Positions 1 through 64,000 of a stretch of DNA of 64,000 nt are shown piece after piece. Position 1 is the first letter of the stretch. Each line of letters begins with the position of its first letter. Both the position numbers and the translations under genes were made by a program. The stretch spans positions 56,534 to 120,533 of the forward strand of contig JAZOCB010000015.1 of NCBI GenBank assembly GCA_045596265.1. Reading direction: 5' to 3'. This stretch comes from Christensenellaceae bacterium (GTDB taxonomy: Bacteria > Bacillota > Clostridia > Christensenellales > Borkfalkiaceae). The notes under the pieces were generated by a model, which worked only from the letters and a program-made list of their open reading frames with translations, was not told where the DNA came from and made no database searches.

Positions 1-741
1 GTCCGTGAAGACTTGGGTAAACTGTATTTCACGATATTCGACTTCCGCGACGTCACGCGCTTATTCCATGATGAAGACTTTGACGGTCCTATCGAACAGC
101 AAGACGACTTTGAACCGCATAAACCTGGTCCTGGACCTGAAACTCCACCCGTAGTACCCAAGCCCGAACACGAAAAGAGAAAGAAATACGTGCTTGGCGA
201 TACGTCGGTGGCGGTATCACAAAAACACGTGCAATATCTCGATAAAAACGGCAACCTTATCACAGAGAGCTTAATCGACTATACAAAGCGAAACGTGCGT
301 ACCAGGTATGCGTCTATGGACGATTTCTTAACTGCTTGGAACGAAGCAGACAGAAAACAAGCCATCGTAGAAGAGCTTGAAAAACGCGGTGTGTTCTTCG
401 ACGATTTATGCGACGAAGTCGGCAAAGACCTTGACCCGTTCGATATGATTTTGCATATCGTATTCGACCAACCGCCTTTGACGAGAAAGGAACGTGCGGA
501 TAAGGTTCGTAAGCGCAACTATTTTACGAAGTATGGCGAACAAGCAGCAGCCGTATTAGAAGCTCTTTTGACAAAGTATGCGGAAAGCGGTCTTGCAGAC
601 CTTGAAAATGTAGACGTGTTAAAGGTAGACCCTATTCGTTCGTTTGGAACGCAAGTGTATATCGTCAATAAGATATTTGGCGGTATCGAAAAATTCAGAC
701 AAGCAATCAAAGATTTGGAAGCGGTTATCTACGCCGCATAA
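1..741 (+). CDS. hsdR: Type I restriction enzyme R subunit (HsdR), C-terminal fragment running off the left edge
   Basis: Frame 1 is open from nt 1. The C-terminal helical region (DPFDMILHIVFDQPPLTRKERADKVRK...YFTKYGEQAAAVLEALLTKY) resembles the EcoEI-type HsdR C-terminal domain. hsdM starts 12 nt downstream. Confidence 0.7.
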   Translation, partial: VREDLGKLYFTIFDFRDVTRLFHDEDFDGPIEQQDDFEPHKPGPGPETPPVVPKPEHEKRKKYVLGDTSVAVSQKHVQYLDKNGNLITESLIDYTKRNVRTRYASMDDFLTAWNEADRKQAIVEELEKRGVFFDDLCDEVGKDLDPFDMILHIVFDQPPLTRKERADKVRKRNYFTKYGEQAAAVLEALLTKYAESGLADLENVDVLKVDPIRSFGTQVYIVNKIFGGIEKFRQAIKDLEAVIYAA

Positions 742-753
742 GGAGAAAACACT

Positions 754-2202
754 ATGGCAATGTCCGCAATGATAAAATCCCTTGAAGATATTATGCGCAA
801 AGACGCAGGCTTGAACGGTGACGCGCAGTATATTGAACAGATAACCTGGCTCTTATTCTTAAAAGCATTCGACGCAAAAGAAATGGAATGGGAACTCCGC
901 GAAAAGAACGTCGGCGTTATTCCCGAAGGCTATCGTTGGCGTGATTGGGCAGAAGATAGAGAAGGCATCACGGGCGACGCGCTTATCAAGTTCGTGGACG
1001 AACTCTTTGCAAAACTCAAAAAGCTCGACGCTTCCGACGGCGATATGCGCAAATACGTGGTGAGAAACGTGTTTGAAGATATCAACAACTATATGAAATC
1101 GGGTATCTATCTTCGTCAACTCATCAACCGTATCAACGAAAAGGTAGACTTTATCGATGCAACGCAAAAACATACCTTTAACGACTTATACGAAGGTATG
1201 CTCAAAGACTTGCAAAGCGCAGGCAGAGCAGGCGAATTCTACACTCCCCGCCCCGTCACGAACTTCATTGTGGAAAAAGTAAATCCCAAACTCGGCGAAA
1301 TTGTCCTCGACCCTGCTTGCGGTACGGGTGGTTTCTTGACGAGCACGATTGCCCATATCGGTAAAATCAACTCCACGGAAGAACTCGAACTCTTGCAAAC
1401 AACGATTAACGGTTGGGAGAAAAAGCCCTTGCCGTATCTTTTAGCAATGACAAACTTGCTTTTGCACGATATCGAAACGCCGAAAATCAAGCACGGCAAT
1501 TCCTTAAACCGCCCTATAACCGACTACACCGCAAGCGAGCGTGTAGACGTAATTGTGGCAAACCCGCCTTTTGGTGGCGCGGAAGACGCGGCAGTAAAAC
1601 AAAACTTCCCTGCGGAGTTCCAAACGAGTGAAACGGCAGACTTGTTTATGGCTCTTATCATGTACCTTTTGAAAGATAAAGGTCGTTGCGGTATCGTATT
1701 ACCCGACGGCTTTATGTTCGGTGACGGCGTAAAAGCGACGATAAAGAAAAAACTGCTTGAAGAATACGGCTTGCATACCATAATTCGATTGCCACAAGTG
1801 TTTAAGCCTTATGCGAGTGTTAACACAAATCTACTATTCTTCCAAAAAGGTGTTAGAAGTCGCGGCGTATGGTTCTATCGTTTAGACATGCCCGAGGGTG
1901 TAAAGAGTTTCTCAAAAACAAAACCTATGCAAGATAAGCACTTTGACCCCGTTCGTGAATGGTGGAACGATAAAAAGCCTATTCAAATAGACGACAAAGA
2001 CAAGGCAAGATTTTTCACTTTAGAAGAACTTGGTGAAGACGGATTAAACTACGACTTCGATAAATGTTGTCCTTTTCCACACGAAGAAGAAGAAATTTTA
2101 GAACCGAAAGAATTAGTTGCGCGTTATCAAGCGGAACGCACCGAACTTAACGGCGATATTGACCGTATCTTAGCGGAAATCACTGCAAGGTTGGGGGTAT
2201 AA
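754..2202 (+). CDS. hsdM: Type I R-M N6-adenine DNA methyltransferase subunit (HsdM)
   Basis: HsdM-type N-terminal domain (IEQITWLLFLKAF), AdoMet motif DPACGTGGFL and catalytic motif NPPFGG. It lies between hsdR and hsdS. Confidence 0.92.
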   Translation: MAMSAMIKSLEDIMRKDAGLNGDAQYIEQITWLLFLKAFDAKEMEWELREKNVGVIPEGYRWRDWAEDREGITGDALIKFVDELFAKLKKLDASDGDMRKYVVRNVFEDINNYMKSGIYLRQLINRINEKVDFIDATQKHTFNDLYEGMLKDLQSAGRAGEFYTPRPVTNFIVEKVNPKLGEIVLDPACGTGGFLTSTIAHIGKINSTEELELLQTTINGWEKKPLPYLLAMTNLLLHDIETPKIKHGNSLNRPITDYTASERVDVIVANPPFGGAEDAAVKQNFPAEFQTSETADLFMALIMYLLKDKGRCGIVLPDGFMFGDGVKATIKKKLLEEYGLHTIIRLPQVFKPYASVNTNLLFFQKGVRSRGVWFYRLDMPEGVKSFSKTKPMQDKHFDPVREWWNDKKPIQIDDKDKARFFTLEELGEDGLNYDFDKCCPFPHEEEEILEPKELVARYQAERTELNGDIDRILAEITARLGV

Positions 2203-2203
2203 T

Positions 2204-3709
2204 ATGACCGCAAAAGAACTAAAGAACTCTATTTTGCAACTTGCAGTACAAGGTAAACTCGTTTCGCAAAATAGTAATGACGAACCCGCTTCTGAACTTT
2301 TAAAGCGTATTCAAGCAGAAAAGGCGCGTTTAATTAAAGAAGGGGTATATGTTATAGACAAGAAGCACACTGCAGAACCTATTAAAGAAGACGATTTCCC
2401 GCACGACTTGCCTAATGGTTGGGAATGGGTTCGTTTTGCAGATATAGTTGCTTTTAATACTGGAAAAACACCCCCGCGACAAACGACGGCATGTTGGGAA
2501 AATGCAGTATGCCCTTGGGTTTCTATTGCAGATATGGTTGCGGATGGAATAACGCTTAATACAAAAGAAGGTGTAAGCGAAAAAGCGATACGTGAATGTT
2601 TTTCGGGTAAAATATCTTCTGCGGGAACAATGATTATGAGTTTCAAACTAACCATAGGAAAGGTTTCTATTTTAGGAATTGACGCTGTACATAATGAAGC
2701 GATTATTAGTGTTTTTCCGTTTGCTCGCAATGAAGATAAAGAAATATTGCAAAAATACTTATTCAAGATATTACCTTTAATAGCAGAAACGGGTGATTCT
2801 AAAAACGCAATAAAAGGAAAAACTCTTAATTCGACGTCTATTAGCAATTTGCTTCTGCCTATTCCCCCGCTTGCGGAACAACAAAGAATCGTTGATAAAA
2901 TCGAAGAACTATTGCCCTTAATAGAAGAATACGGAAAGGCAGAAACACGGTTGAAAGAGTTAAACGCCGATTTCCCCGATATGCTACGCAAGTCTATTTT
3001 GCAAGAAGCAGTGCAAGGCAAACTAACGGAACGTAACCCCGAAGACGAGCCTGCGTCCGAACTCTTAAAACGTATTCAAGCAGAAAAGGCGCGTTTAATC
3101 AAAGAAGGCAAACTCAAAAAAGAAAAACCACTTTCACCTATCGCGGAAGAAGAAATCCCTTTCGATGTGTTTAACGGATGGGAATGGGTAAAACTTGGCG
3201 ATATGGTATCTGTGTTTGGCGGCAAGAGAATTCCCGCGGGTAGAACACTAACAACGGAAAATACAGGGCATAAGTATATTCGCGTGTCGGATATGAAGAA
3301 TTGCAGTGTTTTGACAAAGAACTTAATGTTTGTTCCTATAGATATTTATCCGTCAATTTCAAACTACATAATACGTAAAGAAGACGTATATATTACTGTT
3401 GCGGGAACAATAGGAAAGGCGGGAAAAATTCCACCAGAAATTGATGGCGCAAATTTGACGGAAAACGCAGATAGGCTTGTGTTTAATTTTATAAATCAAG
3501 ATTGGTTAATAATGTGTATAGAATCGCCCGTTGTTCAACAACAAATTACGGAAGCGACAAAGAAAGTTGGGCAACCGAAGTTGGCGATTAAGAGGATTCA
3601 AGAGTTATTGATTCCGCTACCACCGCTTGATGAACAAAAAAGAATTGTAGCCCGCGTGGAAGAATTACTCGCTTTATGCGATAAATTAAGGTATGTGCAA
3701 AATGAGTAA
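2204..3709 (+). CDS. hsdS: Type I R-M specificity subunit (HsdS), two target-recognition domains
   Basis: Duplicated architecture: two TRDs, each followed by a conserved helix (PPLAEQQRIVDKIEELL / PPLDEQKRIVARVEELL) and preceded by the repeated DEPASELLKRIQAEKARLIKEG. The start is 1 nt after the hsdM stop. Confidence 0.9.
   Translation: MTAKELKNSILQLAVQGKLVSQNSNDEPASELLKRIQAEKARLIKEGVYVIDKKHTAEPIKEDDFPHDLPNGWEWVRFADIVAFNTGKTPPRQTTACWENAVCPWVSIADMVADGITLNTKEGVSEKAIRECFSGKISSAGTMIMSFKLTIGKVSILGIDAVHNEAIISVFPFARNEDKEILQKYLFKILPLIAETGDSKNAIKGKTLNSTSISNLLLPIPPLAEQQRIVDKIEELLPLIEEYGKAETRLKELNADFPDMLRKSILQEAVQGKLTERNPEDEPASELLKRIQAEKARLIKEGKLKKEKPLSPIAEEEIPFDVFNGWEWVKLGDMVSVFGGKRIPAGRTLTTENTGHKYIRVSDMKNCSVLTKNLMFVPIDIYPSISNYIIRKEDVYITVAGTIGKAGKIPPEIDGANLTENADRLVFNFINQDWLIMCIESPVVQQQITEATKKVGQPKLAIKRIQELLIPLPPLDEQKRIVARVEELLALCDKLRYVQNE
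2279..2344 (+). repeat. HsdS internal conserved-region repeat, copy 1
   Basis: Encodes DEPASELLKRIQAEKARLIKEG. The 29-nt core CGTATTCAAGCAGAAAAGGCGCGTTTAAT (2306-2334) is identical to 3071-3099. Confidence 0.9.
3044..3109 (+). repeat. HsdS internal conserved-region repeat, copy 2
   Basis: Same peptide and the same 29-nt identical core as 2306-2334. This is a typical substrate for TRD shuffling in type I S subunits. Confidence 0.9.
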
Positions 3710-4514
3710 CTATCTTGTATTTACTGATGAAGCGGGGAATTATACAAGCCATCCAAGCGAAAAGCACATAAGTAGTCATCCATTCTATATTAGGTCTTAC
3801 GTTAAAATGTCGGCGGAAGATTATCGTCAATATCAGATAGATATGCAACGAATAAACGGAATGTATGAAATCCCTTTTGAAGAAGAGATTAAATGGTCGG
3901 ATTTAGGAACAAAGCACAAAAAAGGTGCGCCGAGAACTTCTACGATAGAGCAAATGTCGTTGGACCGTTTGAAAAAATATTTTCGAGCTGTATTAGAAGC
4001 GGCGACGAATAAAGAATCTTTATCCTTTTTATACACCGTAACCGATATCGTTGGGCGCACTTGTTGGATTGGGGAAGATGATATTTATTCTCATCATCTT
4101 CAAGCCGCCTTTCAACGAATACAAATGAGCGCAAAGCCCGATGATTTCGCTATGTTTATTATGGACGAGTTGAATGAAAAGGCTGTAAAACAAATCAAGG
4201 CTGCTTGTCATACTTTCACAGTAAAAGGCGATTTTGTTGAGTACAAAAATTTATACCAAGGTGTATTAACAGAAAACAGTTTGTATAGTCCAGGCATTCA
4301 ACTTGCCGATTATGCGGCGGGAATAATGAATAACTATTTACGTCGAAACATACTATCCCCTAAAAATTATGAGTTCGCGGCTGATTTATACAACGATTTT
4401 ATAATGCCACATTTAAGATGTTCTGCTTATGATACATTCGTTGGATATGGGGTGATTAACATACCAAGAAAAACACCGTTTCTTCCTATATTAGAAAGTA
4501 TTTTTGATAATTAA
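3702..4514 (+). CDS. DUF3800-like protein (uncharacterised), co-oriented with and overlapping the hsdS end
   Basis: N-terminal LVFTDEAGNY and later GIQLADYAAG match the D-E-x-G ... Q-x-A-D signature I associate with DUF3800. The ORF opens at 3693, but the ATG at 3702 sits 10 nt after AAGG. It overlaps the hsdS stop. Confidence 0.6.
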   Translation: MSNYLVFTDEAGNYTSHPSEKHISSHPFYIRSYVKMSAEDYRQYQIDMQRINGMYEIPFEEEIKWSDLGTKHKKGAPRTSTIEQMSLDRLKKYFRAVLEAATNKESLSFLYTVTDIVGRTCWIGEDDIYSHHLQAAFQRIQMSAKPDDFAMFIMDELNEKAVKQIKAACHTFTVKGDFVEYKNLYQGVLTENSLYSPGIQLADYAAGIMNNYLRRNILSPKNYEFAADLYNDFIMPHLRCSAYDTFVGYGVINIPRKTPFLPILESIFDN

Positions 4515-4528
4515 TTAAGGAGCTTGTT

Positions 4529-5323
4529 TTGAAAACTGCGGATAATGAAAATTTTATTCTAGAAAATTTTAGAATGGTTTCCAAAAAAGAAACTTTACTT
4601 TTAGGCAACGTTTTTACTTGTGCAAAAATACGGGACTCTCTAGTCAATTATTTTAAATGTACGCATTGGATTGACTCTTCTGCGAAGAACGCTCCTCCCC
4701 CTGATTTTTACAATGATAAATTAAAAATGATGATGGACGTTATGCGTATAGATGATAACGCCTACGTAGATAAAAACGGCAAAGTTCAAAACCCCATTTA
4801 TAAAAAAGAAAACGAATTATTGAAAAGTTATTTTGGTAAGGATTATAAAAAAGAACGTGATGATATAAGTTGCTTTGTTGTTGCTTCAAGCGGACTCCCT
4901 ACACATCAAGACCATAATTTTACTAGGTATTTTGATAATTTTAAACGCGTATTTGAACATCACAACAAAAAGGTTGCTAACTATAAAAAGAATCATCCAG
5001 GATATAAAACAATATTCTTTGTATTCGATGAATCAACAGCATACATCGAAGCAATAGATAAAGAACATGTAAGAGAAAATCCGCAAAAAGGAGAAATATC
5101 TTGTGGCAAACCTCATCTTGCCTGCTGTGATAAAAGATTTTTAGACGTTATAATAAACTCTGAAATTGACTATGTGATTTGGTATACGCCATACAAGTTA
5201 ATTACAGGTATCAACGGAAAAATGTTTCCCCTTCCTAAAGTTGCCATTATTGAGCGTGCTAAAATACCACAAGAAGCTTTTCAAATTTATAATAGCGATT
5301 TAATGATAAGTTCCGAAGTGTAA
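4529..5323 (+). CDS. Hypothetical protein (264 aa), last gene of the R-M cluster
   Basis: TTG start 6 nt after the AAGGAG RBS (4517-4522). AT-rich like the R-M genes. No motif recognised. A very strong hairpin follows at 5448-5484. Confidence 0.6.
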   Translation: MKTADNENFILENFRMVSKKETLLLGNVFTCAKIRDSLVNYFKCTHWIDSSAKNAPPPDFYNDKLKMMMDVMRIDDNAYVDKNGKVQNPIYKKENELLKSYFGKDYKKERDDISCFVVASSGLPTHQDHNFTRYFDNFKRVFEHHNKKVANYKKNHPGYKTIFFVFDESTAYIEAIDKEHVRENPQKGEISCGKPHLACCDKRFLDVIINSEIDYVIWYTPYKLITGINGKMFPLPKVAIIERAKIPQEAFQIYNSDLMISSEV

Positions 5324-5447
5324 AAAATCGGGAGGGTTGCATAAGCTTAAATAGTTTTATCTTTTGGGTGGGGCTTGGTGTCCTGCACTTATTTTATAAT
5401 TAAAGAGAGCGTAAAAATTGTTCGTTTTACGCATCTATTGGCTCACC

Positions 5448-5484
5448 AGAAAACAAGCAGTACGTTTCGTACTGCTTGTTTTCT
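5448..5484 (+). terminator. 17-bp perfect stem-loop (probable terminator closing the R-M cluster)
   Basis: AGAAAACAAGCAGTACG-TTT-CGTACTGCTTGTTTTCT. Confidence 0.65.
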
Positions 5485-5810
5485 GCGTTATCCCTTTCCT
5501 GACTTGAACTCACCGAGAAGGCGGAGTATATGTGCCTTGAAACACCGCGTGTTGAAAGTTTTATCCTGAAAAAGTCTAACGAGGTAGTTCGCATTCCGCT
5601 TTTGCGGAATACTTTCGAGGGCCCCCACTTGCGGGAAACGGCAAAATCTCGTAGGGGTCACAATTTTGCCTTTATTTGTGTCTTAAGCCTTATCTCTCCC
5701 CGCCCCCGAGGAAAGGGGTTTTGTCAAAAGACGCAGAAAGGGGTTTTTGAGGGGAACAAAATTAAAAAGAAATATTCTTTTTAAAGGGTGTGATTTTTAG
5801 TAAATTTCAG

Positions 5811-5839
5811 TTGACAGTAAAAACGCTTTTTGATAGAAT
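5811..5839 (+). promoter_or_regulatory. SigA-type promoter upstream of the anion permease
   Basis: TTGACA, 17-nt spacer, TAGAAT. Confidence 0.5.
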
Positions 5840-5897
5840 TTATAGCCGGTGGCCACGGCCAGACACCAAGGAACCAAAAGGAATACCTTAACTAAAA

Positions 5898-7043
5898 ATG
5901 GAAGCGATCAAAAAGCGCCCGGCAGCACATTTTCACCACGGGCACGAGGTAAAAGTCTTTATAAAAAAGAACGCAGTGATGCTTATCGCCCTTTTGGCGG
6001 CGACTGTCACCTGCTTTTTCGTACCCCTCGACAGGGAATATTTATCCTATTTTGACTTTAAGACCTTAACCTGTCTGTTTTGCGTGCTGGCAGTGGTGTG
6101 CGCCCTTAAAAACATCAACTTTTTTTACATACTCGCCCAAAAGATAGTATCGGTCTTCAAAACCACCCGAAGCAGCATCCTTGCCCTTGTGTACGTCACT
6201 TTTATCGGGTCAATGCTTATCGCAAACGATATGGCGCTTCTCACCTTTTTGCCCCTTGGCTTTTTCGTCCTTAACGTAACGGGCAAGAAAAAGCACATGG
6301 CCTTCACCTTTATCATGCAGACCCTGGCGGCAAACCTTGGCGGAATGCTTACCCCCTTCGGCAACCCCCAAAACCTTTACCTTTACACGAAATTTTCCAT
6401 CCCCGCGTGGGAGCTTATGTCCATCATGGCCGTCCCGTTTATCTTATCCATTGCACTTATCACGGCCTGTTGCTTTATCTTTGTCAGAAAGGAGGCCCTT
6501 GACCTCCCCCGTGAAAAGGTACCCCTGGACACCAAAAAAGCCATAACGTACCTGGTTTTATTTGCCCTTTCAATAATAATCGTCTTCAGGATAATCCATT
6601 ATCTTATCGGTCTTGCCGTAATAGTTTTGTCCCTTTTGATCCTTGACAGAAAGGCTTTAAAAAGCGTGGACTACGGCCTTTTGCTGACCTTTGTATTCTT
6701 TTTTGTCTTTTCCGGAAACATGGCAAGGATCCCCGCCGTAAGAAATACTTTTTCTGCCCTCCTTGAAAAAAACACCCTGCTTGTGACGACACTTTCCTGC
6801 CAGATGATAAGCAATGTCCCCACCGCCATACTTATGTCCCAGTTTACGGGGAACTATCCACAACTTTTGCTCGGCGTAAATATCGGCGGCGTAGGCACGC
6901 TTATTTCCTCCCTCGCAAGCCTTATTACCTTCAGGGAATACACCGCCCACAACCCCCACAGCGCAGGCAAATACATTGCTGAATTTTCCGCCTTTAACTT
7001 TGGCTTCCTTGGGGTGATGCTGGCAGTATGCTCCCTTTTGTAA
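5898..7043 (+). CDS. ArsB/NhaD-superfamily anion permease (YbiR-like)
   Basis: Polytopic membrane protein with the GNPQNLYLY motif typical of this permease superfamily. The start is uncertain: weak RBS, and an internal Met at MLIALLAA is possible. Confidence 0.7.
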   Translation: MEAIKKRPAAHFHHGHEVKVFIKKNAVMLIALLAATVTCFFVPLDREYLSYFDFKTLTCLFCVLAVVCALKNINFFYILAQKIVSVFKTTRSSILALVYVTFIGSMLIANDMALLTFLPLGFFVLNVTGKKKHMAFTFIMQTLAANLGGMLTPFGNPQNLYLYTKFSIPAWELMSIMAVPFILSIALITACCFIFVRKEALDLPREKVPLDTKKAITYLVLFALSIIIVFRIIHYLIGLAVIVLSLLILDRKALKSVDYGLLLTFVFFFVFSGNMARIPAVRNTFSALLEKNTLLVTTLSCQMISNVPTAILMSQFTGNYPQLLLGVNIGGVGTLISSLASLITFREYTAHNPHSAGKYIAEFSAFNFGFLGVMLAVCSLL

Positions 7044-7074
7044 CCCCTTATTAAAACTTAACGCAATTTTATCC

Positions 7075-7101
7075 GCCGCCCCTTATCGGGGCGGCCTTTT
7101 T
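7075..7101 (+). terminator. Rho-independent terminator after the permease
   Basis: GCCGCCCC-TTATC-GGGGCGGC followed by CTTTTTA. Confidence 0.7.
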
Positions 7102-7241
7102 ATCGTCCGCAAAATATCGCCCATCCCTTGCAAAAAAGACTTTTTTTGGCAAAAAAGGTTGCCGCCCGAAAAAAAGTGGCTTTTAGTAAATTTTAGTCGC
7201 AAAAAAGTTTGTTTTTTGCCATTCTTTTTTTCATTTAACCC

Positions 7242-7270
7242 TTGAAATAAGCAAACCTCCATGATATAAT
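7242..7270 (+). promoter_or_regulatory. SigA-type promoter of the sugar operon
   Basis: TTGAAA, 17-nt spacer, TATAAT. Confidence 0.55.
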
Positions 7271-7398
7271 ATTTACACAATCTATACAAAACTATCATTT
7301 TATATATAGATAGGGAAAAAACCAACGGCATTTTTAAAATACCGCGTGAATCAAGTCATGCGTTTATAATATGAAATAGACTAATTGGGGAGACACTG

Positions 7399-8862
7399 AT
7401 GAAAAAAACACACGAACTTGACTCGAAAGGCTTCCGCAAATTTGGCATAAGAGACAGTCTTGCCTATGCGGCTGGCGATTTCGGCTGCAACATGAGCTTC
7501 GCCCTGAAAGGCACCATGGCTATCTTCTGGACACAGTTTATGAAGATGGATTCCATTTTGTACGCAGGGCTTCTTATCCTGGTCCAGATTTGGGACGCCA
7601 TTAACGACCCGCTTATCGGCACCATTATCGACAACGACAAAAAAAGGAAGTACAAAAGGGGGAAATTCCTTGCCTACATCTGGCTTGGCTCACTTGGCCT
7701 TCTCGTTGCGGGGGCGCTATGCTTTATCCCGTGGGTCAAAAACTCACAGCCCATTGTAAAGGCCATTGTCTTCGTTGCGGGGTACATTCTTTGGGATGCC
7801 TTCTACACCATCGCAAACGTGCCGTACGGCTCACTTTTGTCGCTTATTTCCAACGAGCCTGCAGACAGAGCTTCACTTTCGGCATGGCGCTCCGTCGGAT
7901 CAATGATAGGTAACATGGTACCCATGGTTATCCTTCCCATGATCATTTACGATGCAAACAACAACATCCTTGGTGAACGCGTATTTATCGCCGCCCTTAT
8001 AATGGGTGTGGCAGGATTTTTAGCCTTCCAGTTTATGATCCGCAATACGGTCATCCGCGTTGACGATAACGTTGCCGTCAGCGAAGCGCCGCAAAAATTC
8101 AACGTGCTTAAGGCAATCGGCAACTTTGTCAAAAACCGCCCCGCAGTAGGCGCAACCGTTGCCGCCATGGGTATGTTTATCGGTATGCAGGCGGCCACAA
8201 CCGCAGTTACCGTTATGTTCCAGTCATACTTTAAGAACGTAGCCATCTCCGGTATCGTAACAATGTTCTCTATGATACCGATCGTTGCATTTACCCCCCT
8301 TGCCCGTAAGTTCGTTGTAAAATACGGCAAAAAGGAGCTTTCAACCATTGGCGCTATCTGCTCTGTAGTAGCGTGCGCCATCATGCTTCTTGCCCCGATC
8401 ACCCCCGACTTTAAGGGCCTTGTCTTATACGTTTTATGCCAGCTTGTAAACTCCCTTGGTATGGGTATTTACAGCACGGTTTCCTGGTCAATGATGGGCG
8501 ACGCCATCGACTATAACGAATGGAAGTTCGGCACCCGTGAGGAGGGTACCGTTTACTCACTCCACTCCTTCTTCAGAAAGCTTGCCCAGGGCATCGGCCC
8601 GTCTTTAGCGCTTGTTATAATGGTTGCGTTAGGATACTCCGAGATCAACGCAGGTAACCAGCTTTTCTCGGTAGCACTTAATATGCGCTATCTTGTTGCC
8701 GCACTTTACCTCTTTGCTGCCGTAATGCAGTTTGTGGGCCTTGCACTTATCTACAACCTTGATAAGAAGACCTTGAACAAGATGACTGCAGAGCTTAACC
8801 AAAGACACGCAAGCACCCAGGCACAGGCTGAAGCCCCTGCCGACGGCGAAGCAAATGCATAA
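7399..8862 (+). CDS. GPH-family glycoside/pentoside/hexuronide:cation symporter
   Basis: 12-TM-type protein with the N-terminal GPH signature (LAYAAGDFGCN...WDAINDPLIGTIID). It is followed by a binding-protein lipoprotein and a GH2 enzyme. Confidence 0.85.
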   Translation: MKKTHELDSKGFRKFGIRDSLAYAAGDFGCNMSFALKGTMAIFWTQFMKMDSILYAGLLILVQIWDAINDPLIGTIIDNDKKRKYKRGKFLAYIWLGSLGLLVAGALCFIPWVKNSQPIVKAIVFVAGYILWDAFYTIANVPYGSLLSLISNEPADRASLSAWRSVGSMIGNMVPMVILPMIIYDANNNILGERVFIAALIMGVAGFLAFQFMIRNTVIRVDDNVAVSEAPQKFNVLKAIGNFVKNRPAVGATVAAMGMFIGMQAATTAVTVMFQSYFKNVAISGIVTMFSMIPIVAFTPLARKFVVKYGKKELSTIGAICSVVACAIMLLAPITPDFKGLVLYVLCQLVNSLGMGIYSTVSWSMMGDAIDYNEWKFGTREEGTVYSLHSFFRKLAQGIGPSLALVIMVALGYSEINAGNQLFSVALNMRYLVAALYLFAAVMQFVGLALIYNLDKKTLNKMTAELNQRHASTQAQAEAPADGEANA

Positions 8863-8879
8863 CAGTGGAGGTACTTAAA

Positions 8880-10031
8880 ATGAAAAAATCAATATCCTTA
8901 TTACTTATCCTTCTTTTAAGCTTCTCCGTAGTCCTTTTCACCGGATGCGGTACCGTAAACGATACGGAGGTATCCGTCCTTTGGGCTGAAGAAGCCACCA
9001 CCATCAACCCTAACAGCCTTCTCAACTCCATGGACAGGGCAATGTATATTGAAAAAGTTTCTCACGTAAGCTACGGCGCAAAGGGCGACGCCGATGCTCA
9101 GCTTCAACAGGCAAAGGACGCCGTTGACAAAGGATGTGCCGTCCTGGTCGTTGAACTCATTTCCCCGCTGAACGCCGCCGAAATAGTGGATTACGCCAAG
9201 GCAAAAAATATCCCCGTCGTATTTATCAACACCAATCAACTGGTACCGCAAAGCGTTGTTAGCGGCTACGATAAATGCGCCGTAGTAACTGCCGATATGA
9301 CCACCATCGCGGAGGTCAAGGGAAGAATGACCGCTGATTACGTCAAGGCAAACTTTAAAAAGCTTGACAAAAATAAAGACGGCAAGATCACCTATTACGC
9401 TTACGATCTGGGCCTTGTGTCAACCTCCGCCGTACAAAAGGCAAACGACCTTCTCAAAACGGAGGACTACAAGGTTAAAGCCGCCGACAAAAATGAAATA
9501 AACACCTCTTTGGAGCTTGCTGACGTAGGTCTTACCGAAGCCATCACCGGCATTGACCCCACCACCTTTGAGCTTATTTTGACCGCTGACGACGTAACCG
9601 CCTTTGAGGTGCTTAAAAAGCTTCAGGAAAAGGATTACAATACGGACAAGCTGACGACCCAATTCGTTCCCGTTATGACCGTTGGCAACAGCATGGACTA
9701 TAAGGCGTACGTTGCGGCACAGGGCAAGGAAAACTTTGAAGCCAACAAGTATCTTGTAGATCTTACCGGTATTAAGGAAAAGAAGCTTGAAAAAACCCTT
9801 GCTGAAATGATCTATACGACCGGCAACGTAATAAGCACGGGCAGACTTTCCGGCTCCGTTATCGCTGACGACGACGCCATTGCCGGTGCAGTTGCACAGA
9901 TGGTAAGAAACCTTGTAAAGGGTAAAGACGTTATGGACGGCGTTGCCTCCAAGATTAAGGAGGGCGAGACCCCATCCGTATCCGTTGACGGCCAAAACGT
10001 CCTCGTACGCTATATTCCCTTGACCGAATAA
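8880..10031 (+). CDS. Lipoprotein, type-I periplasmic-binding-protein fold (MglB/RbsB-like sugar-binding)
   Basis: Signal peptide plus lipobox (LFTGC). The segment GDADAQLQQAKDAVDKGCAVLVVELISPLNAAEIVDYAKAKNIPVVFINT parallels the MglB/RbsB N-lobe. ATG 8880 sits 8 nt after GGAGG; the ORF opens at GTG 8865. Confidence 0.7.
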   Translation: MKKSISLLLILLLSFSVVLFTGCGTVNDTEVSVLWAEEATTINPNSLLNSMDRAMYIEKVSHVSYGAKGDADAQLQQAKDAVDKGCAVLVVELISPLNAAEIVDYAKAKNIPVVFINTNQLVPQSVVSGYDKCAVVTADMTTIAEVKGRMTADYVKANFKKLDKNKDGKITYYAYDLGLVSTSAVQKANDLLKTEDYKVKAADKNEINTSLELADVGLTEAITGIDPTTFELILTADDVTAFEVLKKLQEKDYNTDKLTTQFVPVMTVGNSMDYKAYVAAQGKENFEANKYLVDLTGIKEKKLEKTLAEMIYTTGNVISTGRLSGSVIADDDAIAGAVAQMVRNLVKGKDVMDGVASKIKEGETPSVSVDGQNVLVRYIPLTE

Positions 10032-10092
10032 TCTTAATACCAATGCCTCCTCCCGCAAATTCGTGAAAGGCATTTATATCAAACGGTAAACG

Positions 10093-10116
10093 CGTTGACG
10101 CCCCACGGCGTCAACG
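10093..10116 (+). other. Intercistronic 10-bp perfect stem-loop between the lipoprotein gene and the GH2 gene
   Basis: CGTTGACGCC-CCAC-GGCGTCAACG with no T-run. Possible processing or stability element. Confidence 0.5.
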
Positions 10117-10133
10117 TTACCCTGGAGAAAATC

Positions 10134-12392
10134 ATGAGAAAGATCATAAATATTAATCAGAACTGGTTATTTTACAAAAACACCACGGCAACGGGCAATA
10201 AGGACGGGGCTGAACAGATAAGCCTCCCCCACACCTGGAACGCAATCGACGGCATCGACGGCGGAAACGATTACTTCCGCGGCACCTGCCTGTACGAAAA
10301 GCAGTTTACCCGTGAGGAGCTTACCTTAGGTAAGCTTTGCTACCTGGAGATTCAGGGTGCAAACTCCTCTGCCAGCGTATATCTTAACAGCAAAAAGCTT
10401 GCCACCCACGACGGCGGGTACTCCACCTGGAGGGTCAACCTTACCGACCACGTTGAGGATAATAACCTACTTTCCATCGAGGTTGACAACGCCCCCAACG
10501 ATTACGTTTATCCCCAGATGGCCGACTTTACCTTTTACGGCGGCCTTTACCGCGACGTAAACCTTATCTTCGTCCCCGAAAGCCACTTTGACCTTGACTA
10601 TTACGGCGGCACGGGGCTTATGGTAACCCCAAAGCTTGAGGGTAACGGCGCCCACGTGGTAATAAAAACCTTCGTCACGGGCAAAACCGAGGAAAACACC
10701 GTCCGCTATGAGATTTTGGACGGCGATACGGTCATCGCCGAGGAGGTTTTAAAGGCTGACACCGCCACCCTGTGGATGGAAAATGCAAGGCGCTGGAACG
10801 GCCGCATCGACCCCTACCTTTACACCGCAAGGGTAACCCTTTTAAAGGACGGTGAGGAGGTTGACGCCGTTACCTCAAGATTTGGATGCCGCACCTTTGA
10901 GATCGACCCTAACAGAGGGTTTATCTTAAACGGTGAGGAATACCCCTTAAGGGGTGTTTCCCGCCATCAGGACAGGCTTGGTGTAGGTAACGCCCTCACC
11001 CACGCCCACCACGAGGAGGACATGGATCTTATCTGTGAAGTAGGTGCAACCACCATCCGTCTTGCCCACTATCAGCACGACCAGTATTTTTACGATCTGT
11101 GCGACAGTCGCGGCCTGGTTATCTGGGCGGAGATCCCTTACATCTCACGCCATCTTCCCAAGGGCAGAGAAAACACCCTTTCTCAGATGAAGGAGCTTAT
11201 CACCCAGAACTACAACCACCCGTCCATCGTCGTATGGGGACTTTCCAACGAGATAACCATGGGCGGTGCTGACGATCCCGACCTTTTGGAAAACCACCGC
11301 ATCTTAAACGACCTTGTCCACAGTATGGACGAAACACGCCTTACCACCATGGCCTGCGTATCCATGTGCGGCATTGAGGAGCCTTACGTCCAGATCCCCG
11401 ACGTGGTTTCCTATAACCACTACTTCGGCTGGTACGGCGGCGACACCACCATGAACGGTCCTTGGCTTGATAAATTCCACGAAAGGTTCCCCAATAAGCC
11501 CATCGGCTTAAGCGAGTACGGCTGTGAGGCCCTTAACTGGCACACCTCCACCCCCACCCAGGGCGACTATACGGAGGAATACCAGGCCTTTTACCATGAG
11601 GAGCTTATAAAGCAGCTTTTCACAAGAAAATACGTCTGGGCAACCCACGTGTGGAACATGTTTGACTTTGGTGCGGACGCCCGTGCCGAGGGCGGCGAAA
11701 ACGGTCAGAACCACAAGGGCCTTGTCACCATGGACCGCAAGTACAAAAAGGATTCCTTCTACGCCTACAAGGCGTGGCTTTCAGACGAGCCCTTCGTCCA
11801 CATCTGCGGCAAGCGCTACGTTGACCGCGTTGAGGACGTAACCAAGGTCACGGTGTACTCAAACCTTCCCGAGGTTGAGCTTTTCGTCAACGGCGTAAGC
11901 GTCGGCAAAAAGGAGTGTAAGGAGCATTTCTTCTACTTTGACGTGGAAAATAAAGGCGAAAGCAGCCTCAAGGCCGTCAGCGGTGAGTACAGCGACCAAT
12001 CGGTTATAAGAAAGGTCGATACCCCCAACGAGGATTACATCCTTAAGGAAAAGGGTGCCGTCCTTAACTGGTTTGACGTTGAGACCCGTGAGGGAAGATT
12101 CTGCTTAAACGACAAGATGGGCGATATTTTGCAGACCTTCCGCGGCAAGCTTTGGTTTATGAAGATAGGTCTTAAGATCAAAAAAGCCATGGCAGGGGTA
12201 AAGGGCGACGGCGCCAAAAAGGCCGCCGGCTTTGAGCTTACCCCCGATATGATGCAGATGCTTAACGGCTTTACCGTCCTTCGTCTTACAAGCCTTATCG
12301 GTATGCTTAACGTTACCTTTGATAAGGAAACCTTGCTTAAGATGAACAAGCAGCTTCTCCGTATCAGAAAGCCAAAAAACAAAAAGAAATAA
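10134..12392 (+). CDS. Glycoside hydrolase family 2 (beta-galactosidase/beta-glucuronidase class)
   Basis: GH2 sugar-binding, Ig-like and TIM-barrel pattern (NQNWLF...HTWN, IRLAHYQHDQYFYDLCD, WGLSNE, WNMFDF). ATG 10134 is preceded by GGAGAA. Confidence 0.85.
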   Translation: MRKIININQNWLFYKNTTATGNKDGAEQISLPHTWNAIDGIDGGNDYFRGTCLYEKQFTREELTLGKLCYLEIQGANSSASVYLNSKKLATHDGGYSTWRVNLTDHVEDNNLLSIEVDNAPNDYVYPQMADFTFYGGLYRDVNLIFVPESHFDLDYYGGTGLMVTPKLEGNGAHVVIKTFVTGKTEENTVRYEILDGDTVIAEEVLKADTATLWMENARRWNGRIDPYLYTARVTLLKDGEEVDAVTSRFGCRTFEIDPNRGFILNGEEYPLRGVSRHQDRLGVGNALTHAHHEEDMDLICEVGATTIRLAHYQHDQYFYDLCDSRGLVIWAEIPYISRHLPKGRENTLSQMKELITQNYNHPSIVVWGLSNEITMGGADDPDLLENHRILNDLVHSMDETRLTTMACVSMCGIEEPYVQIPDVVSYNHYFGWYGGDTTMNGPWLDKFHERFPNKPIGLSEYGCEALNWHTSTPTQGDYTEEYQAFYHEELIKQLFTRKYVWATHVWNMFDFGADARAEGGENGQNHKGLVTMDRKYKKDSFYAYKAWLSDEPFVHICGKRYVDRVEDVTKVTVYSNLPEVELFVNGVSVGKKECKEHFFYFDVENKGESSLKAVSGEYSDQSVIRKVDTPNEDYILKEKGAVLNWFDVETREGRFCLNDKMGDILQTFRGKLWFMKIGLKIKKAMAGVKGDGAKKAAGFELTPDMMQMLNGFTVLRLTSLIGMLNVTFDKETLLKMNKQLLRIRKPKNKKK

Positions 12393-12412
12393 ATTACAGT
12401 CGTAATTTTTAA

Positions 12413-12443
12413 GGGACGGGCCTGACCCGTCCCCCTTTTTTTT
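12413..12443 (+). terminator. Rho-independent terminator after GH2
   Basis: GGGACGGG-CCTGA-CCCGTCCC followed by a T8 run. Confidence 0.8.
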
Positions 12444-12500
12444 GTTGTAAAGGTCCTTTTTGTGTGATATAATATAAAAAAACAAGGCGAAAGGGCTTTT

Positions 12501-13427
12501 ATGAGCGAGTACGTATTAAGCTATTATCCAAAATTTGCTTGTCTGAAAGGCGGGTGCAAGCACACCTGCTGCGCCGGGTGGCAGGTGCCCATCGACGGGG
12601 ACACCCTTGAAAGCTATAAAACAAACAGTAAGGTTGCCGCCTTTGTAAAAGCAGGCGTAAGCTTTAAAAAATCGGCCTATAAGACGATTAACGGGGGCAA
12701 ATGTGCCTTTTTGGATGAGTGCGGCCTTTGCAGGATCCATGCAGAGCTTGGCGAAGATCACACCGCCGCGGTATGCCGCGACCATCCAAGGTTCAGGACG
12801 GCGTTATCAGACCGCATTGAAACGGGCCTTGGCTTTAGCTGTGAGGCGGCCGCAAAAATAATCCTTTCCTACGAGGAAAAAATCACCCTCGTAAAATTTG
12901 GTGAAGACTGCGGTCACGGCCCCGAAAGCCCCGTTGAAAAATATATTTTAGATCTCCGCCAAAGGGCCTTGGATATAATTCAGGACAGAAAAACCCCTAT
13001 TAACGGGCGTATAGGCCAACTTTTGCAGCTTTGCTACGGCAAAATCGACCAAGTGGATATTTTAAAGCTTAAAAAAACACTTCTTCGCCTTGAAAGGCTT
13101 GACAAGGGCTGGGGAAAAAGATTAAGGTCAATAAAGGGGGCTTCTCCACCCCACGTCCGTGAAGAATTTGCCCTTTACTGCGAGCAGTTTTTGGCAAATT
13201 CCTTTTACCGCCACCTTGCCCTTTCGGAGGACACCTTATCCGTCCGAACGAGGGTCGTGGGGCTTATCCTTTGCTGGCATCTTATTGAATCCCTTGCAAT
13301 TTTTGAAGGCCCAAGCCTTGATACCTTTGTGGACGTGGTGAGAAGCTTTTCCTGCGAGGTGGAATACTCCACCAAAAACCTTGAAAGGCTCTTTAAATTT
13401 TTTGAGGGGCTTGTTATCCTCACTTAA
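12501..13427 (+). CDS. FliB-family Cys-rich protein (flagellin lysine-N-methylase-like)
   Basis: The N-terminal pattern F-x-C-x4-C-x3-CC-x-GW-x-V-x-ID ... C-x-FL-x3-GLCRI ... C-x-D-HPRF parallels Salmonella FliB. There is no flagellar context in the window. Confidence 0.6.
   Translation: MSEYVLSYYPKFACLKGGCKHTCCAGWQVPIDGDTLESYKTNSKVAAFVKAGVSFKKSAYKTINGGKCAFLDECGLCRIHAELGEDHTAAVCRDHPRFRTALSDRIETGLGFSCEAAAKIILSYEEKITLVKFGEDCGHGPESPVEKYILDLRQRALDIIQDRKTPINGRIGQLLQLCYGKIDQVDILKLKKTLLRLERLDKGWGKRLRSIKGASPPHVREEFALYCEQFLANSFYRHLALSEDTLSVRTRVVGLILCWHLIESLAIFEGPSLDTFVDVVRSFSCEVEYSTKNLERLFKFFEGLVILT
12666..12692 (+). repeat. Dispersed 27-bp repeat family copy, inside the FliB-like CDS
   Basis: AAAAAATCGGCCTATAAGACGATTAAC versus consensus AAAAAGTCGGCCTATAAGCCGATTATC. 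Read in frame it gives KKSAYKTIN. Confidence 0.6.
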
Positions 13428-13446
13428 GGCCCCGTCCAAAAAAACG

Positions 13447-13474
13447 ACAAGCCGCCATAAACGGCGGCTTGTTT
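13447..13474 (+). terminator. Stem-loop after the FliB-like gene
   Basis: ACAAGCCGCC-ATAAAC-GGCGGCTTGT followed by TT. Confidence 0.6.
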
Positions 13475-13558
13475 ACACTTTAACAAAACTTTAACGTTTT
13501 TTTAACAATTTTTCAATGGGGACAGGTTAAAATATAAAAAACCCTTGAAGGAGATTTT

Positions 13559-14233
13559 ATGCTTAAAATTTTAGTCGTTGAGGACGATTTGGCCTTAAAC
13601 GGGCTTATAGCCGCCTGTTTGGAGGAAAAAGGATACGCCGTAAGGCGCTGCTTTGACGGTGAAAGCGGATACGCGGCCTTTTCAGAGGGCGGTTTTTCAC
13701 TTATTATAAGCGACGTGATGATGCCCAAAATGGACGGCTTTGCCCTGGCGGATAAGATCCGTCAGACAGACGTCAGCGTGCCCATAATATTCACCACCGC
13801 AAGGGATGACAAGCCCTCAAAGGTGTACGGATACAGGCTGGGTGTAGACGACTATATCACCAAACCCTTTGACGTTGACGACCTTATCTTAAAGGTGTCC
13901 GCCTTTTTGCGCCGCGCGAAGATCAATAACGAAAAGATGATTTCCGTCGGCAACCTTATAATGAACGACGAGGAGCGCACCGCCCTTATCGACGGGGAAG
14001 AAATTTCCCTCACCCAGCGTGAGTTTGACATTTTATTCAAGCTTTTATCCTACCCCAAAAAGACCTTTACAAGGTCTGCCCTTATGAACGAGTTCTGGGA
14101 TTACGATTCCTCCGCCACCAGCAGGACCGTTGACGTGTATATGGCAAAGATCCGTGAAAAGACCCAGGCCTGCAACGGCTTTGAGATTTTAACCGTCCAC
14201 GGCCTCGGATATAAGGCGGTCATCAAGCAATAG
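13559..14233 (+). CDS. OmpR-family response regulator
   Basis: Receiver domain (VVEDD...SDVMMPKMDG...TA...KP) plus a winged-helix C-terminal domain (LTQREFDILFKL...GLGYK). Confidence 0.92.
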   Translation: MLKILVVEDDLALNGLIAACLEEKGYAVRRCFDGESGYAAFSEGGFSLIISDVMMPKMDGFALADKIRQTDVSVPIIFTTARDDKPSKVYGYRLGVDDYITKPFDVDDLILKVSAFLRRAKINNEKMISVGNLIMNDEERTALIDGEEISLTQREFDILFKLLSYPKKTFTRSALMNEFWDYDSSATSRTVDVYMAKIREKTQACNGFEILTVHGLGYKAVIKQ

Positions 14234-14249
14234 CGCACCTTTTTACCTG

Positions 14250-14276
14250 AAAAAGTCGGCCTATAAGCCGATTATC
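14250..14276 (+). repeat. Dispersed 27-bp repeat family copy
   Basis: AAAAAGTCGGCCTATAAGCCGATTATC (equals the consensus), 17 nt after the response-regulator stop. Confidence 0.8.
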
Positions 14277-14348
14277 ACAGCTTTATTAAAAACGTGCCGC
14301 CCAAAAGTCTGACGGCGGCAAAGCCTTGAAGGCTAAAGGATAACCACC

Positions 14349-15395
14349 ATGAGAAAGAGCAAAAAAGGCTTTTGGGCCTTTGTCGGGGAAATTGCCATTC
14401 CTTTTTTGACGGTCTTTGTTATCGTGACCGTCGCCCTTGTGGTATATATGAAGATAAGCCGCATCGCCGGAGATAACTTCGGCCTTGTCTACACCGTAAT
14501 GATCCTGACCGTTTTTGTTCTTGCCGTGGCCTTTGTCGTGGCAGACAGAATACAGCGCAAGATCACCACGGGCAATCCCGTTTCCGAAATTTTAGAGGCG
14601 ACCGAAAAGATCGCCCGCGGGGATTTTTCCGTAAGGCTTACCATAAACCACGCTTACGAAAGGTATAACGACTACGACCTTATTAAGGAAAACCTTAACG
14701 CCATGGCTGAGGAGCTTAACAAAAGCGAAATTTTAAAGACCGACTTTATCGCCAACGTCTCTCACGAGCTTAAGACCCCCCTATCGGTCATACAAAGCTA
14801 CGTTTCCCTTATTGAAAAGGAGCCCGATCCTACCTTGCGGACAAAATACGTCTGTACGGTAAAGGATGCCACCAAAAGACTTTCAAGCCTTATCACCAAC
14901 GTTTTAAAGCTTAACCGGCTGGAGCATCATTCCCTCACCTGCGACTGCGCCCCCCTGCGCCTTGACGATCTCATTGCCGAAAGCGTCATCGCCCTTGAGG
15001 AGAAAATTGAAGATAAAGCCCTCACCCTTGACTGCCGCCTTGACGAGGTGGAGCTTTCAAGCCACAAAGGCTACCTTGAGATCATATTTACCAACCTTTT
15101 AAGTAACGCCGTAAAGTTCACCGACCCGGGCGGAAGCATCACCGTAAGGCTCTCCGACCTTGGCGATTTTGCACAGGTGGATATAACCGACACGGGCTGT
15201 GGCATCCCACCCGAAACGGGCGCCAGGATATTTGATAAATTTTATCAGGGCGACACTTCCCACGCGGGCGAGGGTAACGGCCTTGGCCTTGCCCTTGTCA
15301 AAAGGGTGATCGACATTTTGGGCGGAAAAATTACTGTTAAAAGCCGCGTCGGCGAGGGAAGCACCTTCTCCGTCACATTGAAAAAAACGTTATAA
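14349..15395 (+). CDS. Sensor histidine kinase (2 TM, HAMP, HisKA, HATPase_c)
   Basis: H-box FIANVSHELKTPL, N-box LLSNAVKFT, and G-boxes DTGCGIP / GNGLGLALV. Confidence 0.92.
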   Translation: MRKSKKGFWAFVGEIAIPFLTVFVIVTVALVVYMKISRIAGDNFGLVYTVMILTVFVLAVAFVVADRIQRKITTGNPVSEILEATEKIARGDFSVRLTINHAYERYNDYDLIKENLNAMAEELNKSEILKTDFIANVSHELKTPLSVIQSYVSLIEKEPDPTLRTKYVCTVKDATKRLSSLITNVLKLNRLEHHSLTCDCAPLRLDDLIAESVIALEEKIEDKALTLDCRLDEVELSSHKGYLEIIFTNLLSNAVKFTDPGGSITVRLSDLGDFAQVDITDTGCGIPPETGARIFDKFYQGDTSHAGEGNGLGLALVKRVIDILGGKITVKSRVGEGSTFSVTLKKTL

Positions 15396-15413
15396 TATAT
15401 TAAGGAAGGACTT

Positions 15414-15809
15414 ATGAGCGACCAACCTAAAAACGATCTTTTTGAATACACCTATTCAGCCCCCACAGAAAGGGAGCGCAAAACCATTGAAGCCATAAGA
15501 AATCAATACACCCAAAAGCCGCAGAAATCAGCCTTTGAAAGGCTTGTTGCTCTGGACGAAAAAATAAAGGGGAGCGCCACCGCCGTTGCCCTTATCCTTG
15601 GCGTTGGCGGGTGTCTTATCTTCGGCCTTGGCCTTGCCATGGTTTTGGAGTGGCAGCTTTTTATCCCCGGCATAATCGTCATGGCCCTTGGGGTCGTACC
15701 AATGCTCCTTGCCTACCCCGGCTACAAAAAGGTCTTTAAAATGGGCAAGAACAAATACGGTGAGGAAATTTTAACCCTTTCGGCAAACCTTCTTAAAAAG
15801 GATAAATAA
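15414..15809 (+). CDS. Small membrane protein (131 aa), paralogue of 16058..16411
   Basis: Soluble N-terminus, two hydrophobic helices, and a C-terminal KYGEEILTLSANLLKK matching KYSGEILSLTDKFL in the paralogue. Confidence 0.7.
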   Translation: MSDQPKNDLFEYTYSAPTERERKTIEAIRNQYTQKPQKSAFERLVALDEKIKGSATAVALILGVGGCLIFGLGLAMVLEWQLFIPGIIVMALGVVPMLLAYPGYKKVFKMGKNKYGEEILTLSANLLKKDK

Positions 15810-15824
15810 TTCCGTTTTTTTGAT

Positions 15825-15932
15825 AATTCACACCATAAACCGCAAAAGTCGACCAATAGGGCGATTAATGCGGTTTTTAATTCACACCATAAACCGCAAA
15901 AGTCGACCAATAGGGCGATTAATGCGGTTTTT
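15825..15932 (+). repeat. Perfect 54-bp tandem duplication (2 units), each holding a diverged copy of the dispersed repeat
   Basis: AATTCACACCATAAACCGCAAAAGTCGACCAATAGGGCGATTAATGCGGTTTTT occurs twice (15825-15878 and 15879-15932). Each unit has an AAACCGCA...TGCGGTTT inverted repeat. Confidence 0.95.
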
Positions 15933-16057
15933 TTGTTTTTTAAGGGCTTTAACAAAAGGTTTACAAATCTTTTCAAAACGGAAACCTTTTTTTAGCAAAA
16001 AAGCCACAACCCTTGGGTATAATGTGCTTGTAAAACAAAAAAGGAAGGAACAAAAAA

Positions 16058-16411
16058 ATGACAAATCAAAAATTACAGGCACAAAAGATCCGCAACTATT
16101 ACACCGATCAAAGCTCCGGCGACTTTGAAAAGATCAAAGCACTCAACAAAAAGGTCAAGACCCCTGCAAGGGTATTTTCCTACGTATTTGGCACGGTTGG
16201 CTCACTTATCCTTGGCACGGGCATGTGCCTTGCAATGGGCGTCATCGGCGCAAGCCTTGCTTACGCAATGCCCCTTGGTATTGCCGTAGGGTGCGTCGGC
16301 ATTTTGATCGCCGCCGTCAACTACCCCATCCATAAGGGAATTTTACGTCGCAGAAAGAAAAAATACTCTGGCGAAATTTTAAGCTTGACCGATAAATTTT
16401 TATGTGAATAA
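16058..16411 (+). CDS. Small membrane protein (117 aa), paralogue of 15414..15809
   Basis: Same architecture and shared motifs as 15414..15809. AGGAAGGAA lies upstream of the ATG. Confidence 0.7.
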   Translation: MTNQKLQAQKIRNYYTDQSSGDFEKIKALNKKVKTPARVFSYVFGTVGSLILGTGMCLAMGVIGASLAYAMPLGIAVGCVGILIAAVNYPIHKGILRRRKKKYSGEILSLTDKFLCE

Positions 16412-16427
16412 CAGGCGGGTTTTATCC

Positions 16428-16679
16428 ATGGGTATCAAAAAGTTTTTTAAGGACGCTTTTCACGATATGAAGGAAAGCGCAAAGGCTCAGCACGAAGTTG
16501 ACAAGGCAAACCTCGCCGCCGTCAAGGCAGAAAGCAAGGCAAATTTTGAGGAGGCAAAGCTTTCCCCCAAGTCCCGCACGGAAAAATTAAACCGTGAGCG
16601 CCAAGAGAGTCTTCTTAAGGCGCAGGAAAGAAAAGCCGCCGCAGAAGAAAGAATACAGGCCGCAAAAGAAGGCAAATAG
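16428..16679 (+). CDS. Small charged helical protein (about 83 aa)
   Basis: Lys/Glu/Ala-rich coiled-coil-like sequence. The ORF opens at GTG 16404; the ATG at 16428 (MGIKKFF) is preferred. No family recognised. Confidence 0.45.
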   Translation: MGIKKFFKDAFHDMKESAKAQHEVDKANLAAVKAESKANFEEAKLSPKSRTEKLNRERQESLLKAQERKAAAEERIQAAKEGK

Positions 16680-16729
16680 GATTTTAGTGGGGCGGGGCTT
16701 TTGACCACCGCCCCCATTTTTTTATAAAT

Positions 16730-17239
16730 ATGCTTGAAAATTTCATCCGGTGCGCCGCTTATCTGGTGGCGATAAGCGCCCTTATTTATATCCTGGGCCG
16801 CCTCTTGCCCTATTCCGCCATACGTGAAGATAGCTTCCCCTTCGCTCCGCGCCCCTTTGAGCGGCAAGGACGATTCTATCTGAAGCTTGGCGTAAAAAGA
16901 TGGAAGCCCTTTTACCCCGACGCAAGCATCGTCATACATAAAATAATAAAGGCCGTGCCCGAAAAAAACCTTAAAGGCCCTTCCGCCGGTAAGCTTCAGG
17001 TGCTTATAAAGGAAAGCTGCAAGGCGGAGCTAACTCACCTCCTCGCCCTTTTTGCCGCCATCCCCTGTCCCATATTTTTCAGCTGGCCGGGCGCCATTTT
17101 GGGTGGGCTGTATTTTTTGATAAACCTGCCCGCCATAGTAATCCAGCGATACAACCGCCCCCGTCTTTTGCGGGCCGCGGCAAGGCTCTTGCAAAAAACA
17201 CCCAAGCCACGCCGCCAATTCACTAGCCTTATCTCTTAA
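16730..17239 (+). CDS. CrtO-family membrane acyltransferase (glycosyl-4,4'-diaponeurosporenoate acyltransferase-like)
   Basis: KESCKAELTHL ... VIQRYNRPRL matches the S. aureus CrtO signature (ETKRAELIHW ... IVQRYNRPRL) at similar length. Confidence 0.65.
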   Translation: MLENFIRCAAYLVAISALIYILGRLLPYSAIREDSFPFAPRPFERQGRFYLKLGVKRWKPFYPDASIVIHKIIKAVPEKNLKGPSAGKLQVLIKESCKAELTHLLALFAAIPCPIFFSWPGAILGGLYFLINLPAIVIQRYNRPRLLRAAARLLQKTPKPRRQFTSLIS

Positions 17240-17419
17240 CCAATAAGCACGCTGCCTAACTTAAAACAAATTATTAAGCCGCGCGGTGCGGTGTCAACAG
17301 GCGACCTTGCGGATTTGCCCTCGCCCGAGGGGTGCGTTCTTTATCACCGCGCTAAAAAAAATCCACCACGGCCGACCAAAAAAGTTGACACGCAAAAGAT
17401 TTTAAGTTAGGATAAGGTT

Positions 17420-17845
17420 ATGGAATATTTAGACAGATTTAACGCCCTTGTGGGCGACACCCTTATGTACTGCCAACGGGTGGAGCACGACGTCAAGATA
17501 ATTTACGCCGCAATGCTCAAGGGTGATTTTAACCAAAACCTTAGCCTTGTCGCCGCAGAGACCTTAGGCACGGTGGTCACAGCCCTTAAAAAGCTTGACA
17601 AAAGCGACAGTCGGCCGACCTTTTCCCACGGGGATTTTGCCGTCCTTAAGGAAATAAAAAACGTAAGAAACTGGCTTTGCCACAGGTGTTACGTTGATTT
17701 TTTGTACCTTGACGGGCGGGCCTTTGAGGATAAGCTTTGTGAAAGCTTTGACTATCTTTTTGCCTTTAACCGAAAGCTTAAGGGCCTATCCGCCGCGGTC
17801 GAAAAGGTCCGCTTTGACATGCTTAAAAAATACGGAAGAATTTAA
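17420..17845 (+). CDS. Stand-alone HEPN-like protein (141 aa)
   Basis: All-helical small protein with IKNVRNWLCHRCY, which fits the HEPN R-x4-H motif. No MNT or antitoxin partner is adjacent. Confidence 0.5.
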   Translation: MEYLDRFNALVGDTLMYCQRVEHDVKIIYAAMLKGDFNQNLSLVAAETLGTVVTALKKLDKSDSRPTFSHGDFAVLKEIKNVRNWLCHRCYVDFLYLDGRAFEDKLCESFDYLFAFNRKLKGLSAAVEKVRFDMLKKYGRI

Positions 17846-17870
17846 AAAAACGGCCAAATAAGGCGGTTAC
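17844..17870 (+). repeat. Dispersed repeat family, diverged copy
   Basis: AAAAAAACGGCCAAATAAGGCGGTTAC, overlapping the stop codon (17843-17845) of 17420..17845 and extending immediately downstream. Confidence 0.4.
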
Positions 17871-18153
17871 TTTAAAATGTGTCCGCCATTATATACAAAC
17901 AACCGTTTTTAATCCGTATACTGCAAACAACTAAAAATTTTAGCAAAAATTTACAAAGGTTTTTTTAAAACTGCCGTTAAAATGCTTTACAAAACAAAAA
18001 AATTTGTGTAATATTTACACGTAATCAGCCGCTGGATAACCGCGGCACAGAAAACGGTTCATCATTTTCCCCCTTATCATATATTTTTCAGACAGTTGGC
18101 AGTTTGCGTGTTATGTGAACTGTCAATTGTTTTTTTTATGTCCAAAAAAAGGG

Positions 18154-18224
18154 TTATCCACAAAAAAGCGGCAAAAATAAAGGGTTATCCACAATTTTTT
18201 GGCAAAATAACAAGGTTATCCACA
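18154..18224 (+). promoter_or_regulatory. Cluster of three perfect DnaA boxes (TTATCCACA) in direct orientation, 31-bp phasing
   Basis: GGTTATCCACAA at 18154, 18185 and 18216 (box starts), embedded in a 31-bp repeat unit (GGCAAAA(T)AA..GGTTATCCACA). It lies 40-110 bp upstream of the sdaA promoter. Confidence 0.8.
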
Positions 18225-18262
18225 AAAGGCGGTCAAAATTGCCGCAAAAATTGTCAATTTAG

Positions 18263-18291
18263 TTGCTTAACTTAAAAAAAGGGGGTACAAT
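18263..18291 (+). promoter_or_regulatory. SigA-type promoter of sdaA
   Basis: TTGCTT, 17-nt spacer, TACAAT. Confidence 0.5.
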
Positions 18292-18319
18292 ATAACTATC
18301 CTTGAGGAGAAGTTTTTGA

Positions 18320-19540
18320 ATGAACACCAAAAAGATGGAATCTTTAACAGAGCTTTACCGCGTTGGCTTTGGGCCGTCCAGCTCCCACACCATGGGGCCG
18401 GAGCGCGCCTGCCGCCTCATAAAAGAAAAATACCCCACCGCCACTGCCTTTCGGGCAATACTTTACGGCTCCCTTTCAAAGACGGGCAAGGGCCACGGCA
18501 CCGACGTGGTTATAAAAAAGACCCTTTCCCCCACCCCTTGTGAGGTGGAATTTTCCTTAGAGGAGGCGGGCTTTGACCACCCCAACACCTTTGACCTTCT
18601 GGTTTTTGAGGGGGAAGACCTTTTAAATACCGTCCGCATTGAAAGCCCCGGTGGCGGAAAAATCAACTTAAAATCCGTGACCGTTGCCCCGCCAAAGGCC
18701 GTATATCCCCACCGCTCCTTTGACGAGATCAAGTCCTTTTGTAAGGAAAAATCCATAACGCTCCCCCAATACGCCGACCTTTACGAGGGGGAAGGCCTTG
18801 ACGGATTTTTACTTTCCGTCTGGCGCAGCATGGTTGCCGCCATAGAGCGCGGCTTAAACGACGAGGGCGTCCTCCCCGGGGGGCTCGGCGTTGAAAAGAA
18901 GGCAAAAAAGCTGTATGGGGAAAGCTCCCTTTACGAAAGCGTTGAGGTCCGTGAAAACCGTCTGGTTTGCGCCTACGCCTTTGCCGTGTCAGAGCAGAAC
19001 GCCTCTTACGAGCGTATCGTCACCGCCCCCACCTGCGGCGCCGCAGGGGTTGTCCCCGCCGTCTTATACCACGAGCAAAAAAAGTGCGGCTATCCCGATG
19101 AAAAAATAGTTGAAGCCCTTAAAACCGCCGGTATCGTGGGCAATCTTATTAAGACCAACGCTTCAATTTCCGGGGCGGAATGCGGTTGCCAGGCAGAGGT
19201 CGGCACCGCCTGCGCCATGGCGGCAGCAGGTCTTGCCCAGCTCAGAGGCGCAGGCCTTGATAAAATAGAATACTCTGCAGAGATCGCCATCGAGCACCAT
19301 TTGGGGCTTACCTGCGACCCCATCTGCGGCCTTGTGCAGATCCCTTGTATAGAGCGTAACGCCGTCGCCGCCGTCAGGGCAATAAACGCCGTTATCCTTG
19401 CCAGCTTTTTAAGCGAAACAAGAAAAATTTCCTTTGACAAGGTCGTCCTTGCCATGAAGGAAACGGGCCGCGATATGCACCGCCACTACAAAGAAACCGC
19501 CGAAGGCGGCCTTGCAAAAATCAACCTGACAAATAAATAA
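18320..19540 (+). CDS. sdaA: L-serine dehydratase (iron-sulfur dependent, single-chain)
   Basis: N-terminal ELYRVGFGPSSSHTMGP and alpha-domain motifs (APTCGAAGVVPAVL, GAECGCQAEVG). Confidence 0.9.
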   Translation: MNTKKMESLTELYRVGFGPSSSHTMGPERACRLIKEKYPTATAFRAILYGSLSKTGKGHGTDVVIKKTLSPTPCEVEFSLEEAGFDHPNTFDLLVFEGEDLLNTVRIESPGGGKINLKSVTVAPPKAVYPHRSFDEIKSFCKEKSITLPQYADLYEGEGLDGFLLSVWRSMVAAIERGLNDEGVLPGGLGVEKKAKKLYGESSLYESVEVRENRLVCAYAFAVSEQNASYERIVTAPTCGAAGVVPAVLYHEQKKCGYPDEKIVEALKTAGIVGNLIKTNASISGAECGCQAEVGTACAMAAAGLAQLRGAGLDKIEYSAEIAIEHHLGLTCDPICGLVQIPCIERNAVAAVRAINAVILASFLSETRKISFDKVVLAMKETGRDMHRHYKETAEGGLAKINLTNK

Positions 19541-19545
19541 ATGCA

Positions 19546-19583
19546 AAAAGCGGACCAAATAACAAGGTCCGCTTTTATTTTTT
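19546..19583 (+). terminator. Rho-independent terminator after sdaA
   Basis: AAAAGCGGACC-loop-GGTCCGCTTTT followed by ATTTTTT. Confidence 0.85.
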
Positions 19584-19618
19584 ACCCCGACTTTTCGCCC
19601 CCACCCGCCGTTTTTTAA

Positions 19619-19652
19619 GCAAAAAAGTAGGGCTATAGGTCGGTTTTTGATT
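19619..19652 (+). repeat. 34-bp perfect direct repeat, left copy (member of the dispersed repeat family)
   Basis: GCAAAAAAGTAGGGCTATAGGTCGGTTTTTGATT, identical to 22989-23022. Confidence 0.95.
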
Positions 19653-19656
19653 AATT

Positions 19657-20958
19657 CTAGATCAGCTTTTTTTTGATTCTCCAACCTGATTTACCATTTT
19701 TTCCGATTGGCTCAATTACACCACACTCTTGCAACTTTTCACAAGACTGCCAACATTTTGTATATGTGACACCCTCAGGCAGACTCCCAACATTAATGGT
19801 TCGATTATTCTCTATATACTCATAAACCCTCTTGTCTGTTTCGCTGAAATTTGATACCTTAGCCACGTCGTGCGGTGATTGTGACTGTTGCTCATACGGG
19901 GCTGTTATATAACGTTTGTAGTTTTTCCAATATCCGTATGGATCACTTTTTTCACTACTTTCTATTTTTATGAGCGCCTTTGCGCTTTTATCAACAACTT
20001 TTTTATATTTATGATAATCAAGTAAATATGTGTCAAATTTTACCTGATTCAATATTTCTATAGCCTCATTTAATTCACGTAACTTAACAACCGGTCCTTC
20101 AAACTGAGAAAGATCTTCCTCGCAAATCTGCACGTCACCCCAGTTGCCGGAAAACAATATTTCTGCCTTATTTTCAATGATAAACATTTGCATATGATTT
20201 TCCCACTTTATTCCATGTTTATAGGCAAGAACATCCCATACTGGTTCTTTATATGCCGTGGCTATCGCGTTCTTCATTAGCCGCGGATAAGATGATATTA
20301 TATTGCCTATAATTTCTTTGGTCAATATACGTTTTAATTTATCTAAATTATTAATAATATCATCCCACTTTAGGCTTTTATTGCAAAAATATATTTTTTC
20401 AAGCTCCCAAATATAGGCGTCTTGATCCTCAATATTAACAACATACTTGTTTAATACTTCAGACACGTACTCCTCCCTGCTTCTATCATTACAAAAACAC
20501 GGACAATTTTGATTTTTGCGAAAATACGGACTATATTCCCATTTTACATAGATATATTTCCTAATATAATCAAGCTCAATCCTTTGCTCGTCAGTGATTT
20601 TGTTTGTCATTTCAAAATACAAAAGCTTATATACATTTTTATTGATATTTTTAAGCTTTTGCGAAAAATCAAGCAAAGCGCCCCCGTCTAAAGTATCCAG
20701 AATTTTCTTAAAATCGTAATTCTCAATATCATACAACCTTTGGCACTTTTCCTCAATACTTTCTTCGCCAAAACGCTCACTTAATAAATTATCGATTGAA
20801 ATAGAAAAAAGCTTGGATAGGGTGTAAAGGGTCTTAAGCTTTATGTTTTGCATATTTTCCCACTGACTTACCGCAGCCGGACTAATACCCAGCATTGCCG
20901 CAAGCTCACTCTGTTTTAAATTATTTCTTTTTAAAAGCTCATAAATGTAAGCGTTCAT
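19657..20958 (-). CDS. XRE-family HTH protein with a long uncharacterised C-terminal region (433 aa)
   Basis: N-terminal HTH (LKQSELAAMLGISPAAVSQWENMQ). The C-terminal end looks winged-helix-like (VYEYIENNRTINVGSLPEG...LQECGVIEPIG). It overlaps the upstream gene by 20 nt. Confidence 0.8.
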   Translation of the reverse strand: MNAYIYELLKRNNLKQSELAAMLGISPAAVSQWENMQNIKLKTLYTLSKLFSISIDNLLSERFGEESIEEKCQRLYDIENYDFKKILDTLDGGALLDFSQKLKNINKNVYKLLYFEMTNKITDEQRIELDYIRKYIYVKWEYSPYFRKNQNCPCFCNDRSREEYVSEVLNKYVVNIEDQDAYIWELEKIYFCNKSLKWDDIINNLDKLKRILTKEIIGNIISSYPRLMKNAIATAYKEPVWDVLAYKHGIKWENHMQMFIIENKAEILFSGNWGDVQICEEDLSQFEGPVVKLRELNEAIEILNQVKFDTYLLDYHKYKKVVDKSAKALIKIESSEKSDPYGYWKNYKRYITAPYEQQSQSPHDVAKVSNFSETDKRVYEYIENNRTINVGSLPEGVTYTKCWQSCEKLQECGVIEPIGKNGKSGWRIKKKLI

Positions 20959-22357
20959 CTTCTGCCCTCTCCGTTATTGAAAAATATTTTTCTCTTATTT
21001 TTTCTAAAGATAAATTATCTAAGTCAGCTAATAATTCCATGGTTTTTTCTTTGTTGCGATTTTTATTATATGCACTGTAACTGGTGCTTTTAATAATTTT
21101 AACTTCATAATCCACAGCATCGGATTTAACCGAATCCCTTATAGATTCTTCTTCGCTTTGAATATCATCAATACCCACAAATGAGTCGTATGTTTCAACG
21201 TACTCCCTCTGCCCTTGTGACAACATTTCTTCAAGCGGCTCTAATTCTTCCTCTTTTATGACATATGGCGTTGGGAAGCAACTTATCTCACGATTTTTTT
21301 TCGTGTTTTTTATTAGATAATGCAGTTTTTTTCCGTCTTTATACATATACGCTTTAATCGGCGCCTTAAACTGATTAAAACCTTTTTTCAATGAATCAAG
21401 AATATTTCTTTTTACTTTATCATTCACAATGTAACCCAATAACATATCGTTTAAGCGCGCACCACACTCAATGAGCAGCTTAATGGCTTTTTTTGTCAGG
21501 TCTTCTTTATCGTATATAATGTTAAATTTCTTTAAAAACACATTGCTATCTTCTTCTCCATCTTCATGAACAACATCGTTTTTCTGAACAAAAACCAACA
21601 ATATATCCTTATAAAAATCAGGACATGCCTCAATGCGTTTGATCCATAATCTTCTTTCATCACCACGACTTATAACCGCCTGGCATAAATCATCTATATA
21701 ATCCATCTTAAAATGATAGTCAAAATTTTTATATGCTTCCCATATTTTTTCTTCTTTACTTGCCCTATGCATTAACGCACTTTGCTTTCTTATCTTGAAC
21801 TTTATCTCTGCGATTGACGGTTTTTTCTTTATATGCGCTACACGCTCTTCTGGCAACATTGCGGACATCTCGCTATCTGGCAAAAAATCTTTAACTTCAT
21901 AAAAATATTTACATATAAAGTCAAATTCCCTTTCTTCGTTGACGGAAAGTGAATTATCTACCAGTTTACCTAAAAGTAGATTAAACCTCGCCTCAATCGC
22001 CGTTTCTTGCTCCTTAAGCGCCCAATACGTCTCCCTGTTTTTTACACGCTGAGACCATTCCGTGTCATAAGGAAAATACTCATACTTATACCTGAAATCA
22101 TCTTCACGTTCTCTTTCACCGTTTAAAATTTCATCCATAGTAACGCCATAAAATCTTGACAACGCTTGAAGATTTTCAATTGACGGTAAAGCCTCTCCTC
22201 TCTCCCATTTGCTCACAGTTTCTTTAGAAATAAAGTCATTAACGCTATCCGAAAGGAATTCTGTAAACACTCCCGGCATGCTTTCTTGAGTCAGTCCCTT
22301 CTCTTTTCTCAAGTCGCTTAAAAAATTACCTATTCTCTTCTTATCCATAGTAACCAC
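20939..22357 (-). CDS. XRE-family HTH protein with a long uncharacterised C-terminal region (472 aa)
   Basis: N-terminal HTH (LRKEKGLTQESM...VSKWERGEALPSIENLQALSRFYGVTMDEIL). It shows weak similarity to the downstream 433-aa protein (EREFDFICKYFYEV versus QRIELDYIRKYIYV). It overlaps the upstream gene by 17 nt. Confidence 0.8.
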   Translation of the reverse strand: MVTMDKKRIGNFLSDLRKEKGLTQESMPGVFTEFLSDSVNDFISKETVSKWERGEALPSIENLQALSRFYGVTMDEILNGEREREDDFRYKYEYFPYDTEWSQRVKNRETYWALKEQETAIEARFNLLLGKLVDNSLSVNEEREFDFICKYFYEVKDFLPDSEMSAMLPEERVAHIKKKPSIAEIKFKIRKQSALMHRASKEEKIWEAYKNFDYHFKMDYIDDLCQAVISRGDERRLWIKRIEACPDFYKDILLVFVQKNDVVHEDGEEDSNVFLKKFNIIYDKEDLTKKAIKLLIECGARLNDMLLGYIVNDKVKRNILDSLKKGFNQFKAPIKAYMYKDGKKLHYLIKNTKKNREISCFPTPYVIKEEELEPLEEMLSQGQREYVETYDSFVGIDDIQSEEESIRDSVKSDAVDYEVKIIKSTSYSAYNKNRNKEKTMELLADLDNLSLEKIREKYFSITERAEDERLHL

Positions 22358-22727
22358 CTAATAATATTTTTTTAAATTCAAACTCTAATATTTTCCATTT
22401 TTTATATTGATAATTGCTTCTGCTCTTTTTTTTGATTGCCAACTTTTTTTCTTCGGTAATTCCGTAAAGTAACAATCGTTTTTGCTCTGACGAGTTGTGA
22501 ATATGAAAATACTGATCATTTTTATGTTTGATTTTACCTGCTATGTATTCTTCACGGGTTATTTGTTTAACATAAATAATCGCATCTTTCTGGTGATGCT
22601 TGACCCGTGGAGTATACCTTACAATCAAAGCCGCATCTTTCGCTGATTCCGATTGAACATAAAAATCTTTCAGTAAATATTTATTTCTCCCAACATGCCC
22701 GCATTTTGCTCTAACTTCAAAAAACAT
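22341..22727 (-). CDS. Hypothetical basic protein (128 aa), first gene of the cassette
   Basis: ORF with codon usage like the two HTH genes. GGAGGTG lies upstream of the ATG. No family recognised. Confidence 0.65.
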   Translation of the reverse strand: MFFEVRAKCGHVGRNKYLLKDFYVQSESAKDAALIVRYTPRVKHHQKDAIIYVKQITREEYIAGKIKHKNDQYFHIHNSSEQKRLLLYGITEEKKLAIKKKSRSNYQYKKWKILEFEFKKILLGGYYG

Positions 22728-22923
22728 TTCAGCACCTCCTGCAAAAACATGATAACATTTTGCAAAAAAAAGCGCAATGCAGTGTTTCTTAAATACGTAT
22801 CTTAATTTTTTGAAATAAATTAAGTATCAATACGAGTATAGCATAATTGACGACTTAACACAAAAGTATTTACAAACAATAAAAAAAATATATGCTAACA
22901 ATTTTTAAGAACAATAATAAAAT

Positions 22924-22948
22924 AAAGACGGAAATAAATTCCGTCTTT
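22924..22948 (-). terminator. Stem-loop at the right inner edge of the cassette
   Basis: AAAGACGG-AAATAAATT-CCGTCTTT, T-rich on the minus strand afterwards. It would stop read-through from veg into the cassette. Confidence 0.5.
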
Positions 22949-22988
22949 ATTAATCTAATAAGATTTTTTCACAGCACACAAAAAATTT

Positions 22989-23022
22989 GCAAAAAAGTAG
23001 GGCTATAGGTCGGTTTTTGATT
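22989..23022 (+). repeat. 34-bp perfect direct repeat, right copy
   Basis: Identical to 19619-19652. Confidence 0.95.
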
Positions 23023-23044
23023 GTTTTTTAAAAAAGTCTAAAGC

Positions 23045-23281
23045 TTAAAGCTTTTTTATCATCACGCTGCCCATTAAAATTTCCGAATAAGAAAAGCTTG
23101 TTTTGCCAAGGTAAGGGCTTTCGGGTCGCACGGTAAAAAGCGCGCCGTAGACCCCTGTGACCTCCCCCACGTAAGACGCCATTTTGTTGCGGCCAAGGTT
23201 TTGGGTAACCTTGACCCTTTTTTCTGCCAAAAGGCCGATGGCCCTTTTTACACTTTCAATATTGCCGGTCGATTTTATCAT
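23045..23281 (-). CDS. veg: Veg-family protein (DUF1021)
   Basis: IESVKRAIGLLAEKRVKVTQNLGRNKMASYVGEVTGVYGALFTV...SFSYSEIL parallels B. subtilis Veg. The internal Met (MIKSTG) is preferred over the ORF start at 23329. Confidence 0.7.
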   Translation of the reverse strand: MIKSTGNIESVKRAIGLLAEKRVKVTQNLGRNKMASYVGEVTGVYGALFTVRPESPYLGKTSFSYSEILMGSVMIKKL

Positions 23282-23323
23282 AAAATTATTATATCCAAAT
23301 TTTGCCTTTTTAAACAAAATATG

Positions 23324-23342
23324 GGGCAATAAGCCGATTATC
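23324..23342 (+). repeat. Dispersed repeat family, partial copy
   Basis: GGGGCAATAAGCCGATTATC. Confidence 0.5.
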
Positions 23343-23430
23343 CCTTTATTTTAATAAAAACCCACAGTTTTTTTCAAGAAAAAAGCGCACGGGAGATACC
23401 TCGTGCGCAAATTTTTATTAAACGTCAAAA

Positions 23431-23952
23431 TTAAATGTCAAAGTCGTCGGCCTCGTCGTCCTCTTCTTCCTCGTCTTCGTCATAATCCTCTTCAAAGTCG
23501 CGTTCGTCAATGGGGAAGTATTCAAAGTCGTCGTCGGGGGAGGAGATTTCTTCTTCCATATAGTCTTCCTCTTCCTCGTCCTCGAACATCTGGGCGGCTT
23601 CCTCCTGCTCCAGCTGGGTTAAGGAGATTTCCTCCTCGTCGGCCTTGATAAGGTCTTCCTTCTCGTCGTCGTCAAGGTATTTCTTCCATTCCTCGTCCTT
23701 ATCCATGTCTATTTCCCTTTCGGTGTCGTACTTGGACTTTTCACGACAGCTTTCGCACATGTCCTCGGAAGCTAAAATGGTATTCTGCCTGCAGACGGGG
23801 CATAATTTTTCCATAGAATCCTCATCCTCGTCGTCAACGGCAAACAAAAGGCCGGGGCCGATTTTAAGCTCTGCCTTGCAAACGCCGCAGTATTCTTCAT
23901 CTTCAAGTATATAATTAAGCTCACATCTTGGGCAAAGTTTGTATTTCGCCAT
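23431..23952 (-). CDS. Double zinc-ribbon protein with an extremely acidic C-terminal tail
   Basis: CPRC...CGVC and CPVC...CESC pairs are followed by about 100 aa of Asp/Glu-rich sequence. The antisense Arg/Pro-rich ORF is an artefact. Confidence 0.7.
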   Translation of the reverse strand: MAKYKLCPRCELNYILEDEEYCGVCKAELKIGPGLLFAVDDEDEDSMEKLCPVCRQNTILASEDMCESCREKSKYDTEREIDMDKDEEWKKYLDDDEKEDLIKADEEEISLTQLEQEEAAQMFEDEEEEDYMEEEISSPDDDFEYFPIDERDFEEDYDEDEEEEDDEADDFDI

Positions 23953-24253
23953 AAACAAGCCTCCAAAGGGTTACCTAAATATTTCAAGTGGCATTATTAT
24001 AGTAATATTGTTTTAATTTGTAAACTGTTTTTATGCGACTTTTTTAATTTTTTTTAAAATTTCACGGCAAAACTTGTTTTTTTTCCGCCTTTTTACCCGT
24101 CCGTCACAAAAAAACCGTTATTTTTCCGTATGCTATTGGGCAAAACGCCCCTTTTTAGCTGCGCCCCGCCGTTCACGCCCAAAGGCTTTTTTGCCTGATT
24201 TTAAAAACGCACGCCTTCACGATCAAAGCCCACGCTTTTTCAGCATCCCCCAA

Positions 24254-24280
24254 AAAAAGTCAGCCCATAAGCCCGTTATC
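24254..24280 (+). repeat. Dispersed repeat family copy
   Basis: AAAAAGTCAGCCCATAAGCCCGTTATC. Confidence 0.6.
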
Positions 24281-24491
24281 GCCTCTTTTCGGCCTGATGG
24301 CCAACCGTCCGAAGGCTGCAAAAATAAGTCACCCGCTCCCCTTTAACGGCCGCATCCTGCGCCAAAAAAACGGCCCGTAACAAACAAATGCAGAGATAAG
24401 GCACCAAGGCCCCTCTCTGCATTATATGCAAGCCGACAAAAAACTTGTATTAAATTTGATTTTTCAGATCCAATGCACCCAAATAAGGCCC

Positions 24492-25223
24492 CTACGCCCG
24501 ATTATTTTCAAGGATCATTTTATCCGCAACGAGGGCAATAAACTCCCCATTGGTAGGCTTTTCGTTGCCCACGTAAGCCCTTACGCCAAAGACGGAATTT
24601 ATTGTATCTGTGCGATTTCTGTTCCAGGCCACCTCAATGGCGTGGCGAATGGCCCTTTCCACCTTGGACGGGGTGGTTTCGTACTTGTCGCCGATCATGG
24701 GATAAAGCTTTTTGGTAATGCTGTTGACCACCATCGGGTCGGCAACCGCAATCTTCACCCCCTCACGCAGGTAAAAATACCCCTTGATGTGGGGCGGTAT
24801 GCCCACCGAAAGGAAAATGCGGCTGATGCGTTCCTCCAAGGACCGCCCTTGCCTGTCAAACCCCTCCGCGCCCGAAAAAATATCGTCGATACGGGATAAA
24901 AGCACATCTTTTTTAAGGGGCTTTGTAAGATAATAGCTCGCCCCCGCACCCATGGCACGACGGACTATCTCCTCGTGGGAGATTGCGCTTAAAACAAGGA
25001 CCTTTCCGCCGGCGCGGGAAATAACCTCCAGCCCGTCCGCACCCGTCAGTACCATACCCGTCACCACAAGGTCGGGTGAAAGCTCCTTTAAAATATCCAA
25101 ACCCCTTTCGCCATCGGTCGTTTCACCGACGATTTCGTACTTATCCGAGGGCAATACACTTTTTATTTCTTCAACGTCGTTTTGATTTTCTCCAATAAGT
25201 AAAACCGTGCGATGTGCCATCAA
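24492..25223 (-). CDS. spo0A: Spo0A-like transcription factor with a degenerate receiver domain
   Basis: The C-terminal domain is nearly diagnostic for Spo0A (GIPPHIKGYFYLREG...SKVERAIRHAIEVAW...KPTNGEFIALVADK). In the receiver, the B. subtilis positions DD(10/11) read GE, and the phospho-acceptor context LVLDIIMP reads VVTGMVLT. Confidence 0.8.
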   Translation of the reverse strand: MMAHRTVLLIGENQNDVEEIKSVLPSDKYEIVGETTDGERGLDILKELSPDLVVTGMVLTGADGLEVISRAGGKVLVLSAISHEEIVRRAMGAGASYYLTKPLKKDVLLSRIDDIFSGAEGFDRQGRSLEERISRIFLSVGIPPHIKGYFYLREGVKIAVADPMVVNSITKKLYPMIGDKYETTPSKVERAIRHAIEVAWNRNRTDTINSVFGVRAYVGNEKPTNGEFIALVADKMILENNRA

Positions 25224-25282
25224 AAAAACTTCCTGAAATTATTTATAGTGAGAGTATATCACATCCCACTTAAAAACACAAT

Positions 25283-25327
25283 AAATTTTGAATTGAATTT
25301 TGAACGAATTTTGAACGAATTTTGAAT
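25283..25327. repeat. Array of four phased 11/12-bp repeats (GAATTTTGAAC), proximal
   Basis: AAATTTTGAAT TGAATTTTGAAC GAATTTTGAAC GAATTTTGAAT, immediately followed by a 0A box. Confidence 0.9.
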
Positions 25328-25332
25328 ATTTT

Positions 25333-25339
25333 TGTCGAA
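25333..25339 (+). promoter_or_regulatory. Spo0A-binding 0A box (TGTCGAA)
   Basis: Exact TGNCGAA match, 110 bp upstream of the spo0A-like start. Confidence 0.55.
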
Positions 25340-25409
25340 ACACATTTCACCCTCTAATAAAATCGACATTTTTCGGCTTTAAACCACATATTTTGCCGCA
25401 CTTAAACTT

Positions 25410-25416
25410 TGTCGAA
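25410..25416 (+). promoter_or_regulatory. Spo0A-binding 0A box (TGTCGAA)
   Basis: Exact match that fuses directly into the second 11-bp repeat array. Confidence 0.55.
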
Positions 25417-25458
25417 TTTTGAACGAATTTTGAATTAAATTTTGAACGAATTTTGAAC
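25414..25458. repeat. Array of four phased 11/12-bp repeats (GAATTTTGAAC), distal
   Basis: GAATTTTGAAC GAATTTTGAAT TAAATTTTGAAC GAATTTTGAAC. Confidence 0.9.
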
Positions 25459-25470
25459 GCTCCCCAAAAA

Positions 25471-25502
25471 ATCAACAAAAAAAGCGGGGGCAGCCCCCCC
25501 GC
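25471..25502 (-). terminator. Rho-independent terminator of 25512..26054
   Basis: Minus strand: GCGGGGG-loop-CCCCCGC followed by a T-run. Confidence 0.75.
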
Positions 25503-25511
25503 AAAATGCTT

Positions 25512-26054
25512 TTATCTTTTTTCAAAATCATAAACGACCACCCCCGACAGGATAACCTCTGCCCCCGGGATAAGCCCTCCCCCGTCGTAAAGGTATTCCG
25601 TGCGGTCGCGGTAAAATCTTACGCCCATTAATAAAAGCTCCTCTCCGTAATCCTCGCAAGTAAGCGTAGGCGGCGCAAAAGCCTCCTCACGGGCGCCCGA
25701 TCCGTCGGTTTTGGCAAGGCCCCCTGCCGTAAACATAACACCGCCCTTAAGGGAATAATCGTGATAAAAGGTAACCTTAATAAGTCCGCCGTCCACCGTC
25801 GCCCTCACCTTGAGCGTGGCGCTTTTGTCGCTTGCGGGGCTTTTCAGCCCTTGGCTTACGGTATCGCCACCTAAAACAAGGGTGACCTCCTCATTTAAAA
25901 AGACAGTTTTCTTTATATATTGACTGCTGTCAAAAAACAGATCGTATCCTTTTGTCCAAAAGGCAAATATTCCGCTGAAAAAACCCATCGTCACAAGCCC
26001 AAGGCACAGGGCAACCCCAATCGCCACAAGCCTTATCTTAAGCTTTTTATCCAT
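25512..26054 (-). CDS. Membrane-anchored hypothetical protein
   Basis: MDKKLKIRLVAIGVALCLGLVTMGFF signal-anchor followed by a soluble beta-rich domain. The internal Met at 26054 is preferred over the ORF start at 26150. Confidence 0.65.
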   Translation of the reverse strand: MDKKLKIRLVAIGVALCLGLVTMGFFSGIFAFWTKGYDLFFDSSQYIKKTVFLNEEVTLVLGGDTVSQGLKSPASDKSATLKVRATVDGGLIKVTFYHDYSLKGGVMFTAGGLAKTDGSGAREEAFAPPTLTCEDYGEELLLMGVRFYRDRTEYLYDGGGLIPGAEVILSGVVVYDFEKR

Positions 26055-26156
26055 AATATACCTTCTTTGCTTTATTATCCCCCAAATTATACCACTGTCC
26101 GCGGCAGTTGTCAACGGGGACAGAAAAGAAAAGCAATACAGGCAAAACAAAAATAT

Positions 26157-26198
26157 AAAAAAGTAGGCCTATATGCCCGTTATCGGACATATAGGCCT
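26157..26198 (-). terminator. 11-bp perfect hairpin (bidirectional terminator) built on a dispersed-repeat copy
   Basis: AAAAAAGT-AGGCCTATATG-CCCGTTATCGGA-CATATAGGCCT-TTTGTTTTT. It sits directly downstream of 26206..26670. Confidence 0.75.
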
Positions 26199-26205
26199 TT
26201 TGTTT

Positions 26206-26670
26206 TTAATTTTTAATCATATTGTTTTTTATCTTATTTACCATCTCTGTCGAAAAATCGTTCTTATACACCTTTACACAATAATGCTTATTGTTAAATG
26301 CCGATACATGACCAAATCTATTTGCTTTTGGTCTATCGTCGATAAAAATGTAAAAATCTTGACCGATGATCTGATCATATCTCAGCTTTTTTTCTTCAAT
26401 TGAAACAATATCCTTGATATAAACAATATTTTTTACACATAGGGCACTTCTGACAATAATTACGTTATCGAAGAACTCAACCCATTCGCGATCTATCAGA
26501 TTTTTTAGAGCGCAAACCCTTCTAATCAAAAACACATATACCAACAATACACATATAGTCACAATAATATCGCGCCAACAGATCATCAAAGCCAACGGAA
26601 GTATTAGGGACAAAAAGAATCTAATAACTTTTACCTTAACAAATTTTTTGTCTGGCTCTAAATAAAACAT
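26206..26670 (-). CDS. Putative RHS-toxin immunity protein, second (orphan) paralogue
   Basis: Two N-terminal TM helices plus a soluble domain clearly homologous to 26756..27265 (VKNIVYIKDIV.I.E..L.Y......DFY..ID.RP....F.H.S..NNK.YCV..YK.D.S.EMVNKI). AAGGAGG RBS. Confidence 0.7.
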   Translation of the reverse strand: MFYLEPDKKFVKVKVIRFFLSLILPLALMICWRDIIVTICVLLVYVFLIRRVCALKNLIDREWVEFFDNVIIVRSALCVKNIVYIKDIVSIEEKKLRYDQIIGQDFYIFIDDRPKANRFGHVSAFNNKHYCVKVYKNDFSTEMVNKIKNNMIKN

Positions 26671-26755
26671 ATTTTAGCCTCCTTATTTACAAAAAACAAA
26701 GACATCATCTATCCTGTAACAAAAACACCCGAAATGTTATGTTAGTAAAAAAATA

Positions 26756-27265
26756 TTAAGATTCACCTGCAGATTGTTTTTGATTTATCATATCCATAAT
26801 TTTATTTACCATCTCTATAGATAAATCGCATTTATATATCCGAACGCAATATTTTTTGTTGTTGGTCAGCGATATATGATCAAATTCATTGCCCATAGGC
26901 CGATTATCTATAAGCATATAAAAATCTTGTTCTAAGTCCTTAAAGAGGTAACTTAATCTTTCCTCTTTAATATCAACAATATCTTTTATATACACAATAT
27001 TTTTTACGCCCAAAAAGTTTTTTACAACAATAGACTCTTCATAAAACTCAAACCATTCAATAGTTTTCATTAGTTCATAAACATACCATAAATAAATTAT
27101 GATGATGAAAAATAAGGCCACCGCTATGATCGCGATCCTTTCCTTCCAATCCACGCCATCTATAGTCGCTGCAATAAGCAAAAATCCTATATATGGCAAT
27201 GAAGTCACTATCAATATAAATATCAAACTATGAATGCTTTTTTTATCTGGTTTTAAATAAATCAT
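26756..27265 (-). CDS. Putative cognate immunity protein of the RHS C-terminal toxin
   Basis: It lies immediately downstream of the RHS gene, has two TM helices plus a soluble domain, and is very AT-rich. The start MIYLKPDKK (27265) parallels the paralogue's MFYLEPDKK. The ORF opens at 27343, overlapping the RHS 3' end. Confidence 0.65.
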   Translation of the reverse strand: MIYLKPDKKSIHSLIFILIVTSLPYIGFLLIAATIDGVDWKERIAIIAVALFFIIIIYLWYVYELMKTIEWFEFYEESIVVKNFLGVKNIVYIKDIVDIKEERLSYLFKDLEQDFYMLIDNRPMGNEFDHISLTNNKKYCVRIYKCDLSIEMVNKIMDMINQKQSAGES

Positions 27266-27281
27266 CTTGTTGTTTACTTTT

Positions 27282-30200
27282 TTAATTGCAGAATATATCA
27301 AGAACGGTATTGAATAAATTACCAATAAATTCAAATAAATCATTTATTGTGTACTCATTTGTTCTGGACACATAAACATTAACCGCCATATTAGCAGCAG
27401 TAAGAGGACTGTTCATAATTAAGCCAAATATCACGCTTTCCGTTACCTTTAATTTAGCGTATTTATCTATCAAAAATAAACCTCGTCCGATTAAAGACAA
27501 GAAAGCACTCATAGCGCCCGATACAAAAACGGTTTTAAGGTTTATCTCTTTCCAAGATTTTTCATCCAATATTATTTGTGATGCTATATCCCCAACCGCA
27601 CCTACGCTAAACGTCAGACTCAATAATGCTAATATCGATATATGTTTAACAGATGTAATCACTCCAGAAATACCACCAATCAGCGCACCCAATAATATGC
27701 CACCAAATATATTTTGACCGTTTTGATGCGCTTGGACTGCACCGTATGTTCCGCCTAAAATCGCCCCTATTATCGCAGAAATTATTATGCTAATTGCAAT
27801 CCTGCCACTATGGTCCGAATACATAATTGGGTTGTTTTTGCAGTAGCAGTAAAGATCAATACCGCAAAATGTTTTGGGATCTAAATATGAAAAGGCATCG
27901 GGTGAGATCCAACGGCGAAGCAGAGGACTGTAATACCTTGCATTGCAGTAGTAAAGGCCCGTTTCAACGTCGTAGTAATATCCCCTGTATCTAAACGGGT
28001 TAAGGTTGCCAATAAAGTTGGGATCGGCATTTACCACACCGTTTGCATCAAGCACTTTATGATTACCCCAGGCGTCGTACTCATATCGGGCAACAAGGAT
28101 ACCGACACAGTCGGTAAGGCCAATGACGTTGTTTTGTTCGTCACGGACATATTGGTAGCAGTACCCATCTTCCAGGGTGGCTTTTGGATAAATCAAGTCA
28201 GTCCCGTCGTGAAGCTTAAAGCCAACAAGACTGTCCCCATCGTAAAAATAAACCAGCCTTTGGGTTGTGCCGATATTTTCGGCAATGATCTTTGTTCCGT
28301 CCACGAAATAATTTTTATCCGTGGTGCCGGTTTTGCCGATGCGGATATTTTGGTGATCGTAAGCGTAGCTTGTTGTGACGCCGTTGACGGTCACCCCGGT
28401 CAAAAGACCGCCCTTTGACCAAGCGCAGCTGAAGGGCTTATCTGTATCGCCCGTTGCGGATAAAAGGTTGCCGGCGACGTCGTAGGTATAATTTACCTCC
28501 TGATTGCCTACGGTTGCCTTTACTACCCTGCCGGCGCTGTCGTAGAGATAGCAGGTCATTACGTTACCGTTGCCGTCATTTTCAACAACCGTTGACAATC
28601 TGCCCGACTGGTCGTAGGCGTAGGTTTTTTGCCATAAAGTTACTTCCCCTTCGCTACCGGTAAGCTTTTTCACCTCGCTGACCAAACGGTTATTTTGGTC
28701 ATAGGTATAATACATGCTGTAGTTACCTAACGTAGGATCGTCGTAATATGACGTAGAGGTCACCTTTTGCGTTAAAATATTACCCCTTTCGTCGTAAGTG
28801 TATTCTCTTTCGCTGAAATTATCTGGGTCGAGTGAATACCTTACCTTTTTAAAGCGTAGAAGTGTATTTCCGTTGCCATCGGTATCGTAGGTGTAAACAT
28901 AGGTGCTGCCGCGGCCACAGCATATCCTTTTGGTCGCAAGAAGCCCTAAAGGATTATAAGTATATTCGGTAGACAGACATTCTATCTTGGACAACACCCT
29001 ATCGGGGGCGTTGCCAAAATATTTTTCAACACCGGTTATCCTTGGATTTGATAAAACGTTTTCGTCATAGCAAGTATGTGACTGCGATTTATCAAAGGGG
29101 GACGTTGTATATACGGTACCGCTGTTTTCATTTTTGATAATAAAACCGAACGACGTTGATGAGGTAATATCTTCTCTTACACATTTTTTAACGTTTCCGT
29201 CGTAATCAAATTGGTATATATACTGCTTGTCGTTATGTGTGTCCGTTACGGTTAACAACGGCTGGGCAAGCTGACTTGCTCCGCCAAGATTTGCGTATGT
29301 ATAAGTTACGTCATTCGATCCGCTTAAGCTATTGCCTGCAAGTGAACCGTAATGTAAGCCGTGCATCCTTCCATATAAGTCGTAAACGGCTGAAACCACG
29401 TCTTCCGACATCCCGTCCTTAATATATCTGGTTTCAATTTTAGTCGTAGCGGATTCTTCGTCGAAGACCTCTGTTTGAATCTGAACGGGGACTTCCTCTT
29501 CGCCGTTAAAAACTGTGTACGTGGCCGAGTTGCCTTCATGATCGTGAATAATGCCATATTTGACGTAGCCGTCAGTTACCGTGCGCACAAGGCCCTTGTC
29601 GTAGGTAATTTCGTTACGTGCCTTGACTACACCGTTTACCTTTAAGGTAACGGATAAAAGCCTGCCAACGCGGTTGTATTCGTAAAGCTTTTCATGAACA
29701 ATTCCACCGACAGTTAAGCTTTCTTTGGCGATTACGTTAAAAGGCTTGTTATACTCGTACACTATGGTGTTAATGCCGTCGGATTCGCTTTCAAGATAAC
29801 CGTCTTCATCATAGGTCGATACAGCGCATACCATGCGGCCTTCGCGTTCGCCATATGCGTTGCGTCCCAATAAAACTGATTGTACAAGGTTGCCGCTGCC
29901 GTCGTAGGTATATTCCTTGGTTACGCCGTATTCGTCCGTTTCCGAAAGGGTTTGACCGAAGTAATTGACCCTTGACTGACTTAAACTGGAATGATTATTT
30001 ACTGCTGAAACGGCTTTTTCAAGGATAATACCGTCTGCGCCAAAAATCGTTCTTTGCTCGGTGACGTTATATCCGTTTTGTGAAACAAATTTGTTTGTAA
30101 AGGTTAGTGGCAACGCGTAAGCAAGGTTGTCGGCACCGTTGACGGTGAAGGTTAATTCCTTTACCTTTGAAATGCGCTTTTTACCGTTGTTGCAAATAAC

Positions 30201-32591
30201 GTCAAAGCATTCAACGTCGTTTACAGCATATGAATTACGCATTTTGTTTAATACCGTTCTTAACAAATCTTGCTCGGTAAAATAGTGATAAGTATCTTTG
30301 TTGTTTTCAATTATTATGGTATCACTATTATCGGCCTTTGTCAATGTGATTTTGTTAATTTGTGTAAAATAAATTTGGCCGTCGCCAGCTGAAACCAAAA
30401 GATCACTCTTTGCCGTCGGCGCAAAATTGAGGGGGCTCAATTCAATCTGTTGAACAATAAAGTTGTTTAAATTTACAATATTAATTTTTAATTCCTCAAG
30501 CGTAACGACGTCTTTCTCATCTTCGACTTCAGGTAAAGATAATACGATCCCAACCTTTTGCCATGCGTCGCAGGCGGTACCATCAACAAAAACAGAGGCC
30601 GTTTGTTCCTGACAAGTTTCACCGTTCAGGGCAAACTTATATTTTGCCGTAAGCTTTAACCTTTCGCAAATCTCCTTATGCTTCAAATAAAACGAACAAC
30701 CGTAATATTTATTTGCTTTTTCCGTATCGTCACGCCACAAAATGAATTCATCCGGGACGTCGTATATGTATTGACCGTAAGAACCTAAAGCACAAGGTTC
30801 CTCGTTAAATAAAACGCTTCCGCCGGCACCGGCAAGGGTCTTTGTGGATCCCACAGATAAATCCTTTAGACCAATTATTTGCCCTTCGGCGTTTTTAACA
30901 GCTTCAAAGCTGCTGATAATTTTATTTTTACGGTTTAAATAATATATGATTGAAACGTTGTTTTTATTTGTAACAACCGTGCTTAACACCCACTCTGTTT
31001 CGCCAATCATGTTGTAGTCAAACCTTAAAGTGTCTACAACCTTATAATTAGGCTCGTATGCGCCCGCATAACACTGTTTTGCGTACTGGATTTCTTTTAC
31101 ACGACAATCGTCGTCATAATTAATTAATATAACGTTTATTCCGTTAATTTCGGTGACAGCTTTTAAAAGCTCTTTTTCGTCATATGAAAGGCCGTAACGT
31201 TGAATAACCGACGTACCGACTTTTGTTTCAAGCCTAATTAAAGTATTGCCACTATAAACAAATTTTGTCGTCTTTATACAGGACGAGCCTTTGCAAGCTT
31301 TTACTTCGTCAATATTGCCCTGCTCTGTGTACGTAAAAAGCAAGCTTTCGTTATATCCGTCTTCATTGTTATATTGACTTCTTGCATCAAAAATGCGAAC
31401 AAGCTTGTCGCCGTCATAAGAAAATACCTTATGTACGTCACCGTTGATGCCGGCAACTATATCCGTAATACAGCCGTTACTGTTAAAAGTCAGCTTGTTG
31501 TTGCTTTCATCAATAATTTCTACCCCATTGGATTTTTCCTTTAACACAAGCCCAATGCCGTCGCAATCGTGATAAAGCCCCTCATTGCTATCATAAAGCT
31601 TAAACTGATGTAAGTAACCATTGCCGTCCATGTAAGTGTAAGTTTGACCCTGTTTTTTAACAAACTGCTGTACGTTAAGCTTCCATCCTCTTGGCATTTT
31701 AGACAAGGACTCACAAAAGTCTTCACTAATCGTGCTATAAATGGCTGTTACGTCAATTGCCCTGTCATTTGCCCCTACGCTCATGCAAGGCAAGGTATAC
31801 GTCAATCTTCCTGTAGATAAATTTACTTTTGGATTGTCACCGTATTCCCCCTCACTTTTGCAAGTCATTGCCATAAAGCTATCTTCTAGGACGGTAACCT
31901 CTTGCGTGCAAGTTTTTTCATCGTATGAAATAGTCACTGCTTCGTCGCCATATCTTAAAATTTCGGGCGAGTAAGTAAAACCATCCGCAAACGTTTGGTG
32001 GCCACCGTTAGTGTAATTTACGTTTATCGTCATACCGTGGGGATTAAATCTTTCACCGTCAAGATAATGTCTGTATTTTGGCGGCGTGCAAACCTCAATT
32101 GATTGAGTAATAAGCTCGCCATCTTCGTAATAAATCATTTCAAAAACAGGAGCATTTTCGCCGCTGGCATTTATCAAAAAAAGATTTCCGCCGTTAGCTG
32201 TCAGCTCTATATTTATATTTTGCGCTGTCGTTGACGTGGGTAGCATGGCTGACAAGTCAATATCTGCGTTAGTATATGCCCCATAATAGCACGTCTCACC
32301 GTTTGCGAAAAAAGATCCTCCTTCTTTAGGAAAAACCCTTAAATAGATAGAGATTATCTTTTCGAGGGGTACGCTGAAAATGCTTTTATTAATAGTGATA
32401 ACTGACTTGATCTCAAAACGGTCTTCGCTGTCAGAGTTTTTCACGGCAATATCGTCATACTCGTCGGTTTCTAACCAATAAGTTTTTAACGTGCCGTCCT
32501 CGTTCGACTCTTGCTTATAGTTCTTAAATGAGAACCACGTGCTGTCTGCAATTTTTGTTTTTGTTAATACCTGTGTGTTTTCTGTACTCAT
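27282..32591 (-). CDS. RHS/YD-repeat polymorphic toxin (1769 aa) with a glycine-zipper membrane-type C-terminal domain
   Basis: Many YD repeats (YTYDxxGN..., YxYDxxGR...). The RHS core end reads RYYSPLLRRWISPDAFSYLDP...LYCYCKNNPIMYSDHSG. The roughly 172-aa CT (about 27285-27800) is hydrophobic and Gly-rich (GAILGGTYGA, GGILLGALIGGISG). The N-terminal region has an Ig-like KYRHYLDGERF...VTISY module. No signal peptide or LXG/WXG motif was seen. Confidence 0.9.
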   Translation of the reverse strand: MSTENTQVLTKTKIADSTWFSFKNYKQESNEDGTLKTYWLETDEYDDIAVKNSDSEDRFEIKSVITINKSIFSVPLEKIISIYLRVFPKEGGSFFANGETCYYGAYTNADIDLSAMLPTSTTAQNINIELTANGGNLFLINASGENAPVFEMIYYEDGELITQSIEVCTPPKYRHYLDGERFNPHGMTINVNYTNGGHQTFADGFTYSPEILRYGDEAVTISYDEKTCTQEVTVLEDSFMAMTCKSEGEYGDNPKVNLSTGRLTYTLPCMSVGANDRAIDVTAIYSTISEDFCESLSKMPRGWKLNVQQFVKKQGQTYTYMDGNGYLHQFKLYDSNEGLYHDCDGIGLVLKEKSNGVEIIDESNNKLTFNSNGCITDIVAGINGDVHKVFSYDGDKLVRIFDARSQYNNEDGYNESLLFTYTEQGNIDEVKACKGSSCIKTTKFVYSGNTLIRLETKVGTSVIQRYGLSYDEKELLKAVTEINGINVILINYDDDCRVKEIQYAKQCYAGAYEPNYKVVDTLRFDYNMIGETEWVLSTVVTNKNNVSIIYYLNRKNKIISSFEAVKNAEGQIIGLKDLSVGSTKTLAGAGGSVLFNEEPCALGSYGQYIYDVPDEFILWRDDTEKANKYYGCSFYLKHKEICERLKLTAKYKFALNGETCQEQTASVFVDGTACDAWQKVGIVLSLPEVEDEKDVVTLEELKINIVNLNNFIVQQIELSPLNFAPTAKSDLLVSAGDGQIYFTQINKITLTKADNSDTIIIENNKDTYHYFTEQDLLRTVLNKMRNSYAVNDVECFDVICNNGKKRISKVKELTFTVNGADNLAYALPLTFTNKFVSQNGYNVTEQRTIFGADGIILEKAVSAVNNHSSLSQSRVNYFGQTLSETDEYGVTKEYTYDGSGNLVQSVLLGRNAYGEREGRMVCAVSTYDEDGYLESESDGINTIVYEYNKPFNVIAKESLTVGGIVHEKLYEYNRVGRLLSVTLKVNGVVKARNEITYDKGLVRTVTDGYVKYGIIHDHEGNSATYTVFNGEEEVPVQIQTEVFDEESATTKIETRYIKDGMSEDVVSAVYDLYGRMHGLHYGSLAGNSLSGSNDVTYTYANLGGASQLAQPLLTVTDTHNDKQYIYQFDYDGNVKKCVREDITSSTSFGFIIKNENSGTVYTTSPFDKSQSHTCYDENVLSNPRITGVEKYFGNAPDRVLSKIECLSTEYTYNPLGLLATKRICCGRGSTYVYTYDTDGNGNTLLRFKKVRYSLDPDNFSEREYTYDERGNILTQKVTSTSYYDDPTLGNYSMYYTYDQNNRLVSEVKKLTGSEGEVTLWQKTYAYDQSGRLSTVVENDGNGNVMTCYLYDSAGRVVKATVGNQEVNYTYDVAGNLLSATGDTDKPFSCAWSKGGLLTGVTVNGVTTSYAYDHQNIRIGKTGTTDKNYFVDGTKIIAENIGTTQRLVYFYDGDSLVGFKLHDGTDLIYPKATLEDGYCYQYVRDEQNNVIGLTDCVGILVARYEYDAWGNHKVLDANGVVNADPNFIGNLNPFRYRGYYYDVETGLYYCNARYYSPLLRRWISPDAFSYLDPKTFCGIDLYCYCKNNPIMYSDHSGRIAISIIISAIIGAILGGTYGAVQAHQNGQNIFGGILLGALIGGISGVITSVKHISILALLSLTFSVGAVGDIASQIILDEKSWKEINLKTVFVSGAMSAFLSLIGRGLFLIDKYAKLKVTESVIFGLIMNSPLTAANMAVNVYVSRTNEYTINDLFEFIGNLFNTVLDIFCN

Positions 32592-32592
32592 T

Positions 32593-33891
32593 TTAATTTT
32601 TCTCCTTATCGTTTTTTTTGTTGATTTTTTGTTTGTTTTTTAAGCTTTTTGGTGCTGAGGATTGCTTGTGGGATCTTGCGTGGGCTTCGTAAACCTGCAC
32701 GGGATAGGATTCCTCCTTAAGCCACGCAAGATCGGGATTAAAAAGAAAAAATTCTTCATACCGACGATTAAAATACGGATCGCACGTCCCCCTTGAAATT
32801 TTGGCAAGCCATTCTTCATAGGACTTCGTGTAATAATGATCAATACATATCTTGTCGGTGGTGAGCCCTTTTTGCCAGGCACCGCCGTCTTCTACGGGGG
32901 CCTTGTTTTCGTCCACGACGCTGTATCCGTCAACGGTATATCCGTTGTGGGTCAGCATTTGCCGCATATAGTATGGCTGAACGAAAACCTTGCCCAATCC
33001 CTGCTGGTTGGTTGACTTACTTTCGGTGGGGAACCTTTCGCGCACGGGTAAATCTGACTTGTACCTTTGGCCGTTGGCACCGTAAGTTTTCCAACCGATA
33101 AAAAGCCCGGCGTTGTCTTCAAAGTCCTTTAAAAAGGTCTTCAGATCCGTGCCATCGACAACCCTTACCATCTCGTCGGAGTCCACGTACCCTATCCAAC
33201 GGCTTTCCCGTCCGAATTTTTTCAGACAGTGATTGTACGCATCGTGCTGGGCAAAATCATGGCTTTGGGAAAAATCTATTATGGTTAGCCTTTCCTGCAG
33301 GCCGTCCGGCAAAGCTTTTGCAAACTCCTTAATGCTTGGCTCGCTTGCGTGATCATAAATATAAAAATGCTCTACGCCCTGCCCTACGTGCCAGTTTAGC
33401 CACTCCTCCAGATATTCGTGATCATTTCGGATGATGAGGCAAATTGATGCGTAATATTTAAAATTTGTACGCTTCAGCCTTGCCTTTATCCTTTTTTCAA
33501 TACGATAGGCCCTTTCCTCACGCAAGGCTTTCAAGCAGGCGCTCACTTGAGCCTTTTGTGCGGAAATTTCCATAAGATTTTTTTTGTTCCCAACGTCATA
33601 ACCGCTTTTTATGTAATTGGTGAGGGCGACCCTTTCAAGGGCTTTTAACCTTTTTATCTCCGCCACGTAAACTTCTTGCTTTGTAAAATAATCCTCCTTT
33701 TTGGGTCTTTCAATAAACTTTTTACCGATGAAAAATACGTCCATACCTCGGGCTTCAGCCTTTTTTAAAAAATCCGAATCGTCAACGAAATACGATACTC
33801 CCTTTCCGTCACCGTAATACGGTTTTACGTCTAAAACCTTTTTCGTTAGGTAATCATAATTTATCAAAACCCTTTCTTTTTTTAAGTTCAT
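32593..33891 (-). CDS. GT92/GT2-like glycosyltransferase with an N-terminal helical extension
   Basis: ICLIIRNDHEYLEEWLNWHVGQGVEHFYIYDH ... YVDSDEM (DxD) fits the GT92 (DUF23-like) pattern. ATG 33891 sits 8 nt after AAAGGAGG. Its stop lies 1 nt before the RHS ATG. Confidence 0.7.
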   Translation of the reverse strand: MNLKKERVLINYDYLTKKVLDVKPYYGDGKGVSYFVDDSDFLKKAEARGMDVFFIGKKFIERPKKEDYFTKQEVYVAEIKRLKALERVALTNYIKSGYDVGNKKNLMEISAQKAQVSACLKALREERAYRIEKRIKARLKRTNFKYYASICLIIRNDHEYLEEWLNWHVGQGVEHFYIYDHASEPSIKEFAKALPDGLQERLTIIDFSQSHDFAQHDAYNHCLKKFGRESRWIGYVDSDEMVRVVDGTDLKTFLKDFEDNAGLFIGWKTYGANGQRYKSDLPVRERFPTESKSTNQQGLGKVFVQPYYMRQMLTHNGYTVDGYSVVDENKAPVEDGGAWQKGLTTDKICIDHYYTKSYEEWLAKISRGTCDPYFNRRYEEFFLFNPDLAWLKEESYPVQVYEAHARSHKQSSAPKSLKNKQKINKKNDKEKN

Positions 33892-33961
33892 CTTTTTTCC
33901 TCCTTTGACTTCTTTTAGCGTGAATACCGTTTTTTGATTAATAAATCCACTAAAAACCACA

Positions 33962-33987
33962 ATTAAACGGCTTATAGACGGACTTTT
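33962..33987 (-). repeat. Dispersed repeat family copy
   Basis: Reverse complement reads AAAAGTCCGTCTATAAGCCGTTTAA. Confidence 0.7.
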
Positions 33988-34344
33988 ATTGATAAAACGG
34001 TATTTTAAAGGGCAACCTCAATTTTTGAGGTTACCCTTTAACGTAAGTGGTTTTTAGTTTTGCTTTTGTGGACCATATGGCTTGTCCGTGTACTGCTCTC
34101 TTTGAAAATAATCACTCCTTTTTTTAAAAATTTCCCCAAGCGTTGACATCATTATACACTTTTAAAAAAGGCGATTTCAAGACTCTCTGCCATTTTTAAA
34201 TGTTTTTTTAAAAAAATTGTCAATAAAAAAAACCGCGGCTTTTTTGCCACGGTTTTTCTTTCGGCTTAAAATCTTTTTTGATCTTACCCTGCCCTTTGGA
34301 TAATGAAAAATAAATATGCGACGTATTAACGATATTTCAGCATG

Positions 34345-34377
34345 AAAAAAGCACCCACAATGTGAGTGCTTTTTTTT
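34345..34377 (-). terminator. Bidirectional terminator after rpsI
   Basis: AAAAAA-GCACCCAC-AAT-GTGAGTGC-TTTTTTTT. Confidence 0.75.
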
Positions 34378-34397
34378 GAAAAACCCAAAATGGGTGA

Positions 34398-34808
34398 TTA
34401 TCTCTTTGAGAACTGAGGAGCACGACGAGCTTTCTTTAAGCCGTACTTCTTTCTTTCCTTCATACGTGGGTCACGTGTTAAGTAACCTGCTTTCTTAACG
34501 ATGGTACGGAGTTCAGGTTCTGCAACGACAAGTGCGCGTGCGATACCGTGACGGATTGCGCCTGCCTGACCTGTGAAGCCGCCGCCGTTAACGTTTACGA
34601 AAACGTCGTAATTTGCTTCCTTTTCGGTTAAGGTAAGGGGTTGACGGATAACGAGCTTAACTGTGTCAAGTGCGCAGTATTCGTCAATAGATCTACCGTT
34701 GATTATATAAGTGCCGTTGCCGCCGGGAATAAGACGTACTCTTGCAACTGCTTTCTTTCTTCTGCCCGTTCCCCAGAACTGGACTTTTTTCTTTGCTGCT
34801 TTAGCCAT
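34398..34808 (-). CDS. rpsI: 30S ribosomal protein S9
   Basis: [17 protein letters not shown]...ING ... C-terminal RRAPQFSKR. Confidence 0.97.
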
Positions 34809-34823
34809 GAATGATCCCTCCTA

Positions 34824-35258
34824 TTAATACTCGATCTTAAGTTCAACGGGTTGTTGAGCCTGCTGCTTGTGTTCAGCGCCCTTGTAAACGCGTAACTTTT
34901 TAAGCATCTTTTTGCCGAGTGTGTTTTTGGGAAGCATACCCTTTACAGCTTCGTAAACGGCAACGTCTGACTTTTTAGCCATGATCTCTGAATAAGGGAT
35001 CTGCTTTAAGCCACCGACGTAACCGGTGTGGTAGGTATAAAGCTTCTGCTCTAACTTCTTGCCGGTAAGAACGACCTTATCGGTGTTTACTACGATAACG
35101 AAGTCACCGCAGTCAACGTTTGGTGTAAACGTTGGTTTGTGTTTGCCTCTTAAAACCGCTGCAACCTGAGATGCTACTCTGCCTAAAGGAATACCTGCGG
35201 CATCAACAACGTACCATTTTCTCTCAACAGTGGCAGGGTTTGCCATATATGATTTCAT
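34824..35258 (-). CDS. rplM: 50S ribosomal protein L13
   Basis: RKWYVVDA...[27 protein letters not shown]. Confidence 0.97.
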
Positions 35259-35522
35259 ATGATAATTTCTCCGAAAAATTTATTTGCGCTTAATATGGCG
35301 AAGGCTTTTGGTGCAAGGGGCTAATTCGCATGAAAAAACCTCGTCCAAATCAGACGACTAACACATTTTAACTTATTATTATATTTAAGTCAAGCATTTT
35401 TCGGCTTTTTTTACTGTTTTTTATTGAAGTTTTAGGCTTTTTTTCCTCTTTTCTGCCGCGGATTTTTTATACCCACAATATATTGTGGTCATTTTTTCGT
35501 TTTGACCGATTGACCGCCCGCT

Positions 35523-36455
35523 TTAGCCCTTATCCCGCCGCTGCACAAGACAGTAAAAGCCCTCCTCCCGGTCAAAAAATGATCCGGGGATAAAAAAGCC
35601 CTTTTCAAAGCCCTTTATCCTTTCACCAAGCCTTGCGGGCACGGCATACAAAAATAAGGGTGCCCCATCGGTTTCAACAATGCCGAAAAGATAAAATCTT
35701 TCCTTGACGGATATCTTATAAAACCTTGAAAAAGCAATGGTTTTTTCAAGGCCGAAAAATCGCTCGCCCGACGACATAAGGGCGTATATGCTTACCCGGT
35801 CTGCTCTTTTTTCCCCTTGCGAAGCCTTATAAGATACTGGCAGGCCCCCTGTGGCGCAGGGGCCGTATCCAAAGACCTTATCAAACGACTTTTCTGCAGG
35901 GTAAAGGCACGGCGCATCCTGGTAAGATGGGCGCGGTTTTTCCTCTTTTTGGAAAGCCTCAGGGCGGATTTTTTTAAGGCAAGCATCCTCAAAAGGGTTA
36001 TCCTCTTCACTTAAAGCCTCCTCCTTTATGCAACAATTTTGGTAATAGCCTTCGTAATAATTTTCCTCGGCGATCTGCTCGTCGTCGTATGGGGCCACGG
36101 CCTCAGCCCCCGCGGGATAGGTACGGTTGCCATGCCCTGCGTTTTCCCCGACCACCTCGGCAAAGGACCTTTTAAACACACCCCTAAACTTACCTGCGGC
36201 GCAAAGGATATCATCCCCCCGATAGAGAGCGACGGAAAGCTCCTCGGTGAATTTCCCATCCACGGTGAACTCCTGCAAAAGAGCCGTCCAATAAAAGCCC
36301 TCTCCGTCGTAAACGACTATCTTAAGCCCCTCTGTGGGCGTCTTATCCACAAGGGAAGCTTCACCCAAAATACAGCCCTTTTGGGGGCTGAGTCTTACAA
36401 CGGCCAGGGGCCTGCCCCCGTCAAGGGTAAGGGGGTAAGTCTTTTTTCGGTACAT
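35523..36455 (-). CDS. Hypothetical protein (about 310 aa)
   Basis: Long ORF with backbone codon usage. The Met at 36455 is preceded by AAGGAAG; the ORF opens at 36476. No family recognised. Confidence 0.6.
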   Translation of the reverse strand: MYRKKTYPLTLDGGRPLAVVRLSPQKGCILGEASLVDKTPTEGLKIVVYDGEGFYWTALLQEFTVDGKFTEELSVALYRGDDILCAAGKFRGVFKRSFAEVVGENAGHGNRTYPAGAEAVAPYDDEQIAEENYYEGYYQNCCIKEEALSEEDNPFEDACLKKIRPEAFQKEEKPRPSYQDAPCLYPAEKSFDKVFGYGPCATGGLPVSYKASQGEKRADRVSIYALMSSGERFFGLEKTIAFSRFYKISVKERFYLFGIVETDGAPLFLYAVPARLGERIKGFEKGFFIPGSFFDREEGFYCLVQRRDKG

Positions 36456-36763
36456 AAAATAAACTTCCTTGTTCATTTTATGCCGCCGTTAAAGCCGTAT
36501 ATGATTGTACCTCAGCCTTTGGGGCGCAAAATAAGCGGTTTTGTCTTTTTTTGCCCTTTTTTGGGCGGAATTTTTAACGCCTTCCGCATAAAAAGCCGAA
36601 AATGACTGAAAATAACATAAAAAATGTAAAGAAAATTTTAATTTTGCTATTTACAACTGCCAAATTTGGTGGTAAAATATATTTGGTGGAGATTGGCGCA
36701 GTTTTGCGCCCGACACCTTGAAAATACTAATTTTATCTTTAATATTCGGGAGGAATATTTTTT

Positions 36764-38539
36764 ATGACCAATAACAAAGCCGTTTTGAAATTTGTTGAAG
36801 ACAGCAAGGCCCTTTGCAAGCCCGACAGCGTGATCTGGATCACCGGGGAGGAGGCCCTTTACGAAAAGCTGAGAAAGGAAGCCTGTGAAACGGGCGAAAT
36901 GATCAAGCTTAACGAGGAGCTTTTACCCGGCTGCTACCTTCACCGCAGCGCCATCAACGACGTGGCAAGGGTTGAAGGCAGAACCTTTATCTGCTGCACC
37001 AACAAAGAGGACGCCGGCCCCATAAACAACTGGATGGCACCAAGTGAAGCTTACTCCAAGATCGGCAAGATCTTTGACGGCTGCATGAAGGGCAGGACCA
37101 TGTACGTTATACCTTATTCAATGGGCGCAGTCGGCTCCAAATTTTCAAAGATCGGCATTGAGATAACAGACTCCATTTACGTCGTTTTATCCATGAACAT
37201 CATGACCCGCGTCGGCAACGCCGTTTTAGAAGCTTTAGGCGACAGCCCCGATTTTGTACGCGGCCTCCACGCAAAGGCAGACCTTGACGAGGAGCAGAGG
37301 TATATCGCACACTTCCCCGAAGACAACACCATCTGGTCGGTTAACTCGGGCTACGGCGGAAACGTTCTTCTCGGCAAAAAGTGCTTCGCTTTGAGAATTG
37401 CATCCTACCTTGGCAAAAACGAGGGCTGGATGGCAGAGCATATGCTTATCTTAGGCGTTGAAAACCCCCAGGGCGAAATAAAATACGTTGCGGCAGCCTT
37501 CCCATCGGCCTGCGGCAAGACAAACCTTGCAATGCTTATCCCACCCGAACTTTACAGGGAAAAGGGCTATAAGGTTTGGTGCGTCGGCGACGACATCGCT
37601 TGGATAAGAGTTGGCGACGACGGCAGACTTTGGGCCATCAACCCGGAAAACGGCTTCTTTGGCGTTGCACCCGGCACCAATATGAAGTCCAACCCCAACG
37701 CCCTTCTTTCCACAAAGAAGAACTCCATCTTCACCAACGTAGTACACGACCTTGACACCAACACCGTCTGGTGGGAGGGTATGGACACCCCTGCACCCAC
37801 CAACGCAATCAACTGGCGCGGTGAAAAGTGGGATCCCGCTACCTACGTAAAGGCTGACAAGTCAACCTACGGCGCACACCCCAACTCAAGATTTACTGCC
37901 CCCACCGTAAACTGCCCCTGCCTTTCCGACCAGTTTGAAGCACCCAACGGCGTTCCCCTTTCGGCAATAATCTTTGGCGGCAGGCGCGCTAAGACCGCAC
38001 CCCTCGTATACGAAGCAAGGGATTGGAACAGCGGCGTTTTCGTAGGGTCTGCAATGGCAAGTGAAACCACCGCAGCCGCAACCGGCGCAGTTGGCGTTGT
38101 AAGGCGTGACCCCATGGCAATGAGACCCTTCGTAGGCTACAACATGGCAGACTATTTCGCACATTGGATCGAAATGGGCGACAAGATAGCAAACAAGCCC
38201 AAGATCTTTAACGTAAACTGGTTCAGAACGGACGACGACGGCCACTTCATCTGGCCGGGCTTTGGCGATAACCTTCGCGTTCTTCTCTGGATCCTTGACC
38301 GTTGCGAAAACAAGGTTGACGCAAGAGAAGTCCCAATCGGCTACGTCCCCTACGCAAAGGATATCAATATTGAAGGCCTTTTCATCACCGAGGAAACCGT
38401 TGAAGAGCTTTTAACCGTTGACCGTGAAACCTGGATCGAGGAAGCTAAGGGAATTGAAGAATTCTACGCCCAATTTGGCGACAGACTCCCTAAAGAGCTT
38501 GAAGAAAAGCTTGCCGATCTTAAGAAAAGACTTGGCTAA
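36764..38539 (+). CDS. pck: Phosphoenolpyruvate carboxykinase (GTP)
   Basis: GTP-PEPCK signatures: FPSACGKTN kinase-1a motif, VGDDIAW, NWFR..DDG.F.WPGFG.N.RVL.W. Confidence 0.93.
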   Translation: MTNNKAVLKFVEDSKALCKPDSVIWITGEEALYEKLRKEACETGEMIKLNEELLPGCYLHRSAINDVARVEGRTFICCTNKEDAGPINNWMAPSEAYSKIGKIFDGCMKGRTMYVIPYSMGAVGSKFSKIGIEITDSIYVVLSMNIMTRVGNAVLEALGDSPDFVRGLHAKADLDEEQRYIAHFPEDNTIWSVNSGYGGNVLLGKKCFALRIASYLGKNEGWMAEHMLILGVENPQGEIKYVAAAFPSACGKTNLAMLIPPELYREKGYKVWCVGDDIAWIRVGDDGRLWAINPENGFFGVAPGTNMKSNPNALLSTKKNSIFTNVVHDLDTNTVWWEGMDTPAPTNAINWRGEKWDPATYVKADKSTYGAHPNSRFTAPTVNCPCLSDQFEAPNGVPLSAIIFGGRRAKTAPLVYEARDWNSGVFVGSAMASETTAAATGAVGVVRRDPMAMRPFVGYNMADYFAHWIEMGDKIANKPKIFNVNWFRTDDDGHFIWPGFGDNLRVLLWILDRCENKVDAREVPIGYVPYAKDINIEGLFITEETVEELLTVDRETWIEEAKGIEEFYAQFGDRLPKELEEKLADLKKRLG

Positions 38540-38550
38540 ATATAATATTA

Positions 38551-38585
38551 CCCCTTGGCAACAGCCTGCCAAGGGGTGTTTTTTA
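38551..38585 (+). terminator. Rho-independent terminator after pck
   Basis: CCCCTTGGCA-ACAGCC-TGCCAAGGGG followed by TGTTTTTT. Confidence 0.85.
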
Positions 38586-38598
38586 CTTAAAAATATGC

Positions 38599-38625
38599 GA
38601 TAATCGGCTTATAGGCTTATTTTTT
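38599..38625 (-). repeat. Dispersed repeat family copy
   Basis: Reverse complement reads AAAAATAAGCCTATAAGCCGATTATC. Confidence 0.75.
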
Positions 38626-38664
38626 GATAAATTTATGGCTTAAGGCAAAAAAACGGCGGCAGGC

Positions 38665-38898
38665 TTAATCCCTGCCGTCGATCTTTTTTGAAAGGGCGTC
38701 GTGGCGCCGAAGCATTTCAATAAGGCTTTGCTTGGGCGAAAGGCCGCCACCTTCACGGGGTTTTTGCCCCTGCTTTTCATTAAAAGGGGCGTTAATCGGC
38801 TTATAGACGGGTTTTTGTTGATTTTTATCCCCTTCACGGGGCTTTAGAAAAACCCCCTCCACAAGCTTTGATATTAAGTTTAATATATTATCGTTCAT
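38665..38898 (-). CDS. Small hypothetical protein (77 aa)
   Basis: AGGTGG RBS 5 nt before the ATG. A minus-strand terminator (CGGCAGG-loop-CCTGCCG plus T7) overlaps the stop. It contains an in-frame copy of the dispersed repeat (KPVYKPIN). Confidence 0.45.
   Translation of the reverse strand: MNDNILNLISKLVEGVFLKPREGDKNQQKPVYKPINAPFNEKQGQKPREGGGLSPKQSLIEMLRRHDALSKKIDGRD
38791..38816 (-). repeat. Dispersed repeat family copy, inside the 77-aa ORF
   Basis: Reverse complement reads AAAAACCCGTCTATAAGCCGATTAAC. Confidence 0.7.
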
Positions 38899-39211
38899 AA
38901 AGCCACCTGCCCTAAAAAAAGCCGTAAAAAATCAAGGACTGCCGCCTGCCCCGCCAAAATGAGGCTGAAAGCCGTACGCCGCGGCAAATATCACCCGGAA
39001 TATTCAATAATTTACTCTTTTATAAAGAAAATTGCCGTAAAATTATTGATTATTTTATTATTTTAGTATATAATTAACAATACCGATTTAATTAAACCGT
39101 GCGATATGGCCTAAACTACCGGCCAGAAAACTCGCAAAAGGTTATGGTAAATTATATTACTGCCCCTCAAAAAAAATACCCTTGAGGCGGTTAACAGAAA
39201 AGGAGTAATAG

Positions 39212-40723
39212 ATGAAAAAGTTATTATGTTTGGTTTTAGCGGTTATTTCAATTTTTGCAATGACTGCCTGTGGCACCGGTTGGAAGTCTGAGGTTACCGA
39301 TTATTCCGGCGAAGTATCCTCTAACGGCGGCTTTGCAGTCGTTAAAGGCGACTGGGTTTACTACGTTAACGGCGTAGAGTTAAACACGGCTGAAAACGGC
39401 TTCGGCACACCCGTCAAGGGCGCCCTTGTAAGAACGAAATTAGCAGACCTTGGCAACGAAAACGCCGTAAGCCAGATCGTTGTACCAAAGCTTGTATATT
39501 CCGACGCAACTCAAGATAAAGGCTTTTATATCTTTGGCGACTACGTATATTACACCTCCCCCAGCAACGAAAAGAACAAGGCCGGTGAGGTTTTAAACAC
39601 CAACCTTGCTTTTATCAGAACCAAGCTTGACGGCACCGATACCAAAGTTATCCACACGGCTGACGCACTTAACGTTGCCTACAGATTTGTTGAAAGCGGC
39701 GAAAAGGTTTACCTTGTAACCAACGAAACCGTTGACGGCGACAACCTTTTAGTAAGCTACGACGCAGCAACCGGTAAGGAAGTTGCTAAATCATCCAAGA
39801 TAACAAGCTACCTCTTCCCCGAGGATTTAACTGCTGACTACTGCTACTACGTAGAAGTTGCCCACGACGAAGTTTTAGACGAGGACGAAGCCTTCCACAA
39901 CGTTAAAAAGTTCAACTTTGACGGCACGGGCGACGCACTTGTTTTAAGCGGCGATATGGGTACCCAGGGCGTAACCTTCAGTCTTATCAAGGACACGGGC
40001 GCAAACCTTTTCTTCTCAGAAACCTACGTTGATACTTCCGTAAGCAACATCACCCGTTACCTTGGCGTAAAGAAGGCTGACCTTGGTGAAGACGCTGCAC
40101 AAAACTACGCTAAAGCAGTTTTACTTAACAACAGCACCACCGACGCAAGCATTATATTTGATTCCAAGTCATACTTTGCAGACTTTGACTGCATCGTATA
40201 CCACGACGCAACCTACGGCTTTATCCGTTACAACTATACCGACGCAGCTAACCCCGAAACCTTCGGTCACCAGCAGCTTATCAGCGACAAAAAGGTCGTT
40301 GAAACAGTTTCTGCCCTCACCGTTGCTTTCTACGAAGGCGGCTACGTATATATGACCAACTCTGACAACTACTATTACAGGGTAGAGCTTGAAGCCCTTT
40401 TAAACGGCACCGCAACCGCAACACAGGTTACCTACGTTGCCCTTAAGACGACTTCTACCTGGCACAACCCCGAAATCGTAAACGGCTTTATGCTTGCCGC
40501 TGTCAGCGACGAACCCTTCTACGGCTACGTTTATGCAACCGCCCTTGTAACCGAAGAGCTTACCGAGGACGAAAAGGAAGCAAAATACGACCTTTACGAC
40601 TTTACCGTTGAAGAAAATATCGTAAGCTTTGTTAACACAAGAATCGGCGTTGTAACCGAAAACGACAAGACAGCTTACGAAACCTATATGGAAGAAACCT
40701 TTGAAGACGAGGACGAAGAATAA
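39212..40723 (+). CDS. Lipoprotein, probable beta-propeller (DUF5050-like), acidic C-terminus
   Basis: Signal peptide plus lipobox (AMTAC). Recurrent G-D-W/Y-V-Y-Y blades (KGDWVYYVNG, FGDYVYYTSP, GGYVYMTN). AGGAG RBS. Confidence 0.75.
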   Translation: MKKLLCLVLAVISIFAMTACGTGWKSEVTDYSGEVSSNGGFAVVKGDWVYYVNGVELNTAENGFGTPVKGALVRTKLADLGNENAVSQIVVPKLVYSDATQDKGFYIFGDYVYYTSPSNEKNKAGEVLNTNLAFIRTKLDGTDTKVIHTADALNVAYRFVESGEKVYLVTNETVDGDNLLVSYDAATGKEVAKSSKITSYLFPEDLTADYCYYVEVAHDEVLDEDEAFHNVKKFNFDGTGDALVLSGDMGTQGVTFSLIKDTGANLFFSETYVDTSVSNITRYLGVKKADLGEDAAQNYAKAVLLNNSTTDASIIFDSKSYFADFDCIVYHDATYGFIRYNYTDAANPETFGHQQLISDKKVVETVSALTVAFYEGGYVYMTNSDNYYYRVELEALLNGTATATQVTYVALKTTSTWHNPEIVNGFMLAAVSDEPFYGYVYATALVTEELTEDEKEAKYDLYDFTVEENIVSFVNTRIGVVTENDKTAYETYMEETFEDEDEE

Positions 40724-40762
40724 TCCCCTCTTTTAAATGAAATAAATCCAAACTGTATATAA

Positions 40763-40810
40763 AAAGAGAGAATATTTTGCCTGAAAGCAAAACGTTCTCT
40801 CTCTTTTTTA
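40763..40810 (+). terminator. Terminator after the lipoprotein gene
   Basis: AAAGAGAGAA...TTCTCTCTCTTTTTT with an inner TTTTGC-CTGAAA-GCAAAA hairpin. Confidence 0.7.
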
Positions 40811-40885
40811 TGTTTTTTTGTAAAATCAAGCCCGAACGGAATAAGGTCAGCTATACCGTCCCCTGCCGTTAAAAGCCGTTATTTT

Positions 40886-41407
40886 TTATAAAAACAGCAT
40901 TACCGTCCCGTAAAATAAATACCCCAAATGAATAGCGTTCCATAACCAATAAACCGATAAAGCAGTGATAATATTTCTCCACGATAATTTTTTTGCAAAA
41001 TAATTTTTGGTTGTAGAAGCAAAAATCACCAAGGGGTACTTCTTTTTTATCTGCGTGTAATAAAAAAAGTCCATATATATAATTGCGCCTATAAAAAACG
41101 CCGACCCGACAATAATAGCTGCAAGCAATAATTTTAAGTTAAAAAACATATTGCTTTGGTTGAAATAACAACAAAGATGGTTTAAAAACCCCGATACGAA
41201 AGACAGCATACAGCCCGTAAACAAAGTAAAGCCGTAAGCGTTTGACTCTTTGTTTATACGATCTTCTTCGGTAATAAACGGTTTTTTGGCCTCCTCCATA
41301 ACCTTGTCAAGGCGCTTTGGCACCAATTTAAGAAAGTGAACAAGAAGGGCAAAGCTTGTCGTGTAGCTAATACAACCCACCACGACGTAAATAATATTTG
41401 TTATCAT
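40886..41407 (-). CDS. Polytopic small membrane protein, tandem paralogue A
   Basis: Four or more hydrophobic helices. The start MITNIIYVV parallels MITNINIIC of the neighbour. Shared LVPKRLDK / MPKRLER loop. AT-rich. Confidence 0.65.
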   Translation of the reverse strand: MITNIIYVVVGCISYTTSFALLVHFLKLVPKRLDKVMEEAKKPFITEEDRINKESNAYGFTLFTGCMLSFVSGFLNHLCCYFNQSNMFFNLKLLLAAIIVGSAFFIGAIIYMDFFYYTQIKKKYPLVIFASTTKNYFAKKLSWRNIITALSVYWLWNAIHLGYLFYGTVMLFL

Positions 41408-41449
41408 AAAGCTCCTTTTTGTCTGAAAATCCAACGTTTAAAGTGATTG

Positions 41450-41965
41450 TTATTGTATCAACAAAAATATAAAATTGTATGTCAACATCAGGGTATGCAG
41501 CCCTAAAAATGCAGGTATCAATAAAAAAATCATTGATATCCTGTAAAAAACCTTATTATCCCTCCCGGGCTTTTGTCCGCCGAAGGTTATTTCATACTTA
41601 TTTATTAATTTTGCTTTATACTCCACTATAAAACATAAAAATAATGTTGTGAACACTATACCTGAACATATACTTGCGGTAATCAATCCTTCATACCCAA
41701 CAAAGGGCGTTTTGTTTATTATATAAAAAACCGCGGACACAACAAAGCAAGTAAATATAGTGATAAAAAGCCTGATAACGCGGTTGTTGTAAAGCCTTTT
41801 ATAAAGGGCTGAAAGTTCAACTTCATCAAGGTTTATTGACTGATATTTTAGCTCCCTTTCCAGCCTTTTGGGCATATCTATAAAAGTATAAATAACCGCA
41901 AAAATACTTACAATATAAGACACAGCCGCACCTAAATTACATATAATATTTATATTTGTTATCAT
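41450..41965 (-). CDS. Polytopic small membrane protein, tandem paralogue B
   Basis: Same architecture as 40886..41407. Confidence 0.65.
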   Translation of the reverse strand: MITNINIICNLGAAVSYIVSIFAVIYTFIDMPKRLERELKYQSINLDEVELSALYKRLYNNRVIRLFITIFTCFVVSAVFYIINKTPFVGYEGLITASICSGIVFTTLFLCFIVEYKAKLINKYEITFGGQKPGRDNKVFYRISMIFLLIPAFLGLHTLMLTYNFIFLLIQ

Positions 41966-42150
41966 ATACTTTTAATCGATATCCCCCATTTGTCCTGATA
42001 GGTCGGCACCCAACAAACCTTGATACTTGCCCCCTTTTGATAAAAAAGTGAAGAAAACGGGCAAGTGTGCTTGTATAAGCCGTTTATTAACTAAAAAGTT
42101 AAAAATTTATCCCCTTGGTGAAAAGTATCAAGGGGATTTTTTTGAAGGAA

Positions 42151-42969
42151 TTATTCTTCGTCAGTCTTTTGATTTTTTAAGCTGTTGCCTAAAAATACTG
42201 CGCCGCCAAAAGCAGGCTTTGCAGCCTTTTCACGGGGCTTTTGGTCGGAGGGCTGTCTTCTTCTCTGGTCCTTGAAGCCGTCCTTTTTTGACCTTTCCTT
42301 GCCGCCGCGGTTATCCCTTTTGCCGTACTTGTCGCCGCGCTTTGCGGGGACGTAGCCGTCAGGGATGATTGCGATATAACGGTTTGGCTCCTTACCCTCT
42401 GAAGCCGTCTTTATGCCTTCAAAGTCAACGAGGGTTGAGTGGATAATGCGTCTTTCGAAAGGATTCATTGGCTCTAAAACGACCTTTCTGCCCGTCTTTA
42501 CGGCCTTTGCCGCAAGCTTTAAGGCAAGACCCTTTAAGATGCCTTCTCTCTTTTCGCGATAGCCCTCGCAATCAATAACGAGGCGTTTATAAGTTTCCTT
42601 TCCGCTGTTATATACGGCACTTGCAAGGGCCTGGATGGAATCCAAAACCTCACCGCGGTAGCCTATAACCTGTGAGGAATCCGTCGTGATAAGATTGATG
42701 ACGACCTTTTCGTCGGAAATTAAGCTGACCTCTGTGGTGGCGGTAAGCTTCATTGCCGCAAACAAGCCTTCTAAAAAGTCAACGGTTAAATCAACGTCGG
42801 TTTTCTTTTTTGTGACAATTACCTTCGCGGGCTTTGCGCCTATACCGAAGATACCCCTTGTGGGCTCTTCCAAAACGACCCATTCTGCAGCTTCTTTAGT
42901 AATGCCAAGGGCCTTGACGCCTTCGTTTATGGCGTCTTCTACGGTTTTTGCCGTAAATTCGTTGTTCAT
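42151..42969 (-). CDS. khpB: RNA-binding protein Jag/KhpB (Jag_N, KH, R3H)
   Basis: KH and R3H motifs (LEPMNPFERRIIHSTL). Conserved position after yidC. Confidence 0.9.
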   Translation of the reverse strand: MNNEFTAKTVEDAINEGVKALGITKEAAEWVVLEEPTRGIFGIGAKPAKVIVTKKKTDVDLTVDFLEGLFAAMKLTATTEVSLISDEKVVINLITTDSSQVIGYRGEVLDSIQALASAVYNSGKETYKRLVIDCEGYREKREGILKGLALKLAAKAVKTGRKVVLEPMNPFERRIIHSTLVDFEGIKTASEGKEPNRYIAIIPDGYVPAKRGDKYGKRDNRGGKERSKKDGFKDQRRRQPSDQKPREKAAKPAFGGAVFLGNSLKNQKTDEE

Positions 42970-42992
42970 TAAGGTATATCTCCTACAATTAA

Positions 42993-44411
42993 TTATTTTT
43001 TATCAGTTTTTTTATAGCGTTTGTCGTTGGCTGCTTCTTCCTTTGCAAGCTTTTTATTAAAGCTTTTTTCAACGAAGTGGTTGATAACAAGTGTTGAGCC
43101 CGTTGATAAAAGTGAGCTTACTACCATGTAAATTGAAAACGAAGCCGTATATACAAATGCGAAGAAGCCAAACATAACGGGCATAAGCCAAGTCATCATC
43201 TTTGACGTCTGTGCGGCTTGTCCGTCTGCGGACTGAAGCTCTAACTGGGCCTTTTGGGTCTTGTTCATAATGATCTGTGAAAGGATCATTACGCCGATGG
43301 ATAAAACAACCAGGATAAGATAGCCGTTTGCCGAGGATTTTTCTTCGGAAAGGTTAAAGGTAAGCTCCTGATACTCTTCTTCGGTAATGCCGATTTCGGC
43401 TGGGATAGACTTACAGCCCTTTCTTATGGAGAAGCCATAGTCTTCAAAATTTTCTTTAACGGGGTGCTTCCATGGAAGATCCTCCGCCCAGATATTTTTA
43501 ACCCATAAAAATGAAGGGACGTTTTCCCTGTAGGCTGTGGCCGAAGCCTGTCTTGCAACCGAAAGGACCTTGGTGGTCTTTACGTCCTCGATAAGATGAT
43601 CGAAAACCTTTTGGGCAAGGAACTTATTTGGGTCGGTCTTATTTAAGTCGAAATTTTCAACGTTGATGGAATAGCTTCCCGCTTCGCTGTCAAAAAGTAT
43701 ATCCTCGCCTACCTTGACCGCCGTGTAGCCGCCGTCGTTAAGGGTCTTTACAAAGGCGCCGAACTTTTGTACGTCAACTACCTCGTAAATATATTCGTGG
43801 GCGTTTTCGCCGTCTACGGTGCGGGTAACGCCTTTTTCACTAAGCTCACCGTCGGGGATTGCCGTAAGGTGGTTGATGAAATATGATTTTTTGCCGGCTG
43901 CGTCCTCTACCTCGACGATGAGATCCTCACCGGTTGTGTCGTTGTAAGTTTCAATGGCCACGTTGTAGCTTGATACCATTTTTTCAACGAGGGTAAGGTT
44001 GGCGTAGCTTGAATAGTTTGAAAACTGATTGATTACGATAATAAATACTACCAGGGTAACCAAGGTGGGCAGACATGAGCTGAGCGCCGAATAGCCTTCC
44101 TTTTTGTAAAGGGCCTGGATCTTCTGGTTGTAGATCTGTGGGTTGTTCTGGTACTGGCGCTGAAGCCTTTCAAGCTGGGGGCGCATCCTTTCCATCTTCA
44201 TGTTGTTTTTCTTCATGGAAGCCCTTGAATATATATCAAGGGGAAGAGTTATTATCTTCAAAAATAGGGTGAAGACGATAATACCAAGACCCATACTGGG
44301 TAAAGATTCGATAAGCCATTTGATAAACTTACCGATAAAGTTTAATGCATAAATACTGCTTGCGTCCACCTGTGAAAACACGGTGACGGCTGAAGATAAA
44401 AGGTTAAACAT
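42993..44411 (-). CDS. yidC: YidC/Oxa1-family membrane insertase with a large inserted soluble domain
   Basis: Conserved YidC core (KIITLPL...MKMERMRPQLERLQRQY...ALYKKEGY...CLPTLV) and C-terminal TM helices. About 190 extra residues lie between them, and there is a basic C-tail. Confidence 0.88.
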   Translation of the reverse strand: MFNLLSSAVTVFSQVDASSIYALNFIGKFIKWLIESLPSMGLGIIVFTLFLKIITLPLDIYSRASMKKNNMKMERMRPQLERLQRQYQNNPQIYNQKIQALYKKEGYSALSSCLPTLVTLVVFIIVINQFSNYSSYANLTLVEKMVSSYNVAIETYNDTTGEDLIVEVEDAAGKKSYFINHLTAIPDGELSEKGVTRTVDGENAHEYIYEVVDVQKFGAFVKTLNDGGYTAVKVGEDILFDSEAGSYSINVENFDLNKTDPNKFLAQKVFDHLIEDVKTTKVLSVARQASATAYRENVPSFLWVKNIWAEDLPWKHPVKENFEDYGFSIRKGCKSIPAEIGITEEEYQELTFNLSEEKSSANGYLILVVLSIGVMILSQIIMNKTQKAQLELQSADGQAAQTSKMMTWLMPVMFGFFAFVYTASFSIYMVVSSLLSTGSTLVINHFVEKSFNKKLAKEEAANDKRYKKTDKK

Positions 44412-44657
44412 AAAAAATCCTTGTTAATTTTAATTGAAGATCCTTTTACAGATTTTTTTCACTTTTTGTGAAAAAGCTGTAAAATCTTTTGTTTAAGTCG
44501 CCTTTTTTGTTAGAAAGTAAGCTTTTTTACAGGGCTTGCAAATAAAAAAAACGACGGAAATAAGCCGTAAAGGTCACCCAGTACGCTTCCGCCGAAGGCA
44601 TAATACGCCCATAAAGAAAATTTATACCTAAAACCCCTTTTTTTTATAAGGGTAAAT

Positions 44658-44897
44658 TTATATAAGCCATTTCACGACGTTTTTACTGTCGGGAACGGGG
44701 TCAAAGCCGCCTTTTGACAGGGGATTGCACCTTAAAAGCCGTCTTATAATCAAAAAAATTGCCACAAAAAACGAACGCTTTTCCAACGCCTCAATGGCGT
44801 ATTCGCTGCAGGTAGGGGTAAAGACGCAGCTTGTGTAAAGTCCTTTGGAGATGTTTTTCTTGTAAAAACGTAACAATTTAATAAAAAACTTTTTCAC
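44658..44897 (-). CDS. yidD: Membrane protein insertion efficiency factor YidD
   Basis: C.F.PTCSEYAIEAL....F......I.RLLRCNP...GG.DPVP. Confidence 0.92.
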   Translation of the reverse strand: MKKFFIKLLRFYKKNISKGLYTSCVFTPTCSEYAIEALEKRSFFVAIFLIIRRLLRCNPLSKGGFDPVPDSKNVVKWLI

Positions 44898-44902
44898 GGT
44901 GA

Positions 44903-45226
44903 TTATAAGAGATTTTCTTTTTTTAATAAAAAACCGACGGATTTGTTTATCTCCGAAAAATCATAGCTTTCGTCCTTTCTTGGAACGAACACGATATATA
45001 CGCTTTTTGTGATCTTCGGAATAAGCGGGATGTAGCTTGCCCTTAAAAGCCTTTTTATTCTGTTTCTTAAAACAGCGTTTCCGTGTTTTTTACTTACAGA
45101 TATACCTATTTTAAGGTTGCCCGGCTTTGCCTCGCAATAATACATGGCAACCTTTTTGGTATAGGCCCTTTTACCCTTGTTGAAAACAAGGTCAAAGTCC
45201 TGCTGTCTTTTTAATCTGTTTTTCAA
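44903..45226 (-). CDS. rnpA: Ribonuclease P protein component
   Basis: LKRQQDFDLVFNKGK...GISVSKK.GNAV.RNRIKR.LR. It lies between rpmH and yidD. Confidence 0.92.
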   Translation of the reverse strand: MKNRLKRQQDFDLVFNKGKRAYTKKVAMYYCEAKPGNLKIGISVSKKHGNAVLRNRIKRLLRASYIPLIPKITKSVYIVFVPRKDESYDFSEINKSVGFLLKKENLL

Positions 45227-45235
45227 TTTTTGTTT

Positions 45236-45370
45236 TTACGCAGAAAGTTTATGACGACCTTTTGCTCTTCTTCTCTTTAAAACGTTTCTTCCGGTTTTAG
45301 AAGCCATTCTCTTTCTGAAGCCGTGTACTTTTGATCTCTGTCTTTTTTTGGGTTGGTAAGTTCTTTTCAT
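45236..45370 (-). CDS. rpmH: 50S ribosomal protein L34 (44 aa; below the ORF-track cutoff)
   Basis: Manual translation of the minus strand gives [44 protein letters not shown]. Confidence 0.97.
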
Positions 45371-45437
45371 GATATTTCTCCATTTTCGCTTGAAGCGAAT
45401 GTTTTATTTCTTATTTTTTTAACAAAATAGCCTTAAT

Positions 45438-45466
45438 ATTGTATTTTATTTTACCGCTTTTGTCAA
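45438..45466 (-). promoter_or_regulatory. SigA-type promoter of rpmH-rnpA
   Basis: Minus strand: TTGACA, 17-nt spacer, TACAAT. Confidence 0.6.
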
Positions 45467-45531
45467 CTTTATTTATCTATTATTATAAATAATTTTAAGC
45501 CTTAAAGGGCTTTTTTGTAAACTTTCGCGCC

Positions 45532-46635
45532 TTAAGCGGTCATTCTGACGGGCAAAATCAAATAGAGGTATTCGTCGTCGGAGTAGGGCTTGATAACGCA
45601 CGGTGATATGGGCGAGTTAAGGTTGAAGTTGATAAACTCGTCGTTGATGCATCTTAAGCAATCGATAAGATAGCGGGAGTTAAACGCAATGGTAAGATCC
45701 TTACCCTCTAAATTGATGATAAGATTTTCCTTTACGTTGCCCATTTCGGAGTCTGACGATACGTCGACGTAGTTTTCGTGGATGTCAAACTTGACGATAT
45801 TCTTCATGACCTTTGCAACGATGGAGGCACGCTCTATTGAAGAATACAAAAGCTCTCTGTTTACCCTGAAGACCGTGATAAAGTCGTCGGGGATGATGCG
45901 CTTATAGTCAATGTATTCACCCTCTAAAAGCCTGGTTAAGAAGATCGTGTTGTCAACGCTTATCATAAGGGAGTTATCCTGTACGATAACGGTAACGTAG
46001 TCCTCGTCCTTTTCTAAAAGCCTTGTGATCTCAACAAGTGCCCTTGAGGGTACTATGGCCTTGAAGGTGCCCGTTGACTGACGGATGTTCTTTTTACAAA
46101 CAGCCAAGCGGAAGCCGTCAAGTGCAACGCAGGTAAGGGTGTCGGCGTTGACCTCTAATAAGCAGCCCTTTAAAATTGGACGGGAGTCGTCTTGTGAGCA
46201 GGCAAAGCTTGTCCTTTGAATAACGTCCTTAAAATACTTCTGATTGATGACGAAGGAGTTCTGGTTGATATCCTTCTTTATTATAGGATAGCCGCTTGCC
46301 GAAAGGGCCTGGATGTAACCCTCCGACGCGGAATAGGCAATTTTTAGCCTGCCGTCGTCGCCGACGAAAAGCTCTATATCCTCCTCACCCTCAAGCTTTT
46401 TAACAAAGTCGGCAAAAAGCCTGCCGGGTACGACAACGTCGCCTTCCTGATAGGTTTCGGCAACGATGGTCTTTTCGATGGCGATCTCCATATCGGTTGC
46501 GGTAAGGATAAGGCTGTCACCCTTAACGGACAGCTTGATACCTTCTAAAAGCTGGTTGGGCGATTTTTGACTTACGGCCTTGACGACCTTATTGACTGCG
46601 CTGGATAAATCAATGCCCTTGACGATTGTCTTCAT
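45532..46635 (-). CDS. dnaN: DNA polymerase III beta sliding clamp
   Basis: Full-length beta-clamp pattern (LEGIKL...L.LTATDMEIAIE...RLLEGEYIDYKRIIP). Confidence 0.95.
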   Translation of the reverse strand: MKTIVKGIDLSSAVNKVVKAVSQKSPNQLLEGIKLSVKGDSLILTATDMEIAIEKTIVAETYQEGDVVVPGRLFADFVKKLEGEEDIELFVGDDGRLKIAYSASEGYIQALSASGYPIIKKDINQNSFVINQKYFKDVIQRTSFACSQDDSRPILKGCLLEVNADTLTCVALDGFRLAVCKKNIRQSTGTFKAIVPSRALVEITRLLEKDEDYVTVIVQDNSLMISVDNTIFLTRLLEGEYIDYKRIIPDDFITVFRVNRELLYSSIERASIVAKVMKNIVKFDIHENYVDVSSDSEMGNVKENLIINLEGKDLTIAFNSRYLIDCLRCINDEFINFNLNSPISPCVIKPYSDDEYLYLILPVRMTA

Positions 46636-46900
46636 ACTTATTCTCCATTTTTTTTATTAATTAAGTAGTATTAGTAGTAGTGTCGTGTGGATATGTTGAT
46701 ATGATTTTCAATGACAAAAAACGTGTGGTTTCATATGGGATTTTACGACAAAAACCGTCCGTTTTTGCTGTGGATAGGCTGTTGAGAAAACTGTAGGTAA
46801 TTTGTGGATAGCCCTTTTTTTGGTGGATAACAATCTGACCCGCCCGATTTATACTACATTATTTATCTATTATATTATATATAAAAAGTACGCAAAAAGC
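46636..46900 (-). other. incC-like oriC module: DnaA boxes, GC step, DnaA-trios, AT tract, directly upstream of dnaN
   Basis: Read toward dnaN (minus strand), the module runs as follows. Boxes: TTATCCACC (46822-46830), CTATCCACA (46803-46811 and 46769-46777), ATATCCACA (46686-46694). Then CGACA. Then CTA CTA CTA ATA CTA CTT (46663-46680). Then AATTAATAAAAAAAA. A further AT-rich tract lies at 46858-46890. Confidence 0.7.
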
Positions 46901-47093
46901 AACCGAATAGTGTGTTTTTTTTCTTAAAATTATTATTATGGGAAAATTTTCGCCCACCTTTTCAGCCAACTTAAAAAAAGGCCTTAAAAGTATTGTTCAT
47001 TTGTTGATAATTTGCCGCCTAAACTGTTGAAAAGCGGATAAAATTATGGTACAATAAAAAAGCAACAAAACCCAACGATTTTTTAAGGACTTA

Positions 47094-47783
47094 TTGGCTG
47101 TGAAGGAGATTTTAAAGGGCCTTTTATCCCGTCCCGATGTGGATAACTTTGTGGATTACTACAGGCTTCTGGTGGAAAATAATAAAAAATTCAACCTGAC
47201 CTCCGTCACGGATGAAAGGGACGTTTGCGTCAAGCATTTTTACGACAGCGTCTGCGGTGCGCCCCTTATACCCGAGGGGGCTAAAGTCATTGAAATAGGC
47301 TCCGGCGGGGGCTTTCCTTCCGTTCCCCTTAAGCTTGTAAGGGACGATATTGACTTTACCCTTGTTGAGGCCACGGGAAAAAAGTGCGGCTTTTTAAACG
47401 GTGTAAAGGAATTTTTCCGATTTGAAAACTTTACCGTCGTCAACGGCCGTGCGGAGGAGCTTGGCAAGCAGCCGGAATTCAGAGAGTGCTTTGATATTGC
47501 CGTGGCAAGGGCGGTTGCTTCCTTAAACAGTCTTTTAGAATACCTTTTACCCTTCGTTAATGTTGGCGGCAAGGTAATCTGCTATAAGGGCAGTAACTAT
47601 AAGGAGGAGCTTAAAAAATCCCAAAACGCCATAAAGGCCTTGGGCGGCCGATTGGAGAAAGAGGTCCCTTACGATCTTCCCGACGGCGCAGGAAGCCGTT
47701 GCCTTGTGGTTATAAAAAAGATAAGCCCCACAAGCGCTAAATATCCACGGACTGAAGCCAAGATAAGGAAGACACCTTTATGA
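47094..47783 (+). CDS. rsmG: 16S rRNA (guanine527-N7)-methyltransferase RsmG
   Basis: FNLTS......V..KHF.DS ... IEIGSGGGFPSVPLK ... VARAVA. TTG start. Confidence 0.9.
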   Translation: MAVKEILKGLLSRPDVDNFVDYYRLLVENNKKFNLTSVTDERDVCVKHFYDSVCGAPLIPEGAKVIEIGSGGGFPSVPLKLVRDDIDFTLVEATGKKCGFLNGVKEFFRFENFTVVNGRAEELGKQPEFRECFDIAVARAVASLNSLLEYLLPFVNVGGKVICYKGSNYKEELKKSQNAIKALGGRLEKEVPYDLPDGAGSRCLVVIKKISPTSAKYPRTEAKIRKTPL

Positions 47784-48247
47784 TTGACAAAAACAGGGCG
47801 TGTGCTTTCTCCGGCCACAGGATATTAAGTGGGGGCTTTAGCCTTGATGAGCTTAAAAAAGCCGTCTATAAGGCGATTAACGATGGGTTTGATACTTTTT
47901 TGTGCGGCATGGCGTTGGGGTTTGATACGGTTGCCTTTTCCGTTTTGGAGGAGGTAAAGCTTGAAGGTCACCCCATAAAAATAATCGCCTGCATCCCTTG
48001 TGACAGCCAATCACTTTACTTTAAGAAAAAGCAAAAGGAAGAATACGACAGGATGGTTTCGGCCGCCGATGAAAGGATATTGGTGTCCGATAAGTATTTT
48101 GACGGATGCATGCAAAAGCGGAACGAGTTTATGGTGGAAAACTGCACGCGGCTGATAACCTACCTTAACTTTAACCGCGGCGGTACCTACAACACGGTAA
48201 AATACGCAGTAAGCCGTGACGTTGAAATCTGTTACCTTGGCAAATAG
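47780..48247 (+). CDS. SLOG-family protein, YpsA-like (DUF1273)
   Basis: FSGHR...ELKKAVYKAINDGFDTFLCGMALGFDTVA pattern and size match the DUF1273/YpsA family. Its start overlaps the rsmG stop by 4 nt. Confidence 0.6.
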   Translation: MIDKNRACAFSGHRILSGGFSLDELKKAVYKAINDGFDTFLCGMALGFDTVAFSVLEEVKLEGHPIKIIACIPCDSQSLYFKKKQKEEYDRMVSAADERILVSDKYFDGCMQKRNEFMVENCTRLITYLNFNRGGTYNTVKYAVSRDVEICYLGK

Positions 48248-48306
48248 CCCAAGCCTTTTATATAACCCTTGGGCGGATAAATATAAAATTTTATAGGAGG
48301 ATAAAA

Positions 48307-49104
48307 ATGTATCCCGATTATTTATTTACAATAAATTTAGGTGGCGGGCCCGTTGGGCCGACCATGTACGGGCTGATGATAGCAATCGGTCTTTTATGCT
48401 GCTTCGGCGTGCTGTTTTTCTACGCAAAGAAGCTTGGCTATAACCAAAACTTTATCGACTTTATCTTTTACGTGGGCATCTGCTCTATTATAGTCGGCTT
48501 TGGGTTTGCGGCACTTTTCCAGGCCTTTTATAACTTTATTGAAACGGGTAAGTTCCAGTTTGGCGGCATTACCTTTTTGGGCGGCCTTATCGGCGGCGTC
48601 GCTTGTTTCTTTATCCTTTACGGGATATTCCGCAAAAAGTACACGTCAAGGCTTATCGACGTATTATCTTACCTCCCCTGCTGCATACTTATCGCCCACG
48701 GCTTTGGCAGGATAGGATGCCTTTTTGCAGGCTGCTGCCACGGTACCTATCTTGGGGCTGAATACGTTTTCGGCGGAATAAGAATGGACGGAACCCTTGG
48801 TTGGGGGTATTACGTACCCACCCAGCTTTACGAGGCACTTTTCCTTTTCGTCGTGTTTGGACTTTTGACCTTTTTGGTATTCAAGTACGACTATAAGCAC
48901 GGCTTAAGCCTTTATCTTATCACCTACGGCATCTTCAGATTTATAATTGAATTTTTCCGCGCCGACCACAGGGGTGAGTTCGTCGGGAACATCTCTCCCT
49001 CACAGTTCTGGTCCCTTGCCATGATAGTTTTGGCATTTGGCGTTTACTTCCTGGAAAAATACCTCGTCAAGCGCCGTCAGGAACAGCTTGCCGCGTTAAA
49101 ATAA
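48307..49104 (+). CDS. lgt: Prolipoprotein diacylglyceryl transferase
   Basis: YGLMIAIG..., GGLIGG, GRIGCLFAGCCHG, PTQLYEA. Confidence 0.9.
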   Translation: MYPDYLFTINLGGGPVGPTMYGLMIAIGLLCCFGVLFFYAKKLGYNQNFIDFIFYVGICSIIVGFGFAALFQAFYNFIETGKFQFGGITFLGGLIGGVACFFILYGIFRKKYTSRLIDVLSYLPCCILIAHGFGRIGCLFAGCCHGTYLGAEYVFGGIRMDGTLGWGYYVPTQLYEALFLFVVFGLLTFLVFKYDYKHGLSLYLITYGIFRFIIEFFRADHRGEFVGNISPSQFWSLAMIVLAFGVYFLEKYLVKRRQEQLAALK

Positions 49105-49141
49105 GAAAATAAAACGATAAAAAAACAACCCGCCTTTGGCC

Positions 49142-49167
49142 GTTAAACGGCTTATAGGCGGATTTTT
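49142..49167 (-). repeat. Dispersed repeat family copy within a terminator-like hairpin after lgt
   Basis: Reverse complement reads AAAAATCCGCCTATAAGCCGTTTAAC. On the plus strand, CCGCCT...AGGCGG followed by T7. Confidence 0.7.
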
Positions 49168-49189
49168 TTATGTTTTTTTAATTTAACTT

Positions 49190-49924
49190 TCAGTCGTAAA
49201 CGACCGACACAAGGGTCAGTCCCTTTGAAGGCGCGGTCTTACCAACCGCCCCCCTGTCGCCCGACAAAAGGGCGTTTTTAACGTCATCTAAAGTGATTTT
49301 TCCGTCAATGGCGGCAAGGATGGTGCCGGCCATTATTCTTACCATGTTATACAAAAATCCGTTGCCCGTCACCGTAAAGGTAAAGCCGTTTTTACCGTCG
49401 CCGTAAACTTTGGCGTCAAATATCTTTCTTACGGTGGTCTTTACCTCGCTTCCGCTTGAAAGAAAGCATTTAAAGTCGTGCTCGCCTATAAAGATCTCAC
49501 AAACCTTGTTGGCAAGGTCAAGATCAAATTTGTCAACACGGGTTGAATACCTTTCCTTCAAGGGCAGCTTTTGTTCGGACAGGTAAAAGCTGTAGGCATA
49601 GGTCTTTTTCTTTGCCGAGTACCTTGCGTGGAAGTCGTCTTCCCCAAGGCGGCTTTTTAAAATTTTGATATCGTCAGGTAAAAGGCTGTTTATCGCGTAG
49701 GAAAATTTTTCCGGCGGGATTGAAGCATTTGTGTCAAAGTGGGCTATCTGTCCGAGGGCGTGAACGCCTGCGTCAGTTCTTCCGCTGGCAACGGTTGACA
49801 CCCTTTCGCCGGTAAGACTGAAGATGGCGTCCTCTAAAACCTCCTGCACGGACAGGCCGTTTTTTTGTCTTTGCCAGCCGCAATAGGCCGTTCCGTCGTA
49901 GGATATTTCAAGAATTATTCTCAT
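49190..49924 (-). CDS. truA: tRNA pseudouridine(38-40) synthase TruA
   Basis: ISYDGT.Y.GWQRQ ... GRTDAGVHA. The ATG overlaps the ecfT stop (ATGA). Confidence 0.93.
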   Translation of the reverse strand: MRIILEISYDGTAYCGWQRQKNGLSVQEVLEDAIFSLTGERVSTVASGRTDAGVHALGQIAHFDTNASIPPEKFSYAINSLLPDDIKILKSRLGEDDFHARYSAKKKTYAYSFYLSEQKLPLKERYSTRVDKFDLDLANKVCEIFIGEHDFKCFLSSGSEVKTTVRKIFDAKVYGDGKNGFTFTVTGNGFLYNMVRIMAGTILAAIDGKITLDDVKNALLSGDRGAVGKTAPSKGLTLVSVVYD

Positions 49925-50745
49925 AAAATACTCCCAAGATACACGTTGCAAAGTATGATGCCCGCAAGGATCGCCGCAGTAAAAAGTGCGGCTATAAGGT
50001 CGTTAACGGACAATTTCAGCTTTTTATACTTGGTCCTGTTTTTGCTTCCGTTATAGCATCTTGCGTCCATGGCGTCGCCAAGCTCGTCAGCGCGGCGGAA
50101 GGCACTTATGATAAGGGGTATAAGAACGGGTAAAAGGGCCTTTGCCTTTTTAATGAGATTGCCGCTGTCAAAGTCGGCACCCCTTGCCTTCTGGGCGGAA
50201 ATTATCCTGTTGGTTTCCTCCATAAGGGTTGGAATAAATCTTAACGCGATGGACATGATAAGGGCAAGCTCGTGAACGGGGAACCTTACTATCTTCAAGG
50301 GCTTTAAAAGGGCCTCAAGACCGTCGGTTAAGGAAACCGGCGTGGTGGTAAGGGTCAAAAGGCTGCTGCCAAAGACGAGGAAGGAAAGTCGCATGGCCAT
50401 AAACAGTGCGTAAAAAAGTGATTTATCCGTTATGTTTCTTAAAAGCCATACGTCAACAAGCACCCTTGCGCCTTCTTCCTTGTGCATAAACAGGTTGATG
50501 ATAAAGGTAAGGACAATGATAAAAACGATGGCTTTTACGCTTTTCACAACCGAAAGGACAGGCACCCTTGACAGGAAAATTGCCACCAGCAAAAAGCCTG
50601 CGGCAAGCAGAAAGCCCCAGAAGTTTTTGACGACGAAGATCATCACTATATATGTAATTAATAAAACTATCTTCATCCTCGGGTCCATGCGGTGGACGGG
50701 GGATTTTACGGGATAGTATTGCCCGAAGGCTACGTCGTTTATCAT
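49921..50745 (-). CDS. ecfT: ECF transporter transmembrane component EcfT
   Basis: H.MDPR.K ... A..RGADF ... typical EcfT. It follows the two ecfA genes. Confidence 0.92.
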   Translation of the reverse strand: MINDVAFGQYYPVKSPVHRMDPRMKIVLLITYIVMIFVVKNFWGFLLAAGFLLVAIFLSRVPVLSVVKSVKAIVFIIVLTFIINLFMHKEEGARVLVDVWLLRNITDKSLFYALFMAMRLSFLVFGSSLLTLTTTPVSLTDGLEALLKPLKIVRFPVHELALIMSIALRFIPTLMEETNRIISAQKARGADFDSGNLIKKAKALLPVLIPLIISAFRRADELGDAMDARCYNGSKNRTKYKKLKLSVNDLIAALFTAAILAGIILCNVYLGSIL

Positions 50746-50787
50746 CTTTACCTGAAATTTTACCCGGTGGCAAGGGCCACGGGACTG

Positions 50788-51681
50788 TTATTTTTTATCT
50801 TCAATAAGCGCCTTAAATTTTTGACAAAAGTCGCTTACGGTATAGGTTGTGTCAATTTTAAACCCTTCATCCTCAAGGGCCTGGGTCAAAAATGCCGTTA
50901 CGGGGACCTCAAGGCCGCTTTCCTTGATTACCATGGGGCTGGAAAAAAGCTCCTTAGGGGTGGCGACTTTTTTGACGGTCCCCTGGGAAAATACAGCAAC
51001 CTTGGTGCAGTTGTCGGCAACGTCGTTCATATCGTGGGAAACGATAATGACCGTTTTTGCCACCGTGCCGTGAAGGCTGTGCAAAAGCTGCCAAAGCTCG
51101 GTTTTGCCAACGGGGTCAAGGCCGGCGCAGGGCTCGTCAAGAATAAGTATATCGGGCTTTGCCGCAAGGACGCCCGCAATTGCCACGCGGCGCTTTTGTC
51201 CGCCGGAAAGCTCAAAGGGGGATTTGTCCTTTACTGAGTAATAGTCAAGGCCCACCCTTTTGATGGCCTCTTTGACCAAAGCCTCACATTCCTCCGGGGT
51301 GACGCCCTCTAAAAAATTTTTGATGGCAAAGCTTACGTCCTCAAAAACCGTTTCGGCAAAAAGCTGGTATTCGGGATACTGGAATACCATCCCCACCGAG
51401 CGGCGCAAGGATTTAAGCTTCTTTTTGTAATCTTTATCCTTTTTCTTTTTTTTGCCCGGCACGGGGGAAAGGTCAAAGTCACCGACGGTAAGGCTCCCCT
51501 CCTCCACGGGGACAAGTGCGTTAAGGTGTTGGATAAAGGTTGACTTGCCGCTGCCCGTGTGACCGATTATGCCGAAAAATTCCCCCTCCAGAACAGACAG
51601 GGAAACGTCGTTTAAGGCATATGTGGCAAATTTTGTTTTGCGGTTATACGCAAATTTTACGTTGTGGGCAACGATATCCAT
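50788..51681 (-). CDS. ecfA2: ECF transporter ATPase EcfA2
   Basis: Walker A GHTGSGKST, signature LSGGQKRRVAIA, Walker B ILILDEP. The internal Met MDIVAHN is preferred over the ORF start at 51726. Confidence 0.92.
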   Translation of the reverse strand: MDIVAHNVKFAYNRKTKFATYALNDVSLSVLEGEFFGIIGHTGSGKSTFIQHLNALVPVEEGSLTVGDFDLSPVPGKKKKKDKDYKKKLKSLRRSVGMVFQYPEYQLFAETVFEDVSFAIKNFLEGVTPEECEALVKEAIKRVGLDYYSVKDKSPFELSGGQKRRVAIAGVLAAKPDILILDEPCAGLDPVGKTELWQLLHSLHGTVAKTVIIVSHDMNDVADNCTKVAVFSQGTVKKVATPKELFSSPMVIKESGLEVPVTAFLTQALEDEGFKIDTTYTVSDFCQKFKALIEDKK

Positions 51682-51694
51682 AAAAATCCTTATA

Positions 51695-51717
51695 AATAAG
51701 TCGGCATATAAGCCGCT
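51695..51717 (+). repeat. Dispersed repeat family copy between ecfA1 and ecfA2
   Basis: AAATAAGTCGGCATATAAGCCGC. Confidence 0.55.
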
Positions 51718-51747
51718 TTTCTGCATTTTTTTAATATTTGACGGGCC

Positions 51748-52578
51748 TTAACCCTTTAAAAGCTTTAAAAGGCTTTCTAAAAGGTCTTCCTTTTTAAGGG
51801 GTGTGGGGACGGGTATGCCCATTTTACTGAGCCTTTGTGCGATCTTCATTGGGATAGGCGGCTCAAGTCCGGCCTTGTCCAGCAGGTCGTTGTCGGAAAA
51901 AATTTCTTCAGGGGTGCCGATTTTTTCAATACGTCCCCCAATTAATACGGCAACGCGGTCGCAATCGACAACCTCGTCCATATAATGGGTAATGGTTATG
52001 ACGGTCATATTTTCTTCCTTATTGAGCCGTCTTACGACCTCCATAACCTCCTCACGGCCGCGGGGGTCCAGCATGGAGGTGGATTCGTCCAGGATAAGGA
52101 TCCTTGGCTTTACCGCAAGGACGCCCGCTATTGCCACCCTTTGCTTTTGCCCGCCCGACAGTCTTGACGCCATGCTTTCACGGAACTTATCCGTGCCCGT
52201 TGCCTTGAGGGCGAATTCTATTCTATCCCCCATGCTTTCACGGTCAAGGCCGATATTTTCCGTGCCGAAGGCCACGTCGTCCTCAACGATGGAGGCAACC
52301 ATCTGGTTGTCCGGGTTTTGGAAAACTATGCCGACGGTTTTTCTTATTTCAAAAAGACTTTCCTTGTCGGTGTTTTTAAGACCGAAAACCTCAATTTCAC
52401 CCGAAAGTGGGGATATAAGCCCGTTAATGAGCCTTGCAAGGGTAGACTTACCGCTGGCGTTTCTGCCGATCACGGCTAAAAACTCCCCCTCCCGTACGGT
52501 AAGGTCAAGGCCTTTTATACAGGGGGAAGGCTCGTTTTCATATGAAAACGTCAGGTTTTTAATGGTAACAGCGTCCAT
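51748..52578 (-). CDS. ecfA1: ECF transporter ATPase EcfA1
   Basis: Walker A GRNASGKST, LSGGQKQRVAIAG, ILILDEST. Confidence 0.92.
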   Translation of the reverse strand: MDAVTIKNLTFSYENEPSPCIKGLDLTVREGEFLAVIGRNASGKSTLARLINGLISPLSGEIEVFGLKNTDKESLFEIRKTVGIVFQNPDNQMVASIVEDDVAFGTENIGLDRESMGDRIEFALKATGTDKFRESMASRLSGGQKQRVAIAGVLAVKPRILILDESTSMLDPRGREEVMEVVRRLNKEENMTVITITHYMDEVVDCDRVAVLIGGRIEKIGTPEEIFSDNDLLDKAGLEPPIPMKIAQRLSKMGIPVPTPLKKEDLLESLLKLLKG

Positions 52579-52739
52579 AAAAGTCCTCCTTGTGCTAAAC
52601 CTTATTATAACATTTTTTCAAGGTATTAACAAGCAAATACAGGCAATTTAAAAAACCATGTTAAATTATCACCAAATACCCACAAAATTATATTTTTTGT
52701 TAAAAAAAAGGCTTTGCCGTAAAGCAAAGCCTTTAAAAA

Positions 52740-54176
52740 TTACTTATTAAGCATTTCAAGGGAGAATTTAAGTCTTTCAACAGACTTTTCCTTGCCCAAG
52801 ATCTGCGCCATTTCAACTGCGCCGCCGGGGGTTACCGACTGGCCGGTGAGGGCTATCCTCATCACCCAGAAGATCTGCGCCGTCTTTACCTCAAGGCGGG
52901 CGGCAAGGGCCATGACCTCGTTATAGATGGTGTCGTGGTCAAAGGCGGTGAGGCTTTCAACAGTTTCAATAAGGGCGGGTAAAAGCTCTTTTGCGACGGC
53001 CTCGTCACACTTGGATTTTTTGTGGAAGAAAAGCCCTTTGTCGTATTCCTTAAAGTCGGCGATGAAGTCGATCTTTTCGGGGATTTCGCTTAAAATTTCA
53101 ACACGGGTCTTCAAAAGTTGGGCTATAACGCGATTATCGAAGCCTTCTGCTGCTTTGGATTTTTTGATATAGGGAAGCGCCCTTTCAAAAAACTCCTCGT
53201 CGCTCATTGCCTTAAGGTACTCGCTGTTAAGCCAACGAAGCTTCACGTCGTCAAAGATTGCCGGGGATTTGGAAACGCCGTCAAGGGAGAATTTCTCAAT
53301 CATTTCTTCCATGGTCATCTTTTCGGAGTTGTCCTTCGGGCACCAGCCTAAAAGGGCGATGTAGTTTACGATGGCTTCCTCAAGATATCCCTTTGATACG
53401 AAGTCATCAAAGTTGGCGTCGCCGTAACGCTTTGAAAGCTTTCTTGTGGCGTCCTTCATGATGGGGGATAAGTGGATGTAGGTCGGTCTTTCCCAACCGA
53501 ATGCGTCGTACATAAGGTTATATTTGGGCGTGGAGGAAAGATACTCCGATCCCCTGATAACGTGGGTGATGCCCATAAGGTGGTCGTCGATAACGTTTGC
53601 AAAGTTATACGTGGGAAGACCGTCTGATTTTATTAAAATGTTATCTTCAAGCTCGGAATAATCAACGGAAATGGTACCAAAAACGCCGTCCTCGTAGGTA
53701 CCAACGCCCTTTTCGGGGATGTTCTGGCGGATAACGTAGCTTTCGCCTGCGGCTATTCTTGCTTCGATCTCCTCTTTAGAAAGCTTTAAGCAATGCTTGT
53801 CGTATCTGGCGTTACCAAGGTCGTCACGCAAGGTCTCAAGCCTTTCCTTTGTGCAGAAGCAGTAGTATGCCCCGCCCTTTTCAACAAGCTCCTTAGCGTA
53901 TTTTTGGTAAATTTCACGGCGCTGGCTTTGAATGTAAGGACCAAAGTCACCGCCTACGTCGGGACCCTCGTCATAGGTCATGCCGGCCGCCTTTAATGAA
54001 GAATAGATAACCTCTGAAGCGCCCTCGACAAATCTTTCCTGGTCGGTGTCCTCAAGGCGAAGGATAAACTTGCCGCCGTGCTTTTTTGAAAAGAGGTAGC
54101 AATACAAAGCCGTCCTCATACCGCCAAGGTGCATAAATCCTGTGGGGCTGGGTGCAAAACGTGTTCTTACTGTCAT
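52740..54176 (-). CDS. gltX: Glutamate--tRNA ligase
   Basis: RFAPSPTGFMHLGG (HIGH region) and KLSKR (KMSKS). The Met at 54176 is preferred over the ORF start at 54221. Confidence 0.95.
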   Translation of the reverse strand: MTVRTRFAPSPTGFMHLGGMRTALYCYLFSKKHGGKFILRLEDTDQERFVEGASEVIYSSLKAAGMTYDEGPDVGGDFGPYIQSQRREIYQKYAKELVEKGGAYYCFCTKERLETLRDDLGNARYDKHCLKLSKEEIEARIAAGESYVIRQNIPEKGVGTYEDGVFGTISVDYSELEDNILIKSDGLPTYNFANVIDDHLMGITHVIRGSEYLSSTPKYNLMYDAFGWERPTYIHLSPIMKDATRKLSKRYGDANFDDFVSKGYLEEAIVNYIALLGWCPKDNSEKMTMEEMIEKFSLDGVSKSPAIFDDVKLRWLNSEYLKAMSDEEFFERALPYIKKSKAAEGFDNRVIAQLLKTRVEILSEIPEKIDFIADFKEYDKGLFFHKKSKCDEAVAKELLPALIETVESLTAFDHDTIYNEVMALAARLEVKTAQIFWVMRIALTGQSVTPGGAVEMAQILGKEKSVERLKFSLEMLNK

Positions 54177-54261
54177 GATATTCTCCTTAAAGGGTATTTG
54201 GCAAAGGCCAAATATCCGCATTTTTTATTGATTTTAAACGTGGTTTTAAATTTTTTAAACT

Positions 54262-54288
54262 AAAAAGTGGGGGTATAAGCCGATTATC
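54262..54288 (+). repeat. Dispersed repeat family copy
   Basis: AAAAAGTGGGGGTATAAGCCGATTATC. Confidence 0.75.
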
Positions 54289-54310
54289 GCCAAATTTTTG
54301 GGCGACGACT

Positions 54311-55060
54311 TTATAACTGTTCCTCGTCCTCGCCAATTATGAGATCTTCATCTTTGGCATCGGGGAAGAGTAATTTATTTATCTTTCGTTTAATAAGAGC
54401 AAGCCTTCCTGCGGCAAAATAACTGAAGGTTTGCCGGCCGCTTACGATAATGTGGTCGTAAAGGTTTACGTCGTTGAGCATGGCTAAGGTATAAAACTGC
54501 TCGGTTGCGTTATCGTCGTGGGCACCGGGGTACACGTTATCCGAAAGGTGGTTGTGGGCGATAAGTATGCTTGCGGGGCTAAGGGTCGTTATCTGATTGG
54601 CAATTTCCTTGGTGTCGATATCGACCTTCATTGTGTTATGGCTGCCAACCAGGTATTTTGACGTTATCTGGTTGCCCTTGTCCAAAAAGAAAACGATAAA
54701 GATTTCCGTTTTATAGCGGGAAAATAAATTTATAAGGTAGTTTTCAACGTCCTTTGCGGCGCCGATGGGGATAACCTCATCATCCTTGGTGACGAAGGAT
54801 TTTGCAAAGACCTTGCCCAAGGTCACCAAAAAGACGGCGGTCTGTTCACCGACGCCGTCAATCTTCATAAGCTCCTCCGGGGAGGAAAGAAAGACCTTGT
54901 CGATGCCGCCCAAGGTATCTATAAGACGGTGGGCCGTGTCGTTGGTGTTGACCCGCGGCTTAACGTAAAAGAGCAAAAGCTCCAACAGCTCGTAATCGTT
55001 AAGGACGTCAACGTTTTTTATTACCTTGTCACGCAGTCGCTGACGGTGATGTGTGTGCAT
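54311..55060 (-). CDS. radC: RadC-family JAB/MPN domain protein
   Basis: HhH region (ELLELLL...SPEELMKIDGVGE) and JAB motif (AHNHLSD...PGAHD). Confidence 0.85.
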   Translation of the reverse strand: MHTHHRQRLRDKVIKNVDVLNDYELLELLLFYVKPRVNTNDTAHRLIDTLGGIDKVFLSSPEELMKIDGVGEQTAVFLVTLGKVFAKSFVTKDDEVIPIGAAKDVENYLINLFSRYKTEIFIVFFLDKGNQITSKYLVGSHNTMKVDIDTKEIANQITTLSPASILIAHNHLSDNVYPGAHDDNATEQFYTLAMLNDVNLYDHIIVSGRQTFSYFAAGRLALIKRKINKLLFPDAKDEDLIIGEDEEQL

Positions 55061-55188
55061 TTTTCCCCTAATTAATAAAATCTTCTAAAAAATATTTTAA
55101 CATATTTTAAAAAAAGTGTATAATATATTTATCACAATTTTTATTAATTTTCAAAATACTTGATTTTTGCTTGTTTTAAGGAGTCTTT

Positions 55189-56463
55189 ATGAACGTAAAC
55201 GTTGACAAAAAAGCTATGCTTGATCAGCTTTGCTCACTGCTAAAAATCAGAAGCGTCAAATCGGAAGCCCTTCCCGATGCACCCTTTGGTGAAGGTGTTA
55301 AAAACGCCCTCATCTATTTTTTAGATCTTGCCGCATCCATGGGCTTTAAGACGGTTAACTATGACAACTATATAGGTGAGGTAATCTTCGGACAGGGCGA
55401 GCCTTTCGGTATCTTATGCCACCTTGACGTGGTGCCCGAGGGTAGCCTTGAGGATTGGAACACCCCCCCCTACGAGCCCACCGTTGTCGACGGCAAGCTT
55501 TTTGCCAGAGGTGCTCTTGACGACAAGTCGGGCGCAATGGTCACCCTTTATTGCATGAAGGCCCTGCTTGACAGCGGTATTACCCCTAAGCGTGAGATAA
55601 GGCTTATTTTAGGCTGTGATGAGGAAAGCGGCTGGGGCTGTATCGACCACTATAAAAAGGTTGCCGTTTTACCTGAGGAGGGTATCTCCCCCGATGCGGA
55701 CTTCCCCGTGATCTATGCGGAAAAGGGCATACTGCACCTGAAGTACGATTTTGAAAAATCCCCTGCTCTTTTAGATCTTTTTGGCGGAGAAAGGGCCAAC
55801 GTGGTATGCGATCATTGCGTTGCTCAGGTTAAAAAAGTGCCCCTCGGTGTCGATTATCGCGACGTTTTGGTTGACGGCGGCAAGCTGGAATCTTTCGGCA
55901 TCCCCGCACACGGCTCCACCCCCGACAAGGGTAAAAACGCCATGGCCCCCATCCTTTTGGCCCTTGAGGGCGAAGGGCTTATTGAGGCCGGCGTCCACGA
56001 CAGATTGTTCGGCGCTTGCTGCGGTGTTAAAGATCTTTCCGACGAAACGGGGAATCTTACCTTCTCACCCAACGTGGCAAGGGCTGACGGTGACAAAATT
56101 TACGTTACCGTTGACGTAAGATACCCGTCAACCTTGGAAAAAGACTACGTTTTAAACGCCCTTTCACAAATCGGCCACTTTGAAATTTTAAGCTATCAAG
56201 CCCCACTCTTTTCCGAAAAGGACAGCGGACTTGTTAAAATTTTAAGCGATATTTTTAAGGAAGCAACCGGTATCGCTGCAGAGCCTATCGCCATCGGTGG
56301 CGGCACTTACGCCAGGGCTTTAAAAAAAGGCGTGGCCTTTGGTCCTGCTTTAAACGAAGAGGAGGCCTTCAGCATTCACCAGGCCAACGAGCACGTTACT
56401 CTCACCACCCTGGATCTTATGACGGAAATTTATCTTGCGACACTTTTAAAAATTTGTTGCTAA
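55189..56463 (+). CDS. pepV: M20-family dipeptidase (PepV/Sapep-like)
   Basis: HLDVVPEG...W..PPYEP...DGKLFARGALDDK ... GCDEESGW. Confidence 0.8.
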   Translation: MNVNVDKKAMLDQLCSLLKIRSVKSEALPDAPFGEGVKNALIYFLDLAASMGFKTVNYDNYIGEVIFGQGEPFGILCHLDVVPEGSLEDWNTPPYEPTVVDGKLFARGALDDKSGAMVTLYCMKALLDSGITPKREIRLILGCDEESGWGCIDHYKKVAVLPEEGISPDADFPVIYAEKGILHLKYDFEKSPALLDLFGGERANVVCDHCVAQVKKVPLGVDYRDVLVDGGKLESFGIPAHGSTPDKGKNAMAPILLALEGEGLIEAGVHDRLFGACCGVKDLSDETGNLTFSPNVARADGDKIYVTVDVRYPSTLEKDYVLNALSQIGHFEILSYQAPLFSEKDSGLVKILSDIFKEATGIAAEPIAIGGGTYARALKKGVAFGPALNEEEAFSIHQANEHVTLTTLDLMTEIYLATLLKICC

Positions 56464-56606
56464 AGATTTTTGTAGGACGGACAAGGATCTTTAAGCCTAT
56501 CAGTATATTTTAAAATAAAAATTGGGCACAGCTGAGTTTTCAGCCCTGCCCTTTTTTTAGTTAAAGATAGATTTCCTCTTACAATTCATTTTATCCGCAA
56601 AAAAAG

Positions 56607-57200
56607 TCATATATTATATTGTCCTGACCCTTTCATTATGGAAAATTTGCCGTTTTCCGACTTATAGATGGGTTTTTCCTTAACCGATCTTACGTACTTA
56701 ATGATGCCCTCGGCGATAATTTCAGCCATTTTATATATGGGCGCAAGGCGGGTGTAGTTCATAAAATAATTGTGCCCCTTGGATCTTGGCGACACTATGC
56801 CGATGATGGACCCATCCCCCATTTTTGGCAAGTTTTTATCTGCCCCAAGCCCCGGGCGTATCCCCTCGCCGCTGATTTTGACAATGCCCACGTCGCCGTC
56901 CTCACCCACCGCCGCATCAATGACCAAGGTCTTTGATAAGGGATGGGCAGCTTTTACAAAATCCTTCACCGACAAAATTTCCTTGGCGGTGATCGGGGTT
57001 GAGAGACTGCCGTAAACGTAAGCGTCAATATTGGCCTCCTTAAGCTTGGTGCCTATCATTGGCCCAAGGGCGTCGCCGATGGTTGCGTCCGTGCCCACGC
57101 AAATTATTACCGGCACGTAGGAATCGTAAATTTTATACAGTCCGTCCAGGACGCCAAGGCTTGCGGTGCGGTTGTTAACTTCAAAACAGTATTCTTGCAT
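56607..57200 (-). CDS. yyaC: Spore protease YyaC
   Basis: VIICVGTDATIGDALGPMIGTKL matches the YyaC/GPR-like endopeptidase signature. The gene is origin-proximal, as in B. subtilis. Confidence 0.8.
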   Translation of the reverse strand: MQEYCFEVNNRTASLGVLDGLYKIYDSYVPVIICVGTDATIGDALGPMIGTKLKEANIDAYVYGSLSTPITAKEILSVKDFVKAAHPLSKTLVIDAAVGEDGDVGIVKISGEGIRPGLGADKNLPKMGDGSIIGIVSPRSKGHNYFMNYTRLAPIYKMAEIIAEGIIKYVRSVKEKPIYKSENGKFSIMKGSGQYNI

Positions 57201-57331
57201 AGTTTGATTATTGCCATTTTTGTCAAGATTATACAGTGAAGATTTTTTTCGTCGCCTCAGAAAGCTTTTTTACTTAATCTATTGCCAAAGGCGCATTTTT
57301 TTGGTACAATATTTTAAAGGAGGTCTTTTAT

Positions 57332-58018
57332 ATGGTTAATACGTTTAACTCTATGGACACGATCGTGCTTCTTATTATTGTCGGGTTTTTGATTTACGGC
57401 CTGGCGCGTGGATTTATGAAGCAGGTTATCGGTCTGATTTGTATTGCGGCTTCATTTATCCTCGCTTATACCTTAAGCGGCGTCCTTTGTAACGCCATTT
57501 GCAACGGTACGACAATTGACGAAGGCCTTGCGACCTCTATAAGGGGGATCTTCTCTACCGTTGACGTAACAATCAATAAGGCTGACACCCTGGAAACTTT
57601 ATCCGTGCTTAACCTGCCGGAGTTTTTAAATTCCGCTATCTTAAAGTACGCCGAAAAAATCCCCTTTGATGAATTCAACCTTGCACAGATAATTTCCGAA
57701 ACGGTAACAAGATACGTTTTAAGCGGCGGCTCCTTTATGATAATACTTATCGTTTCAAGGCTGCTTCTTATCCTGGTCAAAAAATTACTTTCCTTCATCG
57801 TTGATCACACCCCCCTTAAGGTGGTTGACAGAATACTCGGCGCAGTGGTCGGTCTTGTGAAAGGTATATTGATAGTTTACCTTGGGGTATTCCTTTTAAG
57901 CGTTATACCCATTGAAGGATTAAACGGCGTGAAGGAGCTTCTCTCTACTTCCGTTATAGCGAACTTCTTTATGTCCTACAACTTGTTCGGTTGGCTTTTG
58001 GGCTTACTGTTTACATAA
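57332..58018 (+). CDS. cvpA: CvpA-family membrane protein
   Basis: N-terminal DTIVLLIIVGFLIYGLARGFMKQV plus four TM helices typical of CvpA. Confidence 0.75.
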   Translation: MVNTFNSMDTIVLLIIVGFLIYGLARGFMKQVIGLICIAASFILAYTLSGVLCNAICNGTTIDEGLATSIRGIFSTVDVTINKADTLETLSVLNLPEFLNSAILKYAEKIPFDEFNLAQIISETVTRYVLSGGSFMIILIVSRLLLILVKKLLSFIVDHTPLKVVDRILGAVVGLVKGILIVYLGVFLLSVIPIEGLNGVKELLSTSVIANFFMSYNLFGWLLGLLFT

Positions 58019-58041
58019 GGGCAACCTAAGCAAAATATTTT

Positions 58042-58080
58042 AAAGTCGGGCTTTTTGCGTCCGACTTTATTATTTTTATT
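58042..58080 (+). terminator. Terminator after cvpA
   Basis: AAAGTCGG-loop-CCGACTTT followed by ATTATTTTTATTT. Confidence 0.6.
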
Positions 58081-58175
58081 TAATAGTTCGCAAAATACCA
58101 AATTGGCGCAAGAAAATATTTATGCGCCAATTTGACTTTTTTAATCAAAAATCGGGCAAAAAAGAGCCTTCCGCT

Positions 58176-58198
58176 AAAATGAATTGTGAGAGAATGGC
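58176..58198 (+). repeat. 23-bp perfect inverted repeat, left arm
   Basis: AAAATGAATTGTGAGAGAATGGC is the exact reverse complement of 59475-59497. Confidence 0.95.
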
Positions 58199-58802
58199 TT
58201 AATTTTTTCACGGGTCAAATTTTGTCCATTCTCTCTGGCGAAAAACACCGTTTTTGGTCGAAAATTTAGTATTTTTTTGATATTTTGAAGTTTTTTCGCT
58301 GAGGGAAGTAGCCCCACGGCTCACCGGTTAGGAATCCCCTAATAAAGCCAAAAACTACCAAAGAAAAGGACTTATCTTAAAAGCTTGGGGTAAAGGTGTG
58401 TGCTGACGTCTGATATGATAAAGTTTTATGACAAATATTTGCTAAAATTGCGCAAATAAAAGTTCTTGCGCCAATTTAATAAATTGAACAATAATCAGAT
58501 TTAAAGCCTGGCGGTATGCATATTTTTTATTAAAAATATTCAGCAAAGATCAAATTTGCCCCAAAAAGCGGCTTAAAATTTCCGTGAAACATTTCCCCTC
58601 CCCCATACTACTTTTAAAAATTAATTCAAACCTTAATTATGCTTGATTTTAACCCAAAATGGCCTGAAGTCGGGCAAAAAATGGCCAAAAATGGGCCAAA
58701 ATCAGGGATAAAAATGCTTAAGTTTTAAGCAAAAATTTCTTCAAAATTAGCCCATCTTTTGCTTTTGTGAAACATTTCGGGTTTTTGAGGGGATTTTTTT
58801 GA

Positions 58803-58818
58803 TGTTTCACGTGAAATT
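58803..58818. promoter_or_regulatory. parS-like site (14/16)
   Basis: TGTTTCACGTGAAATT versus the Firmicutes parS consensus TGTTNCACGTGAAACA. Confidence 0.65.
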
Positions 58819-58892
58819 TTAGCGCATAAATATTAATATAGGGTGCATAAATATTAATAAATTACGTTCAATGTGTGCACAGTACATTAAAT

Positions 58893-58906
58893 AGAACATA
58901 TGTTCT
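58893..58906. promoter_or_regulatory. LexA (Cheo/SOS) box candidate
   Basis: AGAACATATGTTCT is a perfect palindrome containing GAAC-N4-GTTC (Gram-positive consensus CGAACATATGTTCG). Confidence 0.55.
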
Positions 58907-58927
58907 AATTATATATGGCGCAAAAAC

Positions 58928-58943
58928 TGTTTCACGTGAAACA
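58928..58943. promoter_or_regulatory. parS centromere site (perfect 16-bp palindrome)
   Basis: TGTTTCACGTGAAACA matches TGTTNCACGTGAAACA at all defined positions. parA/parB lie 4 kb downstream. Confidence 0.85.
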
Positions 58944-59202
58944 TGGTTGATGCTATAAGGTGTGATTAGGCTAAAATATGCCAAAAGCCACTTTAAATAG
59001 CGTAGGTGGCGATAAAAACGGCTAAAGCCTGATGACTTGTTGGCGGATAAGAGAGTGTCTGGTGTTGGTTTTAGGCTTAATTGACGATATGATAGAATAA
59101 ATGGGACGTAATATGATATTATGATCAGGTTAAGACGTTGGCTTATAAAAATCCCAATGGATTGTGGCGAGGGGCGGCGAAAACGGCTCGGTTAAAATCA
59201 AA

Positions 59203-59225
59203 GCCATTCTGTTAGAATTCATTTT
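59203..59225 (+). repeat. Third, diverged copy of the 23-bp repeat (same orientation as the right arm)
   Basis: GCCATTCTGTTAGAATTCATTTT versus GCCATTCTCTCACAATTCATTTT. Confidence 0.7.
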
Positions 59226-59474
59226 AAAATCAGGCCATATTTGACGAATTTTGACTTAATTTAAGGAAAAGCCAACTTTGGTTAACGTCTTAACGTTGTC
59301 ACTTTCCGTCGCCTTAATAAGCTTGGATAGAGGGAGTGTTTGTTAGGCTGCTTGTTTGTGTTAGCAGGTAGCAAGAGGGCATTTTGAAGCGTGAACTTCA
59401 TTTTGTCTTATTATGAGAAAAAATATCGACAAATTATGACAAAATTGCTTAAATTTCAGTCTGGAAATATTACG

Positions 59475-59497
59475 GCCATTCTCTCACAATTCATTTT
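59475..59497 (+). repeat. 23-bp perfect inverted repeat, right arm
   Basis: GCCATTCTCTCACAATTCATTTT. Confidence 0.95.
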
Positions 59498-60647
59498 AAC
59501 GGACGTTGAAAAATAAGTTAATTTAAGGACTTTTTTTTAAATATTGATTTGTTGCGCCTATCATTTTTTGCGTCTTTTTTTGCTTAAAGTTTGGTTGGCG
59601 CGTTGATTTCAGGACAAATAGAAAAGCAATCAAAGGGCGTTCCGCAGCCACGGTAACCTCTTAAGCTTGACGGTGGGTAAAAAATGTAATAGTCAGTAAA
59701 AAATTGATAGTAATTTGAGTTAGGTACTTCAAAATTTATTGATTCCGGGGGGGGGATAGTTTATATTTTAGCTAAATAAGCTTAAAAAGCTCTTCTGATA
59801 GGGCGCTTGGTTCAGTTTTGTCCGCGGATCCTCTTAATTTTACCGCAATTATGGTTAATAGGTTAATATGTAGGGGAATATACTATAAATTGCATGATAA
59901 TATCACAATATCTCGGCTTTTATATTGAAAAACGGTACGTTATCATATAATTAATATAAAAACCGGCGTTTTGTGACGTTTGTTCTGATTTTAATTAATA
60001 ATATTAGAATTTAGGTGTTTTTTCTTCAAATATGGCAATATTTATCACGCTTTATTGTTTTTTAGATAATTTACCTTGTTTTTGTTGATTTTTTTATAAA
60101 TTCAGGCAAAATTGGCGGTAAATTGAGGTTTTTTATAATATTTGCATCAAAATCCTTATTTCATAAGTAAAATCTTATGTAAGACTAAAATATCCTTGAT
60201 TTTTGACAAAAATAATGGATTTTAAGGGAATTTTGCCCGGTAAATCAATATATCGGCTGATTTTAAATAAAAAACCGTATAAATCCGTTATTTCCTATAA
60301 AACTGCGTAAAAAGACCGTCAATTTGTTCAAAAACCACCCAAAAATCCCGATTTTTCCTTTAAAACCCCCCTTTTTTATCAATTTTTGGTTAAAAGAAGC
60401 AGGTTTTGCTATCACTTAACGGAGATGATTTTTACTTAAAATAAAGGCTGCTTTTCTAAAAAAGATATTAACATTTTGTGTATAATTATAAATTTTGAAA
60501 TTTGCATCTAAATCTATAAGTCGATTAACAATTTTGATAATGTATAAATATGCAATTATGGTTAATATTTGATAAAAAATGGCAAAAATAAGGGTTATTT
60601 AGCCAAAAATGCGGATATTTTTCCGAAAAAAGAAGTGAAAAAATTTT

Positions 60648-60675
60648 AAAAAAGTTGGCCAATAAGCCGATTATC
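60648..60675 (+). repeat. Dispersed repeat family copy
   Basis: AAAAAAGTTGGCCAATAAGCCGATTATC. Confidence 0.7.
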
Positions 60676-60927
60676 GTCACTTTTTGCAAAATTTTACAAA
60701 TAATTTCACAGCGGAAAATTTTGCCAATTTTGCCATAAAAAATTTGATATTTGATGCTAAATCCGTTCAAAAATTTTTTTCTTTTTTTCACATGTGAAGA
60801 TTTTTCCAAAAAATAATGATAATTGAAAAATCGCCGCAAATTTTTATAAATTAATTTGCTAAAAATATTTATGTATGATACAATTATTAATACTAAATTT
60901 AATATCTACCAGTTATTGGAGGAATAA

Positions 60928-62970
60928 ATGAAGAATTTCGGCAAAATTTTAATATGGCTCGTCATAATTGTTCTCGTCGGGCTACTTGCGGCGACCTATT
61001 TGTACGACCACACTTCTGATTTGTCAACCTTCTGGGAATCCGCCGGTGTCGTCTTCGTTGACGACGTTGACAGCTACCGCAAAGGTGATAATTACGTTTT
61101 AAAGGGAAAGGGTGAAGACGGTGCAGACATTACCGCCACCGTCCAGTACGTTTCCTATGAGGACAGCTATATCGTTCTCGACCACAGGGAGATCAACAAG
61201 GTTTACGTTGACGCATACAAAATCAAGGGCTACATGGATAAGCAGCTTAAGGTTGAAGCTAACTTTAACCGCGCCGACTATGAGTTTGACGTTATCAAGA
61301 TGCTTCAGGCCTGCGGCTTAAAGCTTGAGGCAAGCGATCCCAACCAGGGCTCCTTCTGGTCGGATATGCTTATGCCCCTTATGACCCTTGGTATCGGCAT
61401 ATTTATTATCGTGCTTTTCATCCGCCAGGCAAAGGGCGCCAACAGCGGCGCAATGGACTTCGGTAAAACAAAGGCTCAGGTCATCACCAATATTAAGGTA
61501 AGATTTTCCGATGTTGCCGGCGCAGAAGAAGAAAAGCAGGAGCTTCAGGAGGTCGTTGAATTTTTGAAGAACCCTCAAAAGTTTACGGCGCTTGGCGCAA
61601 GGACGCCAAAGGGCGTGCTTCTCGTCGGTAATCCCGGTACGGGTAAGACCCTCTTTGCCAAGGCAGTTGCAGGTGAGGCAAGCGTACCCTTCTTCTCCAT
61701 AAGCGGCTCCGACTTTGTTGAAATGTTCGTCGGCGTAGGCGCATCAAGGGTAAGGGACCTGTTTAACACGGCCAAAAAGAACCAGCCCTGTATTATTTTT
61801 ATTGACGAGATCGACGCGGTCGGCCGTCAGCGTGGCGCAGGTCTTGGCGGTGGCAACGACGAAAGAGAGCAGACCTTAAACCAGATCCTCGTTCAGATGG
61901 ACGGCTTCGAAAGCAACGACGGCATAATCGTTATGGCGGCCACCAACCGTGCCGACGTATTAGACCCAGCCCTCATAAGGCCGGGCAGGTTCGACAGGAC
62001 CATTTACGTCAACATGCCCGACGTCAAGGGTCGTGAGGCTATTTTAAAGGTCCACGCACGCAACAAACCCCTGGCCCCTGACGTAAACTTCAAGGTGCTT
62101 GCCCGTATGACGGGCGGCTTCTCGGGCGCAGATCTGGCGAACCTTTTAAACGAGGCCGCTATCCTTGCCGCAAGACAAAACAGGAAATTTTTGACCAATG
62201 AAGACCTTTACGAGGGTATCAATAAGGTTCTTTTAGGCCCACAGAAGCGTTCAAGGATCGTCACCGAAACCGACAAGCGCATCACCGCCTACCACGAATC
62301 CGGTCACGCAATATTAGCAGGGCTTTTACCCGGCTGTGACCCCGTACATGAGGTATCAATAATCCCAAGGGGTGCCGCAGGCGGCTACACCATGACCCGC
62401 CCCGACAACGACGACGCCTACCTTGCAAAATCAAGGCTTTTAGACGATCTGGTAATGACCATGGGCGGCCGCGCCGCTGAGGAGATCATCATCCACGAGG
62501 TAACCTCCGGCCCCAGCGCAGACATCACCCACGTCACCAAGATCGCCAAGCGTATGGTTACCGAATGGGGTATGAGCGAAAGGCTTGGCCCCGTATGCTA
62601 CGGCAGCGGTACGGAGATCTTCCTCGGCCGCGACTATCAGACCAAGGCCGACTACAGTGAGGAAACCGCAAAGCTTATCGACAGCGAGGTCCAGAGGATC
62701 ATTAACGAAAGCTATAAAAAGGCAGTTGAGCTTTTAACCGCCAATAAAAATCTTCTCGACACCATGGCAAGGGTCCTTATCGAAAGGGAAACCATCTACA
62801 CCGACGAGGTAAGGATGATCATGGACGGCAAGTCCGCCCAGGAGGTAATGGACGCCATGGACAGCAAGGATAAAAGTTCGGGATCAAACCCCTTCAGCCG
62901 TATGGAAAGCTCTTTAAATAAGAGCGACGACGACGGGCTTGTAAAACCCGACGGCACACTTAATCATTAA
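60928..62970 (+). CDS. ftsH: ATP-dependent zinc metalloprotease FtsH
   Basis: AAA+ Walker [12 protein letters not shown], Zn motif HESGHA. GGAGG RBS. Confidence 0.97.
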
Positions 62971-62972
62971 TC

Positions 62973-62999
62973 AAAAATCCGCCTATAAGACGGTTAAAC
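62973..62999 (+). repeat. Dispersed repeat family copy directly after the ftsH stop
   Basis: AAAAATCCGCCTATAAGACGGTTAAAC. Confidence 0.7.
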
Positions 63000-63069
63000 G
63001 GCAATTTTTGGCAGGGGCCCAACAAAAATAAAGGGCCTTTGCCCCGCAAAAGAAAACGAGAGGTGCAAA

Positions 63070-63843
63070 ATGGGCAGAATAATTGCAATATCCAACCAAA
63101 AAGGCGGCGTCGGTAAGACGTCGACCTGCATTAACTTCGCCGCAGGCCTTGCCCTTAAGGGCAAAAAGGTCCTCGTTTGCGATATGGACGCCCAGGGCAA
63201 CGCTACCACGGGCCTTGGCATATCCAAAAGCGAGCAGAGAAAGAGCGTTTATGACGTTCTGATCAATGAAGTTCCTGCAAAAAGCGTGATCGTCCCCACC
63301 AAGGTGGACAATTTATCCGTTTTGCCATCAAGCATTGATCTTGCCGGTGCCGAGGTAGAGCTTGTTTCCCTTAAAGGTCGTGAAAAACGTTTAGCGTATG
63401 CACTTTCCAAGGTCAAGGACGAGTACGATTATATAATTATCGACTGCCCGCCGGCCATAGGGCTTCTCACCATAAACGCCCTTACGGCGGCTGACGGGGT
63501 GCTTATTCCCATCCAAAGCGAGTATTACGCATTGGAGGGCTTAAGCCAGCTTGTAAACACCATCAAGCTTGTCGTCAAGGCATTAAATCCAAGCCTTACC
63601 CTTGAGGGCGTGCTTATAACCATGTACGACGGCCGCGCGCTTATATCCCGTCAGATCAAGGCGGAGATTGAAAGCTATTTCGGGGACAAGGTCTTTGATA
63701 CGGTCATTCCCAGAAACATCCGCGTGTCTGAGGCCCCCAGCTACGGCGTGCCCGTAATGATACACGACAAGCGCTGCCGCGGCGCGCAGGGCTACGTTGC
63801 CTTCGTTGAGGAATACCTTTCAAAGGGCGGTAACCAAATTTAA
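63070..63843 (+). CDS. soj: Chromosome partitioning ATPase ParA/Soj
   Basis: Deviant Walker A NQKGGVGKTST. Full-length ParA pattern. Confidence 0.95.
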   Translation: MGRIIAISNQKGGVGKTSTCINFAAGLALKGKKVLVCDMDAQGNATTGLGISKSEQRKSVYDVLINEVPAKSVIVPTKVDNLSVLPSSIDLAGAEVELVSLKGREKRLAYALSKVKDEYDYIIIDCPPAIGLLTINALTAADGVLIPIQSEYYALEGLSQLVNTIKLVVKALNPSLTLEGVLITMYDGRALISRQIKAEIESYFGDKVFDTVIPRNIRVSEAPSYGVPVMIHDKRCRGAQGYVAFVEEYLSKGGNQI

Positions 63844-63866
63844 TTTCACCAAGGAGGGATAAACAT

Positions 63867-64000
63867 ATGGCAAAAGGATTGGGCAAGGGCTTTGCAGCCC
63901 TTTTAGCAGACACTCAGGAGGATTATAGCAGGTTTTCCTTTGAAAGCCTTGGCGCCGAGGGTGAGGAGATTAAAAACAGTGTTATAGAAATCAAGATCGA
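63867..64000 (+). CDS. spo0J: ParB/Spo0J, N-terminal fragment running off the right edge
   Basis: ATG 63867 follows AGGAGGG. MAKGLGKGFAALL is the typical ParB N-terminus. It lies downstream of soj. Confidence 0.8.
   Translation, partial: MAKGLGKGFAALLADTQEDYSRFSFESLGAEGEEIKNSVIEIKI

Follow-up and report, generated by a model that had tools for sequence, protein, structure and literature searches.

We found that a self-contained three-gene cassette was recently inserted between sdaA and veg in only one strain among the recorded contigs of its species, and that a dispersed 25-nt intergenic motif, in one of its copies, served as the target. Since the sister strains retain the exact empty site, the gain is visible base for base, which resolves the acquisition of the cassette to the single-base level in one strain of a gut Clostridia species. 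The cassette is a member of a conserved, undescribed Clostridia family, and the best explanation for the whole is that it was placed in trans at the motif and would encode an autoregulated accessory module of the defence or exclusion type; we give this combined reading a probability of about 45%. The window, meaning the whole stretch of DNA that was analysed, is 64,000 nt long and comes from Christensenellaceae bacterium (GCA_045596265.1, contig JAZOCB010000015.1, positions 56,534-120,533, forward strand). In window coordinates, the insertion is delimited as follows:

19619-19652, plus strand: left copy of the 34-bp repeat (exact match; duplicated target, attL-like)
22989-23022, plus strand: right copy of the 34-bp repeat (exact match; attR-like)
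19653-22988, minus strand: unique inserted DNA, 3,336 bp, 33.3% GC

The first-pass annotation had reported identical 34-mers on both sides of the cassette, and GCAAAAAAGTAGGGCTATAGGTCGGTTTTTGATT indeed occurs exactly twice in the window, with 34/34 identity. No third match was found in the window at up to 3 mismatches, 0 matches were found in 100 shuffles, and identity is lost sharply outside the repeat at both ends. The left copy lies 4 nt from the gene C stop codon and the right copy 22 nt from the veg stop codon, and the insertion amounts to 3,370 bp when one copy of the 34-mer is counted. The intervening DNA is AT-rich, as had been noted (33.3% GC; the window has 43.5% and the 5 kb on the left 48%), and the cassette, at 10-15 GC points below its flanks, is compositionally foreign, which agrees with the horizontal acquisition proposed earlier. 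The 34-mer forms no stable hairpin (fold -1.5 kcal/mol, z = -0.5), and no Rfam RNA family is present in the insert. There are no terminal inverted repeats: the two ends of the insert (AATTCTAGATCAGC... and ...CACACAAAAAATTT) do not match in inverted orientation, and no recombination features are recognisable in them. The three cassette proteins contain no integrase, transposase or recombinase domain by Pfam, PHROGs, NCBIfam and PADLOC, which returned HTH domains only, in line with the first reading.

Ten contigs of the same species, with flanks 98-98.7% identical to those in the window, each carry a single copy of the 34-mer, and the conspecific alignments to the window break exactly at 19652 and 22989. 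Contig L107 is an exact empty site, in which the sdaA stop codon is followed by the terminator, one 34-mer and veg; its spacer of 134 nt equals window positions 19541-19652 plus 23023-23044. The cassette is absent from all nine conspecific contigs that span veg-sdaA, and the contigs without it include lineages set apart by a further indel, in the sdaA terminator. Taken together, these results show that the insertion is recent and specific to this strain and that it led to a duplication of 34 bp of target; the repeat is therefore the mark of insertion or recombination here, as had been suggested. The cassette is flanked by housekeeping genes (sdaA and veg), outside any defence island, which counts against a defence role. 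No recombinase is found among the genes annotated within ~10 kb of the site in the conspecific contig L100, and the annotated genes near the site include no RAYT-like one.

The 34-mer holds one member of a dispersed 25-nt family with the consensus AAAAGTnGGCCTATAAGnCGATTAT (PWM match). The motif occupies 19623-19647 in the left copy, and the 34-bp duplication is centred on it, with 4 nt and 5 nt to its sides. About 24 copies of the family occur in the 64-kb window, mainly in intergenic DNA and in both orientations. The earlier claim that the members of this repeat family all differ from one another did not hold, since a perfect 54-bp tandem duplication at 15824-15931 contains two identical members. 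This tandem duplication is polymorphic among strains, and strain differences also begin at the motif at 26159-26183; the family is found at three strain-variable junctions, namely both duplications (34 bp, and 54 bp in tandem) and a breakpoint at 26163. Dispersed intergenic repeats of the REP/BIME type are hot spots for insertion. The 25-nt family resembles them in its short length, its many and mostly intergenic copies and its presence at these junctions, but it is conserved as sequence and not as hairpins.

The three cassette genes overlap on the minus strand in the order A-B-C (hereafter, the trio), and the operon with its predicted control signals is laid out as follows:

22341-22727, minus strand: gene A, first in the operon, 128 aa, pI 9.8
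20939-22348, minus strand: gene B, 469 aa with an ATG start at 22348 (the listed ORF, with a GTG start, reaches 22357)
19657-20958, minus strand: gene C, 433 aa, N-terminal XRE-HTH, paralogue of B
22835-22843, minus strand: predicted extended -10 promoter element TGCTATACT (consensus match)
22801-22824, minus strand: operator-like inverted repeat CTTAATTTATTTCAAAAAATTAAG, directly downstream of the -10 element
22921-22951, minus strand: terminator hairpin in the insert, between veg and the cassette promoter (terminator scan; 13-pair stem, then a T-run)

The most likely start codon of gene B is the ATG at 22348; the product from this codon is identical (100%) to the database protein P0001, and the resulting A/B overlap of 8 nt is the same in homologous loci. 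The overlapping minus-strand genes and the XRE-HTH nature of protein B (HTH_3) were described correctly in the first-pass annotation, but the A/B overlap of 17 nt and the length of 472 aa most likely were not, the length being more probably 469 aa. That the genes form one operon is borne out by the same overlapping order in dozens of other genomes. Of the 22 trio loci that were scanned, 16 have an element of the form TGnTA[TA]A[AC]T at 100-145 nt upstream of gene A, and 15 have a [CG]TTAA-N7-17-TTAA[GCT] motif in the position that the operator-like repeat takes in the cassette, compared to 16 of 394 background windows (4%). In the cassette, the CTTAA...TTAAG repeat is at the start of the predicted transcript. 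The conserved operator is located at the promoter and away from the element ends, as autoregulation predicts. The predicted hairpin at 22921-22951 would stop read-through from veg and insulate the cassette.

The A-B-C order recurs in loci L001-L018 and in ~36 of ~46 informative metagenome loci. The homologous cassettes lie in unrelated, non-syntenic contexts, and homologues without repeats in other taxa are likewise non-syntenic, which speaks against a repeat-less cassette in a conserved syntenic position among relatives. Defence genes are present in 4 of the 6 long contexts examined (DISARM, PDC-M33, PDC-S01 and HKD-Snf2), where the trio has as neighbours DrmB with a DrmMII-like gene and HipBA; PDC-M33ABC with Vsr/Dcm; PDC-S01; or HKD-Snf2. 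The homologues in L001, L003-10, L011-14 and L015-18 reside in defence islands, and the window copy and that in L002 do not. The recurrence of the trio, for which a co-occurrence search had been proposed, and its frequent position beside such systems are consistent with the putative regulatory, exclusion or defence module put forward at first. The trio also behaves as a discrete unit: between L121 and L127 an identity of 93.9% extends over the trio and only 117 bp and 102 bp beyond it, and L146 and L172 show a similar pattern. The trio was not found in IMG/VR or PLSDB, and thus no vehicle for its transfer was identified.

An observation that goes beyond the earlier note is that flanking direct repeats are present at just 2 of 28 trio loci. 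None is found at the other 26, which indicates that repeat-generating insertion is not general to the family. The second such locus is L002, where the trio stands between two copies (98% identical) of a 47-bp repeat, beside tRNA-Leu and with tandem 379-bp units.

Proteins B and C both begin with an HTH_3 domain (E ~4e-12; 3.9e-12 for C), and outside the HTH neither is explained by Pfam, PADLOC, PHROGs, NCBIfam or the PDB. The large unrecognised C-terminal regions noted before match no housekeeping regulator. Matches in PADLOC-DB v2 are confined to the HTH parts of B and C, 60-80 residues long (RmrA, HTH_VI, PDC-M64/M69 and capH), and PADLOC has no model for A, or for B or C past the HTH. The suspected relationship between the two proteins was confirmed, as they are paralogous far past the HTH (hhalign probability 98.4% over 293 columns). 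Protein B has ~88 full-length homologues (26-46% identity). It is made up of the XRE-HTH, an all-alpha region at residues ~105-295 with an ankyrin-like motif, an alpha/beta domain at ~306-391 and a helical tail (AF2 model, pLDDT 87.9); the PDB profile search matched only the HTH and the ankyrin-like motif, the latter at profile positions 275-301. Protein C has an additional ~85 aa at its C-terminus that are missing from its homologues of 332-356 aa, whose coverage is limited to the first 80% of the protein. This stretch, which matches AsnC/TrmB-like domains weakly, is possibly a winged helix.

Protein A, described earlier as basic (pI 9.8, confirmed here), belongs to a family of basic proteins of ~130 aa with an invariant K/G/H...R-V-K-H-H-x-K-D pattern; the invariant residues in alignment A1 are K8, G10, H11, V12, A32, R41, V42, K43, H44, H45, K47, D48, A49, I50 and D71. 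No family match was found in Pfam, PADLOC, PHROGs, NCBIfam or the PDB profile search. The AF2 model (pLDDT 85.8) has a beta-beta-alpha-beta-alpha core, and Foldseek finds for it a weak fold resemblance to YkzG and L18Ae/LX (E ~0.1-0.2). The family, which the first-pass annotation had not addressed, is large (904 clusters at 50% identity), and its genes also head operons unrelated to the trio. A occurs without B or C in ~10 metagenome loci and one phage. It heads a VWA, PP2C and kinase operon (TerY-P-like) in L186, an HsdS/HsdM operon (type I restriction-modification) in L170, and an NrdG/NrdD operon in L174 and in phage PV036423, and as a head gene it is also found with an SF1 helicase in L148 and with RNase III in L164. 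Short XRE-HTH genes adjoin A in the non-trio loci L186 and L174.

Judged from these sequences and contexts, the cassette is most likely an autoregulated accessory module of a defence or exclusion type. In this scheme B and C would probably repress the operon by joint binding to the operator, and a signal, for which an invading phage or other mobile DNA is the most plausible candidate, would probably be sensed by their large non-HTH parts. The conserved output or control component is probably A, which may act on nucleic acid or RNA polymerase. Regulators of the BrxR/CapW and CapH/CapP types are found upstream of many different defence systems. A-family genes are like them in heading unrelated defence operons (TerY-P-like, type I restriction-modification and the B/C pair), and CapH-type HTH models weakly match the HTH of B and C. 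A differs from these regulators in that it has no HTH, WYL or peptidase domain; its fold in the AF2 model is small (beta-beta-alpha-beta-alpha), and its H/K/D cluster is invariant.

We considered whether the cassette is instead a toxin-antitoxin or addiction module that spreads selfishly, with A as a small basic toxin and B and C as DNA-binding, autorepressing antitoxins. Like type II toxin-antitoxin and abortive infection systems (HigBA, HipBA/HipBST and MqsRA), it combines a small basic protein with XRE-HTH proteins in an overlapping, translationally coupled and apparently autoregulated operon with an operator-like repeat at its promoter. It also has their cassette-like distribution as a discrete unit, its homologues adjoin toxin-antitoxin and defence genes such as HipBA, and the short XRE-HTH genes beside A in L186 and L174 could be read in the same way. 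However, A matches no toxin family or fold (Pfam, PADLOC, NCBIfam, PDB profile search and Foldseek) and is found without B or C in the ~10 metagenome loci and the phage noted above, and L128 has an intact A with B broken into three ORFs, which may be a sequencing error. Two paralogous, multi-domain HTH proteins of 330-470 aa would also be unusual as antitoxins, and we regard this interpretation as unlikely.

A purely regulatory module was also judged unlikely. Here B and C, as regulators of the RRNPP or CI kind, would act on other genes or confer immunity of the repressor type, and A would be a small transcription factor or an RNA polymerase-binding protein of the epsilon/T7 Gp2 type that sets downstream expression. 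The N-terminal XRE-HTH and large helical domain of B recall the RRNPP proteins (ComR, Rgg, PlcR, PrgX and AimR), and its best whole-chain Foldseek matches are ComR, Rgg2, PrgX and PlcR, with a probability of 0.9-0.97 and E from 2e-3 but with TM scores of only 0.13-0.24 and rmsd of 17-20 A. Pfam detects no TPR family in B, which has in addition an alpha/beta domain. The cassette contains no ORF for a small secreted signalling peptide, and the ORFs of 60-62 aa that follow C in L011 and L015 have, by eye, no obvious signal peptide; the presence of two paralogues together with A is a further difference from RRNPP systems. The core of A aligns with YkzG, the epsilon subunit of RNA polymerase (4njc_F; Foldseek probability 0.96, TM(target) 0.69, E = 0.21, rmsd 2.9 A over 58 columns), and epsilon is structurally related to T7 Gp2 (PMC7722741). 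The conserved operator-like repeat and the position of A at the head of many unrelated operons would suit such a role. However, A has no sequence match to YkzG in the PDB profile search, and its invariant H/K/D cluster is more suggestive of an active or ligand site than of a surface for docking.

As for how the putative defence- or exclusion-type module came to lie here, the cassette, which encodes no recombinase, was probably placed in trans. The most likely agent would be a site-specific recombinase acting on the 25-nt motif, as for integrase-less att-flanked elements, although no recombinase that recognises the motif was identified. CIMEs are elements without integration or transfer genes of their own (PMC6323972). 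The cassette is like them in lacking such genes, in the identical 34-bp direct repeats at both ends and in the exact single-copy empty site in conspecific strains, and in L002 the trio is part of a series of units bounded by repeats next to tRNA-Leu. In contrast to CIMEs, it has no known cognate ICE, IME or integrase, its target is a member of a dispersed intergenic family and not a tRNA gene or dif, it is just 3.4 kb long, and most members of its family have no flanking repeats.

Less likely, the cassette was foreign DNA captured once by host repair, either at a staggered double-strand break around the protein-bound motif that was filled in and joined to a linear fragment, or by a Campbell-type single crossover of a circle through the 34 bp, with no dedicated recombinase. 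The plain insert ends, the centring of the duplication on the motif and the strain variation at the 54-bp tandem duplication and at 26159-26183 are all consistent with this. We know of no enzymatic source for a 34-nt stagger here, 34 bp is short for a RecA-mediated crossover, and a donor circle would need the exact 34-mer beforehand. In addition, the repeat array beside a tRNA in L002 is typical of site-specific integration. We therefore consider such a capture doubtful.

An autonomous mobile element of a new kind, in which A is catalytic, B and C target the motif and the target duplication is 34 bp, appears improbable. The discrete unit in varied contexts, the exact insertion with a long duplication centred on the motif, and the invariant K/H/H/K/D residues of A would fit such an element, and the same process might have left the polymorphic tandem duplication at 15824-15931 as its footprint. 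The "cargo" operons that accompany A are varied, and in phages A adjoins nrd genes, which are frequent neighbours of homing genes. However, no similarity to recombinases, transposases or nucleases was found by sequence or fold, and the position of the operator at the promoter fits autoregulation. Transposons and insertion sequences also differ from the cassette, which has no transposase family (Pfam, PHROGs and NCBIfam), no terminal repeats and a duplication of 34 bp, and flanking repeats are missing at 26 of the 28 trio loci.

That the cassette is ancestral and the single-copy sites are deletions between the 34-bp repeats is very improbable: such recombination would leave exactly one copy, as in L107, but all nine spanning contigs lack the cassette, including lineages with the other sdaA-terminator indel, its GC content is well below that of the flanks, the origin of the repeats would still require an insertion, and other genes occupy that spot in L094, the one more distant relative in which sdaA...veg synteny was found. 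In the protein collection, proteins A and B are singletons, whereas this exact Veg sequence is listed in 56 blocks, which further supports the insertion.

The cassette between sdaA and veg is flanked by a 34-bp direct repeat, GCAAAAAAGTAGGGCTATAGGTCGGTTTTTGATT, and the two perfect copies reported in the first-pass annotation were found at 19619-19652 and 22989-23022. No third site was found in the window at up to three mismatches, and none was found in 100 shuffles. Sequence identity breaks off abruptly at both sides of each copy, and no inverted terminal repeat is present at the ends of the insert. The DNA between the repeats is AT-rich, as was first noted, with a GC content of 33.3% compared to 43.5% for the whole window and 48% for the 5 kb on the left-hand side. 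When the 78-aa Veg protein was looked up exactly, ten conspecific contigs (L100-L109) were retrieved, with 98-98.7% identity to the window on either flank of the cassette. The alignments end exactly at 19652 and 22989, with a single 34-mer common to both. One copy of the 34-mer is present in all ten contigs (seven exact, three with one mismatch), and the three cassette genes are absent from all nine contigs that span veg to sdaA. The empty site with a single 34-mer that was suggested as a check in relatives is found exactly in L107, which has the order sdaA stop, terminator, one 34-mer and veg, and whose 134-nt spacer equals window 19541-19652 plus 23023-23044 exactly. Taken together, the single-34-mer contigs, the exact breakpoints and the L107 spacer show that the window carries an insertion of 3,370 bp, made up of 3,336 bp of unique sequence and a copy of the repeat, and that 34 bp of the target were duplicated in the process; our confidence in the insertion itself is high.

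Window A (a small basic protein) and window B (an XRE-HTH protein) are singletons in the protein collection, compared to 56 blocks containing the window Veg sequence, and the insertion is therefore rare and recent. Exact look-ups of sdaA and of B matched no record. When species-representative genomes were scanned with sdaA, the matches listed were relatives at 56-65% identity, and among these only L094 keeps sdaA and veg together, where genes for an aldo-keto reductase, an EamA-type transporter and a small HTH protein separate the two. It is unlikely that the cassette is ancestral and was lost elsewhere through deletion between the repeats, since it is found in 0/9 contigs that span the site, its composition is foreign, and L094, the sole distant relative found with this gene pair, has other genes in between. 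Strains that are ~98% identical in these flanks and differ by a precisely bounded 3.4-kb cassette form a natural before/after pair, and the precise bounds make it easy to clone, delete or transfer the cassette for testing.

The features of the cassette are as follows.

22341-22727, minus strand: gene A, ORF of 128 aa, pI 9.8
20939-22357 as listed, minus strand: gene B, ORF overlapped by C
19657-20958, minus strand: gene C, ORF of 433 aa, 20-nt overlap with B
22801-22824: operator-like repeat CTTAATTTATTTCAAAAAATTAAG
22835-22843: extended -10 element TGCTATACT
22921-22951: terminator, within the insert

The three overlapping minus-strand genes described earlier stand, but the B start at 22357, with a 17-nt A/B overlap, probably does not: the ATG at 22348 is the more likely start of B, which would make it a 469-aa protein (identical to database protein P0001) that overlaps A by 8 nt, and the A/B overlap is also 8 nt in homologous loci. 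The N-terminal XRE-type HTH is the sole domain recognized in B and C by Pfam, PHROGs, NCBIfam and PADLOC, in agreement with the first-pass annotation of two HTH proteins with an unrecognized remainder and no integrase or transposase; the same four resources recognized nothing in A and no recombinase in the cassette proteins. No curated family or solved structure matched A or the non-HTH parts of B and C, and nothing relevant was found in the literature on DUF7354 or similar HTH-based defence modules. The suspected distant kinship of the two HTH proteins was confirmed, since C is a paralogue of B over ~290 columns, far past the HTH (hhalign 98.4%). Window C has an extra C-terminal stretch of ~85 aa with a weak winged-helix likeness, which is lacking in homologues of 332-356 aa. 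B has ~88 full-length homologues (26-46% identity), and its confident model (pLDDT 87.9) shows the HTH to about residue 76, an all-alpha region at ~105-295 holding an ankyrin-like LTKxAIKLLIECGAKLN motif, an alpha/beta domain at ~306-391 and then a helical tail. By whole-chain Foldseek, B comes closest to the RRNPP regulators ComR, Rgg2, PrgX and PlcR, with TM of only 0.13-0.24, so this resemblance is a lead and not a classification. A DDE/RNase-H-like fold for the C-terminal domain of B was rejected because the secondary-structure order and the conserved residues do not fit.

A word-indexed search returned 74 homologues of A, and exhaustive profile searching places A in a large, unannotated family of 904 clusters (50% identity) whose motif is strikingly invariant. 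Across 43 aligned sequences, the residues that never vary are K8, G10, H11, V12, A32, R41, V42, K43, H44, H45, K47, D48, A49, I50 and D71, which belong to the motifs AKCGHVGRN and PRVKHHxKDAI. AlphaFold models A with confidence (pLDDT 85.8), giving a core of beta-beta-alpha-beta-alpha topology and a basic helix at the C-terminus. Its Foldseek matches are weak (E >0.1), to ribosomal L18Ae/LX and the RNA-polymerase epsilon subunit YkzG, which are small and of like topology, and its matches in a viral library are uncharacterized phage proteins. Assignment of A to HNH, HUH/IS200 TnpA, PLD 'HKD', GIY-YIG or HicA was unsupported by Pfam, PDB profile search and Foldseek.

The order A-B-C, with genes overlapping or abutting, is found in every context fetched through B (L001-L018), and A-B-C is also present in ~36 of the ~46 metagenome loci with enough sequence downstream of A. 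Pairs of cassettes that are 90-94% identical have only the trio and a short margin in common. For L121/L127, the common segment is the trio with 117 bp upstream and 102 bp downstream, starting at the upstream gene's terminator and ending just past the cassette's own terminator; for L146/L172, margins of 191 bp and 100 bp flank the common trio. Trio loci have a conserved upstream layout, in which A is preceded at 100-145 nt by an extended -10 element (TGnTAtAaT). At 10-12 nt downstream of it, a [CG]TTAA-N7-17-TTAA[GCT] repeat was found in 15/22 loci compared to 16/394 background windows, and we infer that this repeat is the operator of B and C. The predicted terminator at 22921-22951 would block read-through from veg, and no known RNA was found in the insert with Rfam.

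Homologous trios occupy unrelated neighbourhoods, and of the six independent long contexts that were retrieved with B, four have defence genes adjoining the trio. The exceptions are the window and L002, where the trio lies among housekeeping genes.

Neighbours of the trio, and genes that follow A where B and C are absent
L003-L010: trio with DrmB and DrmMII-like methylase, HipBA
L011-L014: trio with Vsr/Dcm and PDC-M33ABC
L015-L018: trio with PDC-S01 paralogues and SMEK/Aga-like protein
L001: trio with HKD-Snf2 and methylase
L186: A, then VWA, PP2C and Ser/Thr kinase (TerY-P-like)
L170: A, then type I restriction-modification genes
L174 and phage PV036423.1 (L099:7009-7416): A directly upstream of nrdG-nrdD-thymidylate kinase
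L148: A, then three unknown proteins, then SF1 helicase
L164: A, then RNase III

As listed, A without B and C is the first gene ahead of other operons. PV036423.1 is a human-gut phage and L174 (3316-5846) is a phage-like metagenome contig, in which a degenerate A-like ORF lies just ahead of the A homologue. A is also found in fusions, with a TatD-like C-terminal region (by eye), as LRR-A, and as four tandem A-like domains. These results show that A is a promiscuous 'head' gene, and its commonest partner is the B/C pair. The family, the promoter with its operator and the head-gene pattern are new, and the type is familiar, that of a small defence-island-type accessory cassette integrated without its own integrase. 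Learning the role of A could explain a recurring, unnoticed part of defence-island architecture in gut Clostridia. A phage or plasmid origin of the trio was rejected, with no trio found in IMG/VR or PLSDB and a single A homologue, lacking B and C, turning up in phage PV036423. The 3-4 kb length of many homologue contigs prompted the idea of a free 3-4-kb circle, but L110 and L111 proved to be ordinary fragments running into neighbouring genes, and the idea was rejected. An ORF of 60-62 aa with repeated NPNN...YW motifs and an acidic tail follows C at L011:10326-10514 and L015:10300-10482 and is absent from the window.

The paralogous HTH proteins with large extra domains, the promoter operator, the translational coupling, the presence of A and the defence-gene neighbours suggest, with modest confidence, that the cassette is most likely an accessory module of defence or exclusion type that regulates itself. 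Repression of the operon and sensing would fall to B and C, and A, which is small, basic and conserved and has a cluster of residues resembling an active site, would serve as the output or control component. A purely regulatory role, with RRNPP-like receptors and A as an RNA-polymerase-binding factor, is possible. The case for a classical toxin-antitoxin module is weakened, since A is found without B and C and L128 has a fragmented B with an intact A.

The 34-mer contains one member of a 25-nt family, AAAAGTnGGCCTATAAGnCGATTAT, with ~24 copies in the window, mostly intergenic and in both orientations (for example at 12667, 14251, 23317, 38600, 54263, 60650 and 62973). The family members were thought to all differ from one another, but two are identical through a 54-bp unit perfectly duplicated in tandem at 15824-15931, with one motif per copy; L101 and L102 have a single copy, which shows that the copy number is polymorphic. 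The 34-mer and several members fold no better than shuffles, so a REP-like hairpin was rejected; a sequence motif is the better description of the family, which is more likely to be a site bound by protein than a REP-type structure. A sigma-D-type promoter was suggested by AAAGT ... GCCGAT and also rejected, since the spacer is ~3 nt too short for the sigma-D consensus and about half of the copies are oriented away from the gene next to them. The match between the conspecific contigs and the window ends at 26163, in the opening bases of another motif (26159-26183). The cassette insertion, the polymorphic 54-bp duplication and this strain breakpoint all lie at the motif family, which suggests that the motifs are recombination hot spots; this would be a lead on the movement of integrase-less mini-islands in poorly studied, mostly uncultured bacteria.

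At the insertion, one target copy became two, with exact boundaries and no mobility gene in the cassette. We rank trans-acting site-specific recombination first. A site-specific recombinase acting in trans would insert the cassette, and the excised circle would carry the junction ...CACACAAAAAATTT-34mer-AATTCTAGATC.... Identity over 34 bp is what the att core of a tyrosine-recombinase element typically shows. CIMEs (PMC6323972) are elements in which attL and attR persist and the integration genes have been lost, and the cassette resembles them in its identical flanking repeats and lack of a mobility gene. The trio in L002 also lies within a direct repeat (25 bp directly after C, 47 bp, 98% identical, further on), and it adjoins a tRNA-Leu and belongs to an array in which two 379-bp units in tandem, downstream of the trio, both open with the flanking repeat; this array looks like serial site-specific integration. 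Within L002:10380-11271, each unit holds a terminator and a partial copy of the tRNA-Leu 3' end, and the intact tRNA-Leu(taa) is at L002:11185-11271. A flanking repeat longer than chance is lacking in 26 of the 28 trio loci, which counts against the generality of repeat-generating insertion. Ranked second is break capture or short-homology crossover, with foreign DNA captured at a staggered break around the 25-nt motif; in its favour, the motif is central in the 34-bp duplication, the strain-polymorphic tandem duplication surrounds another motif, and the conspecific contigs diverge exactly at a third. A distant third, and very improbable, is that A is the catalytic core of a new kind of minimal self-inserting cassette, which B and C would in this version help to target to DNA, and in which a staggered cut would duplicate ~34 bp at the motif, a spacing nearer to CRISPR-repeat duplication than to any transposon. 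If true, A would insert along with whatever operon it heads, which would explain why unrelated defence and phage nrd operons begin with A.

Several other features were observed. A hairpin-rich insertion of ~340-390 bp, with TA on both sides, lies in the loop of the sdaA terminator (GCGGACCAAATA^ACAAGGTCCGC; window site 19561/19562) in eight of nine conspecific contigs (L100:5408-5795, L105:2246-2586 and six others) and is absent from the window and L107. Its sole Rfam similarity is to Gut-1 RNA, below threshold (32 bits, gathering score 50), and its appearance is that of a MITE-like element or a small non-coding mobile element. Three perfect DnaA-box sequences (TTATCCACA) at 31-bp spacing occupy 18133-18238, within the spacer that precedes sdaA. 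Two clusters of an 11-bp-period repeat (GAATTTTGAAC-like), with four units each, are at 25273-25337 and 25392-25468, directly upstream of spo0A. The window start (754-5323, with the two AT-rich ORFs listed below) has ORFs resembling type I restriction-modification hsdM and hsdS by eye, and the second of these has an internal 65-bp repeat (2279-2343 and 3044-3108, 89% identical). The 2.5 kb at 58018-60525 is nearly ORF-free and of low GC, with one edge-overlapping ORF at 25% GC and no Rfam match, and it holds inverted repeats of 66 nt at 58170-58235 and 59438-59503, separated by 1.2 kb. Among the genes listed below, those beyond the 26163 breakpoint (26206-32591) together resemble the tip of a polymorphic toxin and its immunity genes.

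3693-5323: two AT-rich ORFs after the hsdM/hsdS-like ORFs, 32-36% GC
24492-25223, minus strand: spo0A
26206-26670 and 26756-27343: two paralogous AT-rich ORFs, small hydrophobic, apparently membrane proteins
27282-32591: 1,769-aa repetitive protein, RHS/YD-repeat-like by eye, with the small hydrophobic ORFs downstream

Follow-up and report, generated by a model that had tools for sequence, protein, structure and literature searches.

Several described systems are close to parts of the locus reported here. Tse5 (RhsP1/PA2684) of Pseudomonas aeruginosa is a T6SS Rhs pore-forming toxin whose cocoon keeps it soluble (PMC9637101, PMC10684867); it carries a PAAR domain, is delivered in a diderm through a VgrG-dependent T6SS, and has no glycosyltransferase partner. 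Glycine-zipper toxins without an RHS shell include EsxX of S. aureus, a membrane-depolarising toxin delivered by the T7SS (PMC12744356), and the CdiA-CT ionophore toxins (PMC11630599), their routes being LXG/T7SS and CdiB/T5SS. Large, signal-less cytoplasmic toxins encoded beside a phage-type holin are represented by the Yersinia entomophaga Tc toxin, with its RHS TcC subunit, in type 10 secretion (PMC10847048), and by C. difficile TcdA/TcdB, which are released in a TcdE-dependent manner (PMC10516005). The S8-PTS, composed of a subtilase, a BetaH toxin and an immunity protein, is a three-component polymorphic toxin system of Gram-positive bacteria in which the gene of an accessory enzyme is conserved immediately upstream of the toxin-immunity pair (PMC9424270); its enzyme is a secreted S8 protease and its toxins carry Sec signals. 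Our literature search found no GT92 or other glycosyltransferase gene described as an accessory of RHS toxins. Glycosyltransferases encoded beside their substrates are known from other settings, such as HMW1C for HMW1 and the phage enzymes that glycosylate mycobacteriophage virion proteins. Likewise SunS and ThuS (PDB 7msn, 7msk), which serve glycocins, are soluble GT-A or GT-B enzymes encoded beside an exported protein that is modified before export. All of these belong to families other than GT92 and act on small peptides, adhesins or capsid proteins.

In this study, we examine an operon of a gut Clostridia bacterium in which a glycosyltransferase (GT), an RHS protein and two small membrane proteins (Imm1 and Imm2) are encoded in that order. 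Within the window, by which we mean the whole 64-kb stretch of DNA analysed, the four genes lie on the minus strand between a promoter-like site at 34180-34151 (TTGAAA, an 18-nt spacer, and TATAAT preceded by TG) and an intrinsic terminator at 26198-26165 (a 15-bp stem, then a T-run). In the 5' leader of ~250 nt (33892..34150, minus strand), TTTAAAATA comes after a G+C-rich hairpin at 34005-34035 that could act as a terminator or attenuator, and a search of the leader for riboswitches and other known RNAs gave no Rfam family at threshold. An earlier, sequence-only reading of this DNA had pointed to a fall in composition at the C-terminal domain (CT) of the RHS protein and in the two genes downstream. 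This is borne out, GC falling from 0.42 in the RHS core to 0.352 in the CT and measuring 0.29 and 0.305 in the genes of Imm1 and Imm2, against a window mean of 0.435; all other sequence features that it described are present too, at the positions it gave. The window neighbours of the operon are housekeeping genes by Pfam scan, and no att-like direct or inverted repeats of at least 10 nt surround the island. An anti-phage defence function was considered and dropped, there being no PADLOC match for any of the four proteins.

The RHS gene (27282-32591, minus strand) encodes 1769 aa with the composition of RHS/YD-repeat polymorphic toxins, namely repeats, a core domain, and a variable CT with downstream genes. 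Its shell (aa ~250-1596; 27804..31844) starts at NPKVNLSTG, has an RHS_repeat match of E 5.6e-15 (PF05593, 55.7 bits, cut-off 22; TIGR01643 also matched), and is closed by an Rhs_assc_core domain (TIGR03696; aa 1505-1596, nt 27804-28079; E 5.8e-20, 71.6 bits, cut-off 32.5) with a cleavage-type motif, SPD...YSDHSG. The shell matches the Rhs cocoons in PDB entries 8h8a, 8cp6 (Tse5) and 7q97, and the core region aligns to 8cp6 with E 2.6e-13. As previously read, the core ends at ...NNPIMYSDHSG (aa 1587-1596), which looks like a variant of the aspartyl autoprotease motif (PxxxxDPxGL type), with an upstream Asp in ...WISPDAF.... Ahead of the shell lie a beta-rich N-terminal domain of narrow distribution (aa 1-160; 32112..32591, minus strand), whose homologues (24-30% identity) occur only in the GT-linked RHS proteins of L001, L002/L082 and L083, and a Big_3-type bacterial Ig-like domain (aa 163-237; 31881..32105, minus strand) assigned by a weak Pfam match (E 0.0077). 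The Big_3 stretch was matched by 2481 representative proteins, many with tandem repeats, and when aa 1-250 served as the query against the representatives this repeat (aa 160-245) swamped any signal from aa 1-160. A search of 5.8 billion proteins with the N-terminal 870 aa gave nothing beyond a MAG fragment of 99% identity and a single Big_3 protein, and a single-sequence AF2 model of aa 1-250 was unusable (pLDDT 38.6).

The polymorphic CT (aa 1597-1769 plus stop; 27282..27803, minus strand) measures 173 aa by ORF and core boundary, in keeping with the hydrophobic, Gly-zipper domain of ~172 aa claimed before. It contains 4-5 hydrophobic segments. A multi-TM block of the glycine-zipper type (aa ~1597-1671) comes first, and hydrophobic/amphipathic helices come after it; within aa 1601-1647, GxxxG occurs 5 times and the pattern [GAS]xxx[GAS]xxx[GAS] matches 12 times, with overlaps. 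Searches with the CT returned no match among the 5.8 billion proteins, nothing significant among PDB sequences, and only sub-threshold Gly-zipper matches in Pfam (E 0.7-9); a TagQ match also fell below threshold (17.8 bits, cut-off 300), and homology to characterised toxins was not detected. With glycine-zipper toxins of the Tse5-CT/EsxX/TelE type the CT thus shares the motif within predicted TM segments but not homology.

Directly downstream are Imm1 (170 aa; 26756..27268, minus strand), with two TM segments and a C-terminal domain of ~90 aa, and Imm2 (154 aa; 26206..26670, minus strand), which has its own AAGGAGG ribosome-binding site. The two are 42% identical (E 8e-37) and each has two strongly hydrophobic segments, in agreement with their earlier description as paralogous 2-TM proteins. 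Both are likely immunity proteins, Imm1 being the candidate cognate partner of the CT; an alternative Imm1 start at 27343 would overlap the RHS gene and add a third hydrophobic segment, and Imm1 found nothing significant among PDB sequences. The label of orphan attached to the second gene is unsupported, as the 85-nt gap between Imm1 and Imm2 holds no orphan CT fragment. Judged from its sequence, the toxin resembles Tse5 in its RHS cocoon, its hydrophobic, glycine-zipper-type CT and its membrane-protein immunity partner; unlike Tse5, it has an Ig-like N-terminus, no PAAR or T6SS, and a CT without sequence similarity to Tse5-CT. It resembles EsxX and CdiA-CT toxins in the repeated GxxxG of its TM helices, its polymorphic C-terminus and the small multi-TM immunity proteins encoded directly downstream, although no homology to these toxins was detected.

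Related RHS proteins inform the function of the CT. The CTs of 7 such proteins show no mutual sequence similarity and contain no pre-toxin or Pfam family above noise; a proposed homology of the window CT to that of L028, through a 'DIASQ' motif, was rejected because the similarity is not significant. In every complete GT-linked RHS toxin, the CT opens with a glycine-zipper TM block. TM-only CTs are accompanied by membrane immunity proteins (L028, L007, L008), and CTs with an added soluble domain by soluble ones (DUF7336 in L088; in L001 a protein of 91 aa, judged soluble by eye, with no Pfam match). The proposal that the CT is a membrane toxin holds up as a reading of the sequence, since it fits both the TM-type immunity genes and this pairing in relatives, and we regard the CT as a putative membrane-depolarising toxin. 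In L001, L088, L011a and L090, however, the glycine-zipper block precedes a soluble domain or HINT plus toxin, and so the block could be an entry module and not the lethal part. It might then serve the whole clade in membrane entry or translocation, with killing carried out by aa ~1672-1769 or requiring both parts, and the soluble immunity found where a soluble domain follows (L088, L001) agrees with this. We consider it an unlikely account of the window toxin, as the distal 100 aa are also hydrophobic/amphipathic and lack an enzyme-like motif, and the immunity proteins are membrane proteins like those that go with TM-only CTs. Moreover, Tse5-CT, EsxX and the CdiA ionophores are toxic unaided (PMC9637101, PMC12744356, PMC11630599). 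The membrane-toxin reading of the CT is the one carried forward below.

The first gene of the operon (32593..33891, minus strand) encodes a GT92-like GT-A glycosyltransferase of 432 aa, as indicated by Pfam, AF2 and Foldseek. The previous assignment to GT92 is upheld by matches above threshold to PF01697 (Glyco_transf_92; 48.7 bits, cut-off 23) and PF13704 (Glyco_tranf_2_4; 52.8 bits, cut-off 27.5). No TM segment is apparent by hydropathy; the GT is a soluble, cytoplasmic enzyme. Its AF2 model (pLDDT 88.8) shows a beta domain at the N-terminus (aa 6-63), then a hairpin of helices (aa 68-141) and finally the catalytic domain (aa 146-400), and only the last is spanned by Foldseek matches, of which poplar GalS1 (GT92) is the best in the PDB (E 4e-12) and SunS the second-best class (E 4e-6). 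The DSD motif of the catalytic domain (D237-S-D239, a DxD motif) and other residues are invariant across 26 homologues, and the sequence indicates that the GT is catalytically intact. The idea that its N-terminal ~150 aa resemble a phage tail-fibre assembly protein or DUF4376 received no Pfam or PHROG support and was dropped.

The GT and RHS genes are closely coupled. A single base separates the TAA stop of the GT from the RHS ATG, and the AAGGAGA ribosome-binding site of RHS sits within the 3' end of the GT gene, both as noted before. Conservation of this adjacency had been set as a refutation test, and our survey recovered it in 12 GT lineages of <75% mutual identity (the window, L001, L002/L082, L004/L020, L007, L008, L012/L088, L028, L079, L081, L083 and L085), plus the L090 cassette. 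RHS lies directly downstream in each of the 12, at gaps of -8 to +88 nt that are mostly <=30 nt and overlap in two cases. The co-translation suggested earlier is thus consistent with the tight 1-nt spacing of the window but is not universal, since gaps reach 88 nt in relatives. GT identities among the linked loci are 40-58%, and RHS core identities ~25-30%. In L090, a block comprising the promoter-like site, the leader and the GT is ~98% identical in DNA to that of the window; the homology ends at RHS codon 3, and the RHS that follows, at another locus, is unrelated to the window RHS. The short-form GTs of L022 and L027 are followed by large ORFs which, on inspection by eye, represent a second RHS type: their N-termini resemble that of the second RHS of L007, and the one in L027 ends in a VNLxTG-type shell-start motif. 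The GT of L037 precedes a similar ORF on weaker grounds, and tblastn with the window RHS core (E <= 1e-4) found no match in any of these three large ORFs. More distant GT homologues occur in prophage tail-fibre and lysis modules (L010, L013, L003, L039), from which the GT family stems.

Several cassettes (L079, L081, L083, L085, L087) stand beside serine recombinases, transposases or an ImmR/ImmA-like regulator pair. These surroundings would suit an adjacency due to hitch-hiking alone, with GT and RHS as two co-inherited cargo genes of one mobile element and no functional link between them. That account is very improbable in our view, given that gene order and orientation are kept down to 40% GT and ~25% RHS identity at different genomic sites, that the gap is mostly <=30 nt with two overlaps, and that in L090 the RHS gene has been swapped by recombination at its start codon while the GT was kept. 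The comparisons instead indicate a selected gene pair, kept over 12 divergent lineages, and one that has been re-assorted, as a near-identical GT cassette fronts an unrelated RHS in L090.

What the GT modifies is less directly read from the comparisons. We infer that it glycosylates the toxin, and that the toxin leaves the cell by the route considered below. The alternative is that the GT works from the cytoplasmic side on an envelope glycan of the producer, either a wall polysaccharide or a teichoic acid, and that the toxin stays unmodified. The decoration would mask the receptor of whichever binding protein is encoded next to it, phage tail fibre or RHS toxin, and would either add a second layer of self-protection or prevent released toxin from sticking to kin cells and debris, comparable to lysogenic-conversion glycosyltransferases. 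One GT family does lie beside both prophage tail-fibre genes (L010, L013, L003) and RHS toxins, both of which must bind target surfaces; the nearest solved structure, GalS1, is a polysaccharide synthase; and in L079 and L085 the cassette also encodes another GT92 and a UDP-glucose-dehydrogenase-like protein, as is typical of glycan-building loci. Single cytoplasmic glycosyltransferases that decorate wall polymers, of the TarM/TarS/TarP type, need no flippase of their own, which also counts in favour of envelope modification. We nevertheless think it improbable. Conservation of the GT is good (40-58% identity), whereas the RHS proteins have N-terminal or receptor-binding parts that are unrelated or missing. 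The unrelated RHS toxins of the window and L090 are paired with GTs that are nearly identical, and neither a membrane anchor nor a lipid-carrier enzyme is present. In addition, the extra N-terminal beta domain and helical hairpin of the long-form GT look, in the model, like partner-binding parts. At the same time, no Ser/Thr-rich tract or N-terminal domain is common to all GT-linked RHS proteins.

The export route was addressed by a Pfam scan of 45 window ORFs, which are most of those of at least 120 aa, and which include no T6SS, T7SS, holin or lysin genes; the absence of nearby T6SS and T7SS genes reported earlier is thereby confirmed. The toxin itself agrees with its first description in having no signal peptide and no LXG, WXG or PAAR-like N-terminus. 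In a Kyte-Doolittle scan, the first 80 aa contained nothing hydrophobic enough to be the cleavable signal peptide expected of a Sec/WapA-type toxin (signal-peptide and TM calls here are by hydropathy only), and LXG, WXG and PAAR gave no Pfam or NCBIfam match. Accordingly, neither the domain nor the genes of a T7SS LXG/WXG toxin are present in the 64-kb window, and no PAAR/prePAAR, VgrG or T6SS genes expected of a T6SS Rhs effector were found. The Tc (ABC) toxin components TcA, TcB, SpvB and TcdB_mid were undetected in RHS or its neighbours.

That no export route is visible is therefore true of the window, but relatives offer a candidate. A Holin_LLH-type gene lies upstream of the GT in 6 of the 12 lineages (L007, L028, L088, L079, L083, L085); an adjacent holin is absent from five, the window included, and the upstream sequence of L008 is too short to judge. 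Among the holin proteins, L011h passes the PF09682 cut-off of 24.9 bits with 30.5 bits and L009h scores 22.9 bits, and phrog_6918 (holin) matches L007h and L009h. In the window, tblastn with six holin homologues (E up to 10) detected neither a holin nor a remnant, so that release would require either a holin provided in trans or lysis of the cell. The cassettes with a holin are akin to type 10 and TcdE-dependent systems in setting a large signal-less toxin beside a phage-type holin; of a holin-dependent, type 10-like system they have the holin part only, their holin family is Holin_LLH, and the window lacks holin, endolysin, spanin and TcA/TcB. The targets of GT-RHS toxins also differ, being likely bacteria and not animal cells.

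It could be argued instead that the toxin is exported by a dedicated system whose genes lie beyond the window (T7SSb, or an unknown one that recognises the N-terminal domain), and that the holins of relatives reflect the phage ancestry of the GT and have no role in release. Only 64 kb are visible, the five lineages without an adjacent holin would be accommodated, and holin-GT pairs without an RHS gene exist (L009, L011, L017, L030). We rate this as quite improbable. LXG, WXG, PAAR and a signal sequence were all undetected, and the holin-GT-RHS-immunity order recurs in six lineages. Moreover, GT-linked RHS proteins do not share a conserved N-terminus, L081 and L090 lacking a window-type N-terminal domain altogether, and hence there is no common recognition domain. 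The conserved GT-RHS pairing and the frequent holin together suggest an undescribed maturation and release route for signal-less toxins.

Taken as a whole, the locus may be a polymorphic toxin system with three components, namely GT, RHS and immunity proteins, in which the GT glycosylates the toxin and release occurs by holin or lysis, a proposal to which we give an even chance. The RHS cocoon would fold in the cytoplasm around a self-cleaved hydrophobic payload, as in Tse5, and would there be glycosylated by the soluble GT, translated just earlier from the same mRNA. The signal-less complex would exit through a holin or lysis (type 10 secretion or TcdE-like) and not by Sec, T6SS or T7SS. At the target cell, the Ig-like N-terminal region may contact the surface, and the glycine-zipper CT would insert in the membrane and dissipate its potential; Imm1 and Imm2 would block the CT in the membrane of the producer. 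Such an arrangement would parallel S8-PTS in its conserved upstream enzyme gene, and differ from it in that the enzyme is a cytoplasmic GT92-like glycosyltransferase and the toxin has no signal peptide.

Phage virion proteins can be glycosylated, which provides a model for the RHS toxin in a broader and more doubtful proposal. Here GT92-RHS cassettes of gut Clostridia would constitute an undescribed, phage-derived pathway in which cytoplasmic toxin glycosylation is followed by holin-driven lysis of a producer subpopulation. Holin_LLH would often belong to the pathway, and in some cases another GT, a UDP-sugar dehydrogenase and regulators similar to ImmR/ImmA would do so as well. If true, it would amount to a glycosylation-dependent, type-10-like route for interbacterial polymorphic toxins.

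Many RHS toxins of Gram-positive gut anaerobes have no signal, and for their export the locus described here, together with its relatives, provides a concrete and testable candidate, built on a conserved accessory glycosyltransferase and, in half of the cases, a phage holin. Recombination of the promoter-leader-GT block at the RHS start represents a new level of modularity, in which the accessory "head" is exchangeable like the toxic "tip". Should the GT modify the toxin, it would be the first case of glycosylation in an RHS/polymorphic toxin, and three-component toxin systems would gain a new class; should it modify the envelope, a new form of receptor-masking immunity would emerge. Either outcome ties phage late-gene modules to toxin deployment in abundant, little-studied gut Clostridia, those of the Christensenellales type included.

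Four minus-strand ORFs are flanked on one side by the rplM-rpsI pair (34398-35258) and on the other by a membrane-protein gene that has its own promoter and lies beside spo0A. They encode a GT92-like glycosyltransferase (GT; 32593-33891, 432 aa counted from the ATG that has a AAAGGAGG ribosome-binding site), an RHS/YD-repeat toxin (RHS; 27282-32591, 1769 aa), and two paralogous candidate immunity proteins, Imm1 (26756-27268, 170 aa; possible alternative start at 27343) and Imm2 (26206-26670, 154 aa). Because a promoter-like site (34180-34151, minus strand; TTGAAA, 18-nt spacer, TATAAT) and a terminator with a 15-bp stem (26198-26165, minus strand) bracket all four genes, these make up a single operon of ~8 kb. 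A TG directly before the second hexamer was read from the sequence and was not flagged by the promoter scan. As the sequence-only reading had described, the GT stop TAA is followed by a single A and then by the RHS ATG, and the RHS ribosome-binding site, AAGGAGA, lies within the final GT codons. The drop in composition that it reported at the variable C-terminal domain (CT) and downstream genes was also recovered: GC is 0.43 in the GT gene and 0.42 in the RHS core (window mean 0.435), then 0.352 in the CT, 0.29 in Imm1 and 0.305 in Imm2. The operon leader of ~250 nt contains (34005-34120, minus strand) an AAAGGAG site and a possible tiny ORF ending in MVHKSKTKNHLR and a stop, immediately followed by a G+C-rich hairpin, GGGTAACCTCAAAAATTGAGGTTGCCC, and then by TTTAAAATA. 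This hairpin looks like an attenuator; an Rfam search of the leader matched no family, and leader and hairpin are also conserved in L090 (L-numbers denote genomic or metagenomic loci carrying GT homologues, slash pairs being one lineage).

The RHS protein matches Pfam RHS_repeat (E 5.6e-15) and, at aa 1505-1596, NCBIfam Rhs_assc_core (71.6 bits), and its C-terminal core aligns with solved Rhs cocoons, Tse5 (8cp6) among them. The core ends where first proposed, with ...NNPIMYSDHSG at aa 1587-1596. The shell begins at about aa 250 with NPKVNLSTG, a motif that also marks the shell start in relatives. Ahead of it, aa 1-160 form a beta-rich domain and aa 163-237 an Ig-like domain of the Big_3 type. 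This Ig-like stretch matches 2481 representative proteins, mostly as tandem repeats within giant proteins. Hydropathy gave no hydrophobic segment at the N-terminus, and Pfam and NCBIfam found no LXG, WXG or PAAR domain in the protein, in agreement with the earlier reading.

The CT, the last 173 aa of the RHS protein, has 4-5 hydrophobic segments, five GxxxG motifs and twelve overlapping small-xxx-small triplets, which fits the hydrophobic, glycine-zipper-rich character first ascribed to it. Its only Pfam matches are sub-threshold ones of glycine-zipper, bacteriocin or holin-like kind, and no homologues were found in a large protein database or in the PDB. Imm1 and Imm2 (42% identity, E 8e-37) each have two strongly hydrophobic helices and then a ~90-aa domain. 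The paralogy and two-TM architecture of the proposed cognate and orphan immunity pair thus hold, but the orphan assignment finds no support: the 85-nt gap contains no orphan CT fragment, and the arrangement resembles a tandem duplication more than a cognate-plus-orphan module. It is highly likely that the locus is an RHS toxin-immunity system. Imm1 has two in-frame candidate starts (27268-27343, minus strand), both beginning ATGATTTATTT (MIYL...). Initiation at the upstream site would give a third hydrophobic segment, and the ORF would then share 62 nt with the 3' end of the RHS gene. The ribosome-binding site is poor at either Imm1 start, and that of Imm2 is AAGGAGG.

The GT scores above the Pfam thresholds for both Glyco_tranf_2_4 and Glyco_transf_92. 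Across 26 aligned homologues the DxD motif (D237, D239) and many further residues are invariant, which makes an active enzyme probable. An AF2 model (pLDDT 88.8) places a beta domain at the N-terminus (aa 6-63), then a long helical hairpin (aa 68-141), and gives the catalytic domain a GT-A fold. The top solved-structure match of the model is the plant GT92 galactan synthase GalS1 (E 4e-12), followed by the glycocin S-glycosyltransferases SunS and ThuS and other GT2-type enzymes; against a library of viral structures, giant-virus GT92 proteins and phage GT-A enzymes rank highest. Because hydropathy gave no TM segment, the GT is predicted to act in the cytoplasm. No GT-RHS fusion occurs among 223 GT homologues.

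We surveyed GT-RHS adjacency by a GT-alignment scan of genome and metagenome collections, together with contigs encoding individual GT homologues, and located RHS genes by tblastn. A giant same-strand RHS gene follows every Christensenellales/Clostridia-type long-form GT that has sufficient downstream sequence. The sequence-only reading would have been undermined by an adjacency confined to this genome; instead, it was found in 12 GT lineages (<75% mutual identity): the window, L001, L002/L082, L004/L020, L007, L008, L012/L088, L028, L079/L080, L081, L083/L084 and L085. Their GTs are 40-73% identical to one another, and the RHS cores of the relatives are only about 25-30% identical to that of the window. 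GT stop and RHS start are separated by -8 to +88 nt, with at most 30 nt in 10 of the 12. The short-form GTs of two termite-gut contigs, L022 and L027, precede large ORFs that by eye resemble a second RHS type; both are similar at the N-terminus to the second RHS of L007, and a VNLxTG-type shell-start motif lies at the end of L027. L037 has a similar large ORF after its GT, on weaker grounds. A tblastn search with the window RHS core found no match in L022, L027 or L037.

The strongest single result on adjacency comes from L090, in which positions 4004-5663 are ~98% identical to window positions 34235-32578; the part matching window 34215-32585 spans promoter, leader, GT, ribosome-binding site and the first two RHS codons. 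The homology stops at RHS codon 3. The RHS protein downstream in L090 (1521 aa, without the N-terminal domain) is unrelated to that of the window (1769 aa), and the flanks are unrelated as well (PemK and an ABC transporter versus rpsI). A block this similar joined to unrelated toxins and flanks therefore indicates that recombination kept the GT "head" and swapped the whole toxin gene, or put the head before a second toxin gene. The arrangement is hard to reconcile with hitch-hiking, and we consider it likely that the GT is functionally coupled to the RHS toxin.

More distant long-form GT homologues sit in prophage late regions: between tape-measure/tail-fibre genes and distal tail genes (L010), between a tail-fibre gene and a holin-endolysin module read by eye from translations (L013), and adjoining tail-fibre-like genes (L003) or a tape-measure gene (L039). 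In L006/L024, five tandem GT92 copies lie among genes that are phage-tail-like by eye. Many loci encode, immediately 5' of the GT, a ~120-aa single-TM protein that matches Holin_LLH (PF09682; 30.5 bits in L011 against a cut-off of 24.9, and 22.9 bits in L009) and phrog_6918, annotated as a holin. Such a gene is present in six of the 12 GT-RHS lineages (L007, L028, L088, L079, L083, L085), and an adjacent holin is absent from the window, L001, L002/L082, L004/L020 and L081. The cassette order in holin lineages is holin, (short GT, UDP-glucose-dehydrogenase-like gene), GT, RHS, immunity. The bracketed pair, a second short GT92 and a ~250-aa UDP-glucose/GDP-mannose-dehydrogenase-like gene, was seen at L079:8367-9921 and L085:8426-9995; the dehydrogenase domain is fused to GT92 in many database homologues (e.g., P0055 and P0067), an association that hints at a uronic-acid-type sugar donor. 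In termite-gut Bacillota, a CotH-kinase-family gene lies directly 3' of holin-GT pairs that have no RHS gene (L009:10814-12070, L021:2627-3898, L016:1107-2372).

An ImmR/ImmA-like pair (HTH_3 and Peptidase_M78) precedes the cassette in L079 and L083, and large serine recombinases adjoin cassettes in L085, L087 and L089. The holin-GT-RHS cassette of L087 (4346-11488) lies ~4 kb downstream of rplM-rpsI, a gene pair that also neighbours the operon of the window. Its companions are the large serine recombinase, a DUF4096 transposase-like gene and a DUF4368 protein, and the rplM-rpsI neighbourhood may be a shared insertion hot spot.

A glycine-zipper-rich multi-TM block opens the CT of every complete GT-linked RHS (window, L001, L007, L008, L028, L088), and also that of L090, whose CT runs on into an adjacent ORF, of an orphan module in L008 and of the RHS fragment L011a; the tally of 8/8 is a count within the GT-linked set and carries no background rate. 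Compared with each other, these CTs have no significant sequence similarity. Those that consist of TM segments only (window, L028, L007, L008) are paired with hydrophobic membrane immunity proteins. Where the TM block is followed by a soluble domain, or by HINT and a toxin (L001, L088, L011a, L090), the immunity protein is soluble where identified (DUF7336 in L088; 91 aa in L001, judged by eye and with no Pfam match). This pairing supports a membrane-acting toxin in the window. It also shows that, in other toxins of the comparison, the block can act as a module for entry, and we therefore retain as a rival that it does so here. A membrane-active CT is somewhat more likely than not.

A Pfam scan of 45 window ORFs identified housekeeping genes (dnaN, yidC, jag, gidB, lgt, truA, an ECF transporter, gltX, ftsH, serine dehydratase), a two-component system, sugar-utilisation genes and a type I restriction-modification system. 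Inspection of translations added rplM, rpsI, the GTP-dependent PEP carboxykinase and spo0A. The Pfam scan found no export machinery, and T6SS and T7SS genes are absent from these ORFs, as first noted. Six holin homologues found no match in the window by tblastn, and none of the four operon proteins matched a defence system in PADLOC. The restriction-modification genes (13-4514; an HsdR C-terminal fragment at the window edge, HsdM, HsdS) are followed by a DUF3800 protein. A second low-GC stretch (19657-22727, minus strand; 0.31-0.36) codes for two XRE/HTH_3 proteins that are unusually large (433 and 472 aa; 20-nt overlap) and for a family-less 128-aa protein, with only weak HTH-type PADLOC matches (RmrA, HTH_VI). 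This stretch could be a further island, or a module for regulation or defence. Just 3' of the operon terminator, a perfect 12/12 sigma-70 consensus promoter with an extended -10 (26086-26114, minus strand) presumably drives a membrane-anchored 212-aa ORF (25512-26150; likely start MDKKLKIRL..., core-genome GC 0.495, no Pfam family). Sizeable ORFs with no Pfam family also lie beside core genes at 35523-36476 (minus), 39212-40723 (plus) and 40886-41965 (minus), encoding 317 aa, 503 aa with a lipoprotein-like N-terminus, 182 aa and 171 aa. The interval 58018-60928 has no ORF of at least 120 aa and no Rfam match.

We propose that the RHS cocoon would fold in the cytoplasm around a cleaved hydrophobic payload, by analogy with Tse5 (PMC10684867), and that the GT would modify the toxin there. 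That the toxin itself is the acceptor is a tentative suggestion, the alternative being that the GT modifies an envelope glycan. Release could follow a holin or lysis route, as in type 10 release of Yen-Tc (PMC10847048) and with TcdE in C. difficile (PMC10516005), for which this genome would need a holin in trans or cell lysis; we place this route at slightly below an even chance, a little ahead of the toxin as acceptor. The CT would then depolarise target membranes, as do Tse5 (PMC9637101), EsxX (PMC12744356) and CdiA ionophore toxins (PMC11630599), and Imm1 and Imm2 would neutralise it inside the membrane.

RHS toxins with pore-forming CTs and membrane immunity, Firmicutes glycine-zipper toxins and holin-dependent release of signal-less toxins are already known, as are three-component polymorphic toxin systems with an accessory protease (PMC9424270). 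Our literature search found no account of RHS toxins that have a glycosyltransferase as a conserved accessory, whether a holin is present or absent, and in a comprehensive polymorphic-toxin survey glycosyltransferases appear solely as toxin domains. At the level of sequence, the present comparisons establish the locus anatomy and operon structure, show that the GT-RHS pair is both conserved and re-assorted, and link the GT to a phage ancestry and to holins. The GT-RHS locus is thus of real interest, and the function put forward for it is a proposal.

Follow-up and report, generated by a model that had tools for sequence, protein, structure and literature searches.

The locus studied here belongs to an uncultured gut member of the Clostridia (Christensenellales-like), known from a MAG. 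Within the window, by which we mean the whole stretch of 64,000 nucleotides that was analysed, the gene order is cvpA, a long gap, and ftsH-parA-parB. A six-frame ORF scan of the gap (58019-60927), hereafter the island, found no credible ORF. The sole ORF of at least 60 aa is a low-complexity one of 104 aa on the minus strand (60525-60839), all six frames are rich in stop codons both here and in the equivalent gaps of relatives, and a six-frame check of all these gaps revealed no ORF remnants. GC content is 0.33, 0.36, and 0.26 in three 1-kb bins (26-35% overall), against 0.43-0.53 around the island (flanks of ~45-50%). The largest other gap between ORFs of at least 120 aa in the window is ~1.1 kb and contains rpmH, rnpA, and yidD. 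The first-pass annotation of this DNA had described an unusually large, AT-rich gap of 2.9 kb, ORF-free except for the 104-aa ORF, and this description was borne out.

The island is real. It is present and collinear in every same-species contig that spans it, and it is collinear in independent same-species assemblies from other samples (L002-L005). The genes dnaN, rpmH, rnpA, yidD, yidC, jag, and rsmG make up an origin context, and a cluster of eight DnaA boxes lies between dnaN and rsmG (46686-47158), ~11-12 kb from the island; the origin is presumably located near this cluster. The parB gene runs past the window edge. Its protein counterpart in the relative L013, which displayed the order ftsH-parA-parB-rplI and one ParB only, carries ParB_N and HTH_ParB domains. 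Features of the island and its flanks are collected in Table 1.

Table 1 Features of the island and of the flanking genes, in window positions
Feature	Position	Strand	Basis or remark
cvpA (Colicin_V family), left flank	57332-58018	+	Pfam PF02674, E = 1.5e-21; same left neighbour in relatives
Intrinsic terminator of cvpA	58041-58079	+	11-pair stem, then T run
Inverted repeat AAATTGGCGCA-N12-TGCGCCAATTT (hairpin)	58100-58133		Repeat search
Motif copy A, AAAATGAATTGTGAGAGAATGGC	58176-58235, with partner	+	Partner CCATTCTCTC at 58226-58235, 32 nt after AGAGAAT core
Half-parS 1, GTGAAACATTTC	58584-58595	+	GTGAAACAT invariant in six genomes
Phased A-tracts (GGCCAAAAAT) between half-parS 1 and 2	58656-58701		Part of a 10.5-bp phasing zone, ~58400-59200
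Half-parS 2, GTGAAACATTTCGGGTTT (contains GTGAAACATTTC, at 58767)	58767-58784	+	Invariant block in six genomes
parS-1, TGTTTCACGTGAAATT, 14/16 (2 mismatches)	58803-58818		Consensus match and conservation
GCATAAATATTAATA, tandem pair at 21-bp distance	58824-58859 (starts 58824, 58845)	+	Repeat search
LexA/Cheo-box-like palindrome GAACATATGTTC	58894-58905		Sole GAAC-N4-GTTC in window
parS-2, perfect TGTTTCACGTGAAACA	58928-58943		Perfect parS also after the pair in L013-L016
Motif copy B, exact match to AAAATGAATTCTAACAGAATGGC	59203-59225	-	Motif search; no partner found
Motif copy C	59475-59497	-	23 bp identical to copy A; partner 32 nt away, 2 mismatches
A/T tracts with 10.1-bp phasing over ~0.9 kb	59760-60640		Spectral analysis; predicted strongly curved or superhelical DNA
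27-nt dispersed repeat AAAAAGTTGGCCAATAAGCCGATTATC	60649-60675	+	Second copy at 14250-14276
Decayed parS-like palindrome TTTCACATGTGAA	60786-60798		Sequence search
ftsH promoter-like site TTGCTA-17-TACAAT with TG; GGAGG RBS at 60918	60856-60927	+	Promoter search
ftsH	60928-62970	+	Pfam Peptidase_M41 and AAA
parA (soj)	63070-63843	+	Pfam AAA_31, CbiA, and ParA
parB, 5' end (continues past window edge)	63867-64000	+	Translation MAKGLGKGFAALLADTQEDYSRFSFESLGAEGEEIKN... matches N-terminus of L013 ParB

The island holds the only two matches to parS with at most three mismatches in the 64 kb, where 0.36 would be expected by chance. One is perfect and the other carries two mismatches, and both had been noticed in the first-pass annotation. 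Two half-sites, previously placed at 58575 and 58768, are indeed present, their actual positions being 58584 and 58767. The two half-sites, the near-consensus parS, and the perfect parS form a module whose order and spacing are conserved across relatives, where it recurs only within the equivalent gap. In addition, parS-1 falls in the 100-bp stretch that varies least within the island's left and middle parts (1 variable site among 4 strains) and is followed by GC(G/A)CATAAA and then TGCATAA, both conserved in six genomes. The tandem pair reported at 58825-58860 was found one position upstream (Table 1). Motifs of the TTGGCGCA/GCGCAA type recur at 58444-58477 and at 58917-58925, the latter adjoining the perfect parS, and in a k-mer survey GGCGCAAAA was detected in 9 of 12 related gaps, often directly before a parS.

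More distant relatives displayed a full parS at the position of half-parS 2, 36-45 bp (mostly 43) before the next parS. In half-parS 2, the left member of an ancestral parS pair has kept its right half only, and the module as a whole derives from such a pair, ~43 bp apart. Around 25 genomes or loci carry a parS pair at this spacing upstream of ftsH. In sopC, the centromere of the F plasmid, a 43-bp unit containing one SopB site is repeated twelve times in tandem. The parS pair resembles sopC in its ~43-bp spacing of ParB-family sites, which would place the sites on one face of the helix in both systems; unlike sopC, it comprises two sites only, has the chromosomal parS sequence, and is not on a plasmid. 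Each gap of the eleven closest relatives (loci of 15-22 kb) contains 2-4 parS sites, and all parS sites of these loci are in the gap, except for one in L022 and three in L028. In L012-L015, an intact parS stands where the window has the decayed palindrome, 185-288 bp before ftsH. In other lineages, the ORF-free islands measured 0.9-3.4 kb and contained 3-10 parS sites.

Origin-proximal parS sites are known from several bacteria: four are found near oriC in Pseudomonas aeruginosa and ten in Corynebacterium glutamicum, and they are dispersed in Bacillus subtilis (PMC4368675, PMC7083940, PMC10419367, PMC7022226). The island shares with chromosomal ParABS systems the 16-bp consensus, an origin-proximal site next to parAB, several clustered sites, and half-sites that are possibly bound too (PMC4368675, PMC7083940, PMC10419367, PMC7022226). 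In P. aeruginosa, half-parS sites are among the sequences bound by ParB (PMC10419367). Unlike many parS sites of model species, which lie within or between ordinary genes, those described here sit in a gene-free, AT-rich island of ~3 kb.

The BLASTN and synteny comparison proposed with the original description revealed that relatives keep an ORF-free gap at the same locus. Christensenellales relatives whose FtsH proteins are 58-78% identical have 2-3.7 kb without ORFs at the same place (L012-L016, L018, L019, and L024, besides the window), and inside these otherwise unalignable gaps the parS module, a 20-bp motif, and tracts phased at 10.1 bp are kept. Within the species, the gap diverges by 6.4-7.1%, compared to 3.5% at 4-fold degenerate sites, and conserved islets are limited to the parS pair, positions 60632-60731, and the ftsH promoter. 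At about twice the divergence of 4-fold sites, the bulk of the island is unlikely to represent large structured RNAs or pseudogenes. Many other relatives carry the parS pair in an intergenic region of 0.3-1 kb, just 215-310 bp from ftsH; hence, ParABS can function without a 3-kb island, whose expansion might reflect drift specific to the lineage.

Such divergence raises the question of decaying, non-functional DNA, in which parS alone would be functional and the remainder would descend from a dead gene or, as had been suggested, from a mobile element or a plasmid partition or replication region. The bulk does evolve at or above the neutral rate, strains differ by indels at 58032-58131 and 59932-60031, gap length ranges from 0.3 to 3.7 kb among lineages, several two-copy repeats resemble old duplications, and many same-species contigs break within the island. 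We nevertheless consider decay improbable. A blastn search of the island against 72,556 plasmid and 50,697 phage records returned no similarity, the island occurs in all strains and in family-level relatives, and the dense stops and missing ORF remnants hold for all gaps inspected. The gap also persists at 2-3.7 kb across relatives with an FtsH identity of only 60-78%, despite the usual deletion bias of bacteria. Furthermore, phasing and a motif with a partner at fixed distance are conserved where the sequence is not, and neutral decay would not maintain them.

This motif corresponds to a 23-bp inverted pair plus a third copy that the first-pass annotation had listed, and which we located at 58176-58198, 59475-59497, and 59203-59225. 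What had been missed is its conservation across species as a bipartite site, one of two features that make the island unusual. The 23-bp repeat recurs in relatives only inside the equivalent gap. Its 20-bp form, AAAATGAATTCTAACAGAAT, has 3-6 copies per island, and in each genome it was detected in the gap only. An inverted 7-mer partner accompanies 14 of the 27 motif copies, in 13 cases 32-33 nt away, while shuffled flanks predict 1.5 partnered copies and the same test upstream of the motif gave none. The partner of copy A matches the variant core of that very copy, and the sequence separating motif from partner varies freely. Copies within one array are 135-390 bp apart, both orientations occur within one island, and the orientation of the array relative to parS varies between genomes. 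No candidate protein recognising the motif was identified. An iteron-type plasmid origin or partition region, taken as closely spaced 17-22-bp iterons beside a rep gene, was rejected on the basis of this copy spacing, the lack of a rep gene, and the lack of plasmid similarity.

A long ORF-free region with such repeats might instead encode ncRNAs, either a large structured RNA, as had been proposed, or small RNAs in a tandem family, for which the 20-bp motif would be the conserved 5' handle or hairpin. Within the motif there is a 5+3+5 palindrome (ATTCT-AAC-AGAAT), a complementary 7-mer lies downstream, the change in copy A preserves complementarity (GAGAGAATGG/CCATTCTCTC), and motif units are 212-270 bp apart in several genomes. 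These traits are outweighed by the searches for RNA itself, among them the Rfam and covariation checks proposed earlier, and we regard RNA genes as a very improbable content of the island. Rfam gave no match at gathering score in the window and six relatives, with only noise of at most 22 bits at E values up to 10, and a tRNA search of the island found nothing. RNAalifold, run on the best-conserved block, detected no covariation: the term was positive, i.e., unfavourable (+0.91), and the sole pairing was that of the invariant parS halves. Folds of the 27 motif units were weak and inconsistent, with none shared among them. A loop of 32-33 nt with fixed length but arbitrary sequence is un-RNA-like, and so are motif copies in both orientations within one island, a GC content under the genome average, and a divergence above the 4-fold-site rate.

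The other feature that makes the island unusual, and which had also been missed, is its ~0.9-kb stretch of 10.1-bp phasing. Spectral power at 10.1 bp reaches 45 in 400-bp windows, compared to at most 17 in the 603 windows that lie outside the gap and to 13-20 after shuffling. Across 59760-60640, A/T content is 87-93% at three phases (6-8) versus 57-61% at four others, and a repeat check ruled out that this segment is a tandem repeat. The segment is predicted to be intrinsically curved: wedge models gave end-to-end/contour ratios of 0.20-0.27, versus 0.67-0.68 in shuffles. The curvature estimate depends on the wedge parameters chosen, and the phasing result makes no use of them. Phasing was found at the same position in four relatives (L012-L015) and in all strains. 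The A/T runs noted earlier were located as well, between the two half-sites (Table 1).

Helical-period A/T tracts are shared with curved DNA that pins plectonemes, which sets the position of the plectoneme tip in vitro (PMC6301789), and with phased A-tract clusters (PMC4132750). Unlike known phased A-tracts, those of the island run for ~87 consecutive turns at a fixed position next to the putative centromere, and their period of 10.0-10.2 bp differs from the ~11 bp usual in bacterial genomes. Outside the gap, phasing peaks in the DnaA-box region (46501-46601). Being AT-rich, origin-proximal, and repeat-rich, the island might belong to the replication origin, as its DNA-unwinding element or as a second oriC module. 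Such a part is nonetheless extremely improbable: the island has one DnaA box (at most 1 mismatch) against the cluster of eight, and the k-mer survey displayed no DnaA-box enrichment in the gaps of relatives.

We propose that the island is probably the origin-proximal centromere of this chromosome, acting as DNA, without a transcript or protein product. It combines a match to the parS consensus, the sole such sites in 64 kb, with an origin-proximal position just upstream of ftsH-parA-parB and with conservation of the sites and their module in relatives. This favours the earlier suggestion of a platform for ParB loading or spreading. As far as sequence comparison can tell, the ParB-loading role appears well supported, and we infer roles for the curved DNA and the 20-bp motif. 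As relatives also keep the second 20-bp site and ~0.9 kb of DNA predicted to be strongly curved, the island seems to be a structural element at the level of DNA, not junk or an RNA gene.

In such a centromere, ParB dimers would load at parS as CTP clamps and then slide over the gene-free flanks. The curved segment would form a compact loop or superhelix, fixing a plectoneme apex beside parS, and this would favour ParB bridging and condensation, perhaps also SMC loading. Supercoiling is known to enhance ParB condensation, with plectonemes not pinned by ParB itself (PMC11602141). They are pinned by intrinsic curvature (PMC6301789). The bipartite 20-bp sites may be bound by a sequence-specific architectural protein with a role comparable to that of RacA-ram or RicO-ricS. 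In Firmicutes, anchoring proteins bind origin-proximal non-parS sites (bioRxiv 10.64898/2026.03.06.710092). Going further, we tentatively raise the possibility of a composite 'regional' centromere, in which ParB-parS, the curved track, and the bipartite site jointly organise the partition complex and/or SMC loading. The ~0.9-kb superhelically curved track would then position a supercoil apex or wrap a protein core, a further factor would bind the bipartite 20-bp + 7-bp site, and selection would target DNA shape and site spacing, not sequence.

RacA-ram of B. subtilis, RocS of Streptococcus pneumoniae, and RicO-ricS of Staphylococcus aureus anchor the origin through sequence-specific non-parS sites of the origin region, which act with ParB/SMC to position it (bioRxiv 10.64898/2026.03.06.710092). 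As a candidate sequence-specific non-parS site of the origin region, the 20-bp motif would be alike in kind, and ricS is also intergenic. However, ricS1 (GTTTGTCTGAGGTTAGAC) and ram are unrelated to it in sequence, and the sites of those systems cover 600-700 kb, against a single stretch of 1.5 kb for the motif. The analysis identified no gene resembling RacA or RicO here. Another precedent would be par of pSC101, reportedly a strong gyrase site that serves as a cis partition element via plasmid superhelicity, in work attributed to Wahle and Kornberg in 1988 and to Miller, Beaucage and Cohen in 1990. Like the island, it is a protein-free cis element tied to partition with a proposed topological action; unlike the island, it is ~375 bp long, plasmid-borne, and without ParB/parS. 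Limited literature searches provided no description of a second bipartite motif or a ~0.9-kb curved segment at a chromosomal parS region.

Situated between parS and the ftsH promoter, the curved segment and the 20-bp motif could instead regulate ftsH-parAB. The DNA to the right of parS would in that case be an oversized regulatory region of ftsH-parA-parB, with curvature as a supercoiling or temperature sensor, the motifs as operators of an activator or repressor, and parS incidental at the far end. The curved segment ends ~290 bp before the ftsH ATG, a position held in L012-L015, and variability within the island is lowest over the final 300 bp upstream of ftsH (2.0% divergence versus 6-7% elsewhere), with zero variable sites among 4 strains at 60832-60927. 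Promoter-like sites are also enriched in the island (23 found, 13.9 expected). Moreover, the location of the parS pair 215-310 bp from ftsH in short-gap relatives suggests that partition sites and promoter are old neighbours. We still judge regulation unlikely as the explanation. Known upstream curved activator elements span tens of bp, far short of the ~0.9 kb of phased tracts. Motif copies are 1.4-2.7 kb from the promoter, in both orientations, and the motif is absent elsewhere in the 64 kb, which is unusual for a transcription-factor regulon. The regulatory and centromere readings are compatible, and neither excludes the other.

The usual picture of bacterial centromeres is one of short parS sites interspersed with ordinary genes, and the effect of the surrounding DNA on ParB condensation and SMC loading has been studied mainly with artificial substrates. 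If the centromere reading is true, the retention of a gene-free flank, an exceptionally long 10.1-bp curved segment, and a second site of fixed geometry despite sequence drift would suggest that centromere function includes DNA shape and supercoil positioning. The island would also supply concrete sequences for single-molecule ParB, SMC, and plectoneme assays. Should the curved DNA and the 20-bp motif regulate ftsH-parAB instead, this would still be a clear case of selection on shape without sequence conservation.

Nearly all remaining entries of the repeat list in the first-pass annotation were also located. The hairpin described at 58098-58134 lies at 58100-58133. Of the three reported copies of TTGCGCCAATTT, those at 58466 (+) and 58100 (-) are exact, and the one at 58123 matches at only 11 of 12 positions. 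In the right half, the 16-bp direct repeat GCAATTATGGTTAATA (59845 and 60552) and the repeat ending in AAATC, ATTTGCATC (60140 and 60500), lack counterparts in relatives and may simply stem from old duplications within the locus. The reported LexA-type palindrome is present but statistically unremarkable, since chance alone would give about one GAAC-N4-GTTC per 64 kb. Only the closest relative, L012, retains the palindrome, with one mismatch, and its significance is doubtful. A minus-strand promoter-like site (58935-58908) overlaps it, and the next ORF (MFY...) is 26 aa here and 14 aa in L012 and is not conserved. Finally, the dispersed repeat noted at 60648 was located one position downstream; this 27-nt sequence, which we take to resemble the -10 element of a sigma-D/sigma-28-type promoter, lies inside a low-variability stretch of 100 bp, and related copies were found in L012 and L014.

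The DNA between cvpA and ftsH forms a gene-free island of low GC content (0.26-0.36 vs 0.43-0.53 in its flanks), and no second gap of near-equal size occurs anywhere in the window. The first-pass annotation had described this region as ORF-free, which is borne out, as the single ORF of at least 60 aa within 58019-60927 is a low-complexity one of 104 aa on the minus strand. Nearly all of the repeats that it listed were likewise confirmed, with small corrections to their coordinates. Contigs of the same species from other samples, which encode an identical CvpA, are collinear through the island at 93-97% identity; therefore, the island is not an assembly artefact. Seven of the ten contigs with identical cvpA (L001 and L005-L010) terminate within it, between 58162 and 59747, which suggests that assembly broke there because of strain heterogeneity or low coverage of this AT-rich DNA.

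Coordinates of the genes and sites in and around the cvpA-ftsH island
Feature	Position	Remark
cvpA	57332-58018	left flank of island
rep2 copy A	58176 (+)	20-bp motif
first half-site	58584	
second half-site	58767	
parS-1	58803-58818	14/16
parS-2	58928-58943	perfect
rep2 copy B	59203 (-)	20-bp motif
rep2 copy C	59475 (-)	20-bp motif
ftsH	60928-62970	right flank of island
parA	63070-63843	downstream of ftsH
parB, first 44 codons	from 63867	downstream of parA

The source organism, represented by a MAG, is an uncultured gut member of Clostridia, and the window is an origin-proximal part of its chromosome, on the basis of its gene order from dnaN (45532-46635, minus strand) through rpmH, rnpA, yidD and yidC to jag and of a cluster of eight DnaA boxes (at most one mismatch) at 46686-47158, adjoining rsmG. 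This cluster occupies the dnaN-rsmG intergenic DNA and the start of rsmG. The gene order around dnaN is unusual for an origin region: no dnaA was seen at this locus (45236-47158), where the minus-strand dnaN is followed directly, on its own strand, by rpmH-rnpA-yidD-yidC-jag, without a dnaA in between. Outside the origin, three perfect DnaA boxes (TTATCCACA) in direct orientation, spaced exactly 31 bp, lie at 18154-18224 and precede an L-serine dehydratase gene (18320-19540) by about 100 bp. Two coding stretches at 20000-23000 and 26000-28000, beside an ORF of 1769 aa (27282-32591), combine a GC content of 0.32-0.35 with strongly negative GC skew and may have been acquired horizontally.

Relatives were recovered by a scan with FtsH, one genome per species, which returned 80 loci. 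An earlier scan of the genome collection with CvpA as the query found no relative, an exact look-up of the FtsH sequence gave no record, and a protein search with CvpA gave a single homologue, 43% identical, on a 3-kb contig that ends directly after cvpA. The NCBI name of CvpA is "MAG: CvpA family protein [Clostridia bacterium]", one contig belongs to GCA_017415225.1, and the closest relatives are labelled as Christensenella, Christensenellales or Clostridia MAGs. The closest loci (L012-L016, whose FtsH is 69-78% identical to that of the window, together with L018, L019 and L024) all display an AT-rich, ORF-free cvpA-ftsH gap of 2.0-3.7 kb, with a GC content of 0.25-0.34 vs 0.38-0.51 for the whole locus. 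In one of them, L013, the gene order is yyaC-like, cvpA, gap, ftsH, parA, parB and rplI, with one ParB only. The gaps align between relatives in short collinear blocks only. Three kinds of feature are conserved in them, namely a parS module, the bipartite repeat rep2 and DNA predicted to be curved. The island holds the parS cluster of the chromosome, beside parAB and near the origin, and keeps site order, spacing, a second, bipartite site and predicted curvature rather than bulk sequence.

The first-pass annotation had offered large structured RNAs and a remnant of a mobile element or plasmid as candidate explanations. Neither was borne out. The Rfam scan that it had proposed covered the window at both gathering and relaxed thresholds and six relatives at the former; it gave no match in the gaps and, at curated thresholds, none in the whole window or the six related loci, and hits at E-values up to 10 were noise only. 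ARAGORN detected no tRNA or tmRNA genes, and no covariation was found in the best-conserved block. A check for small ORFs, also proposed there, found no conserved or plausible peptide among ORFs of at least 20 aa in the island, and in L013 and L016 the stretches that separate motif copies are full of stop codons in every one of the six frames. Blastn of the island against plasmid and phage records gave no match. Among four strains, the coding flanks vary at about 1% of sites and 4-fold sites at 3.5%, vs 6.4-7.1% for the island, where only three stretches are quiet: 58732-58831 (with the parS pair), 60632-60731 and the 96 bp that directly precede ftsH. An origin of replication was rejected because DnaA boxes cluster 11 kb away and are not enriched in the island. 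These results leave large structured RNAs, recent pseudogenes, relics of mobile elements and oriC as poor explanations of the island.

The parS module is shared by the window and L012-L016 in the same order: a half-site (GTGAAACAT), a second half-site, a near-consensus parS and a perfect parS. The second half-site, CGTGAAACATTTCGG(G/T)TT, lies about 180 bp after the first, and the near-consensus parS lies 37 bp past it and is followed by GCGCATAAA and TGCATAA. There is precedent for half-sites being bound by ParB (PMC10419367). Each gap of the eleven closest relatives holds two to four parS sites, and all parS (at most two mismatches) of these 15-22 kb loci fall inside the gap, except for one in L022 and three in L028. 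About 25 loci of more distant relatives have a pair of full parS sites, spaced 40-45 bp (mostly 43), at 215-310 bp before ftsH and frequently a third parS directly after that gene. The second half-site is the decayed left member of such an ancestral pair, still invariant in the clade of the window, where the module is 1.6-2.8 kb away from ftsH. An additional parS is kept 185-288 bp before ftsH in L012-L015; at that position, the window displays only a decayed palindrome (60786-60798). Other lineages have ORF-free islands of their own with three to ten parS each, such as the ten parS within 0.65 kb in L079 (1815-2442), right after a gene pair of parA/parB size, or the four in a 3.4-kb ORF-free gap in L078 (5280-8680), both Clostridia MAGs. 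The conservation of the module in relatives and the occurrence of parS islands elsewhere make a centromere a well-supported reading of the island, in agreement with the ParB platform that the annotation had listed among its candidates. The parS part appears to be an ordinary member of the chromosomal ParABS centromeres, every membership feature tested at the sequence level being present.

The GTGAAA halves of both parS sites could also act as the -35 elements of two promoter-like sites (58908-58935, minus strand; 58811-58839, plus strand). These GTGAAA-16/17-TATAAT/TAATAT sites are convergent, with a LexA-like palindrome between them, and no conserved product was found between the two. In L016, a GC-rich inverted repeat of 44 nt (512-555 and 2857-2900; 91% complementary) flanks the whole 2.3-kb module of parS and 20-bp motifs, perhaps as the boundary of an invertible segment or of inserted foreign DNA.

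The second conserved feature corresponds to the 23-bp inverted pair and third copy noticed at first pass. The rep2 20-mer, AAAATGAATTCTAACAGAAT, occurs in three to six copies per island in the window and L012-L015, and these sequences have no further match outside the islands (at most 5 mismatches in 23 nt). L016 and L018 have lineage variants with a common ACAGAAT core, TTTAAACGTTCTGACACAGAAT and AAACGCAACCAGACAGAATGG, whereas L017, L019 and L024 lack the motif. Downstream of 14 of the 27 copies lies the reverse complement of the 7-nt core (at most one mismatch), at a spacing of exactly 32-33 nt in 13 of these; shuffled flanks predicted 1.5 copies with a partner at fixed distance, and the same test found no inverted partner upstream. 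The partner of copy A matches the variant core of that copy (GAGAGAATGG...CCATTCTCTC). An RNA hairpin was rejected because predicted folds are weak and inconsistent and because the spacer is fixed in length and arbitrary in sequence, being unconserved between copies. This combination favours a protein that would touch two points about four helical turns apart, which fits better than a hairpin. A single island can hold rep2 in both orientations, and the orientation of the motif array varies between genomes. The motif does not resemble the ricS site of S. aureus, and we know of no convincing match to the consensus sites of sigma-A, sigma-H, sigma-54, Spo0A, CodY or Noc. Its half-site, (A/G)TTCTGT, resembles that of SinR, GTTCTYT (6/7), which we take as a lead only. 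In a metagenome scan with the motif 17-mer, the matches listed were chance ones only, and none of them had parS together with at least two motif copies likewise arranged.

The third feature is an exceptional 10.1-bp periodicity of the AAA/TTT indicator over about 59760-60640. Normalised power there reaches 45 in 400-bp windows, vs a maximum of 17 among 603 windows outside the gap, located at the DnaA-box region, and 13-20 in mononucleotide and block shuffles; 10 of the 25 windows within the gap exceed the outside maximum. Arranging the sequence in rows of 10.1 nt shows G and C limited to about five phases, and three phases are 87-93% A/T over about 87 consecutive turns. A tandem-repeat origin was rejected because TRF finds no array in this segment. 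The path predicted by two wedge models is compact, with an end-to-end/contour ratio of 0.20-0.27 vs 0.67-0.68 for shuffles and 0.80-0.85 for coding controls, including an AT-rich one; these values are indicative only. By the standard argument for nucleosomal DNA, a shallow left-handed superhelical path is implied when the sequence period falls below the helical repeat.

The signal recurs in L012-L015 at the same position, between about 1300 and 300 bp ahead of the ATG of ftsH, with a period of 10.0-10.2 bp, in segments that align neither with one another nor with the window, and it is kept in all four strains. That phasing persists while sequence drifts points to selection on DNA shape. A test for shape-preserving polymorphism gave a weak and non-significant trend, with A-T changes at 8 of 24 sites in the A/T-rich phases vs 22 of 127 elsewhere in the gap. 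A weaker zone of 10.5-bp phasing covers the parS module, and in many short-gap relatives phasing across the whole 20-kb locus is strongest in the window that holds the parS pair. In L019, another ORF-free region, about 1.1 kb long and located before the yyaC-like gene (about 5700-6600; -4261 to -3661 from ftsH), displays phasing as strong as that of the island (power 41, period 10.3 bp) and has no parS.

The curved DNA and rep2 could instead be the upstream regulatory architecture of ftsH-parAB, a reading that is compatible with a centromere and that we consider rather unlikely. As part of a centromere, we postulate that ParB would load at the two full parS sites, perhaps helped by the half-sites, and would slide as a CTP clamp over the gene-free flanks. 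The curved segment would fix a plectoneme tip or a compact loop beside parS. Plectonemes are pinned by intrinsic curvature (PMC6301789), and ParB, which does not pin them, condenses supercoiled DNA more readily (PMC11602141), so that the curved segment could favour condensation of the partition complex and perhaps SMC loading. The rep2 sites may recruit an architectural factor, in a role comparable to RacA-ram or RicO-ricS (bioRxiv 10.64898/2026.03.06.710092). ParABS does not depend on the expansion into an island, since many relatives function with their parS pair in short intergenic DNA.

The island is clearly real and conserved, and its proposed central function is a familiar one. What sets it apart is that it is a dedicated, gene-free stretch with a bipartite rep2 array and a 0.9-kb track that is phased at 10.1 bp and predicted to be curved; in a limited literature search, we found no chromosomal parS region described with such additions, and we know of none. 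We take the closest analogies to be sopC of F (43-bp spacing), par of pSC101, a topological partition element, and origin anchors of the RacA/RicO type.

Near the right end of the island, a dispersed repeat of 27 nt that contains GCCGATTAT lies at 60649-60675, about 250 bp before ftsH; its other copy, 93% identical, lies at 14250-14276, with a gene for a histidine kinase (14349) starting about 75 bp further on. L012 has a related copy after ftsH, and L014 has one as well. The repeat resembles what we take to be the -10 element of a sigma-D/sigma-28 promoter, and a TAAA at the right distance is present at the ftsH copy only.
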